A DNA stretch of 64,000 nt. Origin: Eledone cirrhosa. Its lineage: Eukaryota. Below, piece by piece: positions 1-64,000 of this stretch (positions are counted from its first letter, which is position 1; every line of letters begins with the position of its first letter). Location: the NCBI GenBank assembly GCA_964016885.1, contig OZ024757.1, positions 5,456,001 through 5,520,000 on the forward strand, written 5' to 3'. The position numbers and the translations under genes were made by a program. The notes beneath the pieces are model-generated. The model worked only from the letters and a program-made list of their open reading frames with translations. It made no database searches and was not told the origin of the DNA.

Positions 1-3000
1 ATACACATCCCATGTCTATACCAACACAGTCTTCTCTCCTACACACTACATCTGATTCCTCTTATACCTAGTTTCTCTCTCAGTTCATCCATACACATCA
101 CATGTCTATACCAACACAGTCTCTTCTCCTATACACTACATCTGATTCCTCTTATACCTAGTTTCTCTCTCAGTTCATCCATACACATCCCATGTCCATA
201 CCAACACAGTCTTCTCTCCTACACACTACATCTGATTCCTCATATACCTAGTTTCTCTCTCCATCCATACACATCACATGTCTATACCAACACAGTCTCC
301 TCTCCTACATCTGATTCCTCTTATACCTATTTTCTCTCCCAGTTCATCCATACACATCACATGTCTATACCAACACAGTCTCCTCTCCTACATCTGATTC
401 CTCTTATACCTAGTTTCTCTCTCAGTTCATCCATACACATCACATGTCTATACCAACACAGTCTCCTCTCCTACATCTGATTCCTCTTATACCTAGTTTC
501 TCTCTCAGTTCATCCATACACATCACATGTCTATACCAACACAGTCTCCTCTCCTACATCTGATTCCTCTTATACCTAGTTTCTCTCCATCCATACACAT
601 CACATGTCTATACCAACACAGTCTCCTCTCCTACATCTGATTCCTCTTATACCTAGTTTCTCTCTCCATCCATACACATCACATGTCTATACCAACACAG
701 TCTCCTCTCCTACAGCTGATTCCTCTTATACCTAGTTTCTCTCCCAGTTCATCCATACACATCACATGTCTTTACCAACACAGTCTCCTCTCCTACATCT
801 GATTCCTCTTATACCTAGTTTCTCTCTCAGTTCATCCATACACATCACATGTCTATACCAACACAGTCTCCTCTCCTACATCTGATTCCTCTTATACCTA
901 GTTTCTCTCCCAGTTCATCCATACACATCACATGTCTATACCAACACAGTCTCCTCTCCTACATCTGATTCCTCTTATACCTAGTTTCTCTCCCAGTTCA
1001 TCCATACACATCGCATGTCTATACCAACACAGTCTCCTCTCCTACATCTGATTCCTCTTATACCTAGTTTCTCTCCCAGTTCATCCATACACATCACATG
1101 TCTATACCAACACAGTCTCCTCTCCGACATCTGATTCCTCTTATACCTAGTTTCTCTCCCAGTTCATCCATACACATCACATGTCTATACCAACACAGTC
1201 TCCTCTCCTACACCTGATTCCTCTTATACCTAGTTTCTCTCCCAGTTCATCCATACACATCACATGTCTATACCAACACAGTCTCCTCTCCTACACACTA
1301 CATGTGATTCCTCTTATAACTAGTTTCTCTCCCAGTTCATCCATACACATCCCATGTCTATACCAACACAGTCTCCTCTCCTACATCTGATTCCTCTTAT
1401 ACCTAGTTTCTCTCTCAGTTCATCCATACACATCACATGTCTATACCAACACAGTCTCCTCTCCTACATCTGATTCCTCTTATACCTAGTTTCTCTCCCA
1501 GTTCATCCATACACATCACATGTCTATACCAACACAGTCTCCTCTCCTACATCTGATTCCTCTTATACCTAGTTTCTCTCTCCATCCATACACATCACAC
1601 GTCTATACCAACACAGTCTCCTCTCCTACATCTGATTCCTCTTATACCTAGTTTCTCTCTCAGTTCATCCATACACATCACATTTCTATACCAACACAGT
1701 CTCCTCTCCTACATCTGATTCCTCTTATACCTAGTTTCTCTCTCAGTTCATCCATACACATCACATGTCTATACCAACACAGTCTCCTCTCCTACATCTG
1801 ATTCCTCTTATACCTAGTTTCTCTCCCAGTTCATCCATACACATCGCATGTCTATACCAACACAGTCTCCTCTCCTACATCTGATTCCTCTTATACCTAG
1901 TTTCTCTCCCAGTTCATCCATACACATCACATGTCTATACCAACACAGTCTCCTCTCCTACATCTGATTCCTCTTATACCTAGTTTCTCTCTCAGTTCAT
2001 CCATACACATCACATGTCTATACCAACACAGTCTCCTCTCCTACACACTACATGTGATTCCTCTTATAACTAGTTTCTCTCCCAGTTCATCCATACACAT
2101 CACATGTCTATACCAACACAGTCTCCTCTCCTACATCTGATTCCTCTTATACCTAGTTTCTCTCCCAGTTCATCCATACATATCACATGTCTATACCAAC
2201 ACAGTCTCCTCTCCTACACACTACATCTGATTCCTCTTGTACCTAGTTTCTCTCTCAGTTCATCCATACACATCACATGTCTATACCAACACAGTCTCCT
2301 CTCCTACACACTACATCTGATTCCTGTCATACCTAGTTTCTCTCCCAGTTCATCCATACACATCACATGTCTATACCAACACAGTCTCCTCTCCTACACA
2401 CTACATCTGATTCCTCTTATAACTAGTTTCTCTCCCAGTTCATCCATACACATCACATGTCTATACCAACACAGTCTCCTCTCCTACATCTGATTCCTCT
2501 TATACCTAGTTTCTCTCTCCATCCATACACATCACACGTCTATACCAACACAGTCTCCTCTCCTACATCTGATTCCTCTTATACCTAGTTTCTCTCTCAG
2601 TTCATCCATACACATCACATGTCTATACCAACACAGTCTTCTCTCCTACACACTACATCTGATTCCTCTTATACCTAGTTTCTCTCTCAGTTCATCCATA
2701 CACATCACATTTCTATACCAACACAGTCTCCTCTCCTACATCTGATTCCACTTATACCTAGTTTCTCTCTAAGTTCATCCATACACATCCCATGTCTATA
2801 CCAACACAGTCTTCTCTCCTACACACTACATCTGATTCCTCTTATACCTAGTTTCTCTCTCAGTTCATCCATACACATCACATGTCTATACCAACACAGT
2901 CTCCTCTCCTACATCTGATTCCTCTTATACCTAGTTTCTCTCCCAGTTCATCCATACACATCACATGTCTATACCAACACAGTCTCCTCTCCTACATCTG

Positions 3001-6000
3001 ATTCCACTTATACCTAGTTTCTCTCTAAGTTCATCCATACACATCCCATGTCTATACCAACACAGTCTTCTCTCCTACACACTACATCTGATTCCTCTTA
3101 TACCTAGTTTCTCTCTCAGTTCATCCATACACATCACATGTCTATACCAACACAGTCTCCTCTCCTACACACTACATCTGATTCCTCTTATACCTAGTTT
3201 CTCTCTCAGTTCATCCATACACATCACATGTCTATACCAACACAGTCTCCTCTCCTACATCTGATTCCTCTTATACCTAGTTTCTCTCTCAGTTCATCCA
3301 TACACATCACATGTCTATACCAACACAGTCTCCTCTCCTACACACTACATCTGATTCTTCTTATACCTAGTTTCTCTCTCAGTTTATCCATACACATCAC
3401 ATGTCTATACCAACACAGTCTCCTCTCCTACATCTGATTCCTCTTATACCTAGTTTCTCTCTCAGTTCATCCATACACATCACATGTCTATACCAACACA
3501 GTCTCCTCTCCTACACACTACATCTGATTCCTCTTATACCTAGTTTCTCTCCCAGTTCATCCATACATATCACATGTCTATACCAACACAGTCTCCTCTC
3601 CTACACACTACATCTGATTCCTCTTGTACCTAGTTTCTCTCTCAGTTCATCCATACACATCACATGTCTATACCAACACAGTCTCCTCTCCTACACACTA
3701 CATCTGATTCCTGTCATACCTAGTTTCTCTCTCAGTTCATCCATACACATCACATGTCTATACCAACACAGTCTCCTCTCCTACACACTACATCTGATTC
3801 TTCTTATACCTAGTTTCTCTCTCAGTTTATCCATACACATCACATGTCTATACCAACACAGTCTCCTCTCCTACATCTGATTCCTCTTATACCTAGTTTC
3901 TCTCTCAGTTCATCCATACACATCACATGTCTATACCAACACAGTCTCCTCTCCTACACACTACATCTGATTCCTCTTATACCTAGTTTCTCTCCCAGTT
4001 CATCCATACATATCACATGTCTATACCAACACAGTCTCCTCTCCTACACACTACATCTGATTCCTCTTGTACCTAGTTTCTCTCTCAGTTCATCCATACA
4101 CATCACATGTCTATACCAACACAGTCTCCTCTCCTACACACTACATCTGATTCCTGTCATACCTAGTTTCTCTCTCAGTTCATCCATACACATCCCATGT
4201 CTATACCAACACAGTCTTCTCTCCTACACACTACATCTGATTCCTCATATACCTAGTTTCTCTCTCCATCCATACACATCACATGTCTGTACCAACACAG
4301 TCTCCTCTCCGACATCTGATTCCTCTTATACCTAGTTTCTCTCTCAGTTCATCCATACACATCACATGTCTATACCAACACAGTCTCCTCTCCTACATCT
4401 GATTCCTCTTATACCTAGTTTCTCTCTCAGTTCATCCATACACATCACATGTCTTTACCAACACAGTCTCCTCTCCTACATCTGATTCCTCTTATACCTA
4501 TTTTCTCTCCCAGTTCATCCATACACATCACATGTCTATACCAACACAGTCTCCTCTCCTACATCTGATTCCTCTTATACCTAGTTTCTCTCTCAGTTCA
4601 TCCATACACATCACATGTCTATACCAACACAGTCTCCTCTCCTACATCTGATTCCTCTTATACCTAGTTTCTCTCTCAGTTCATCCATACACATCACATG
4701 TCTATACCAACACAGTCTCCTCTCCTACATCTGATTCCTCTTATACCTAGTTTCTCTCCCAGTTCATCCATACACATCGCATGTCTATACCAACACAGTC
4801 TCCTCTCCTACATCTGATTCCTCTTATACCTAGTTTCTCTCCCAGTTCATCCATACACATCACATGTCTATACCAACACAGTCTCCTCTCCTACATCTGA
4901 TTCCTCTTATACCTAGTTTCTCTCCCAGTTCATCCATACACATCACATGTCTATACCAACACAGTCTCCTCTCCTACACCTGATTCCTCTTATACCTAGT
5001 TTCTCTCCCAGTTCATCCATACACATCACATGTCTATACCAACACAGTCTCCTCTCCTACACACTACATGTGATTCCTCTTATAACTAGTTTCTCTCCCA
5101 GTTCATCCATACACATCCCATGTCTATACCAACACAGTCTCCTCTCCTACATCTGATTCCTCTTATACCTAGTTTCTCTCTCAGTTCATCCATACACATC
5201 ACATGTCTATACCAACACAGTCTCCTCTCCTACATCTGATTCCTCTTATACCTAGTTTCTCTCCCAGTTCATCCATACACATCACATGTCTATACCAACA
5301 CAGTCTCCTCTCCTACAACTGATTCCTCTTATACCTAGTTTCTCTCCCAGTTCATCCATACATATCACATGTCTATACCAACACAGTCTCCTCTCCTACA
5401 CACTACATCTGATTCCTCTTGTACCTAGTTTCTCTCTCAGTTCATCCATACACATCACATGTCTATACCAACACAGTCTCCTCTCCTACACACTACATCT
5501 GATTCCTGTCATACCTAGTTTCTCTCCCAGTTCATCCATACACATCACATGTCTATACCAACACAGTCTCCTCTCCTACACACTACATGTGATTCCTCTT
5601 ATAACTAGTTTCTCTCCCAGTTCATCCATACACATCACATGTCTATACCAACACAGTCTCCTCTCCTACATCTGATTCCTCTTATACCTAGTTTCTCTCT
5701 CCATCCATACACATCACACGTCTATACCAACACAGTCTCCTCTCCTACATCTGATTCCTCTTATACCTAGTTTCTCTCTCAGTTCATCCATACACATCAC
5801 ATTTCTATACCAACACAGTCTCCTCTCCTACATATAATTCCACTTATACCTAGTTTCTCTCTCAGTTCATCCATACACATCCCATGTCTATACCAACACA
5901 GTCTTCTCTCCTACACACTACATCTGATTCCTCTTATACCTAGTTTCTCTCTCAGTTCATCCATACACATCACATGTCTATACCAACACAGTCTCCTCTC

Positions 6001-7775
6001 CTACATCTGATTCCTCTTATACCTAGTTTCTCTCTCAGTTCATCCATACACATCACATGTCTATACCAACACAGTCTCTTCTCCTATACACTACATCTGA
6101 TTCCTCTTATACCTAGTTTCTCTCTCAGTTCATCCATACACATCCCATGTCTATACCAACACAGTCTTCTCTCCTACACACTACATCTGATTCCTCATAT
6201 ACCTAGTTTCTCTCTCCATCCATACACATCACATGTCTATACCAACACAGTCTCCTCTCCTACATCTGATTCCTCTTATACCTAGTTTCTCTCTCAGTTC
6301 ATCCATACACATCACATGTCTATACCAACACAGTCTCCTCTCCGACATCTGATTCCTCTTATACCTAGTTTCTCTCTCAGTTCATCCATACACATCACAT
6401 GTCTATACCAACACAGTCTCCTCTCCTACATCTGATTCCTCTTATACCTAGTTTCTCTCTCAGTTCATCCATACACATCACATGTCTTTACCAACACAGT
6501 CTCCTCTCCTACATCTGATTCCTCTTATACCTATTTTCTCTCCCAGTTCATCCATACACATCACATGTCTATACCAACACAGTCTCCTCTCCTACATCTG
6601 ATTCCTCTTATACCTAGTTTCTCTCTCAGTTCATCCATACACATCACGTGTCTATACCAACACAGTCTCCTCTCCTACATCTGATTCCTCTTATACCTAG
6701 TTTCTCTCTCAGTTCATCCATACACATCACATGTCTATACCAACACAGTCTCCTCTCCTACATCTGATTCCTCTTATACCTAGTTTCTCTCCCAGTTCAT
6801 CCATACACATCACATGTCTATACCAACACAGTCTCCTCTCCTACATCTGATTCCTCTTATACCTAGTTTCTCTCCATCCATACACATCACATGTCTATAC
6901 CAACACAGTCTCCTCTCCTACATCTGATTCCTCTTATACCTAGTTTCTCTCTCCATCCATACACATCACATGTCTATACCAACACAGTCTCCTCTCCTAC
7001 ATCTGATTCCTCTTATACCTAGTTTCTCTCCCAGTTCATCCATACACATCACATGTCTATACCAACACAGTCTCCTCTCCTACATCTGATTCCTCTTATA
7101 CCTAGTTTCTCTCCCAGTTCATCCATACATATCACATGTCTATACCAACACAGTCTCCTCTCCTACACACTACATCTGATTCCTCTTATACCTAGTTTCT
7201 CTCCCAGTTCATCCATACACATCACATGTCTATACCAACACAGTCTCCTCTCCTACATCTGATTTTTCTTATACCTAGTTTCTCTCCCAGTTCATCCATA
7301 CACATCACATGTCTATACCAACACAGTCTCCTCTCCTACATCTGATTCCTCTTATACCTAGTTTCTCTCCCAGTTCATCCATACACATCACATGTCTATA
7401 CCAACACAGTCTCCTCTCCTACATCTGATTCCTCTTATACCTAGTTTCTCTCCCAGTTCATCCATACACATCACATGTCTATACCAACACAGTCTCCTCT
7501 CCTACATCTGATTCCTCTTATACCTAGTTTCTCTCCCAGTTCATCCATACACATCACATGTCTATACCAACACAGTCTCCTCTCCTACATCTGATTCCTC
7601 TTATACCTAGTTTCTCTCTCAGTTCATCCATACACATCCCATGTCTATACTAACAGTCTCCTCTCCTACATCTGATTCCTCTTATACCTAGTTTCTCTCC
7701 CAGTCCATCCATACACATCACATGTCTATACCAACACAGTCTCCTCTCCTACATCTGATTCCTCTTATACCTAGT
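1..7775 (-). repeat. Tandem satellite of 83/90-bp units (about 90 copies) derived from RTE LINE coding sequence, inside a Bre1 intron
   Basis: Unit catccatacacatcacatgtctataccaacacagtctcctctcctaca(cactaca)tctgattcctcttatacctagtttctctc(t/c)cagtt. The minus strand of the 90-mer reads ELREKLGIRGIRCSV*ERRLCWYRHVMCMD, matching RTE copies here (e.g. 9156-9246). The array runs off the left edge. Confidence 0.95.
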
Positions 7776-7845
7776 CTCTCTCTTAATTCGTTTATGCTTT
7801 GTCGTTCTTGTATATTACTATTACACATCCTTTTGAGCATCCATC
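7740..7845 (-). mobile_element. RTE LINE remnant continuous with the last satellite unit
   Basis: Minus strand reads RMCNSNIQERQSINELRERLGIRG, like RTE copies at 10840-10910 and 15660-15730. Confidence 0.8.
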
Positions 7846-7866
7846 TGTTGATTTGATCTGTTGCAG

Positions 7867-8049
7867 TTAATGAAAGCAGAAAAGAAAGCTCGTCAAGAAG
7901 TTGAAGATCTCCACAATCATATTCGTAAGATGCAGGAGGCTGAACGCAAAGAACGTCGAAAGTTAGCTGATGATGATGCTTTACGTAAGATAAAAAAGCT
8001 TGAAGACACAATCAGTGATCTGCAGAAGAGTCTGGCAGCTCAGAAACAG
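7867..8049 (+). CDS. Bre1: E3 ubiquitin ligase Bre1 (RNF20/RNF40 orthologue), internal coiled-coil exon
   Basis: ttgcag|TTA...CAG|gtaatg; 183 nt, phase 0/0; LMKAEKKARQEVEDL...KLADDDALRKIKKLEDTISDLQKSLAAQKQ. Confidence 0.92.
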
Positions 8050-8194
8050 GTAATGTTCTCTCTTAACACAGCAAACTTATTTACTAAGTAATGTGGGTTG
8101 TAACACAGGTGTGGCACAATCTCTGTGAAGTGAAAGTCAAATAGTGCCTGTGTTTTTATTGGCAAAATGACTATCCCCAAATATAACAATATCT

Positions 8195-8815
8195 CCATAT
8201 CAGAAAAAGGGGATAGGTGTAAAAGCCAAACTCGCTGTCTTCCTGGTATTCCTGCCAACTCTTACTAATCTTGAGTAATGACCAAAAGAATACAATTGCA
8301 AATAAAAGTGGCAGAAATGGGATTCCTCCGAAGGGTCTTTGGAGTAACGTTACTCGATAAAGTGTGTAGCTCAGAGACCAGAAAGTCACTCCAGGTAGAG
8401 CCACTACTTCTCTGAATTGAGAGATCATAGCTCTGATACTATGGACATGTGGTTAGAATGTCTCAGGAAAGAATCTCTGGACAGATTTGTAGCTCAGAGA
8501 CTAGAGAGTCACTCCTGGTAGAGCCGCTACTTCTCCAAATTGAGAGATCACAGATCCGATATTATGAGCATGTGGTTAAAATCTCTCAGTAACGAATCGC
8601 TGGACACATTTTACAGGCAAAACCAACCGTCAAGAGACCCAGAGGTAGACCCTAAGCATGGTAGCTGGATAACATCCATGAGCTTGGCTTGCCACGTTTT
8701 GGGATCCAGCTGGATCAGTTAGAGGTGTTTGCTTCTGACAGACCCGCTGGAAGGAGTGTTTGAGAAGGACTCTGCCTCCACGACCCTCTCAGAAATAAGT
8801 GGGTGAAGAAGGAGA
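8195..8815 (+). mobile_element. Degenerate RTE-like LINE 3' fragment (second family) with an internal ~123-bp duplication
   Basis: Remnants AEMGFLRRVFGVTLLDKV and KRPRGRP; homologous to minus-strand copies at 50710-51365 and 31500-31780. Confidence 0.75.
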
Positions 8816-8865
8816 TATTGTCAATTTACTTTTCAATTTACATATATATATTTGCGTATAATACC

Positions 8866-8922
8866 AATATGCACACTACATATGCTAGCAGAAAACCGGC
8901 CGAAGGGTAGTTTTTCTGCTAG
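8866..8922 (+). mobile_element. Helitron 3' end fragment
   Basis: cacactacatatgctagcagaaaacc...tttttctgctagt matches the 3' end of the Helitron at 57755-58224. Confidence 0.6.
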
Positions 8923-8932
8923 TATAGAGTAA

Positions 8933-9400
8933 TCATCATCATCATCATCATACGTCCGCTTTTCCCTGCTTGCAAGGGTGGGGTGGGTCTTATTCAGCAC
9001 AGCATCTCTCCACTCGTCATGGTCCTTCGTCATCTCCACCGTGAGCTTCAATGATCTGAGGTCTGTTCTCACCACCTTCGCCCATGTTTTTCGTGGTCTA
9101 CCTCTACCACGTCTTCCTTCAACTGGCATTTCCTGGCACTTCTTCACCCATCGGTCATCCTCCATGCGCATCACATGTCCATACCACCTCAGTCTCCTCT
9201 CCCGTACACTACATTCTATCCCTCTCAGACACAGTTTCTCTCTCAACACATTCATGCTGGGTCCTTCACGCACATTGACATTGCACATCCAACGGAGCAT
9301 GCTTGCCTCATTTCTCTCCAACCATCGCATATCCTCTGCAGTTGCTGCCCATGTCTCACTACAATGCAGCATCGCGCTCCTCACACAGGCATCATATAAT
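8933..9400 (-). mobile_element. 5'-truncated RTE LINE (post-RT C-terminus, 3' end, (GAT)n tail)
   Basis: MLHCSETW...RERRLRWYGHVMRM...GRGRPRKTW; (cat)n at 8933-8951; agtaat on both sides. Confidence 0.9.
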
Positions 9401-9510
9401 CAGTAATGTAAATGCTAAAGGGTTAATTTCTTTCAAGAATGCCTTGTTAATGTAGTTTCAGGATTTAAGATTTAACGATAATATTCCAATATAATTCTTT
9501 CTTTGTTCAG

Positions 9511-9639
9511 CGTGAAGAAGCATTGCTCAGTGAAATGGATGTAACTGGCCAGGCTTTTGAAGATATGCAAGAACAAAATATGCGCTTGATTCAGCAACTA
9601 AAGGAGAAAGATGACGCTAACTTCAAACTGATGTCAGAG
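9511..9639 (+). CDS. Bre1: Bre1 internal exon
   Basis: ttcag|CGT...GAG|gttagt; 129 nt; [43 protein letters not shown], a highly conserved Bre1/RNF20 block. Confidence 0.96.
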
Positions 9640-9723
9640 GTTAGTACATTTACAGTTATTTTGTACAATAACCCTTTAACATTCACATTAATTTGTCATG
9701 TCATGCTTACCTGTTCGCATTAT

Positions 9724-10002
9724 TTCATCCTTACGGGGTCGATAAGATAAAGTACCAGTAATGCACTGGGTAATTGCTGGCCTTGTGCCAAACATGGAAA
9801 CAATTATTATGGCGGTGGATTGGCAGTATCGGTAGAGGGTCGGACGCCATGCTTTGACGCATAGAGTTACGGCCCTTGCCATTCTGAGTTCAAATCCCGC
9901 CGAGGTCAACTTTGCCTTTCATCCTTACGGGGTGGATAAAATAAAGTACCAGTAATACACTGGGATATCACTGGCCTTGTGCCAAAAGTAGAAACAATTA
10001 TT
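9724..10002 (+). mobile_element. Two tandem tRNA-derived SINE copies (a 3' half plus a full copy)
   Basis: A-box-like tggcagtatcgg, B-box gagttcaaatc, core gcctttcatccttacggggt(c/g)gataa, tail gaaacaattat. Confidence 0.85.
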
Positions 10003-10172
10003 TTCAGTTAATCATACTCAAGAGGGTTATCAATTTTATTTTGTAATTTTCTTAATTTTCTATGTGCAGGCTTGAAATTTTGTCAGTAGATGTTTAAATA
10101 TCAATAATTTACAATTATATAATTTTACCTGATTTTTTTTTGGTTAAATTTGACTTTTATGGGCAGGTGAAA

Positions 10173-10655
10173 TTAATTAATGGGGGCATTTGAAGTATCA
10201 ACCAGGTGCAAATACTGGTTTAATTTTAAATACGTTGTTTTCGGCATAATACTTGATATATAAGAATCACTAAACCTTATATCAGTGTTCCAGTAATTCC
10301 ACAGTCTTGGAAATTGTTTTATACCGAACATAATATTTACGGTAAAAAATGCTTGCATTTCCGCAGCATCTGTTGGTCGCCAAACAGATCAGGTTTTCCT
10401 TGATTTGAAATCTGTTGTTGGGTATATCGATTAATCTTTTCTGCCACAACTTCGAAGAAAGTTTGTGGTAAAAACAAAAAGAAATAATTCAGTGCTTTAT
10501 TATCGGGAGCTAATGTGTTGTGGAACAGTATTTTGAATAAAATCAGGACCATATATTAGTGTGCTATTTTTCAACCACGTTGTTGTAATATTTTCAATGG
10601 CGCCCTGGAGATCTCCTCCGTTTTCACTTTCAAAACAATCATCGTCGGACGAAAT
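10173..10655 (-). pseudogene. piggyBac (PGBD4-like) transposase fragment, frameshifted
   Basis: ALNYFFLFLPQTFFEVVAEKINRYTQQ and MQAFFTVNIMFGIKQFPRLWNYWNTD...ISSIMPKTTYLKLNQYLHLVD resemble the N-terminal part of the piggyBac DDE domain. Confidence 0.7.
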
Positions 10656-10659
10656 TTCA

Positions 10660-11433
10660 GAAATATAAAAAGTTCAGGGAGCTACTGCCACTGCTAGCTG
10701 CAAAAGGCTTTTCCCTCAAAATGAAAAGCAGATTGTATGATGCGTGCATACGAATAGCAATGTTACATGGTAGTGAGACCTGGGCGCTGAAGGTGGAAGA
10801 CTTACGTAGATTAGAAAGAAACGAAGCCTGCATGCTCCGATGGATGTGTAACAGTAATATACAGCAAAGCATAAATGAATTGAGAGAGAGACTGAGCATA
10901 AGAGGAATCAAATGCTATGTCCAGGAGAGGCGGTGACGTTGGTATGGACATGTGATGCGTATGAAGGATGACAGCTGCATAAAAAGGTGCAGAGCACTAG
11001 AAGTCAATGGAAACTTTGGATTGGGGAGACCCAAGATGACCTGGGATGAGGTGATAAAAGCTGACCTTACCCAATTACACCTCTCAAAGGTGATGACACC
11101 TGACTGTGACCTCTGGCGTCACGCAGGAATATAGAATACCCGATCCCCCCCACCCACCCCACACGGGTACAAGCCGAAGCTGAAGCATATAGACAATATG
11201 CCCCACACCCTCCCACTGTAAAGGGGTCGTGGAGGTGCCACGGAAAAAAAGCACCCAGCCCACACTTTAAATTAGGTTGGTGTTAGGAAGGGCATCCAGC
11301 TGTAGAAATCAAGCCAGAATCAGTTCCCGTATGAGCAAGGCATGGTCAGCCGACCGGACACTGCCCACAACAGGACAACCCGTCTAACCCATGCTAGCGT
11401 GGAAGAACGGACGTAAAACAGTGATGATGATGA
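10660..11433 (+). mobile_element. 5'-truncated RTE LINE
   Basis: KFRELLPLL...RLYDACIRIAMLHGSETW...WYGHVMRM...GRPKMTW, then 3' UTR and (gat)n tail. Confidence 0.9.
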
Positions 11434-11519
11434 TATTTTTGTATGCACAATAACAAAATATAAACAAACGTATTTACTTCACGAGGCTCGAGAAGGATAA
11501 GTATATATCAAATATATAA

Positions 11520-11563
11520 GAACCCTAGAGCAAATCCCGAGCAATGCCGAGTCATTCTGCTAG
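11520..11563 (+). mobile_element. Helitron-type 3' terminus
   Basis: Imperfect hairpin cccgagcaatgccgag followed by ttctgCTAG-t. Confidence 0.5.
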
Positions 11564-11784
11564 TACTTATCTAAAAACCTTCCATCATAATTTTATGTAA
11601 GAACCTTTGTTAAGTTATGTTCCAAACACCTCTAGTTCTATCATACAAAACTGTTTTAAAGTGTTTATATTTATCTAAAAACCTTCCATCATAATTTTAT
11701 GTAAGAACCTTTGTTAAGTTATGTTCCAAACACTACAGACAGTGTATTTCATTATTCCTTCCTTCTCTGTATGTCCCTGTGCAG

Positions 11785-11957
11785 CGCATCAAGTCGAACC
11801 AGATCCACAAGTTACTCCGCGAAGAGAAGGACAGTTCGGCAGAGCAGGTAGCTACCCTCCATGGTCAGGTGCAGGCTCAGAATCAGGTGGTACGCAAACT
11901 TGAAGAGAAGGAGCGTATCCTGCAGAATAACCTCGCTACTGTTGAGAAAGAACTCAG
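11785..11957 (+). CDS. Bre1: Bre1 internal exon
   Basis: gtgcag|CGC...CTCAG|gtgtgt; 173 nt, phase 0/2; [15 protein letters not shown]...[23 protein letters not shown]. Confidence 0.95.
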
Positions 11958-12008
11958 GTGTGTATGTCTTGAGTGGAGGTGTGTTGGAGTGTGGTATGGC
12001 TAGATGGT

Positions 12009-12662
12009 TACATGACCACTTTACAGAGTGTACTGGGTGCTTTTTGTTGTGACACCTTCATGACCACTTTACAGAGTGTACTAAGTGCTTTTTGTTGTGA
12101 CACCTACATGACCACTTTACAGTGTGTACTGGGTATTTTTTGTCATGACACCTACATGACCACTTTACAGTGGACTGGCTACTTTTTGTTGTGACACCTA
12201 CATTACCACTTTACAGTGTGGACTAGGTACTTTTTGTTGTGACACCTACATGACCACTTTACAGTGTGGACTGGGTACTTGTTGTGACACCTACATGACC
12301 ACTTTACACTGTGTACTGGGTACTTTTTGTTGTGACACCTACATGACCACTGTACTGTGTGTACTGGGTACTTTTTGTCATGACACCTACATGACCACTT
12401 TACAGTGTGGACTGGGTACATTTTGTTGAGATACCTACATGACCACTTTACAGTGTGTACTGGGTACTTTTTGTTGAGATACCTACATGACTACTTTACA
12501 GTGTATACTGGGTACTTGTTGTGACACCTACATGACTACTTTTCGGAGTGTACTGGGTACTTTTTGTTGTGACACCTACATGACCACTTTACAGTGTGGA
12601 CTGGGTACTTTTTGTTGTGTCACCTACATGATTACTTTATAGTGTGGACTGGGTACTTTTTG
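12009..12662. repeat. 48-bp minisatellite (about 13-14 copies) derived from RTE 3' UTR
   Basis: Unit catgaccactttacagtgtggactgggtactttttgttgtgacaccta; a monomer occurs in RTE 3' UTRs at 23871-23922 and 15200-15246. Confidence 0.9.
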
Positions 12663-12721
12663 TAATGTGAACATAACTTTACAGAATAGGATGATCGTTT
12701 CTTTCCTTTTCTGCTTATCAG

Positions 12722-12899
12722 CCTCCGTCAACAAGCTATGGAAATGCACAAACGAAAAGCAGTTGAGAGTGCCCAGGCAGCAGCTGATTTGAAGTTACGC
12801 CTTGATAAATACCAGTCACAATTGAAAGAGGCCCAGGTTGCTGTTGCTGAAAAGACTGCTCACCTAGAGAAGGAGTCATTCAAGTTTAAAAGGATGCAG
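12722..12899 (+). CDS. Bre1: Bre1 internal exon
   Basis: ttatcag|C CTC...CAG|gtaggc; 178 nt, phase 2/0, compatible with the previous exon; LRQQAMEMHKRKAVESAQAAADLK...EKESFKFKRMQ. Confidence 0.95.
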
Positions 12900-12943
12900 G
12901 TAGGCCTTATTTCTTCAACTGCTCACATGTCTTGAAGCTGATT

Positions 12944-14769
12944 CAGATCCACAAACATATAATATATACAAAGCAGGTAATACACACATCTAGGCCCACA
13001 TACAACACAGAGACAGGTTATACATACATCTAGGACTACATACAACACACAAGCAGGTAATACACACATCTAGGACCACATACAACACATAACCAGGTAA
13101 TACATACATCTAGGACCACATACAACACACAAGCAGGTAATACATACATCTAGGACCACATACAACACAGAAACAGGTAATACACACATCTAGGACCACA
13201 TACAACACACAAGCAGGTAATACACACATCTAGGACCACGTACAACACACAACCAGGTAATACACACATCTAGGATCACATACAACACACAAGCAGGTAA
13301 TACATACATCTAGGACCACATACAACACACAAGCAGGTAATACACACATCTAGGACCACATACAACACACAAGCAGGTAATACACACATCTAGGACCACA
13401 TACAACACACAAGCAGGTAATACATACATCTAGGACTACATACAACACACAAGCAGGTAATACATACATCTAGGACCACATACAACACACAAGCAGGTAA
13501 TACATACATCTAGGACTACATACAACACACAAGCAGGTAATACATACATCTAGGACCACATACAACACACAAGCAGGTAATACATACATCTAGGACCACA
13601 TACAACACACAAGCAGGTAATACATACATCTAGGACTACATACAACACATAACCAGGTAATACACACATCTAGGACCACATATAACACACAGGCAGGTAA
13701 TACACACATCTAGGACCACATACAACACATAACCAGGTAATACATACATCTAGGACTACATACAACACATAACCAGGTAATACACACATCTAGGACCACA
13801 TATAACACACAGGCATGTAATACACACATCTAGGACCACATACAACACATAATCAGGTAATACATACATCTAGGACCACATACAACACACAAGCAGGTAA
13901 TACATAGATCTAGGACCACATACAACACACAAGCAGGTAATACATAGATCTAGGACCACATACAACACACAAGCAGGTAATACATACATCTAGGACCACA
14001 TAAAACACACAGGCAGGTAATACATACATCTAGGGCCACATACAATACACAAGCAGGTAATATATACATCTAGGACCACATACAACACACAAGCAGGTAA
14101 TACATACATCTAGGACCACATACAACACAGAAACAGGTAATACATACATCTAGGACCACATACAACACACAAGCAGATAATACACACATCTATGACCACA
14201 TACGACACACAAGCAGGTAATACATACATCTAGGACCACATACAACACACAACCAGGTAATACATACATCTAGGACCACATACAACACACAGGCAGGTAA
14301 TACATACATCTAGGACCACATACAACACACAAGCAGGTAATACACACATCTAGGACCACATACAACACATAACCAGGTAATACACACATCTAGGACCACA
14401 TACAACACACAAGCAGGTAATACACACATCTAGGACCACATACAACACACAAGCAGGTAATACACACATCTAGGACCACATATAACACACAAGCAGGTAA
14501 TACATACATCTTTGACCACATACAACACACAATCAGGTAATACATACATCTAGGACCACATACAACACACAAGCAGGTAATACATACATCTAGGACCACA
14601 TACAACACACAAGCAGGTAATACATACATCTAGGACCACATACAACATACAAGCAGGTAATACATACATCTAGGACCACATACAACACACAAGCAGGTAA
14701 TACATACATCTAGGACCACATACAACACACAGGCAGGTAATACATACATCTTTGACCACATACAACACA
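12944..14769. repeat. 40-bp minisatellite (about 45 copies) flanked by 111-bp direct repeats
   Basis: Unit aagcaggtaatacatacatctaggaccacatacaacacac; flanks 12833-12943 and 14770-14880 differ at 2 positions. Confidence 0.95.
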
Positions 14770-14997
14770 CCAGGTTGCTGTTGCTGAAAAGACTGCTCAC
14801 CTAGAAAAGGAGTCATTCAAGTTTAAAAGGATGCAGGTAGGCCTTATTTCATCAACTGCTCACATGTCTTGAAGCTGATTGGGGAAGAGGTATTGGTTTC
14901 TGATTTAGGCACAAAACCAGCAATTTGGGGAGATGGGGTAAGTTGATTAACCCTTTAGTGTTCAAAACGGCCAGAATCGGCCAAAATTATTTCCCAT

Positions 14998-16157
14998 TTC
15001 ATCATTTCATCATCATCTTCGTTTAACGTCCATCTTCCACGCTAGCATGGGTTAGACGGGAGTTGTCCCACTTGAGGCAAGGTTGGTCGTCTCGCTCGTA
15101 TAGGACTATCTGGCAGGTTTTCTACGGCTGGATGCCCTTCCTAACACCAACCACGTTTACAGTGTGGAACTGGGAACTTATTACTGTGTTACCTACACGG
15201 CCACATTACAGCGTGGACTGTGTGTTTTTTGTCATGACACCTACACGATCTCGATCTCATTATCTCATTTATTTGGGCTGGATGTTGTAGTACCAACTTA
15301 ATAGAGAGAGGGTGGTGTTGGTGGGAGTGGGAGGATAGGGTAGGGGTAGTGGATTGGGGTGTATATTTGGTTAATTAGGTGCCTACTGACTGTATGTTTC
15401 GCTTTGGACATAGGCAAGGCGGGTCTTCTGTATTACTGTGTAGCGCCAAAACTCCCGGTCCAGTGATATTGTCTTAGAGAGGTGCAAGTGTGTAAGGTAG
15501 GAATTTATCGGATCATCCCAGGTTTTTCTGGGTCTACCTACTCCGTAACTACCATCAATTTTGATCGCCCTGCACTTTTTTATCCAGCTGTCGTCTTTCA
15601 TGCGCATCACGTGACCATACCAACGTAGTTTTCTCTCAAGTAAACAGCATCTGATCCCTCTTATTCCTAATTTCTCACTTAGTTAATTTATGCTTTGCCG
15701 TTCACGTATATTACTATTACACATCCAGCGGAGCATGCAAGCTTCGTTCCTTTCCAGTCTACGCAGGTCCTCTGCACTCAATGCCCAAGTCTCACTGCCA
15801 TTTAGCATTGCTGTTCGTATGCAGGCATCATACAATTTGCCTTTCATTTTTAGAGAGAAACCTTTTGTGGCCAACAGCGGTTTCAGCTCTCTGAACTCTT
15901 TCCATCCCGTTCTGACTCTGGCTACTGTACTTTCAGAGCACCCTCCACCACTGTTGATTTTGTCACCCAGGTAACGGAAGGTGTCTCCTATTTCTATAGA
16001 ATCATCTTGGCAATAGAACGAGCTAGTATCCTGTGGGCACTTGCTACTTATTGCACCTGAGCATCGGCTACATATAAAGTCTACATTCTTAGATAGTTTA
16101 CCTGTGATCCCACTACATCTTTTATGTTATGTACCCATAATTTGCATTTGGGACATA
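14998..16157 (-). mobile_element. 5'-truncated RTE LINE inserted in a piggyBac-type MITE
   Basis: KLYDACIRTAMLNGSETW, GVGRPRKTW, 3' UTR and (cat)n tail. The MITE start ttaaccctttag at ~14947 resumes after 16157. Confidence 0.88.
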
Positions 16158-16369
16158 TTTGTTCAAATCAGTCAAAACTGGCCAACATGACTCACACTAA
16201 AATATTGTTCTAAAAATAAACCATACCGTCATCAATTCGAGATTACTGAGGTGTTAAGCCTTTAGTGTGAAAATTAACACTTAATATAGTGAAACTACTT
16301 CAAAACAACGCATGTTTTGTAATGTTGAAAGTACAACAGATTTTATCTGTGTATGAACATTTAAAATAG

Positions 16370-19300
16370 ATGGTCTTATTTGATAGAACCAAAGCTGGTT
16401 TTGGCTGGGTTGGTAACTAAAGGGTTAAATAGGAACTCTTTAAAATGGGTGGTTTTATTTGATAGAACCAGAGCTGGTTTTGGCTGGGTTGGTAACTAAA
16501 GGGTTTAATAGGAAATCTTTAAAATGCCAAATGGGTGGTTTTATTTGATCGAACCAGAGTTGATTTTGGCTGGGTTGGTAACTAAAGGGTTTAATAGGAA
16601 CTCTTTAAAATCGGAAATGGGTGGTTTTATTTGATAGAACCAGAGCTGGTTTTAGCTGGGTTGGTAACTAAAGGGTTAAATAGGAACTCTTTAAACAGGG
16701 TGGTCTTATTTGATAGAACCAGAGCTGGGTTGGTAACTAAAGGGGTAAAATAGGAACTCTTTAAAATGGGTAGTTTTATTTGATAGAACCAGAGCTGGTT
16801 TAGGCTGGGTTGGTAACTAACGGGTTTAATAGGAACTCTTTAAAATGGGTGGTCTTGTTTGATAGAACCAGAGCTGGGTTGGTAACTACAGGAGTAAATA
16901 GGAACTCTTTAAAATGGGTGGTTTTATTTGATAGAACCAGAGCTGGTTTTGACTGGGTTGGTAACTAAAGGGTTAAATAGGAACTCTTTAAAATGGGTGG
17001 TTTTATTAAATAAAACCAGAGCTGGTTTTGGCTGGGTTGGTGACTAAAGGGTTAAATAGGAACTCTTTAAAATGGGAAATGGGTGGTCTTATTTGATAGA
17101 ACCAGAGCTGGTTTTGGCTGGGTTGGTAACTAAAGGGTTAAATAGGAACTCTTTAAAATGGGTGGTTTTCTTAAATAAAACCAGAGCTGGTTTTGGCTGG
17201 GTTGGTAACTAAAGGGTTAAATAGGAACTCTTTAAAATGGGAAATGGGTGGTCTTACTTGATAGAACCAAAGCTGATTTTGGCTAGGCTGGTAACTAAAC
17301 GGTTAAATAGGAACTCTTTAAAATGGGTGGTTTTATTTGCTAGAACCAGAGCTGGTTTTAGCCAAGTTGGTAACTAAAGGGTTAAATAGGAACTCTTTAA
17401 AAAGGGTGGTCTTATTTGATAGAACCAGAGCTGGGTTGGTAACTAAAGGGGTAAATAGGAACTCTTTAAAATGGGTAGTTTTATTTGATAGAACCAGAGC
17501 TGGTTTTGGCTGGGTTGGTAACTAAAGGGTTAAATAGGAACTCTTTAAAATGGGTGGTCTTGTTTGATAGAACCAGAGCTGGTTTTGGCTGGGTTGGTAA
17601 CTAAAGGGTTAAAGAGGAACTCTTTAAAATGGGAAATGGGTGATACTATTTGATAGAACCAGAGCTGATTTTGGCTGGGTTGGTAACTAAAGGGTTAAAT
17701 AGGAACTCATTAAAATGCGAAATGGGTGGTTTTATTTGATAGAACCAGGGCTGGTTTTGGCTGGGTTGGTAACTAAAGGGTTTAATAGGAACTCTTTAAA
17801 ATCTTAAATGGGTGGTTTTATTTGATAGAACTAGAGCTGGTTTTAGCTTGGTTGGTAACTAAAGGGTTAAATAGGAACTCTTTAAACAGGGTGGTCTTGT
17901 TTGATAGAACCAGAGCTGGGTTGGTAACTAAAGGGTTAAATAGGAACTCTTTAAAATGGGCGGTTTTATTAAATAAAACCAGAGCTGGTTTTGGCTGGGT
18001 TGGTGACTAAAGGGTTAAAGAGGAACTCTTTAAAATGGGAAATGGGTGATCCTATTTGATAGAACCAGAGCTGGTTTGGGCTGGGTTGGTGACGAAAGGG
18101 TTAAATAGGAACTCTTTAAAATGGGAAATGGGTGGTCTTATTTGATAGAACCAGAGCTGGTTTTGGCTGGGTTGGTAACTAAAGGGTTTAATAGGAACTC
18201 TTTAAAATGGGTGGTTTTATTTGATAGAATCAAAGCTGGTTTGGGCTGGGTTGGTAACTAAAGGGTTTAATAGGAACTCTTTAAAATGGGTGGTTTTATT
18301 TGATCGAACCAGAGCTGGTTTTGGCTGGGTTGGTAACTAAAGGGTTAAAGAGGAACTCTTTAAAATGGGAAATGGGTGATACTATTTGATAGAACCAGAG
18401 CTGGTTTGGGCTAGGTTGGTGACGAAAGGGTTAAATAGGAACTCTTTAAAACGGGAAATGGGTGGTTTTATTTGATAGAACCAGAGCTGATTTTGGCTGG
18501 GTTGGTAACAAGGGTTTAATAGGAACTCTTTAAAATGGGTGGTCTTATTTGATAGAACCAGAGCTGGGCTGGTAACTAAAGGGTTAAATAGGAACTCTTT
18601 AAAAAGGGAAATGGGTGATCTTATTTGATAGAACCAGAGCTGGTTTTGGCTGGGTTGGTAACTAAAGGGTTAAAGAGGAACTCTTTAAAATGGGAAATGG
18701 GTGATACTATTTGATAGAACCAGAGCTGGTTTTGACTGGGTTGGTGAAGAAAGGGTTAAATAGGAACTCTTTAAAATGGGAAATGGGTGGTCTTATTTGA
18801 TAGAACCAGAGCTGGTTTTGGCTGGGTTGGTAACTAAAGGGTTTAATAGGAACTCTTTAAAATGGGTGGTTTTATTTGATAGAATCAGAGCTGGTTTGGG
18901 CTGGGTTGGTAACTAAAGGGTTTAATAGGAACTCTTTAAAATGGGTGGTCTTATTTGATCGAACCAGAGCTGGTTTTGGCTGGGTTGGTAACTAAAGGGT
19001 TAAAGAGGAACTCTTTAAAATGGGAAATGGGTGATACTATTTGATAGAACCAGAGCTGGTTTGGGCTAGGTTGGTGACGAAAGGGTTAAATAGGAACTCT
19101 TTAAAATGGGAAATGGGTGGTTTTATTTGATAGAACCAGAGCTGATTTTGGCTGGGTTGGTAACAAGGGTTTAATAGGAACTCTTTAAAATGGGTGGTCT
19201 TATTTGATAGAACCAGAGCTGGGCTGGTAACTAAAGGGTTAAATAGGAACTCTTTAAAAAGGGAAATGGGTGATCTTATTTGATAGAACCAGAGCTGGTT

Positions 19301-20303
19301 TTGGCTGGGTTGGTAACTAAAGGGTTAAAGAGGAACTCTTTAAAATGGGAAATGGGTGATACTATTTGATAGAACCAGAGCTGGGTTGGTGAAGAAAGGG
19401 TTTAATAGGAACTCTTTAAAATCGGAAATGGGTGGTCTTATTTGGTAGAACCAGAGCTGGTTTTAGCTGGATTGGTAACTAAAGGGTTAAATAGGAACTC
19501 TTTAAAATCGGAAATGGGTGTCCTTATTTGATAGAACCAGAGCTGGTTTTGGCTGGGTTGGTAACTAAAGGGTTTAATAGGAACTCTTTAAAATCGGAAA
19601 TGGGTGGTCTTATTTGGTAGAACCAGAGCTGGTTTTAGCTGGATTGGTAACTAAAGGGTTAAATAGGAACTCTTTAAAATCGGAAATGGGTGTCCTTATT
19701 TGATAGTACCAGAGCTGGTTTTGGCTGGGTTGGTAACTAAAGGGTTTAATAGGAACTCTTTAAAATCGGAAATGGGTGGTCTTATTTGGTAGAACCAGAG
19801 CTGGTTTTAGCTGGATTGGTAACTAAAGGGTTAAATAGGAACTCTTTAAAATCGGAAATGGGTGTCCTTATTTGATAGAACCAGAGCTGGTTTTGGCTGG
19901 GTTGGTAACTAAAGGGTTTAATAGGAACTCTTTAAAATCGGAAATGGGTGGTCTTATTTGGTAGAACCAGAGCTGGTTTTAGCTGGATTGGTAACTAAAG
20001 GGTTAAATAGGAACTCTTTAAAATCGGAAATGGGTGTCCTTATTTGATAGTACCAGAGCTGGTTTTGGCTGGGTTGGTAACTAAAGGGTTTAATAGGAAC
20101 TCTTTAAAATGGGAAATGGGTGGTTTTATTTGATAGAACCAGAGCTGATTTTGGCTGGGTTGGTAACTAAAGGATTAAATAGGAACTCTTTAAAATGGGT
20201 GGTTTTATTTGATAGAACCAGAGCTGGTTTTGGCTGGGTTGGTAACTAAAGGGTTCAATAGGAACTCTTTAAAATCGGAAATGGGTGGTTTTATTTGATA
20301 GAA
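16370..20303. repeat. Satellite of 69/79/86-bp units (about 49 copies) derived from a piggyBac-type MITE terminus
   Basis: Unit atttgatagaaccagagctggttttggctgggttggtaactaaagggttaaataggaactctttaaaatgggtggtttt; a monomer lies at 37894-37982. Confidence 0.93.
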
Positions 20304-20380
20304 GAAGTGGTGGATTTCGGCAAGCTTTTATATAATGAGTTAAAGTAGTTGTAAATCAAATTATATTGATTATCTCGCAG

Positions 20381-20482
20381 GAGGAGGTAGCAAGCCTTCG
20401 ACGAAAACTCGAACGTTCAAAGAAAATAGAAATGGCTGGTGCTGCTGATGAGGTTCTAATGGAGGAAATTAAAGAGTACAAG
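20381..20482 (+). CDS. Bre1: Bre1 penultimate exon
   Basis: tcgcag|GAG...AAG|gtaagt; 102 nt; EEVASLRRKLERSKKIEMAGAADEVLMEEIKEYK. Not in the ORF track. Confidence 0.95.
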
Positions 20483-20561
20483 GTAAGTTTGAGGCTGTTG
20501 TTCAGCGTAAATATAATTTTCACTTGATTGGTGTTGGTGGTGTTGTTGAGGTTAGACTTCT

Positions 20562-20903
20562 TTAACCTTTCAGCATTTAAACTGACCATATTTGGCCAGA
20601 ATTCTCTCACCTCTTTCTGTTCAAATCAGCTCTAACTGACCACTCATACTGATGTTAAGGTATTGTTCTCAAAATATATAACATCAAGGTAAAGCCTTTA
20701 CTGTGAAAATACAATAGTATATATAGAGTAATGTAAATGTTATGTGAGATATTATGTGAGGTAAAGCCTTTACTGTGAAAATACAATAGTATATACAGAG
20801 TAATGTAAATGTTATGTGAGATATTATGTGAGGTAAAGCCTTTACTGTGAAAATACAATAGTATATACAGAGTAATGTAAATGTTATGTGAGGTAAAGCC
20901 TTT
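20562..20903 (-). mobile_element. piggyBac-type MITE with a tandemly triplicated subterminal segment
   Basis: Starts ttaacctttcagcattt and is the reverse complement of MITE 37674-37903; aggtaaagcctttactgtgaaaatac repeats with ~60-72-bp period. Confidence 0.7.
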
Positions 20904-20904
20904 A

Positions 20905-22118
20905 TGCTTCACTACCATGCAGCAACACGCATCTCACACAGAGATCATATAACCGGCCTTTTGTTCGTAGGGAAAAACCCTTTGGAAACCCTTCTTCCAA
21001 CCTGTCCTTATTGTAGATACTATGGCATTGGAACACCCCCCTCCTCCCATGCTAATCTGATCTCCTAGGTACCGGAAGCTATCAACCACTTTATAGCGCC
21101 CACCTGCATTTGAAAAATGTGGCTATCACTGTGACCTCTACTATCAAATTTCCTTGAACATCTACTGCATATGTAGTTTTCCTTACTTGTTAGTTTGCCT
21201 GCTATCCCGCTACATCTCTTGTGTACCCAGGATCTGCATTGTGTGCATTTTATAGAATTTATACCAGTTCCTTTTCTGCATATCGAACATGGCCATTTCC
21301 TTGACGGAATCAGAGTTTTGTCCTCTTTTCTACTCATCAACACTTTTGTCTTAGCTAGGTTCACCCTCAGTCCTCTTGCTTCCAACTGCTGTTTCCATAG
21401 CCAGAATTTATTCTCTATCTCCTTTACTGATTCTGCTATAAGAACCAGATCGTCAGCATAGAGAAGTTCCCATGGACAGCCAGTCTTAAACTCCTCTGTT
21501 ATGGCTTGGAGGACTATAATGAACAAGAGCGGGCTGAGGACCGAACCCTGATGTACTCCTACTTGTATCTGGAATTCCTCACTAAACTCCATTCCTACCC
21601 TGACTTTACTGAGAGTACCTCTGTACATAGCTTGCACTGTCCTCATAAGCCATTCCTCTACACCTAGTTTCCTTAGGGACCACCAGATGACAGATCGAGG
21701 TACCCTATCAAAGGCCTTCTCTAAGTCAACAAAAGCTAAGTATAGTGACTTATTCTTCTCTAAGAACCTGTCTTATAATTGTCTCACTAAGAAGAGGGCA
21801 TCTGTTGTACTTTTCTGAGGCACAAAACCAAACTGCATCTCATCTAATTTGACCCTTTCTCTAATCAGTTGCACTAATATTCTCTCTGTCACTTTCATAA
21901 CCTGATCCATCAGTTTTATGCCCCTATAATTGCTCCTCTCCAGAGCATCCCCTTTACCTTTGTACCAATTTATGAGAATACTGCTGCACCAGTCTTTGGG
22001 TATGACACCACCATATATAGCCTGATTGATGATGCGTGCAACCAGTTTAGTGCCTACGTCCCCTGATGCCTTCAGCATCTCAGCAACTATTCCCGACGGT
22101 CCAGCGGCCTTACCATTT
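20905..22118 (-). mobile_element. RTE LINE reverse-transcriptase fragment with stops
   Basis: YKGKGDALERSNYRGIKL, QFGF, GVHQGSVLSPLLF, LLYADD, and a PHD-like CSIC...CTQC..WVHKRC. Confidence 0.92.
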
Positions 22119-22152
22119 TAAAAATATTTTTTCTCTCTCTCTTCCTATGTAG

Positions 22153-22329
22153 GAACAACTGACCTGTCCATCCTGTAAGGTGAAACGTAAGGATGCTGTG
22201 CTGACCAAGTGTTTCCACGTATTTTGTCTAGAGTGTTTGAAGACACGCTATGAAACTCGTCAACGTAAATGTCCCAAGTGCAATGCTGGATTTGGGGCCA
22301 ATGATTATCATCGATTATATCTAACCTAA
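22153..22329 (+). CDS. Bre1: Bre1 last coding exon, C3HC4 RING domain
   Basis: Pyrimidine tract, tgtag|GAA; [58 protein letters not shown]. Not in the ORF track. Confidence 0.97.
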
Positions 22330-22505
22330 ACAATCATTCACTCACGACCATTGATATCTTTTAAAAGGGGTCAAATGAACATAGTATTCCATTTTCCTTG
22401 TGGCAAGCTATTGTTGAATGCTGAGGTTTGTGTGAAGGTTTGTGTATTTTGTGTCTCTCCTTTATTCTGTCCTACACCATCTTGTAGATGGTGTAGGACA
22501 GAACA

Positions 22506-22696
22506 AATAAAAACCCAGTCATTGAGGAGATCACAGAATGTGTGACAAAAGAAGCACATGCACAAATTAAGCACACAGCACACAAAATTAAAAAAATAGT
22601 CACTGAGGAGGTCACAGAATGTGTGACGAAAGAGCCTTGTCAATATATAAACAACTTTCAGGTTATCAAACCAACCAACTGGAAATTTTTAATAAA
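22506..22696 (+). promoter_or_regulatory. Candidate Bre1 poly(A) signals (AATAAA at 22506 and 22691)
   Basis: Hexamers 180-360 nt after the stop codon; usage unverified. Confidence 0.3.
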
Positions 22697-22760
22697 TTGA
22701 AGTGAAAACCAACAGGTGCATGTGTTTTTATTGGCAGCATGACCTTTCCAAAGTATAATA

Positions 22761-23643
<883 letters not shown>

Positions 23644-23649
23644 TATATA

Positions 23650-25868
23650 TCATCATCATCATCATCATATGTCCATCTTCCACGCTAGCATGTGTTAGAT
23701 GGTTTTGTTCCATTTGATGCAGGGAATGGTTGGGAGACTGTGCCTCGCTCTCAAGGAAGCGTCTCTGGCAGGTTTTCTACGGCAAAGATTGGTTGAGGCA
23801 AGATTGGTTGTCTTGCTCGCATAGGACTGTCTGGCGAGTTTTCTACGGCTGGATGCCCTTCCTAACACCAACCACATTTACAGCGTGGACTGTGTTTTTT
23901 TTGTCGTGACACCTACATGACCTCATTTATTTCGGACTGGATGTTGTGGTACCAACATAACTTTACATTGAAAGGGGTGGTCTGGATGGGGTGGGGGTCG
24001 TGGGACGGGGTGTGTTTTTGTTAGAGGTGCCTACTGACAGTAGTAGGTTTCGCTTTGTACTTAGGCAAGGCAGGTCTTCTGTATTACTGTGTAGCGCCAA
24101 AGATCTCGGTCCAGTGACATTGTCTTGGAGAGGTGTAAGTGTGTGAGGTCGGAATTTATCAAGTCATCCCAGGTTTTTCTGGGTCTGCCTACTCCGTGGC
24201 TACCGTCTATTTTTATTGCCCTGCACGTTTTTATACAGCTGTCGTCTTTCATGCGCATCACGTGACCGTACCAACGTAGTCTTCTCTCGAGTAAACAACA
24301 TCTGATCCCTCTTATTTCTAATTTTTCCCTTAGTTCGTTTATCCTTTGCCGTTCACGTATATTACTATATTACTCTCCAGTCTGCGTATATTCTCTGCAC
24401 ACAATGCCCAGGTCTCACTGCCATGTAACATTGTTGTTCGTATGCAGGCATCATACAGCCTGCCTTTCATTTTTAGAGAGAACCCTTTAGCGGCTAATAG
24501 TGGTATAAGCTCTCTGAACTTTTTCTATCCAGTTCTGACTCTAGCTACTGTACGTTCAGAGCACTCTCCCCCACTGCTGATTTTGTCACCCAGGTAACGG
24601 AAGCTGTCCACTATTTCTATAGAACCATCTGTGCAATGGAATGAGCTAGTATTCTGTGGGCACTTGCTGCTACTTATTGCACCAGAGCACCGGCCACATA
24701 TAAAATCTATGTTCTTAGTTAGCTTACATGTGATCCCACTACATCTTTTATGCACCCATACTTTGCATTTGGGACATAAAATGGAGTTTCTACCTACTCC
24801 TTTCCTACACACTGAGCATGGGCATTTCCCGGATGGGACCGGTGCCCTATTTTCCTTCCTACAAACTAGAACTTTAATCTTAGACAGGTTAATTTTAAGG
24901 CCTTTTGATTCTAGGCCATGCTTCCATGTTTGGAATTTCTTCTCTAGTTCGGCCATTGATTCACCTATGAGCGTTAGATCATCTGCGTATAGGAGTTCCC
25001 ATGGGCAGCCGGTCTTGAACTCCACTGTTATAGCCTGAAGGGCAATAATAAATAGTAGGGGGCTAAGAACGGAGCTGACTGTGTCTTTATACATGGCTTG
25101 TATAGCTCTCACAAGCCATTCATCAACACCTAGTTTTCTAAGAGCCCACCAGATAATGGAATGGGGGACTGTCGATGGCTTTCTCCAAGTCGACAAAAGT
25201 TAAGTATAGGGGTTTACTTTTAGCTAGGTACTTCTCCTGTAGTTGTCGTACAATGAAAAGAGCGTCTGTGGTACTTTTGCCTGACACAAACCCGAACTGC
25301 ATTTCATCTAGATCAATTCTCTCTCTGATTAGTTGCGCTATTACTTTTTCTGTGACCTTCATGACCTGGTCGATTAATTTAATGCCTCTATAGTTACTCC
25401 TATCTAGGGCATCTCCTTTACCCTTGTAGCAGTTAATGATGATGCTGCTACGCCAGTCCTTCGGAACAACCCCATTCTGTATGACTTGGTTTACTATCCG
25501 GGTGACCATGGTGTGTCCCACCGTTTTCAGAGGCTCTCAGCATCTCAGCAACTATTTCCGAAGGCCCAGCCGCCTTACCCGTCTTCATATCCTTGATTGC
25601 CTTACTTATTATACTACCCTCGACTAACACTGCTGATCCCTCTATTGGGTCGATGTGGGGGAGACTGTCTTTCTCCCATTTATTCTCCTCATTTAGTAGC
25701 CTTTCGTAGTGACACTTCCAAGCTACCTTCTTATCAGCGTCAGTGATGGCAAGTACACCATCATCATTAAGGACACACTTCTCCCCGACAATATCATGGT
25801 TTTCCTTGACACATTGCCTAGCAATCCTGAACACCTCACGTTTTTGTTCCTCGCGTTGTAGAACATGC
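23650..25868 (-). mobile_element. 5'-truncated degenerate RTE LINE
   Basis: NYRGIKLIDQVMK, FVDLEKA, LLYADD, PHD-like Cys region, 3' UTR and (cat)n tail. Confidence 0.92.
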
Positions 25869-26474
25869 ACACACATTCACTTAAGCACATGCACCCACAT
25901 TCACTTAAGCACATGCACACACATTCACTTAAACACATGCACACACATTCACTTAAAAACATGTGCACACTCACAGATTCATATGTACACTGTTAGTTGA
26001 ATAGATTACCCAAGTTCCTATCCTTTCACCATTCAAGCTTTGTTTGATGTTTCAAGAATTTCAAGTTCTCACAAGTTTAGATATCTGTCTAAATATATAT
26101 AAGTATCATTTAAATTCCAACAATATGGTAAGGGAATGGCAAGGAGTGTTCTGTAGCACTTTTGATAAGTTAATCAACCCTTAACTCCTGTTAGAGTCGT
26201 AGGGGCATTTGGGCATTCATGCATTTAAAACTGGTGGAACTCATCTCTTTCTGAAGCGTTTCTGCTGTTTGGTCAACAGAATAGCCTACTTATTAGATTA
26301 GCATATGAGTGGCTGAGTATTCCACAGATACATATGGAATACCCTTTATGTAATTCTCAAACATTCAGCGTGCTACAATGTGTGACAAGGCTGACCCTTT
26401 GAACTACAGGTACATTCCATCTGGCAGTCTTCTACACAGTTTCCATCAACCTGATTTCATTCGCAAGGCTTGGG

Positions 26475-26879
26475 TTAACCCTTTAGCATTTACATTACTC
26501 TATATTTAGCATTATATTTTCACAGTAAACGTTTTACCTCACATAATTAACTCACATAATATTGAATCTATAAGATTTTGATATTATTTATTTTGAGAAG
26601 GGGCGGTGGATTGGCAGTATCGGTAGAGGGTCGGACACCATGCTTTGACGCATAGAGTTACGGCCCTTGCCATTCTGTGTTCAAATCTCGCCGAGGTTAA
26701 CTTTGCCTTTCATCCTTACGGGGTCGATAAAATAAAGTACCAGTAATGTACTGGGTAATTGCTGGCCTTGTGCCAATAGTAGAAACAATTATTTATTTTG
26801 AGAACAATACCTTAACATCAGTATGAGTGGCTGGTTACAGCTGGTTTGACCAAAAAGAGGTGAGAGAATAATGGGTTAA
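26475..26879 (+). mobile_element. piggyBac-type MITE (TTAA flanks) carrying a SINE insertion
   Basis: ttaa-ccctttagcattt...ggg-ttaa; matches MITE 37674-37903 once the SINE is removed. Confidence 0.8.
26600..26787 (+). mobile_element. tRNA-derived SINE with 17-bp TSD
   Basis: TSD attatttattttgagaa at 26583-26599 and 26788-26804. Confidence 0.9.
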
Positions 26880-27231
26880 ATTGAGGTTATAGTAAGACAC
26901 TGAAGATGCTATGTAGTGGGACCAAACCTAGAATCATATGATTGGGAAGTAAACTTTTTAATCATTCAGCTATGATGTGTCCATATAGGACTGTAGCTCT
27001 GATTAAGTACTGTTTAAGTTTGCAATGACCAGTCCAACCCATGCTGGCATGGAAAAATTGATGTAATATGATGAGGTTGATGATGATGATGATGACATCT
27101 ATATACACAGATGTGGATATATATATATTCATGTATACATATGTAAATATTCATACGTGTCAAGACATATACATGTGTAAATACTTGCAAGTTTGTATGT
27201 GCACAAGAGCATTCATGCACAAACATACACG

Positions 27232-27234
<3 letters not shown>

Positions 27235-27302
<68 letters not shown>
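27235..27302. repeat. (CT)n microsatellite
   Basis: Direct reading. Confidence 0.95.
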
Positions 27303-27307
<5 letters not shown>

Positions 27308-28384
27308 GAAGCTTAGAGTTTTAGCAGCCTTTCTGCTTTTGACAAGCAAAGACAGCCAAGTGAATTGTTGTTGTCAAGGTTAGAAGCCTTGAAACTTAGA
27401 AACAGCAATGTTGAAAACAACTCAATTGAATTCTACTTGGCATTGGAGCGAAGCAGAATGGTTGGCAGAAGAGTTCTGTTGTTTTTGCTTCAGTAGTCTT
27501 AAAACTAAAAGCAAATGGACTGTTATCTGTGTCAGATCAAACAAAGGTAAAGACATGTGAGGCAAAAACAAGTCAATGAGAGAAGAGAGATATGGCAGGA
27601 AGAAACCCTCCACACACACACATACACCAAAAAAAATTTAGAAACCAGAAAGAAAAAAACTATCTAGAATATGAATAACAGGGGGGGGGGGGGGGGGGGG
27701 CTATAAGAAGGAGGGGTTAATCTTTATGGCATTGGAAGAAGGAGAGAGAGAGTGGAGTATGTGTTGAAGAGAGCAAGAGAGTGTGAGAATGGGGTATGTG
27801 TTGAAGAGAGAGATAGGATAAAATAAACAGAGGTTAGGTAAGAAAGAAAAAAGATGTAGACAGAAGAGAATGACTTCAAAAAAAAAGAAAGAAAAGAGAC
27901 AAAACGGGAGGTAATAAAGAAAAAGATGAGTAAAGTAATAAGTCGATAGGGTGGGAAAGAGGAGAGACAAAGAAAAGATATGAAGAGAAGGGGTGGACAG
28001 AAAACGAAAAAAAAAAAAAATGTTTAACTTCAAGAAGCAAAAAGAAAAAGAAAGAAAGAAAGACGAGAAGACAATCTAGATGGAAACATAAAGCTGGTGG
28101 GGGAGAATGGATGCTGGTCTTCTCTTTCTACATGTCTGGTTCAATCATATTGTAATCCTAGATTAGAATTTACATAACATGCACGAACCGTGATTAACTT
28201 TTATTGATTTGTTTGTTTCCAGAATGTACTTTACTGGATTCTGCCCTTAGGCATATCTTGGCTAGAACATTATAGCAGAGCTTACTCCTCCACTCTACTA
28301 CCTTCCACCCCACCCCACCCCATTGAACAAATGTTGAAATATTTTGGACATAAATAAATAAATTGATTGATAAATATAAAGAAA

Positions 28385-28520
28385 TGGGTGTGTGGTTAAG
28401 AAGTTCAATTTGCAACCACATGGTTTCAGGTTCCAATCCATTGTGTGGCACTTTGGGCAAATAAATACAGTTTTCTACTGTACCTTCAGGTCAACCGATG
28501 TGTTGTGAATTTGGGGAAGT
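28385..28520 (+). mobile_element. Old tRNA-derived SINE head (second family)
   Basis: gtgtgtggttaagaag...ggttccaatcc...ggcactttgggcaa; a related minus-strand copy surrounds the MITE at ~26420-26975. Confidence 0.55.
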
Positions 28521-28587
28521 TCATCATATATATATACATACATACACACGTATATATACATACATACACACGTGTATATATATATAT

Positions 28588-29463
28588 ATCATCATCATCA
28601 TCATCATTTTACGTTCACTTTTCTCTGCTTGCAAGGGTAGGACAGGTCCTATTCAGCACAGCATCTCTCCACTTGTCATGGTCCTTCGTCATCTCCTCCG
28701 TGAGCTTCAGCGATCTGAGGTCTGCTCTCATCACCTCCGCTCATGTTTTTCGTGTTCTTCCTCTACTGTGTCTTTCTTCTACTGGCATTTGTTGACACTT
28801 CTTTACCCAGCGGTCATCCTCCATGCGCATCACATGTCCATACCATCTCAGCCTTCTCTCCTGCACACCACAACTTATCCCTCTTATACCCAGTTTCTCT
28901 CTCAACTCATCTATGCTTGGTCATTCACACACATTGATATTGCACATACAACGGAGAATGCTGGCTTCATTTCTCTCCAGCCATCACATATCACCTGTAG
29001 TTACTGCCCATGTCTCACTACCATGCAGCATCGCGCACCTCAGACAGGCATCATATAACCGGCCTTTTGTACGCAAGGAGAAACCCTTCTTTGTCAACAG
29101 AGGAGGCAGCTCCCTAAACTTCTTCCAACCTGTCGTTATTCTAGATACTATGGCCTCGGAACACCCTCTCTCCCATGCTAATCCGATCACCTAGGTACTG
29201 GAAGCTATCAACCACTTCTATAGAACCCACCTGTATTTGAAAAGTGTGTTTATCACTGTGATTACTACTGCCAACTTTCCCTGTACATCTACTGCATATG
29301 TAGTTTTCCCTACCTGTTAGTTTGCCTGCTATCCCACTACATCTCTTGTGTACCCAACATCTGCATTGTGTACATTTTATAGAATTTATATTGAACACGG
29401 CCATTTCCCTGATGGAATCAGAGTTTTGTCCTCTTTTCTACTTATCAACACTTTAGTCTTAGC
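28588..29463 (-). mobile_element. 5'-truncated RTE LINE
   Basis: GWKKFRELPPLL, RLYDACLRCAMLHGSETW, (cat)n tail. Confidence 0.9.
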
Positions 29464-29536
29464 TACATACATGCACACACACATATATCATCATCATCAT
29501 CATTGTTTAACGTCTATCTTCTATGCTAGCATGGGT

Positions 29537-29819
29537 TATATATATATATATACACACATACATATATATATACATATATATATATACATTTATACATATA
29601 TACACACATATATATATATGTATATATATATACACACACATACATATATATATACATATACATATATATATATACATTTATACATATATACACACGTATA
29701 TATATGTATATATATATATACACACACATACATATATATATACATATACATATATATATATACATTTATACATATATACACACATATATATATGTATATA
29801 TATATACACACACACATAC

Positions 29820-29850
<31 letters not shown>

Positions 29851-29901
29851 CATTTATACATATATACACACATATATATGTATATATATACACACACACA
29901 C
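29537..29901. repeat. Compound TA/CA microsatellite with 88-bp higher-order period
   Basis: Marker catttatacat at 29587, 29675, 29763 and 29851. Confidence 0.85.
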
Positions 29902-30339
29902 GGCAAAAAGCACCCACCACACACTGAAAATGTGGTTGGCATCAGGATGGGCATCCAGTCGTAGAAACCAAGCCCAAATCACTTTCTGTGTGAGTAAATT
30001 CATGGTCCCCTCACAAAGGGGCAGCCCATAAAAATAAAAAGAACGAAAAAACAAGAGAACTGTTAAGATATTTTGTGTTTAGACTGTCTGCCCATGTATG
30101 GATTATACCCCTTGAGGAGTTCAGTTAGTTTCCCGCCACTCAAATACTGGCATTTTAGTTCGGATCTAGCTGTCGAAACGGCTGGAGCTCAGCCATCGGG
30201 GTCCTGAATCTTTTCATATTACCCACTCTACTACCCCAAGTATTGAGTACTCTTCTGGGTTATGGTCTAGCTGGTTTTTACTACACCCTATCTGATATAT
30301 ATATATTTATGTACATATATGTGAATGTATATGTATATA

Positions 30340-30370
<31 letters not shown>

Positions 30371-30720
30371 GGGGCAAGGTATGTATGTATTTATGTGTAT
30401 ATATATATATGTATGTATGTATGTATTTATGTGTATATATATATGTGTATGTGTATTTGTGTGTGGCAGTTTCCACTTGTGTCTTCCTATTGATACTGTT
30501 TAAAGCAAACATTGACATTTGTTTATGTCCTACATAGACTCACAAGGTATTTAAGCTGCATATAAATGATGTCTGAGTATAGAAATTTAAGACAGAGTAA
30601 TGGACAGTATCATCTACACGGGAATGTGACAGTAAGAAGATAATTAATGTACAGAATGAAAAGTGTGGGAGATATAACTGAACTTTAAGACACACCAAAT
30701 ACAGCCCCATACATGCAGGA

Positions 30721-30764
<44 letters not shown>

Positions 30765-30768
<4 letters not shown>

Positions 30769-31043
30769 AAAGAGATGAAATCGAAAATGCAACTGAAGTC
30801 TTATTTTTTTTAAAAATATATATATTTATTTGGTTCCTTTACCGGTTTCGCAGTTCTTCTGCTTTTCAAAAGGTGAGTTGAGATGGAGGGTCTGTGGTTT
30901 TTCTGGTAAAGGAACCAAATAAATATATATATTTTTTTTAAAAATAAGACTTCAGTTGCATTTTCGATTTCATCTCTTTTTCTTTATACTTTCACTCGTG
31001 TAGGACACCTCGGTTATTTTTCATTTTGTAAAAAAAACCTCAC

Positions 31044-31097
<54 letters not shown>

Positions 31098-31111
31098 GTG
31101 AGGTTTTTTTT
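30765..31111. mobile_element. Penelope-like pseudo-LTR fragments in inverted arrangement between (TA)n tracts
   Basis: 79-bp inverted arms 30765-30843 and 30905-30983, a hammerhead motif followed by AATAAA, and a second inversion across (TA)n at 31030-31111. Confidence 0.65.
30836..30873 (-). ncRNA. Minimal type I hammerhead ribozyme motif, U3:A8 core variant
   Basis: Minus strand: CCTT-TTGAAAA-GCAG-aagaa-CTGC-GAA-ACCGGT-A-AAGG. Confidence 0.65.
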
Positions 31112-32675
31112 ATGTTATGGTGTGATGTGCCAGGAAATTTCTAAACTATACATGGGCAAATTTAGCAAGGAGATTCTCATGCCGAAAATAGTTAAATACT
31201 TTGTTAATGTCAAGGATACATGTTATTTCTAAAAGGTCTTGGTATGTAACCAAACTGTTGCTATGCTTTCATAGATTAACTCATATCAATTAGGGACAAG
31301 ACCTTGAGTTGTATATAATACCCAATTTTATGAGAGCATGGTATGGTTTGAGTAAGATATAGTTGCTATTTCTAGCAGTTTTAATGACTACATAAAGGCT
31401 CATTTAATGGCTCATCCTTTCTTTATTTAAGTTAGTAGTGATTGGCTGCTATTTTTAGCAAATCGTGTAACCACATAGGAGCTCCTTTATTGGTTTGTCT
31501 CTTCTTTTTCTTTGTCCACATATTTCTGGGAGAGTTGTTGGGGCAGAATCCTCAAATACACCTTCCAGCAGGTACTGTCAGTAGCAATTGTCTCCAATTG
31601 ATCCGGTTGGATCCCCAAGCATGATCAGTCGAGCTCATGGATGTTATCCAACCATCTTGCTCGGGGTCTACCTCTGGGTCTCCTTCGGGTTGGTTTGACC
31701 AGTAAAATCTGTCCAGTGATTCTTTCCTAAGACATTCTAACCACATGCCTGTAGTATCTCAATTTGGAGAAGTAGTGGGGTTGCCATTGATGTTTTCAAT
31801 GGAAAAGGTACAGGCTGATACAACTTGGTACCAGCATTGTCACAACTCATTTTATCAAACTGAATAGACTGAAACAACATGAAATAAAGTGTTTTGCCAA
31901 AGGACACAACACAGAACCCTGTCTGGAAATTAAATATGAGCATTACACCTTAACAACTAAGCCACGCATCTTCATAATCTGTACTAAATGTGTTAATATA
32001 GTTTATATGAAATAAATCAGTTGTTCTATGGAAGAGACAGTAATAAAAATTAACTTCATAGAGTATAATGAATGTAAACATAACAACGATACAAAGTTGA
32101 GAGAAAGAAATATTACATTTAATTTATAGTTTATTTCAAAAGTAAGAATATAAATGTATAGCTTTCTAAAACCCTAGAATACATGTGTGTGTGTGTGTAG
32201 GTGTGTAGATATATATGTGTGTGTGAGTGAATATATATGTATATAGTATTAATATAAAGGAACAAAGAATCAGTGTTACATCATATACATATTTATTACA
32301 TATTACATATGTTTCACTGTCAATCAGCTCAAGGTGCTATCTATTAATAATTGAACCTGACTCTGGAATTGGAAGCTCCTCTGATAGGCTCGCATTAGAG
32401 AGTGAATGAATATTTTCCGAAATCCTTCTATCATAGATGAATTCATATATATATATTACAAGAGATGGCAATGTGAATAAAGCTGTTTTTTCTGCCATTG
32501 CCCAGTTTCCTCTATATTTCTATTTCTTCTTTAATTTCAAATTTTTTTTTACGATGACGGACGAGCGTCCAAAACGCTAAGACTCTCTTCTTGTTATATC
32601 AAGCATAAAACTACTAATATATTTCTTCATTGTATTGGGTCATTTACTTTGTTATTTCTGTTTGCCTTTTCCATG

Positions 32676-32815
32676 TCATCATCATCATCATCATCATTTT
32701 ACGTTCGCTTTTCCCTGCTTGCAAGGGTTGGACGGGTCCTATTCAGCACAGCATCTCTCCACTTGTCACGGTCCTTCGTCATCTCCTCGGTGAGTTTCAG
32801 CCATCTGAGGTCTGA
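32676..32815 (-). mobile_element. Short RTE 3' end
   Basis: Matches 28588-28725, with (cat)n tail. Confidence 0.8.
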
Positions 32816-34580
32816 TATGTTGTCGGATAGATGAGTTATTTACTTTATTTACTTGTCGGGTTACATTTTCATGTTTCATTCAATGACGAAATTATCAGAA
32901 AGACGATTAATCATGGTTGGTGCCAATGCATTTCTTATATAGGTAAATGGTGGATAGGGTTTAATGCTAATGGGAGGAGTCCTTGGTTCTCTTTTGAGTA
33001 ACAGTCTCCAAAAAGGAACCAGTTAGGGTAGATAGAAAGCTGTGATTTGAAGGAAATTGTGCAACTACTTCAAACTATTTAAGGGGCTTCTTCATTGACA
33101 CTGTTTTTATTATTGTTGTTGTTTAGAAGATCTATCATATAAGGTATTCCAGCCTTGAATGGTGCTTTATGATATTTGCTCTGAGTTCAAATCCTACCAA
33201 AGTCAACTTTGCCTTTCATCCTTTCGAGGTCGATAAAAAAAGGAAAAGTCAAGTATTAGTTTCGATTCTTCCTCTATATCTCTTTCCCTTAAAAAAAATC
33301 GGCTCTGTTCAGACCTTGAGAAGTGATGGGCTACGAAACGCCGTATGTCACTACAGTGCTCCTACAACACTACCGGGAATTAAGGGTCATTGCATACCTT
33401 CATAGTTTCCTTCCATAACCACCTTCTTTTCTTCAGGCGGTAGGAGTCAGCTGAAGAAATCTGGCTGCTATTTCTAGCTGGTCAAATGACCGTGTCTATT
33501 CTTCGTTAATAGTTGGTGAATTTATTTACACTGTTTTTTAGAATTGAACGTTCTATTTCTCTCCTTTATTTTTGTTAACATCATCTTCTCTTCTCTCTTT
33601 TATCTCCGTTCATATCCTTTACTTATTTCTCTTCTTTTTCTTTTTCACCTGATCACAAAAGAAAGTACCCCCCCCCCCATCATCACGTCCCATTAAATTA
33701 ATCGAAGTTATCTCCCTTGCTTTACAAACAAGATTATAAACGAAACAACTGCATTAAATTATTTCCTTCTATAAAATATTTCCATCAAGTTTAATCAATC
33801 ACATTTAACATGATGGAAAATAATGAAACTCCCTCTATATAAGATTTAAAAATTAAATATGGCTTTCATTTGAAATGAATTATGAATTGATAATTATTTC
33901 TATTTATGTTATTGGAATATTTAATGCAGCTATTCAGCATAACAGGGGAGACTACTCGTATAGTTAAACGGTAGAAACTGACAAACATTAAGCTAGTCTC
34001 TGTCAACAAATAGGAAATTCAAACATCCGCCAAATGACAATAGATTATTTTACTGTAAGAAAGAGAAAGAGAAGTCTGCCTTGTCTCGAAAAACCTTTCA
34101 TTACTCTCTAACGAAGGGTTCTATTCGAAATATTTGACTCCCCTTTGTTACCGCGACAAAATGTATTCAAATTTTCCACATTTCGTTTGAGGAAAGATCC
34201 CCATTAGGTGGAATGGCTGCTGTAGCAGGTATCACTAGCTATTCTTCCAGACAATGCTTGCACTAATCTGTCCGCAGGCATAAGTGCGAGGTCCAGCCAA
34301 ATGTGTAGGGTCCCCCTCTCTATTTCTCCCTGATATTTATTTTTATTTTGTTTACCCCTCCCCCTCTCTGCTTGTAAACATACATTTACATAGTTTTTAT
34401 ACTTTTATCATAGATGGTGGGTTCTAATAGAGTAAATTGTAACTATACTCTCATTGTTTTCCAGATAGCAGGCGGTAGAAAAACAGTGTCTATTTTTATT
34501 CAGTATTTTACACACACACATACTAAAGAACAGATAACTCTCGTATTTTGTTATATTTTGGTTTATGAGTTATTTATTTA

Positions 34581-34847
34581 TAGTGGAGCCTCGGCTCACG
34601 AACTTCGTTCCTGAAGGCCGTTCGTGACCTGAAATGTTCGTAAACAGAAACTATTTCCCCCATAGGAAATGTTGAGAGAGAAATACAGTGAGAGAGAGCG
34701 ACTGTGTGTGAGAGGCAGATAGATACCACCATAATAACTAACTACACAGCAAGTAACGCTTTCCCGCCGATACTCCAAGCTTGTTGTCGACTTGTGTGTT
34801 TGTTGTTTAATGTCCGGAAAAATTGTGCGTGAACCGAGGTTCCACTC
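34581..34847. mobile_element. pogo/Tigger-like MITE
   Basis: TA-tagtggagcctcggctcacg ... cgtgaaccgaggttccactc-TA: imperfect ~20-bp TIRs with TA flanks. Confidence 0.7.
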
Positions 34848-35097
34848 TAATTATAGAAGACGGGATTTGCAGAATTGGTTGTCGGGTGAAATGACTTTGA
34901 AGATTTATTCGGGAATCACGACCCTTTTTATCTTCTCGAGGTGAGGTGGGGGGTGATAAAATATAGTATAAATGAAGTATTTGGATCATTGTTTTTTTTG
35001 CCTAAATTAGAAAAAAAATATGATTAAGGATATAATTGTTTTGCAGTATAGAGTTATGTCCCTTTGCATACTGAGTTTGTCTTTCATTATTTCAGAG

Positions 35098-35274
35098 GAT
35101 TGGCAGTATCAGTAGAGGGTCGGACGCCATGCTTTCTAGCATAGTTACGTCCCTTTACGATCTGAGTTCAAATCCCGCCGAGGTTAACTTTGCCTTTCAT
35201 CCTTACGGGGTCGATAAAATAAAGTACCAGTAATACACTGAGTAATTGCTGGCATTGTGCCTAAAGTAGAAACA
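35098..35274 (+). mobile_element. tRNA-derived SINE with 12-bp TSD
   Basis: TSD attatttcagag at 35086-35097 and 35275-35286. Confidence 0.88.
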
Positions 35275-36037
35275 ATTATTTCAGAGTGAAGTATTGTCAA
35301 TACTACCAGAAATGTTAGTGTGTCTGGCAAAATGACTTAAGCTACTTAGGTACGTAGTTACGATTCTTTACGTTTTGAGTTCAAATCCCACAGAGGTTAA
35401 CTTTCTGAGTTAGTTAATATAAAGTACCAACCAAGTATTGGGGTGATTTAATCAACTTTCCTCTCCCCTAAATTATCCCCTAAATTTTGCCAAAATTAAG
35501 ATTAATTATTATTTGTGAAAGCAGTAAATTGCCAGAATATATATCAAATAAAATATATTTCGGTGTTTTGTTCTGAGTTCAAATCCTGCGATAGTTAATA
35601 AAAAAAATAAGTATCAGTCAAATACTAGTGTGATATAACCATTCCCTCCCCATGAAATATCTGGAGGTGCCTATGTAAGAAATAGGCACATCATTTAAAG
35701 TCTGTTATTCCATGGTGGCATGGGTTAGATGGAATTATACCTTTTCTTATCTACTTGTGTCTATGAACAAGAAACCAACCACATTTAATGTTCCTCTATT
35801 AAATAATGTCTTATATATTTCTAATGTAAAATACTGTGTTGAAAATAATGAAGAATTTAGAGAAAAATAACTAACTTTCTCATTATTAAACTGATGTTTG
35901 AAACATATCTTAACAAATGTTCTTATATAAAATCCTGATGGGAGCTTTTTAGATAAATATATACTTTTTATATATATTGTAGAACCAGGAGCAATTTCAT
36001 ACAGTTTGGTATGAAAATGGTTAAAATATAATTAGGA

Positions 36038-36140
<103 letters not shown>

Positions 36141-37133
36141 TAATTGCTTTTATTTCTTTACATATATTATAGTCAAATAATGAAAAATGCAATCAATAAT
36201 TGTGAGGACAGAATCGGGACCAAAATAGGGAACAATGAAAACAACTTTAATTAATTATGACATGAATTTTCAATATCAATTTTGATGACATTGAATAAAA
36301 AAAAAAAAAAAGAAAGAGATAATGCTGATAGCAATATTTGTGATTTCAATAATTTCAGTTATATATTTAATAGAGAAGATTTTGGTGATGAATGTAATAG
36401 CAAATGTATTCACAAGTTCTTTTTTATACCAACATTTTTACCAATTTATATAAATAAATTTATACCAAAAATTAGAAATCATTTTTATTAAACAAAGAAT
36501 TAATATTGAAGTAATATATATATAATGCTGAAGCTGAAATAAATTAGAATTCTTGACAATATATCAGAGAATGAATATGTTTCTGGCTTCATTTACAAAT
36601 TCTAAGCCATCAGTTTGGCATTTATTTTGAAATGAATTTCTTTGTGAGACTCTGAATATTTTAGTTCTTAAGAAAACTGATTGAAAGAATATTTTTTATA
36701 ATGTATCTGATAAAATTTGATTGAAAGATAAAAGCAGTCATTTTTTAAAAAATATCCATTCTTCAATCGATATTCTTCCAGTTTTTTTTTTTGTTTTTTT
36801 TAAGCTCAAAGCAAGTTCTTATTTTGAAGTGCTAGTGTTTAGAGAAGTTGAGTGTCAAACTGCTGTGAAATATTGCAAATAAACCTAGAAGAGTAGTTTT
36901 AATAAAATATTCATTCTGTATTGTTGTCTTCTCCTGATTTTACTGATTACAACATATGGAACAGCCCCCAACTCTCCCTTATTCTATACAAGTGGTTCCC
37001 ACCCTAGTCATACTAAGGACTCCTGTTTATCTAAATGAATTTTCCCACCGATCACAGACACTTGAAAGATCTGTCTACTATAACAAGTTTATTTTATTAA
37101 CTAACACAAATCTCATTTTCTCAGTTTTGTTGC

Positions 37134-37191
<58 letters not shown>

Positions 37192-37516
37192 CTAAATATT
37201 CAGTTAGATAATTGACAATATTAACCCTTCTGCTACCATATTTCAAATGAAATATACTGTGTTTCAGTTTATTTGGAAACTCATCAAAACAGATGGGGGG
37301 AATTTAATAACAGGATCAACCTTTTTCATTATTAAGTTGATGTTTGGAACAAAATTTTCTATAAAAAATTTGATTATTTTAAAATGGGAAGCCTTGTGTC
37401 ATAAAACCAGACCAGTTTCAGGTGGATTGGTATAAAAAAAATTACTTATTTAATGAGATAGTCGAAGCTGCTTTGTTGACTCCAAGTTCTTCATTTTAAA
37501 TTTAATGGTAGACATT

Positions 37517-37982
37517 TTAACCCTTTCATCACCACCTTTCTAATGAAATACAGTCTATTTCGATTTATTAATGAACAATTTTGAGGGATTTACTAAAATT
37601 ACTAATTATTTCATTACTAAGGTAGTAACTTAATGTAAGGTTTTTATATGAAATTATGTTGGAAGATTTTAATTTAACTCTTTAGCATTTTACATTACTC
37701 TATATTTATTATTATATTTTCACGGTAAAATCATAATCTCATATAATTATCGCACATAGCATCGAATCTGTGAGATTTTGATATTATTTATTTTGAGAAC
37801 AATACCTTAACGTAAGTATGAACAGCCAGTTACAGTCGGTTTTAACAGAAAGAGGTGAGAGAATTCTGGCCAGATACAGTCGGTTTAAATGCTAAAGGGT
37901 TAAATTGGAATCCTTTAAAATGGGTGGTTGTATTTCATAGAACTAGAGCCAGTTTTAGGTGGGTTGGTAATGAAAGGGTTAA
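37517..37982. mobile_element. Nested piggyBac-type MITEs (inner copy 37674-37903)
   Basis: Outer ttaa-ccctttcatcacca...tggtaatgaaaggg-ttaa; inner ttaa-ctctttagcattta...taaatgctaaaggg-ttaa. Confidence 0.82.
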
Positions 37983-38353
37983 ATGTAGATCAGGTTCCAA
38001 AAAGTATCTAAAAATATTAGATTGTTCCTGTAGATGTAGAAATATGTTCGAAGTTTTGAAAATTTATTTTCATCAGACTTTTCATGAGTAGTTATGCATT
38101 TGAAATTTTCAACTTGGTTCAAAGACTTCCAGTAGTATCTTTGTGGAATCCCACCACCCCAAAAGATCCTTGAGCTACAGGTTGGAAACTGCTGTTCTAT
38201 ATCATATAAGGAAACCCTTTAAAAATAAAAACGATTTCTAATCAGAAAATAAGAAAGATATAAGTTTTCAATACTAATTAGATAATGTCTGATCACATTT
38301 TAAGAACCAAATTTTATTTTCTTGGTCTCCTCTCTCTCTGTGACTCCCCCCGC

Positions 38354-38436
<83 letters not shown>

Positions 38437-38569
38437 GAAGATCTATATTGTTAACGAAGTAACCCACAATCAGAATCTTCTATTTTATTGTATGACATCC
38501 TCCTTACTGAAACCATATATAATAATGAATGTTATCTGTTTTGTAGTAATCAATGAATAGTACTATGTC

Positions 38570-39350
38570 ATCGTTATCATCATCACCCTCCCATCCACAT
38601 CACCCTACCACCACCACCACCACCACCATCACCATCATCATCATACATTTGTTTTTCTTGGCTCACATGGGTTGAATGGGTCTTCTATAGTACAGCATCT
38701 TGCCACTTGTTAGTTGTTGTCCTTTATCATTTCTTTCATGAGGTTCAGCATCCTGAGATCTACCTTCACCACTTCTTCCCATTTCTTCCTTGGTCTTCCA
38801 CATCTGCAGGTTTCTTCCACTTGGATTGCTTGATACATTTTTACCCATTTGCCATCACATGTCCATACCAGTTCAGTCTTCTTTCCTACACACTACATCT
38901 GCTTCTTTTTATACACAGTTTTTCTCTTAACTCACTTGTGCTTCATCAATCAGGTACACTAAAACTACACATTCAATGGCTCATGTTTGCCTTATTTCTT
39001 TCAATCCATTGTACATCCTTTGTATTCAATATCCTTATTTCATAACCATTCAATATTACACAAAGATCATACAATCCACCCTTCACTTGGAGAGAGAATG
39101 CACCTATTCCCAGGAGATGTAATAATTTCCTGAATTATTTCACCTTATTCTTACTCTGACTGCTATGCTTTCCAAGCCCTTCTTTCATTGCTAATTAGGT
39201 TACCATGATAACAGAAGCTGTCAACTACTTCTCGCAAACTTTCCATGCATTTGAAAATGCATACTTTTAATCAGACTCGAAACTTAAGATTTATCATTGA
39301 ACCTATAGCAGTGGAGACTTCTGGCACTCAGTGTTCCCAAACGACATTCC
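38570..39350 (-). mobile_element. Old degenerate RTE LINE 3' fragment
   Basis: catcacatgtccataccagttcagtctt (WYGHVM motif) and a (cat/cac)n tail. Confidence 0.7.
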
Positions 39351-41230
39351 AACACTCTGCACTCAGGAGAGTGATCCCTGCAAGTTGGAATGGCTATTTC
39401 AATGTATCTCCCTCACTACTTATCCTCCAGAGTAATGCTTTCTCTATTCTGTCTTCTGGGACCACAAGAGCATACTACCACATTGTCCAGGCATATATCA
39501 TTGGGGTAATGATGGAAGTAGACTGTGTCTTTATATATGTACAAACACACACACACACCACCACCACCACCATCAACAACATTAACGATTATTAGAGGTA
39601 TTTACCTAATTATAGGTCTATTTCATAAATAGTTCAAACTTCAATCTTCAATCTGTCATTTTCCCAAGAGCATTCATTTCTTAAACTAAACCCATCTTTA
39701 GTTCTTTAGTTCTTTACTGTGTTTTATTCATCATGACTAAAGCCATAATGGAGCATCTCCTTTGACTATTTCATAGTCAGTCCTTTCAGTTGTTAGTAGC
39801 TCAGCCAACAGATCAACTAACTAATCCAGTTGTCATCTGTTGTGTTCAAATGTAAGATTAAAGTGGGATTGTTAATTCCATAATGACTGAAAGAATATAT
39901 TTTCATTTAGAATATTTCTTTGATCTTATATAATGGTTCTGATGTAGAAACTGGAGCCAAGTAAAACTGCCTTTTGTTGTTGTTAGACCTCTATTTAGTC
40001 TGATCATGAGTGTTCCAGTTATCTGAACAATGGAACATTCTGCTTGTGAAATTAATGTGCCACTATCTGAGCATTCCACAGTATATGACAAGAATATGTA
40101 CAGCTTATTTTTGTCAGCTGAGTGGACTGGAGCAATGTGAAATAAAGTCCAAGACCAAAATACACCACTGGGAATTGAACACATGAACTTACATTTATGA
40201 GCCAAACACCTTTAATCACTAAGCCACATGCCTTGTAAAAATATAAAAATAATTGAATTATAACAATGATGATCCTAATATTCATCACAGTGGCAGGATC
40301 AATATGTAGAGATATTCTTTCTACTCTTTTATTGGTTTCAGTCATTGGACTGCAGTCATTTTAAGGCGCTACCTTCAAAAGCTTTAGTTACTTATATTGA
40401 CTTCAGAATTCTAAATTAGAACATATTTTAATTGCTGTGATCTTGTCATAAACCAGCATTACAAATTTAACCTTTTTCTGTACAAATGTCTTACAAAATA
40501 CACTCCCTGTGATTTTCTAATTTTGAAAACAATTAAGAATTTAGAGGGATTTAGTAATATAATTAACTTTTTCATCATTAAGCTGGTATTGGGAACATAA
40601 CTTAACAAAGGTTTTTACATAATATTACGATGGAGAATTTTTAGATAACTATAAACATTTTGTATCTTAGAATCAGAGGCAGTTTCTGGCATTTGTTATC
40701 AAAAGGGTTAATAAACAATTTTCATTTATTTCATTGGTTCAACAATACAGATTTGTAGGATAGTATTATGTTTGACTGAACAAATATTATTCCATGACTA
40801 AGCTTTATTTAGTCAACTCCCAGACAAACAAATTACAGTAAAATTGGAACTCATCATGTAGAAAAATGGAACTAACTATTGTAAAATATTTAACTGTGTT
40901 TTGCTGTTTCTACTATTCCACTATCTTAGCTGGGAACTATTTAACCTCTATTTCTTCTCATGCTTATCATATGTCAAGAAAACCTGAAGAGGTTATGAGT
41001 CTATTCTTTTCTCATTTAAAATTAACCCATTCATTGCCAAGCTGAACATTTCACAGCTTTGATTTTGGTTTGTTGATAAGACTTTCCCAGCCTATTCCAT
41101 GATATTATCTGGCCATTTCTTTCTCTGATGTCTTTGCCTTCTTTTCTCTTGAACTGTTCCTAGGAGCACGGTCTTGGTCAATCCCTCAGATCATGTTACA
41201 TTACTGTATGACTGGGTCATATTATTCATA

Positions 41231-41503
41231 ACGAAGGGATGTTCGGCCCTTGTGGTTAATAAATGAAACCATTTATAGGCCACAAGGGAGGTGGATTGGC
41301 AGTATCGGTTGAGCGTCGGATACCATGCTTTGCAGCATAAAGTTATGTCCCTTTACATCCTGATTTCAAATCCCATCGAGGTTAGTTTTTGCCTATCATC
41401 CTGATGGGGTAGCTAAAATAGAACACCAGTAATGTACTGGGAGCAATTTAATTGACTTCCCCCTCCCCTTCAAATTGCTGACCTTGTGCCTAAAGTAGAA
41501 ACA
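41231..41503 (+). mobile_element. tRNA-derived SINE (longer variant) with 10-bp TSD
   Basis: TSD attattcata at 41221-41230 and 41504-41513; SINE head from ~41286. Confidence 0.75.
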
Positions 41504-41933
41504 ATTATTCATATGGCTGAATAAGCTGATCCCAGAGACTACACAGGCAGTAGGCACCCATTTTCTCTGTTGTAAAGTAAAAGAAAGGGGTCCAAAATAC
41601 CTATAAGCCGGGGGGGGGGGGCTCGCTATAGGTCAATAAAACCCTGTTGTACCATCTCATTTTTCTTTACTATGGTTACCAGGTTTTCATAGTTGTCCAT
41701 ATAGTGCCTGTCTTGAAAGCTTTCTTTTAATCTCTCAAACATATTTATTAAACCAAAGGAATTAAAGCTTCCCAAGGCACTTCATATAATGAGAGAAATA
41801 CAGATTTATTGAGCTGATTAAATTGTTGTAATTACAAGTAGGCTTGAAGTGAATATCTTAGAATTGGCTACTAAGTAAAAGAAATCTGATTTTGTTTAAA
41901 TGAAACATATGCGTAAACTAATTAAACATCTGA

Positions 41934-42415
41934 ATGTATGTATGTATATATGTATGTATATGTGATGTGTATATGTATGTATGTGTGTGTGTATGTATGC
42001 ATGTGTGTATGTATGTGTGTGTGTGTATGTATGACTGTATGTGTATGAGTATGTATGCATGTGTGTATGTGTGTGTATGTATGAATGTATGTGTATGAGT
42101 ATGTATGTGTATATGTATGTATATATATATGTATGTGTGTGTGTGTGTATGTGTATATATATATGTATGTGTGTGTGTATGTATGTATGTATGTATGTAT
42201 GCATACATGTATGTGTGTATGTTTGTATGCATGTATGTGTGTGCATGAGTGTGTGTACATATGTATGTATATATTATGTGTATGCATTTATGTATGTCTG
42301 CATGCATACATACATACACACACACACACATACACCCCCCCCCCCACACACACACACACACATACATACATACATACATACATACATACATACACACATA
42401 CATACATACACATAT
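41934..42415. repeat. Compound (GTAT/GT)n and (CATA/CA)n microsatellites, head to head
   Basis: Direct reading; polarity flips near 42300. Confidence 0.9.
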
Positions 42416-43426
42416 AAATAAATAGATACACATATGTGTGTTGCACATATGTATAGTTGTGTTGTTCTCTTGTATTCCTAATAGTATGGTCTTTTCCTCC
42501 TTTTTCTAACAGAGAACTGGAGAGGTATGTGAGGCGGGGGAAATAGGGTTAAAGTGAAGGGTTGGTGGGGTAAGCAGCAGAAACCTATCAAATTAGGCAA
42601 TGTAATGTAATAGAAACTTATTTCCGGTAAATGCCACCATAGAATAACAAATAATAACAATAATAATCAATGTGGCAACTCTGACTGAAACGATACATGA
42701 TACACGGTAGCGAGGTTATGTACTTGAACTCATCTATGGAGGATTTCTGTTGGTCTAATATAAACACACACACACATACTCTATATCTCTCTCTCTCTAT
42801 CCCTCTCCCTCTCCCTCTCTCGTTATATTTGTATTAATCTCCAGAGTCTAGCTATTGACCAGTTAATTTTCTTGTTTTTTTTTAGTTAATTCTATTGACT
42901 GATTAATAGCTCTTGTTAATTTTAAAACCATTCTGTTGAGAGCTTAATTCGTTTTGTGATATTTTGCAATTTTGCAATAACACACATACTGAATTCATCC
43001 GTCAAAACTAAGGGTTGCCCTCCTTGTCAAGCCCCACGTGGGTTTTGATAACGGTCAGTCCTTGGCATGGCACTGAACTAAAAGCCTGTTGAAAAAGTGA
43101 CTTCCTTGCTCGATCATCATACAAAAAGCTTAACATTATTTGTCTGAGCAGACAGTACTTGATTTAGGAGTTGCAGAAACCCAATGCTGGATATTACCAA
43201 CCTTCCAGGGGTCCGGGTATAATTTTCAATCATATTTTATTTGTTTGACCCGAATTACTTGGTCGTTTCTATGGCTGTGCGGATAATGGTTTAACCATCG
43301 ACTCAGTGTGTTTGGCCTTTTAACTTATGGTGTTGCTCTAGTTCACTAGCTTCTATGGAGCGCTTGCCACACATCTCGGAAGTTGTTTTTCGTTAATTTC
43401 CAATAGCCGAAATACGATTCTCGTTA

Positions 43427-43471
<45 letters not shown>

Positions 43472-43551
43472 GGAAAAATTTGAACAGGGACAAAACAGAG
43501 AGGCAGTACAACAAATGTTTATTAATTTCACGCTCTGGAGAGTGGGGTGTT

Positions 43552-43595
43552 GGTGGGGGACGACGTTTCGGGCATAAGCCCTTCCTCAGGTGGGA
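43552..43595 (-). ncRNA. Hammerhead-like motif with weak stem I, in a Penelope-like fragment
   Basis: Minus strand: ac-CTGAGGA-a-GGGC-ttat-GCCC-GAA-ACGT-C-gt, followed by AATAAA and (TA)n. Confidence 0.45.
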
Positions 43596-44044
43596 CGTGT
43601 GTGGGAACAGAGTTCAAAGGGTGTGTAGGGGAGTGGTGGAGAGACATATAGCGAAAGGAAACGGTGCGAATGAAAAAATAAAAAATAAAAATAAAAATAA
43701 AGCATGATCAAAATACAAGGAATGAGATAAATTTAAAAATAAAGGCATGATCAAAATAAACTGAAATTAAAAGGGGGTTAAACAGGTGGTGGAAGGGCGT
43801 GGGGTGTGTAGGGGTGGTGGCGGGGGGAGTGGGGGAGAGGGAGACGGGGTGTCCGAGCGGGGAGGGCTGAAGGTGGTGTGTGTGTGTAGGTGTGCGTGTG
43901 TGTGTGTGTATGTGAAAGTAAGGGTTGGGGGAAGAAGGGGGTTGCATGTTCAGGAAGAGGTGTGTGTGTGTGTGTGTGGGGGGGGAGTTTGTGGGTATAA
44001 AGTAAAATAAAAAGACAAATGTTTAAAATTTAGCTTCGTTTATT

Positions 44045-44099
44045 ACTGCTATATATATTTCGGTGACAGCCATCTTTGGCTGTGACCTCTTCAGGCAGT
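44045..44099 (-). ncRNA. Minimal type I hammerhead ribozyme, canonical core
   Basis: Minus strand: ACTGC-CTGAAGA-GGTcACAGCCA-aaga-TGGCTGTcACC-GAA-ATATATAT-A-GCAGT-AATAAA. Confidence 0.75.
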
Positions 44100-44929
44100 C
44101 CGAATTAGTGAGGTATAGACAAGTACATATGTTGTTGAGGTGTATAATTTTGTCAATACTCTGATATGCCCAGTTCCTGGTTGGGTTGTTATTTCACTGA
44201 GCAACTGGAATCATATATATACATACATACATCTTCATTCTCCTCTCCATTTTAATTCATTAGTGCATCCATTCGACATTCTCTATCAAGTTTTCCCTGA
44301 ATCCAATCTTTGCCTTTCTACTCGATACTCTGTCGTATTTTCAAAACCTTACCTTCTCGCTGTCGTATTTTCAAAACAAAACAGATCCTTCTTATATATT
44401 TTTTAAATATATTTTGTTATGCTGGCTAAATTTTACCCCAAATGTTGAGGACTGTATTTAAACTCTTAACCTCTGCTCCCTCCTATCTTCTCCCCCCCCC
44501 CCCCTATCATGCTGGTTCCCCCCCCCCGTCTCTATCTATATATATAAGATAAACCCTACCAAGTACGAAAAGATCAGAACCGCCAAATTCCTATTCCGGT
44601 ATGGCTGCTTTCCTGGTATAATGTAACGTACAAATATTTCTTCATTCTCCTCTTCATTTTAATTCATTAGTCCATCCATTCGCCATTCTCTATCATTTTT
44701 TCCCTGAATCCAATCTTTGCCTTTCTACTCGATACTCGGTCGTATTTTCCAAAACAAATCGTGTATTTTTGTTTATGCTTGTTAAATTATGCCCAAAATA
44801 CGGGGATCTTATTTAAACCTTACCTTCTCGCTAACTACCCAACAGCCCTCCCCCACGCACCACCATTATTACGTGGACCAATCATAAGTCAGAGGCCTAT
44901 ACTATCGCTTACCTGGTTGCCTTTCGATA

Positions 44930-46537
44930 TGATGGATGGACTACGGAATTCTGGAGAGTTGAAGAGAGAAAAATCTGGACGCTCAGCGACAATGCCAAAG
45001 ATAAAGACAAATTCACCTCGTGGACGAGATTGCAAGCACTCCTCTTCCTTGTTTCGGCCGCGGATGGCTAACATAACCCCATCTACCCCCGCGCCCCACC
45101 GTTCCCACCCTCCAAACGCAATCCAAAACTTCAGAGTTGGTACCATGAATGTAGGCACCTTAAAGGGTCGCTCTAACGAGGTTGTAGAAATGCTTGAACG
45201 TAAGGAGGTCGATGTTTGTTGTATTCAAGAGACCAGGTGGAGGGGTGGGTCCGCTAGATTCATCGTGGGTAAAGAACGATGCTATAAGCTTTTCTGGGTG
45301 GGAAATGACAATGGGCTGGGTGGAGTAGGAATCATGCTAGCAGAAAAGTGGGCAGATAAGATAATAAACGTAAATAGAGTGAACGACAGAATAATTAAAA
45401 TAAAACTTGTCCTCAATAGAACTACTGTGACAGTAATATCTGCGTACGCACCCCAATCCGGACTGCCCGGCGCTATAAAAGACAGATTCTATGAGACACT
45501 GATGCTCACTACCTCCCAAATAACCGACAGTGACTATATAATTATCGCTGGCGACCTAAATGGTCACGTTGGACAACATTGTGACGGCTATGACGGAATC
45601 CATGGAGGCTATGGGTTTGGTACTAGAAATGAGGAAGGCTCCAGAATCCTGGAATTCTGTGACGCAAATAACCTAGCTATCTGTAACACTGACTTCAAAA
45701 AAGGAGACAATCACTTGATCACCTATAGATCGGGGGAACACACAAGCCAGGTAGATTATATCCTTACCAGGAGATGTGACAGAGTGTCTATTGTAAACAC
45801 TAAATCCCTCCCCCATGAAGAATGTACGTCTCAACATAGACTGATAATTAGCGACCTCATAGTCAGGATGAGACGTACTCTACAGCAGAAGAGGACTATC
45901 CTCAGGAGAAAAATATGGAAATTAAAGGACCCCACAGCCAGTCATAAATTTAAAAGCATATTACTTGATGCTTTTGATAGTAAGGAAGAGCAATTAGAGT
46001 CGTGCAATATAGAGGAACAGTGGGAATTCCTGAAAGCTAACCTGCTGAAGGTGACAGATGAAACCTGTGGCTGGAGCAGGCCTATAGGCAGGAGGAGAGT
46101 AACTTGGTGGTGGAACAGTAAGGTGGAGAGGTCAATCAAGGCCAAAAAGCAGGCTTGGAAAGCATGGCGGGATGGGGGAAGTAGAGAAGACTATCAAGTG
46201 GCCAGGAGGGAAGCTAGGAGACAAGTGTACTTCGCAAGAAGGGAAGCAGAGGAAAGAAAGTTCAAGCATGTTCTACAACGCGAGGACCAAAAACGTGAGG
46301 TGTACAGGATTGCTAGGCAATGTGTCAAGGAAAACAGTGATATTGTCGGGGAGAAGTGTGTCCTAAATGATGATGTTGTACTTGCCATCACTGACGCTGA
46401 TAAGAAGGTAGCTTGGAAGTGTCACTACGAAAGGCTACTAAACGAGGAGAATAATTGGGAGAAAGACAGTCTCCCCCACATCGGCCCAATAGAGGGACCA
46501 GCAGTGCAAGTTGAAGGTAGTATAATAAGTAAGGCCT
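44930..46537 (+). mobile_element. RTE LINE 5' half: open APE endonuclease ORF truncated before the RT
   Basis: GTMNVGTL, CIQETRW, SAYAPQ, AGDLNGHVG, SQVDY, SQHR, WWWN; the ORF runs into a microsatellite. Confidence 0.92.
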
Positions 46538-47044
46538 CCATATACATACACATACATATACATACATATATATATATATATACATACATATATATATACA
46601 CATACATACATACATACACATATACATACATATATATACATATACATACATATACATACATATATACATATACATACATGAGCATATACACATATACATA
46701 AGTATATATACATATACATACATACATATACATATACATACATACATATATACACATACATACATATATACACATACATACATATATACATACATACATA
46801 CATATATACATATACACACATACACATACATACATATACATACATATACACATACATATACATACACATACATATATATATATATATACATACACACACA
46901 TATATGCATACCCACACATATACATACATACATATACATATACACATACATACACATACATATATACACATATACATATACACTCATATATACATATACA
47001 TACATACATACACACACATACATACATATATATATATACATACA
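46538..47044. repeat. Compound (CATA/TA/CA)n microsatellite
   Basis: Direct reading. Confidence 0.9.
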
Positions 47045-47590
47045 TAAAGACAAATCCACCTCATGGACGAGAATGCAAGGGCTCCTCCTCTTTGTTTCGG
47101 CCGCGGATGGCTAACACAACCCCATCCCCGCTCCACACCGCTCCCACCCTCCAAACGCAATCCCAAACTTCAGAGTTGGTACCATGAATGTAGGCACCGT
47201 AAAGGGTGGCTCTAACAAGGTTGTAGAAATGCTTGAACGTAAGGAGGTCGATGTTTGTTGTATTCAAGAGACCAGGTGGAGGGGTGGGTCTGCTAGATTC
47301 ATCGTGGGTAAAGAACGATGCAATAAGCTTTTCTGTGTGGGAAATGACAATGGGCTGGGTATACACATACCACCCAACCACCCCACCGCAAAGTGGTCGT
47401 GGAGGCGCCGCGGCAAAAAAAGCACCCAGCCCACACTGTAAAGCTGACGTGGAGGTGCCACGGAAAAAAAAAGCACCCAGCACTCACTGCAAACGGGGTT
47501 GGCGTCAGGAAGGGCACCCAGCTGTAGAAACCAATCCAGAATCAGCTCCCATCCCACCCTTGCAAGCATGGAAAAGCGGACGTATGATGA
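47045..47590 (+). mobile_element. Internally deleted RTE: 5' ORF start joined to 3' UTR
   Basis: 47045-47360 duplicates 45001-45321, then jumps to the RTE 3' UTR ending ggacgtatgatga. Confidence 0.8.
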
Positions 47591-48390
47591 AGTTGATATA
47601 TATATATATATATATATTGGTATATATATTCACATATATATATACACACATATATATCAGTGTACATATATATATACATATATATATATAAATAAATGAA
47701 TATTTATTCAATTTAAAGCGCCAATTATCTATATATAACAAGATATGAATTTTTCTAGGGATGGGGAAATTTTCAGTTTGTTTTTATATTTTCACTTCAT
47801 TTTTTACTTTCTATTTAATACAGTCTTTGATCCAATATAATCCTGACAGTATTTGAACCAGTTTACCTCATATATATGTATGCACACACAACACTCAAGT
47901 TTCGCCATCTACTGCCATTTTATTCATATTTATTGTTTAATTAACTCTGGTCTAATTCATCAACTATTGTTAATTATATTATTACGTAGATTTCTTATAA
48001 AATCTAGTGCATATATACGTGTATATATACAGGGAGACACTGTAATAGATGTAAAGAGAGTGGGAGATAGAGTTATAGAAGTAAAGAGAGGAAGAGAAAT
48101 AAGCGGTAGATAGAGTAATAGATGTAAAGAGAGGGTTAGAACGTTCAACTTGACAGTCAGTACCAATGTTCAGCATGGTAGCCAGTACATATGCCAACTA
48201 CCCAACCGGCCAGCCAGCCGTATTTGCGGTTGACTGGCCAGTTGGGCGGTTGGTATATGGAACGTTCAACTACGCAGTCAGTACCAAAGTTCAACATTGT
48301 AGCCTGTGCATATACCGATCGCCGCGCCCTCTTTGCTCTTTTTCAATGACCTGGAACTAAGTAAAAAGAGTAGGAGATAACTCGACAAGA

Positions 48391-48475
48391 GCGGAGAGGG
48401 TGAGATTCGAACCATGTAAAGTCGTTGGCTCCTGAAGTTCGTAAGCGGGGCTGCTACTGACTGAGCAACGCCGGC
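48391..48475 (-). pseudogene. tRNA-like sequence (pseudo-tRNA or SINE head)
   Basis: Minus strand gccggcgTTGCTCAGTCAGTAG...GGTTCGAATCtcaccctctccgc with A/B boxes and a T5 run ~22 nt downstream; the acceptor stem does not pair. Confidence 0.45.
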
Positions 48476-49479
48476 AGCAAGGCAAATCGCGCATAAAATA
48501 ACACTTATATCGACAAAATAAAACAACAATTTCAATGTTGCACTCTTGTTTGTTGTTCTTTTATTTTACGTAAACATTTCGCTGCTCTAGCCTCTTATTT
48601 CCTATTAGATTACACTTAATTCCATTAAACATTCATTCTTAGTCTCGTGGTAAACTATTTCATCTTTATTTATATCGCTGTTACAGCCTTTTATTTCTAC
48701 ATCTTTTACCTATAGCCACTGTTACGCCGGTAGTATAAGTAGCTTTATAACAAGAAACGATGATATAACTCCACAAAATGTCTTCTTGAGCAAGATATTT
48801 CACTTCATATTGCTCCAGTACACCGAGTTACACATAGACAGATACATACATACACATATATATGTACACAGATAGAAATAAGAGGTAGATGTAAAGAGAG
48901 GGAGATAGAGTAAAAGGTGTAAAGAGAGTGGGAGAAGGACGAGTTAGATAGTGTAAAAGATTTAAAGAGAGGGTGAGAGTGTGACACACATTTATCTGTC
49001 TATCTCTCTCTATTTTAACACCGGTCGTTATAATTAGTTTTATAACACCGCTATATTACCGACATGAAAGAGGTAAATAATTATTTCTTAAATGTTTAGA
49101 ACATGTTTCTCTTGTCTTCTTAAATGTATAGAACATGTTTCTTATTTATATTCTTAACATAGCTAGGACCTTATCTCATTTACTGGTCTCTACTTTTAGG
49201 ACTTTGCTGGTCCCATGTGCCCTCCATCAAGACACACTCGTCCCTTCTCTTAGCCCCCGTACTAATTACTACATATACGTATATATATTTATTTTAAGAA
49301 ACCTTAATGACAAATAATATAAAGTGTTTGTAAAGTGGGGAAGAGTAGTTTTACGGTGGGGTTGTTATATAGATATCGTTTTTCCATAAAGACTCTTCTT
49401 CAGAAAATTTTAAGATTCCTGATTCTAGAGCCCCCACACTCTCGGGATGAATCGCTGTCGATTGAAATTCTTTATATAT

Positions 49480-49650
49480 GGATTGACAGTATCGGTAGAG
49501 GGTCGGACGCCATGCTTTCCAGCATAGTTACGTCCCGAGTTCAAATCCCACCGAGGTTGACTTTGCCTTTCATCCTTACAGGATCGATAAAATAAAGTAC
49601 CAGTAATGCACTGGGTGATTGCTGGCCTTGTGCCAAAAGTAGAAACAATT
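49480..49650 (+). mobile_element. tRNA-derived SINE with 13-bp TSD
   Basis: TSD attctttatatat at 49467-49479 and 49651-49663. Confidence 0.85.
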
Positions 49651-50283
49651 ATTCTTTATATATATAAAGATAGAGACAGAAATGTATATATATATAACAG
49701 CAACCATTCTGTCTCTGCCTCTTTCTCTTTTAGTCTCTGTCTCTCACTTCCATACATCTCTTCTCTCTCTCTCTCCCATACACTTACATAAGGTAAAGAA
49801 ATTCAACATTGCGGCTCTCTCTAATATATGAAAAGAAAGGCAATGTTTTAACTGACAAGTAATTAGATAGATAAATAGATACAACGTCGCGCACTCATAT
49901 TATGTGTCTGTATGGCTGACTGTCTGAATACGTAAATAAAACACACTCACAAAGGGAGAGAACCACATGGTAAAATATAGTTATCTCCCTTGAAATTATA
50001 ATTTTTTTAATAGAATTTTCATTTGTAGTTATTTACGTGAGTAGGGTTAGGGTATCTCTCATATATATGAGAGAGAGAGAGAGAGAGAGATAGATATATA
50101 TGAGAGAGAGACATAAATATATGTATTGCTTAGATACACAGACTGCATTCCTTTCTCTCTGCCAAAGTGAAATTCTAATCGACACAAATCTTGGATTTTT
50201 ACCGGAGTTAACTCATTACCTTCATCAACAACACCTGTAAAAGGTAAGTACATATATTTAGACGTGATTATTTTTCAATTTTC

Positions 50284-50472
50284 AAGGGCGGTGGATTGGC
50301 AGTATTGGTAGAGGGTCGGACGCCATGCTTTGACGCATAGAGTTACAGCCCTTGCCATTCTGAGTTCAAATCCCGCCGAGGTTAACTTTGCCTTTCATCC
50401 TTACGGGGTCGATAAAATAAAGTACCAGTAATACACTTGGTAATTGCTGGCCTTGTGCCTAACGAAGAAACA
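50284..50472 (+). mobile_element. tRNA-derived SINE with 17-bp TSD
   Basis: TSD attatttttcaattttc at 50267-50283 and 50473-50489. Confidence 0.9.
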
Positions 50473-50709
50473 ATTATTTTTCAATTTTCTCGTTTACGGG
50501 ATTTATTTTAGGTCTCTTAGATATTTCCGACGAGACACGTGTTTGTCGTAACAGGATATAGAAAGCTAATTAAGTAATTTAATTTTAATTTTATTTTTAA
50601 GAGTATATATATTTGTTATTGTTTCTGTTTTTTATATATCGATATATCTGCTAGCATGTATAGTGTGCAAATATATATATATGTAAATTGAAAAGTAAAT
50701 TGACAATAT

Positions 50710-51365
50710 CTTTTTCTTCGCCCACTTATTTCTGATAGGGTCGTGGGGGCAGAGTCCTTCTCAAACACTCTTCCAGCGAGTCTGTCAGTAGCAAACATCT
50801 CTAACTGATGCAGCTGGGTCCCAAAGCGTGACCAGCTAAGCTCATGGATGTTATCCAACTATCTTGCTCAGGGTCTACCTCTGAGTCTCTTGACGGTTGG
50901 TTTTGCCTGTAAAAATGTGTCCAGCGATTCTTTACTGAGACATTCTAACCACATACTCATAATATCAGAGTTGGGATCTCTCAATTCAGAGAATTAGTAG
51001 CTCTACCAGGAGTGACTCTGTTCTCTGGGTTATGCACTTTATCGAGTAACGTTACTCCAAAGAACCTTCGGAGGAATCCCATTTCTGCCACATTTATTTG
51101 CAATTGTATTCTTTTGGTCATTACTCCAGATTCATGATCCTCGGTAAGAGTTGGCAGGAGTACCAGGAAGACATCGAGTTTGGCTTTTACACCTACCCCC
51201 TTTCTTCTGATTGCTGAATGCTGAGGCATTACTGCATCAGCTTTTGCAGTTCTTGCACTTAATTTAGCATCCTGCATTCCATCACTCATGAACACAGCTC
51301 CAAGATACTTGAACCTCTCTACCTGCTTCAGTAGAACTTCATTCACATGTATATAAATTTGAGGG
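50710..51365 (-). mobile_element. RTE-like LINE 3' fragment (second family)
   Basis: LKQVERFKYLG...AEMGFLRRFFGVTLLDKV. Confidence 0.82.
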
Positions 51366-51529
51366 ACTTCTGTCCACCCGTCCATCACACAATGTGTATG
51401 TGTGTGTAAAAGGAAGGAAAGGGATACACACATATGTCTAACTTAAAAACAGTGACACACACGTGTCTCTAATTTAAGAACGCCGACAAACTCGCACGTT
51501 CACATACACACACTGTCCTATTACCACTC

Positions 51530-52150
51530 ATGAGCTTTGGCCCGGGCATACATCCCCTCAATTTTGAAACCGTCTGGGTTGTCCAGAATTGATGGGAAAA
51601 GACTTCACGGTCAAGAGGCAGGTGCCTTACCTGGGACGTCACAGTTAGTGATTCTTTTGCTTCTTCCCACATTCTGGATGCAGCGGTAAGGGCGAGAGCT
51701 ACAGCATCCGCAGCTGAATGGAACAAAATCCTAAAATACCGTGTTCTGTCAGCTAACTACAATATCCAGCCTGGGGGAGTCGGGCTACTGACAGCGAGCT
51801 TCTTATCTTCACTGGTGGCTCACCAAACAGAGGTAACTGTTGATTATCGTGAGGGCACTTGGTTATTCCAGCACCTCAGCCTCGCCATTACTCCAGGTAA
51901 CGCTGTGATCGTGCTGGCCTGCCACAAATATTATTAGAGAGGCTTCCCAGTGCTCCTCGCTATATTGCTATCTTTTGCTCTGGTAGCGGCACGTTTTCCA
52001 TTCTTTCGTCTGCATATTGTTCTATGGTCTAAGATGTGGGTATTACCTGCTTGTGTATTTTCCCCTTTCCTTCGTATATATTATATTTGTTTGTGTTTTC
52101 CTTCTAATTATACAAATGAGTTAAACTGTGTTGTTAATAAATAAATAAAA
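51530..52150 (+). mobile_element. CRE-like non-LTR retrotransposon remnant: restriction-like endonuclease C-terminus, 3' UTR and A-rich tail
   Basis: IPSILKPSGLSRIDGKR, a frameshift, then RGRCLTWDVTVSDSFASSH...AAEWNKILKY...WLFQHLSLAITPGNA...stop at 51937; tail aataaataaataaaa. Not in the ORF track. Confidence 0.72.
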
Positions 52151-52436
52151 CGTTATACTTGTTTTACCCTCCCATTTTTAATTCACTGAACAATATCATG
52201 AGTGTGTGTTTGTGTAAATGTATGTCTGTGAGGGTGTATTTTTATAAGGGGTTGTTCTTCTCTATTTCTTTCTCTCTCCTTGTCTGGAAGAAATCAACTG
52301 TTGAAACCTGATCAGTGAAGGGCTCCACCCTTGCAAGCATGGAAAAGCGGACGTATGATGAAGTTGATATCTATATATATATACACATACATATATGTAC
52401 ATATATATATATACACACACATATATATCAGTGTAC

Positions 52437-52488
<52 letters not shown>

Positions 52489-53580
52489 GAATATTTATTC
52501 AATTTAAAGCGCCAATTATCTATATATAACAAGATATGAATTTTTCTAGGGATGGGGAAATTTTCAGTTTGTTTTTATATTTTCACTTCATTTTTTACTT
52601 TCTATTTAATACAGTCTTTGATCCAATATAATCCTGACAGTATTTGAACCAGTTTACCTCATATATATGTATGCACACACAACACTTAAGTTTCGCCATC
52701 TACTGCCATTTCATTCATATTTATTGTTTAATTAACTCTGGTCTAATTCATCAACTATTGTTAATTATATTATTACGTAGATTTCTTATAAAATCTAGTG
52801 CATATATACGTGTATATATAGAGGGAGACACTGTAATAGATGTAAAGAGAGTGGGAGATAGTTATAGAGTTTATTTTTACGTTTTGTATTGGGGAAAAAT
52901 TTTCCATTTAATTAATTTCATCATTTTGTTGTATATACACACATGCATATATACAATTGTTATATATATATATAAAATCTCATATAAGATGGGAGTTATT
53001 AGAATACCTTGCAGTATTCCTTTTTGTTCTATGCTCTCTGAGTTGAAATCCCGCCGAGGTCAACTTTGCCTTTCATCCCTTGGAGGTTGATAAAAAAAGT
53101 ACCAGTGGAATACTGATGTGAATTCTTCCTCTCTTTATTTTTCTCACTTTATCTTTTTATGAATAAAAGTACCAGTCAAATACTGGGTTCCTCTCTTCTC
53201 TGTGTTTTTGCTGCTTTTTCCCTGTCTATCTTTCTGGAAGAATTTGCTATTTTTAGAACTGGAGGGGTGGGATTTGTTAGGGATTAAGGTTAGAAAATGA
53301 AAGATATATATGTATATATATGTATAATATGTGTGTTGATGAAATTATGTTGGTGGTGGTGGTGGTAAAAATTGTTTTGCAAGATTTATCTGGAAAAATC
53401 TGTTGAATTATATTGTTTTGTTTTCACTTTGATTTATTATATAATTATGGTTGGTTGGTTGTCTCTCTCGTGGTTACTGGTATTGTCTCTCTGTTCTCTC
53501 GTTTGACAAACGACTTTATAAAAGCTGACTCAATATTGTTCAATGTTTTACTGCTACTTTAAGAGACGGGTGGGCAAAGG

Positions 53581-56500
53581 GGGACAATAATATCTGCTTA
53601 CACACCCCAATGTGGACTGCCTGGCGTTATTAAAGACAGATTCTATGAGTCGCTAATGCTCACTACCTCCCAACTAACCGACAGTGACAACATAATTGTT
53701 GGCGACCTAAATGGTCATGTTGGACAACATTGTGATAGCTATGATGGAATCCATGGTGGCTACAGGTTTGGTACCAGAAATGAGGAAGGCTTTAGAATCC
53801 TGGAATTCTGTAACTCTAATAACCTAACTATCTGTAACACAAACTTTAAAAAACCAGACAATCACTTGATCACCTATAGATCAGGGGAATATGCCAGTCA
53901 GATAGATTATATCCTTACCAGAAGATGTGAAAAAGTGTCTGTTGTAAACACTATTTCCCTCCCCCGTGAAGAATGCACCTCCCAACATAGCTCATAGTTA
54001 GTGACCTCATAGTCAGGACGAGACTTATTCGGCAACAGAGGAGGACTACCCTGAGAAGAAGAATATGAAAGTTAAAGGACCCCACAACCAGTAACAAATT
54101 TAAAAGCAAATTACTTGATGCTTTTGACAGTAAAGAAGAGCAATTAGAGACGTACAATATAGAGGAACAGTGTGAATTCCTGAAAGTTAACTTGCTGAAG
54201 GCGACAGATGAAATCTGTAGCTGGAGCAGACCTATAGGCAGGAGGAGAATAACGTGGTGGTGGAACAGTAAGGTGGAGGAGTCAATCAAGGCCAAAAAGA
54301 GAGCTTGGAAAGTATGGCGGGATGGGGGAAGCAGAGAAGACTATCAAGTGGCCAGGAGGGAAGCTAGGAGACAAGTGTACTTTGCAAGAAGGGAAGCAGA
54401 AGAAATAAAGTTCAAGCATGTTCTACAACACGAGGACCAAAAACGTGAGGTGTTCAGGATTGCTAGGCAATGTGTCAAGGAAAACCGTGATATTGTCTGG
54501 GAGAAGTGTGCCCGAAATGATGATGGTATACTTGTCATCACTGATACAGATAAAAAGGTAGCTTGGAAGTGTCACTACGAGAGGCTACTAAATGAGGAGA
54601 ATAAGTGGGAAAAAGATAGTCTGCCCCAAATCAATCCAATAGAGGAACCAGCAATGCAAGTTGAAGGTTGTATAATAAGTAAGGCAATCAAAGATATGGA
54701 GACAGGCAAAGCAGCTGGGCCTTCAGAGATAGTTGCTGAAATGTTGAAAGCATCTGGATCGGTGGAACACACTATGGTCACCCAGAGAGTAAACCATGTC
54801 ATACAGAAGGGGGTTATACCAAATGACTGGCATAATAGCATCATCATCATTAACTGCTACAAGGGTAAAGGAGATGCCCTATATAGGGGAAACTATAGAG
54901 GCATTAAGGTAGTTGACCAGGTCATGAGGGTCACAGAAAGAGTTATTGCACAACTAATCAGAGACCGAATTGATCTAGATGAAATGTAGTTTGGGTTCCT
55001 GCCAGGTAAAAGTACCACAGTTGCTTTTTTCCTTGTACAGCAACTACAGGAGAAGTACCTAGCTAAAAGTAAACCCCTTATACTTAGCTTTTGTTGACTT
55101 GGAGAAAGCCTTTGACAGAGTCCCCCGCTCCATTATCTGGTGGGCCGTTAGAAATGTAGGAGTAGATGAATGGCTTGTGAGAGCTAGACAAGCCATGTAT
55201 AAAGAAACAGTCAGCAAGGTTAGCATTAACAATGAATATAGTGTAGAATTTAGCGTAAAAGTAGGTGTTCAGCAAGGCCCCATCCTTAGCTTCCTCCTGT
55301 TTATTATTGACCTTCAGGCTATAACAGAGGGGTTTAAGACCAGCTGCCCACGGGAACTTCTATATTCAGATGATCTAACTCTCCTAGCCGAATCTATGGC
55401 TGAACTACAGAAGAAATTCCAGAAATGGAGGCATGGCCTTGAATCAAAAGGCCTTAAAGTTAACTTGTCTAAGACTAAAGGTCTAGTATGTAGAAAAGAA
55501 AATAGGGCACTGGTGCCATGCTCTGTTTGTAGGAAAGGAGTAGGTAGAAATTCCATTCTATGTCCCAAATGCAAACTATGGATACATAAAAGATGTAGTG
55601 AGATCACAGGTAAGCTATCTAAGAACGTAGATTTTATATGTGGCCGATGCTCATGTGATATAAGCAGCAAGTACCCACAGGATACTAGCACCTTCTACTG
55701 CCCAGATGGTTCTATAGAAATAGTGACAAAATCAGCAGTGGTGGAGGGTGCTCTGAAAGTGTAGTAGCCAGAGTTAGAATGGGATGGATAAAGCTCAGAG
55801 AGCTAATACCGCTGCTAGACACAAAAAGTTTCTCTCTAAAAATGAAAGGCAAATTGTATGATGCTTGTATACGAACAGCAATGTTACATGGCAGTAAGAC
55901 ATGGGCATTGTGTGAGAGGACCTGCGCAGATTGGAAAGGAATGAGGCATGCATGATCTGTTGGATGTGTAATTGTAAGATACATGAAGGGCAAAACATAA
56001 AGGAACTAAGTGAGAATTAGGAATAAGAGGGATCAGATGCTGTTTACTTGAGAGAAGATTACGTTGGTATGGTCATGTGATGCGCATGAAAGATGACAGC
56101 TTTATAAAAAAGTGCAGGGTGATCAAAATTTGATGGAAGTTATGGAGTAGGTAGACCCAGAAAAACTTGGGACGACATAAAAATCCAACTTTGCACACTT
56201 ACACCTCTCTTAGACAATGTCACTGGATCGAGATCTATGGCACCACACAGTAACAGAGAAGACCTGCCTTCCCTACGTGCAAAGGTAACCTACAGTCAGT
56301 AGGACCCTCCTAACCAAATATACACCCAACCCACCACCCCTACTGCATCCTCCCACTCCCACCAACACCACCCTGTCTCTGTAAAGTTATGTTGGTACTA
56401 CAACATGCAGTCCAACCTAAAGAGGTAGTGTAGGTGTCATCACAAAATGGTTCCCAGTCCACACTGGAAATGTGGTTGGTGTTAGGAAGGGTATCCAGCT

Positions 56501-56638
56501 CTAGAAAACCTGCCAGCTACAGTCCTATACGAGTGAGACACTGTCACCCGATCAATCTTGCCTCAAGTGGGACAATTCCCGTCTAACCCATGCTAGCGTG
56601 GAAGATAGACATTAAATGATAATGATGATGATGATGAT
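53581..56638 (+). mobile_element. Near-full-length degenerate RTE LINE (EN, RT, PHD-like region, 3' UTR)
   Basis: GDLNGHVG, NYRGIK, DLEKAFDRVP, GVQQG, LLYSDD, WYGHVMRM and a (gat)n tail; several stops and frameshifts. Confidence 0.93.
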
Positions 56639-57415
56639 ATATAGTGTATATAATAGTTGTAATGTCACTGGTGCTGATCTATATCAGCCTTTCCCTTGGA
56701 CAACATGACATATAGTCTATATATATTGGACAATATTATATATAGTGTATATTTGGTGTATATAGTAGTTGTGAAAATATTCTATATACATATGTACACA
56801 CACACTGACAAACATGTATATACTTATAGAAGGGTCGGATGAGGAGTTCAAAGGCTGACCAAGTTACTCTCATGGAATGAGACAATGTATACACAAATAT
56901 ATACTATATATATGTATACAAACACATATATATTGTATAGTGAAGTCATACAACATATGGTAATATCATGTTTTCAATTGTCAGTTAGGGAGGTACATTG
57001 TGTCCTTAAGCAAGACACATCATTCCACATGTCTCTAATCTCCACAGCTGAAAAAGACAAGTAGCAGCTTTAGTTGGAGGTTTAGCATGGGTTGGATCAT
57101 TCTCTGCCTCCAACATTTTCCCTGCAGCCACAAACCCAGGCTTTACTACCTGCAATAGAGAGAAGAGGGAGATAGTTAAATACCGGGGCCTGACTCACCA
57201 CTTCCTCTTTGTCCCCACACTGCTGATTTCCTCCTCAAAATTAGAAAGACAGCAGCCCACTTGAGGAAGTAGTCCCATGAGGTGGGGTGGATGTTGCAGT
57301 GGGTGTCTCTGGCTATTCTCTGTGGTAACACCTTTGCCATTTTGTCTGTAGGGTGGGGCTACATCACAGCTCAAACTGAAATATAAAGTCTGTCCCTCTC
57401 CCGTTATTTTCGTTG

Positions 57416-57596
57416 GATTGGCAGTGTCGGTAGAGCGTCGGACGCCATGCTTTGTAGCAGAGAGTTTCCTCCCTTTATGATCTGAGTTCAAATCCCGCCA
57501 GGGTTAACTTCGCCTTTCATCCTTACGAGATCGATAAAATAAAGTACCAGTAATACACTGGGATAATTGCTGGCCTTGTGCCAAAAGTAGAAACAA
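57416..57596 (+). mobile_element. tRNA-derived SINE with 12-bp TSD
   Basis: TSD ttattttcgttg at 57404-57415 and 57597-57608. Confidence 0.88.
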
Positions 57597-57754
57597 TTAT
57601 TTTCGTTGTTTGATTCGTTTTTTTTTTTTCATGACTTAAATCTTTTATTACCTTTAATAATGTGTTTTGGTTTAATATGAACAGTTATATAACATTAATA
57701 ACGTTATTTATTCAAATCTGAATAAAGTACTAGCATATCTATTGAACGTATGAA

Positions 57755-58224
57755 TCTAAACTATAATAAAAGGAGGAGCGTGGGACTGCGTACGGTTTAT
57801 AATTGTTTATCCCATTAGTAAAATAAGTTGGATTACTTTGAATAAATAATGAATGAATATTACATAATTTATCTACTAAATTTCGTGGCTGTTGATTAAA
57901 TATATTTTGTTTGTTTAAAGATTCACTTCTTTAAAATTTCTGAAATGTCAACACTTCCGGTTGGTCATCACTTCAATAAACATACTAATTTTCTTCTAAT
58001 GCAATGTATATATAATATCGTCTTTTTTAATGTATCATGGATTACGTTACTTATTACATAAGACAGTGTAACACAGTCTTCGATCAATTTCTGTGTATTA
58101 TATATTGTCAATTATGATTTGATTTGATGTATCATATCTACATGTATATATATACTTGTGTATAATATCAATATACACACTACACATGCTAGCAGAAAAC
58201 CACCTGAAAGTGGTTTTCTGCTAG
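57755..58224 (+). mobile_element. Non-autonomous Helitron, 470 bp
   Basis: a|TCTAAACTATAATAAA...CTAG|t with no TSD; 15-bp terminal hairpin; empty site visible in the paralogous unit near 58490-58520. Confidence 0.8.
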
Positions 58225-59157
58225 TTCATATAACGGAAGTTGTTTCTGAATGTATTAAATTATGTAGGGGACTTTCAAGTCATGACACCGGTGTCAACTA
58301 GACAGTGGAAAGTTATCTACAGTGGCTCCATCGTTACAACTTATATCCACATTTATGTTTAACAAAATACTTTACATTTCCATTTCTTAAATATGTTATT
58401 ACCTTTAAAAATGTGTTTTGTTTTAATATGAACAGTTATGTAAAATTAATAATGTTATTTATACAAATCTGAATAAAGATTTAAAATATTGATTGAAGGT
58501 GTGAAGTAATATAACGGAAGTTGTTTCTGAATGTATTAAATTATGTGGGGGACTTTTAAGTCATGAGACCGGTGTCTACTAGACGTTGAAATATTACCAT
58601 TTATATCAGCTCCATTGTTACAACTTAAACCTCATCTAATTTTATCTTTATTGGTCTTGACAACTAAAGTACGTATTATTTCCTTTTCCACCACAACACA
58701 AACATTGTGAACTTTTCTATCTGAAGTGAAATATCTTGTTTATTACAACACTTACACACATATTTCTATACACACACACACACGTCTATTTCTCTCTCTC
58801 ATACCTACACACTGTATGTCTGTATATATATATATATGTATATATATTAATCTTCATCTTTTGAAATTATGGATATTAATTCTCTTGTCACTTGAACTGT
58901 CCTCAATAACAAGAACCTTAACTATAGAAGTCTTATTCGTCTGTTTTATGAGCTGAGGATTTTATTGTGAATAGAGCTTCTCTCACCTTAACAAAAATAA
59001 TAAAATACACACACACACACACAGACATATGTATATTAGCACTTGCTTTTTCTTCTCCCAAGATCAGTCTTACGCTTTCATACATCTTATTACTTTACCA
59101 ACTGAATGCTACATTTCTTAATATATGAGTGGAAGTAGTGAGATTCCTTTATGAAAT

Positions 59158-60066
59158 ATGTCTGAATATAGCTGTGAGATTTGCAGGAAAACTTTCTCTT
59201 CAAAACTGAAACTATCCTCACACGAGAAAATACACAGAGATAAACCCCTCCGCTGTGAAATATGTGGGAAATCTTTCACTAATAATTCTGCTCTTGTCAT
59301 CCACATACGGAGTCACACAGGAGAAAAACCCTTCAACTGTGAAATATGTGAGAAATCTTTTACTAATAATTCTGCTCTTGTCATCCACATACGGAGTCAC
59401 ACAGGAGAAAAACCCTTCAACTGTGAAATATGTGGTAAATCTTTTATTGATAATTCTAATCTTGTTGTCCACATACGGAGTGACACTGGAGAAAAACCCT
59501 TCCATTGTGAAATATGTGAGAAATATTTTACTAATAATTCTGCTCTTGTTATCCATATACGGAGGCACACTGGAGAAAAACCCTTCCACTGTGAGATATG
59601 TGAGAAATCTTTCATAAATAATTCTGCTCTTGTCATTCACAAAAGAACACACACTGGTGAAAAACCCTTCCATTGTGAAATATGTGGTAAATCTTTTTCT
59701 CAGAGTTCTCAACTTGAACATCACAAAAGAATACATACTGGTGAAAAACTCTTCCATTGTGAAATATGTGGGAAATCTTTTTCTCGTAGTTCTCATCTTG
59801 AACTTCACAAAAGAGTACACACAGGTGAAAAAACTTATTCATGTGAAATATGTGGTAAATCTTTTTCTCAGGGGTCAAATCTTGTAAAACACAAAAGAAT
59901 ACATACTGGTGAAAAACCTTATTCACGTGAAATATGTGGGAAATCTTTTTCTCAGAGTTCAAATCTTGTAAAACACAAAAGAATACATACTGGTGAAAAA
60001 CCTTATTCATGTGAAATGAGGTATATCTTTCACTCGGCATTCGTCAATGTTTGTTCACCTACGTAG
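59158..60066 (+). CDS. Single-exon C2H2 zinc-finger protein (10 finger units, 2 broken, plus a frameshifted 11th); possibly decaying
   Basis: Repeated CEICGKSF...H.R.H-TGEKP; finger 4 has H>D and finger 10 has C>R; no KRAB or other effector domain. Confidence 0.8.
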   Translation: MSEYSCEICRKTFSSKLKLSSHEKIHRDKPLRCEICGKSFTNNSALVIHIRSHTGEKPFNCEICEKSFTNNSALVIHIRSHTGEKPFNCEICGKSFIDNSNLVVHIRSDTGEKPFHCEICEKYFTNNSALVIHIRRHTGEKPFHCEICEKSFINNSALVIHKRTHTGEKPFHCEICGKSFSQSSQLEHHKRIHTGEKLFHCEICGKSFSRSSHLELHKRVHTGEKTYSCEICGKSFSQGSNLVKHKRIHTGEKPYSREICGKSFSQSSNLVKHKRIHTGEKPYSCEMRYIFHSAFVNVCSPT

Positions 60067-60520
60067 TCAACACTTGCGGTAAACACCATCACTGTGAAAT
60101 ATGAAAAACACAAATATCTAGACACACTTTGAAAGTCAGAATATAAAATGTGAAGCTTGAAAAATCTTAAACAACTCAACATATATGTTGTGTGTGTGTG
60201 TATATATATATATATTTTATTATTTTTATATTTTTAATACATTACTCAAAGGGAAGGAGTATACTGACATATATCAAAGATTACCACAATAACTAGGGAG
60301 CGGAGGACAAGATATGCTGGACATTGCTACTGAGGGTAGGATGAGCTGGCTACTGTGGTGGATACCTAAACATTGTAAGACACTAGTGGGATGACTGAGG
60401 TTGACCTACATAGATCAGATGTCCAGCTGGAGATTAATGATCTCAGGAATGCCATGGAAGATCGTGACATCTAAAAAAGAAGAGTAGAATTGTTCTGGCC
60501 AATCCACCTGACCTAATAAA

Positions 60521-60977
60521 TCTAAACTATAATAAAGTAAGGAGTGTGGGACTGTGTACGGTTTATAATTTTGTATCCCATTAGTAAAATAAGTTGCATT
60601 ACTTTGAATAAATAATGAATGAATATTACATAATTTATCTACTAAATTTCGTGGATGTTGATTAAATATATTTTGTTTATTTAAAGATTCCCTTTAAAAT
60701 TTCTGAAATGTCAACACTTCCGGTTAGCCATCGCTTAAATAAACATTCATATATTTCCGTCACTAATTTTCTCCTAATGCAGTTTATATATAATATCGTC
60801 TTTTTTAATGCATCATGGATTACGTTCCTGATTAAATAAGACAGAGTAACACAGTCTTTGTTCAATTTCTATGTATTATATATTCAATTACAATTTTATT
60901 TGATGTATCATATCTACATGTATATATATATACCTGTGTATAATATCAATATACACACTACACATGCTAGCAGAAAA
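60521..60977 (+). mobile_element. Second copy of the Helitron, truncated within the 3' hairpin
   Basis: Colinear with 57755-58199; begins a|TCTAAACTATAATAAA and ends gctagcagaaaa. Confidence 0.8.
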
Positions 60978-61147
60978 TAATAATAATATTAATATATATT
61001 GATGAACATTTATTATGTTGAAATATGTTGGAAATTATTCTCTGAGATTTTGTATTGTAATTAACAAATACACCCTGTAGAAAGTACCCCTTCATATTAT
61101 TTGTCATTAAGGGCTCTTACAGAGACATAATCTCATTTCATTGTTGA

Positions 61148-61515
61148 GGGTGGTGGATTTGCAGAATCAGTAGAGTGTCAGATGATATGCATTGTGTCAT
61201 AAAGTTACAGCCCTTTATGTTATGGGTTTAAATCATGCCATGGTCAACGTTGACTTTCATCCATTCAAGGTTGATAAAAAACAGTAACAGTAATGCACTG
61301 GGCCTGATTTAATTGGCATTCCCCTTTCTCTTCAAATTGCTGGCCTTGAGTCAAAAGTAGAAACATTTATTTAAAGTCTATAAAACAATAGATAGAATGT
61401 TTTCTGCCATATTTATCCTGGTTCTCTGCTCTCTGAGTTTAAATCCTGCTGAGGTCAACTTTCTGTCCTCCATTCAAGGTTGATAAAAAACAATACCAGT
61501 CTACCACTGGGGTCT
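61148..61515 (+). mobile_element. Two older SINE copies
   Basis: Diverged SINE head and core (ctttcatccattcaaggttgataaaaa). Confidence 0.65.
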
Positions 61516-62537
61516 GTTCTTCCTCTCTATATTTCTATCTCACTTCCTTCCTCTTATTCTCTCTCCTTATCTGGAAGAAATCAACTGTTCAAACCTGGAG
61601 AGAGAAGGGCTCCACCAAGCTTCAAATGTCCAGTGACACCCCTATGACTACATCATTTAAAAAAAAAAAAACGTTCATGTGTTTATTTAGTAAACCTTAA
61701 CTGGTTTATATTTATATTTATGACAAAATATCCACACGTGTAAATAAAATCAATTGCATAATTTTAATATTTGTTGGATGGTACTTTCATGACAGTTGAC
61801 ATTTTGACTTTTTAAAAAAATAATTCACATTTGAAAATACTTTACAACTTTCTTCTCTTTTTCTTCAGCCATTTATTTCTGAGAGGGTTGTAGGGGGTAG
61901 AGTCCTCACACCCCTTGTAGGTCCTATGTGTGTAAAATTTCCTCTTTACATTACACACACAACAACACATCAACCTGCACACACACACACCACATCAAAA
62001 GACCAAAACACACCACCACAACACACCACATACCACACCACAACACATACAAACCAGGTAGTTATACCAACCCAGTATCCTGATTTTAGTGTTTTTTTGT
62101 AATAAATCTCAACATCTCAGTTCTTACCAAGTGGAGTGGAACTCATCAGATTGGACCAAGGAAACAATGTTTCCATTGGTCTTTCCAATTGATGATAGTG
62201 TATATATTTATTTGCGTTGTGTTGCCAAACAATGTCAAAAGCCATTGACCTGCATCTTTGGTCAAGAAGGCCATTGGAGCGTCACTCAGAGAAGCTGATA
62301 CAGCAGCCAGCTTGACAGCCGATATAGGTAGCACCAACAATTATCACTACCATTAACAAGAGGAAGGCAACGACAGAAACAGTGAAAATAACAACGACCC
62401 CGCATCTTCGGTTAAAGAAGGCGTTCGAGCCCCAGCAGCCAACCTGGCAGCCCGAATAGGTTACAGTTTCAACTACCACCTACATCAACAAGAGGAAGGC
62501 AGCTACAGTAGCGGTGACATTAACAACAACAACATAT

Positions 62538-64000
62538 AATAATAATAATAATAATAATAATGAAATTATTGTGTACAGTGCTCAGATGCACTACAACTCA
62601 TCAAAGGTGCATGTATAGTACATAGAATAATGTACAAATGTCAGGAAAATGAACAGTGTACGAGTCATGATATAATAACAATAACAATAATGAAATATTG
62701 TGTACAGTGCCCAGGTGCACCACAACTCATCAAAAAAGTGCATGTACAGTACATAGGGCAATGCACAAACATCAGTAAAATGAACAGTGCACGAGTCATG
62801 TTACACACATGTGTGCATGTGTATGGAAGGGGTACATCAGGTGTAGTTTTGGCGTATTTCGGGAAGCATGAGTGTCTTAAAGGATGCAGTGTCTCGGCAG
62901 CTAACAATTGACGCAGGCAGTTTGCTCCATGCTTCAGCAACTCTGAGCGTGAAAAAATGTCTACGAAAGTCATGGGAGCTGTGCTGTTTTCTGATCTTGT
63001 AGGCATGTCCACGTGTGTTAGACACATGGAGATCAAAGAGGCGCTCAGGGTTGCAATTGGCCATATGGTTAATAACTTTGTGGGTATTTACCAAGTCCAT
63101 TGCCAGACGTCGGAGCTTCAATGAATCCATGCCCAGGGAAGCAAGGCGTTCAGAGTATGGTACGTGTCTGATGGAGGGTATGCGCTTGGTTGCACGTCTC
63201 TGAACAGTTTCCAGGAGGTCAATGTTCTGAGCAAGATAGGGGTTCCAGACTGATGATGCGAATTCCAAGTGTGGTCGTACCATAGCTGTATACAGTTTTA
63301 AATAGATGGCTGGAGAGCGGCTAACAAAGGTCTTGCTGAGTGATGCCAAGACACCCTCGGCCTTCTTGACAATCTTAGAGACATGCTTTGTCCAACGCAA
63401 ATCGTTGCTGACAGTAATGCCCAGGTCATGTTCACAAGAGGACTTTTTGATATCAGTGTTGTGGAGGGAGTATGTGGACGCTGGATTTTTCCTCCCAAAA
63501 TGCATGGTGGTACACTTGTCCACAGCCAGCTTCAGTTGCCAGTCTGTGATCCATTGCTGAATTGTGTCCAGGTCTGATTGTAGGAAAGAGTTGTAAATTT
63601 CAGGATCAGTCCTTTTGATTTCAAGGTATAGCTTGATGTCATCTGCATATTTTAGTACCGTGGCATTCTGTAAGTTGGCATCTATGTCGTTAATATATGC
63701 TACAAACAAAAGAGGACCAAGAACAGATCCCTGTGGTACACCAGATGACATCTCATATGGTGAAGAATGCTGTCCTAGAACCGTGACTACTTCTTTTCGG
63801 CTGAGAATGAAGGATTTCAACCAGTCGAAAAGACATCCCTCACACCCATTGCAGAGAGTTTTGCCATAAGTCTTTTGTGTGGCACAGAATTAAAAGCCTT
63901 AGCAAAGTCAAGGTAAACAACCTCCACCCATGAGCCGCTGTCAGTGATCCGGGTGATGTCCTCAAGGAACTCGATAAGCTGATCACAGCAGCTGGAGTTA
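62538..64000 (-). mobile_element. CR1-clade LINE: RT C-terminal half, 3' UTR and (TTA)n tail; continues beyond the window
   Basis: YLDFAKAF, SGVPQGSVLGPLLF, KYADD, VRPHLEFASSVWNPY, VQRRATK, TRGH, FFTLRV; frameshift near 63840. Confidence 0.93.

Follow-up and report, generated by a model that had tools for sequence, protein, structure and literature searches.

The window analysed here, a stretch of 64,000 nucleotides from Eledone cirrhosa that contains no N, carries part of Bre1 together with several families of dispersed and tandem repeats (Table 1). One coding exon of the gene, used as a 61-aa query, matches an Octopus Bre1 record with 100% identity across 98% of the query. Its final 67 nt and its donor fall inside a 111-bp direct repeat (E 1e-52 in the self-comparison of the window), the copies of which mismatch only at 12869 (G/A) and 12914 (T/A). 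Between the copies lies an insert of 1826 bp (12944–14769), in which a 6-nt filler and a lead-in of 21 nt precede the 45 units of 40 bp. A first-pass annotation, made from the letters alone, had already noticed this recurrence around a 1.83-kb insert, and the self-comparison bears it out. Evidence from outside the window was drawn from contigs of four public runs, from protein relatives and from published papers.

Table 1. Features of the Bre1 insertion, its putative parent element and other repeats (window coordinates).
Feature	Position	Strand	Remark
Bre1 (RNF20/40-type E3 ligase) coding exon	12722–12899	+	protein identity and spliced contig
Left copy of the 111-bp duplication	12833–12943	+	exon end, donor and 44 nt of intron; window self-comparison
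Filler CAGATC, 6 nt	12944–12949	+	not in the retroelement family
Lead-in	12950–12970	−	piece of a CRE-like 3′ UTR (short form); stops about 55 nt ahead of the remnant tail
Minisatellite, 45 x 40 bp (45.0 copies)	12971–14770	−	unit a segment of the CRE-like 3′ UTR
Right copy of the 111-bp duplication	14770–14880	+	contains an in-frame 63-nt AG..GT piece, 14774–14836
Possible local template for the insert's first 11 nt	11800–11810	+	exact 11-mer in the previous Bre1 exon
Bre1 intron array, 83 bp	1–7783		
Bre1 intron array, 48 bp	12009–12663		
Bre1 intron array, 86 bp	16364–20303		
Bre1 intron array, 72 bp	20687–20892		
5′-truncated CRE-like RLE retrotransposon remnant	51560–51937	+	frameshifted endonuclease C-terminus with the PD motif deleted
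3′ UTR of the remnant	51938–52152	+	(AAAT)n-like tail at its end
Monomeric relative of unit and lead-in	52025–52095		about 20 extra nt, so not the direct donor
547-bp direct repeat (93.6%)	47554–48079 and 52325–52868		encloses 4.25 kb of mixed repeats including the CRE-like remnant

A spliced contig of 3214 nt (run X4, record 17) leads from the previous exon into 12722–12899 and then from 12899 directly to 20381. Run X4 is called RNA-like here solely because this one contig is spliced across two introns. Since splicing still goes from 12899 to 20381, the effect of the insertion on Bre1 is likely neutral. With its AG and GT, the right copy has an open frame for an extra exon of 21 codons. Its use as such was rejected, as it is skipped by the single spliced contig, of a kind that drops rare forms. 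The copying of exon ends that was proposed for the insertion holds for the DNA of this one locus, and the second copy is unused in the only spliced contig. The same contig has A at 12869, which is the base of the right copy in the window; the G/A difference is therefore also an allele of the working exon. As a separate observation, the insert plus right copy contain 43 instances of CAGGTA, a donor-like motif in the Bre1 sense orientation, and none of these sites is used in the one spliced contig.

The array contains 29 distinct units with a mean pairwise difference of 6.6%, and no higher-order periodicity was found in it at lags 1–9. Its end reads ...CAACACAC, and the next unit would start AAG-CAGGT. 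At the right junction, in-register sharing is limited to 1 nt (C, 14770), while CAGGT (5 nt) matches only after a 3-nt skip; the CCAGGT microhomology originally proposed for this junction lies 3 nt out of register. On the left side, the filler CAGATC matches neither the remnant nor the family contigs listed, all of which align from 12950 or a later position. Filler plus the next 5 nt equal 11800–11810, an 11-mer with no further occurrence within the window. This match lies 1.1 kb upstream. By chance, about 0.002 such matches would be expected in 2 kb and 0.03 in the entire window; the match is suggestive of a template for the filler but was noticed post hoc. The putative internal switch between filler and lead-in involves 5 nt of microhomology (CACAA). 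An Rfam gathering search returned 0 matches and ARAGORN 0 genes.

Comparison within the window leads to a retroelement. Region 51593–51937 corresponds to the C-terminal endonuclease region of an RT+RLE family, with 40% identity to P0003 and an hhalign probability of 98.9 against alignment A1. P0003 and A1 carry RVT_1 and a CxC..H / RH / PD..D pattern, whereas the remnant retains only the C-terminus; the arrangement of an RT with a restriction-like endonuclease C-terminal to it in a single ORF is thus seen through the match of the remnant to P0003 and A1. No Pfam family was assigned to the remnant and none of the listed relatives carries a clade name; CRE-like is the label that we take to fit the motif pattern. 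The unit matches the reverse complement of 52025–52056 over 32 nt (91%, E 3e-7), the only match in the array-masked window, and the lead-in matches 52070–52095 co-linearly (E 1e-3 to 4e-3). Aligned jointly, unit and lead-in score 59.5 compared with at most 43.5 for the best unrelated windows. The first-pass annotation had placed both, in this order, on the reverse complement of about 52015–52097 and had derived them from the 3′ UTR of the CRE-like element. The order is borne out, and the derivation is now firmer through contigs from other loci in which the lead-in is joined directly to one unit (X1 records 7 and 8, X2 record 14, X4 record 18). These contigs imply that a monomer of the short-form 3′ UTR exists, and the loose-end lines at 13007 resemble remnant sequence toward its ORF. 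Judged by sequence similarity, unit and lead-in go back to the 3′ UTR of a CRE-like RLE retrotransposon. The insert stops about 55 nt short of the position of the remnant's own tail. It has no A-, (AAT)n- or (TGA)n-tail at its 3′ end and no tail-like motif in its last 60 nt, and no (AAT)n target was found near either junction.

Contigs of four of the seven public runs (X1, X2, X4 and X5, with X3, X6 and X7 left out) were aligned to 12664–13010 and compared among the 24 of 1546 contig pieces and 24 of 68 loose-end rows listed. X1 and X2 come from one sample, S1, possibly the source of the assembly. Two contigs, X1 record 4 (12864–12979) and X2 record 13 (12870–12979), cross the left junction with 0 differences. 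No contig spanning the right junction is among the 24 of 1546 pieces listed, and X2 record 9 runs unbroken over 12686–12868, across the expected branch point of that junction. Sample S1 holds three versions of 12864–12899 (G/A, G/T and A/A at 12869/12894), and the X1 depth across the duplicated segment changes from 4.8 to 11.9 and then to 6.0 plus 6.9. Versions and depth fit a real duplication if S1 is one animal; a filled plus an empty allele with polymorphism may be an alternative. Another version of the exon end departs into different sequence at 12944–12945 (X1 record 5 and X2 record 12, with 32–33 loose letters) and may represent the right copy or an empty allele. The RAD run X5 gave no coverage of the unique part of the locus.

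The same runs show that the 40-bp unit is a very large repeat family of the octopus genome. It is present in 697 contigs of X1 and 685 of X2 and reaches a summed contig depth of 750,000–800,000 compared with 5–14 at single-copy sites, a summed depth being no copy number. The widespread occurrence that had been supposed for the unit is therewith substantiated. It is tandem beyond this locus as well, as run contigs hold tandem joints with variants missing from the array; among the distinct joint forms listed, six of seven have a period of 40 and one a period of 38. The commonest local variants among those listed, 12985 T (depth 88,601) and 12997 T (32,727, both summed in X1), lie far above the yield of one locus and must therefore be family-wide. 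The lead-in has a depth of 212–342, about 2,000–3,500 times lower than the unit, again as summed depth and not copy number. At least eight contigs carry lead-in sequence at other loci, seven from 12950–12956 (to 13007) and one from 12962. Of the eight listed, four extend by 27–456 letters into sequence that is not array, one by 3 loose letters, and three end at 13007; none enters a second unit, the latter three ending where that would be decided. A 35-nt unit pattern had 0 matches in the metagenome contigs and 0 in the genome contigs searched. In X4, unit-bearing contigs (12971–13010) have a summed depth of 18,596, about 170 times the 108 of the Bre1 contig; judged from depth in this RNA-like run, the unit may be abundantly transcribed.

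Taken together, the structure is real: a young insertion of a retroelement-derived minisatellite that carries a long target duplication. It is young because the divergence between the duplicated copies is no greater than that between alleles. As to its origin, we give an even chance to the reading that a stretch of the abundant minisatellite family was copied once into the Bre1 intron by repair, the 111-bp duplication being a by-product. Repair synthesis with template switching would have extended a 3′ end at 12943 by the short filler, possibly from 11800–11810, and would then have switched through CACAA to a donor carrying the 3′ UTR lead-in and several units. Rejoining would have occurred at 12833, upstream of the exit point, on 1 nt of in-register homology (5 nt with a 3-nt slip), and array length was probably altered later by slippage or unequal exchange. 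Repair capture is favoured by the lack of a tail and of an (AAT)n target and by the stop about 55 nt short of the remnant's tail. In support of it we also count the non-family filler with its 11-nt upstream match, as well as a second duplication-flanked segment in the window (47554/52325). Against it, a donor with lead-in plus array is not among the 24 of 1546 pieces listed, the in-register microhomology is only 1 nt, and the X2 contig crosses the expected branch point of the right junction unbroken, although short joints can be dropped. Moreover, the 11-nt match, 1.1 kb off, is farther than the 200 bp cited for rice in the available part of PMC7407515.

That a multi-unit stretch was captured is suggested by the family-wide local variants and by unit divergence, which at 6.6% pairwise exceeds the 1.8% between the duplicated copies (P=0.02 for at most 2/111 at 6.6%). 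The contrast in divergence is weak, as the 95% interval of 2/111 reaches 6.4% and selection acts on the exonic portion of copy 1, which lowers the divergence of the copies. Minisatellite units can also mutate faster. An unlikely alternative is that the same one-off repair caught only a monomeric 3′ UTR fragment of about 60–100 nt and that the array grew in place later. Monomeric contigs of lead-in plus one unit do exist, the array starts precisely in its natural 3′ UTR context, and the 83-, 48-, 86- and 72-bp arrays of the gene match monomeric repeats, two of them (83 and 72 bp) retaining the parent's end. On the other hand, unit diversity (24 variants) exceeds the age implied by the duplication, and the family-wide variants together with the prevailing 40-bp period of the listed joint forms fit a single origin of the unit better.

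Slightly less likely still is a retrotransposition in trans, in which an array-bearing RNA was inserted by a LINE, either CRE-like or of the abundant RTE type, with the second nick 111 bp away, so that the minisatellite would be mobile. The anatomy does fit a target-site duplication with a sharp element 3′ side and a 5′ end truncated inside the array, and unit-bearing contigs are abundant in the RNA-like run. Target duplications made by Rte-1 of C. elegans measure about 200 bp. Long duplications are likewise described in the accessible sections of PMC9977147 for R9 of rotifers (126 bp) and Dualen of Chlamydomonas (Dualen-4b, median 900 bp), as is a mobile satellite, MSAT-11. The insert itself, however, has no tail and no element 3′ end and begins with a filler, and the lead-in depth implies that most units are untied to the lead-in end. 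RTE duplications, according to the accessible text of PMC6007223, are mostly 7–15 bp, a figure that it cites, its own search having stopped at 49 bp. In the window, seven RTE-like fragments were checked over 400 bp of flank, and none has a long flanking repeat other than microsatellite.

As a proxy for the CRE-like partner, an alignment of 26 relatives was used to retrieve the best 80 of at least 535 confirmed metagenome loci, of which 62 extend to the C-terminus and 20 are flanked by sufficient sequence; these are non-octopus elements, and flanks of different copies may be joined in the contigs that carry them. An A or (AAT)n end within 220 nt of the ORF is present in 18 of the 20, and (AAT)n lies upstream in 13 of the 20. 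The longest flank repeat near the ends measures 63 bp, so that none of the 20 reaches 100 bp, and such repeats are mostly microsatellite, mainly (AAT)n. Two longer repeats lie outside the distance limits and were set aside as dispersed repeats: one of 161 bp (79%, L045), more than 2.2 kb away from the ORF at either side, and one of 81 bp (75%, L080), 2.3 kb upstream. Published CRE elements make duplications of varying size (PMC12278014) and generally end in poly-A (PMC3636483), as far as the available sections of both papers go. Compared with a non-autonomous CRE or RTE derivative in those features for which comparisons were run, the insert falls outside both groups. The partner's 3′ end and tail are not kept, target and duplication differ from the (AAT)n context and the repeats of at most 63 bp seen in the proxy relatives, and a shared short-repeat tail such as (TGA)n, expected of an RTE-mobilised element, is absent. 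The metagenome elements themselves (L002, L008, L025, L026, L029, L030, L036, L045, L054, L055 and others) have 3′ UTRs that are short and contain a small inverted repeat ahead of the A/(AAT)n tail, and (AAT)n often stands at their 5′ flank, which suggests that they target (AAT)n microsatellites.

The boldest reading, that the CRE-3′-UTR-derived minisatellite spreads as a tail-less transcribed mobile unit and duplicates about 100 bp of target with each insertion, is improbable. The non-autonomous element typically duplicating about 110 bp that the first-pass annotation had envisaged fits poorly with an insert devoid of a tail or element 3′ end and with the short flank repeats of the 20 non-octopus loci. 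None of the eight listed lead-in contigs runs on into a second unit, three of them ending undecided, and the other arrays of the window show no long flanking repeat. Were the boldest reading true, introns would be sown with surplus exon ends and splice donors by hundreds of arrays, and dispersal by borrowed retrotransposition would make exon-fragment duplications. If the long duplication is confined to the Bre1 locus, it is an ordinary repair scar. That the right copy is an assembly artefact, through false duplication or a haplotype join, with a true allele that has the array and no duplication, is very improbable: the right junction is absent among the listed contigs, X2 record 9 is unbroken and the A of copy 2 at 12869, being the base of another sample's spliced contig, is a working-exon allele, but the window has no N and resolves long arrays with diverged units, as long reads do, the three S1 versions exceed one diploid locus if S1 is one animal, the X1 depths point the same way, and short joints into very deep repeats are probably often dropped from such contigs.

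How satellites arrive at new loci is an open question, and the young Bre1 insertion, which keeps both junctions, the context of the parent element and a long duplication, offers a clean case for weighing repair capture against retrotransposition. In the available sections of the papers cited here, satellites from retrotransposon 3′ UTRs are documented by PisTR-A (Ogre), the common cetacean satellite (L1) and HinfI (chicken CR1) (PMC9659126). As in these, the unit at the Bre1 locus is a 3′ non-coding segment that is a monomer in the element and was amplified into arrays; the parent differs, being a CRE-like RLE element of an octopus. Our literature search, which missed most subscription papers, found no CRE-like-derived satellite in octopus and, more generally, no retroelement-derived minisatellite there. 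In Drosophila simulans and D. mauritiana, new euchromatic clusters of the Rsp-like satellite show microhomology at a junction and duplicate 32 bp of target, for which circular DNA, template switching or microhomology-mediated repair is invoked as the cause (available text of PMC7403614). Both cases combine a satellite at a new site, extra junction sequence and a target duplication. The Rsp-like duplication, however, measures 32 bp in a target that is another satellite (1.688), whereas at Bre1 111 bp of unique exon and intron are duplicated at the one locus known. In rice, repair-made insertions with non-tandem duplications are reviewed in PMC7407515, of which a part was available.

R9 and Dualen-4b share with the Bre1 insertion the long direct target repeats around a retroelement-derived insert, but their inserts are pieces of the encoding element, whereas the Bre1 insert lacks a 3′ end and a tail. 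MSAT-11_cRei, a mobile satellite with a monomer of 1.9 kb whose movement was directly observed, resembles the Bre1 array as a tandem array at new sites without transposon features; in the sections available, no target duplication is given for it (PMC9977147), and the movement of the Bre1 array is deduced from one site. The available parts of PMC2887409, PMC13295347, PMC11288735 and PMC4640811 held no long-duplication data, and a search for templated sequence insertion with target duplication found no papers. By analogy, the Bre1 insertion is best read as working like the known satellite captures by repair, that is, as an event of a known kind.

Both ingredients of the proposed repair capture recur in the window. 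The four other intronic arrays of Bre1 each match a monomeric dispersed repeat elsewhere in the window, which makes repeat-derived minisatellites routine in this gene; those of 83 and 72 bp retain the parent's sequence at an end. Three of the four stop within about 60–90 nt of the acceptor of the next exon, and no long repeat borders any of the three whose flanks both lie in the window. The longest resolved arrays, with diverged units, measure 3.9 and over 7.7 kb. Five arrays in this Bre1 gene suggest that minisatellites arising from dispersed repeats are making octopus introns longer, a process of which the literature search, with most subscription papers outside it, found no description for octopus. 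Among the local direct repeats checked, only 47554/52325 shares the anatomy of the Bre1 insertion. It is older and has no minisatellite at its ends, and its right junction shows 5 nt of in-register microhomology with a dispersed repeat (52270–52329, also at 61557–61616). Repeat-derived arrays and duplication-flanked captures thus occur in the window independently of each other.

Other candidates for a long target duplication were rejected: 11564/11668 reads as a tandem duplication, 57626/58377 as a tandem duplication plus a later insertion, and 44232/44639 and 45004/47047 are taken for 5′ portions of an RTE-type element that occur repeatedly. Another dispersed element is present in two copies, at 57750–58226 and 60516–60977; the first interrupts a tandem duplication of about 270 bp and ends in a hairpin plus CTAGT, a pattern that we presume to be Helitron-like. 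At 48330–48480 (−) a tRNA-like sequence, possibly the head of a SINE, was seen by eye and is uncalled by ARAGORN and Rfam. An open frame at 59155–60066 (+) encodes about ten tandem C2H2 zinc fingers.
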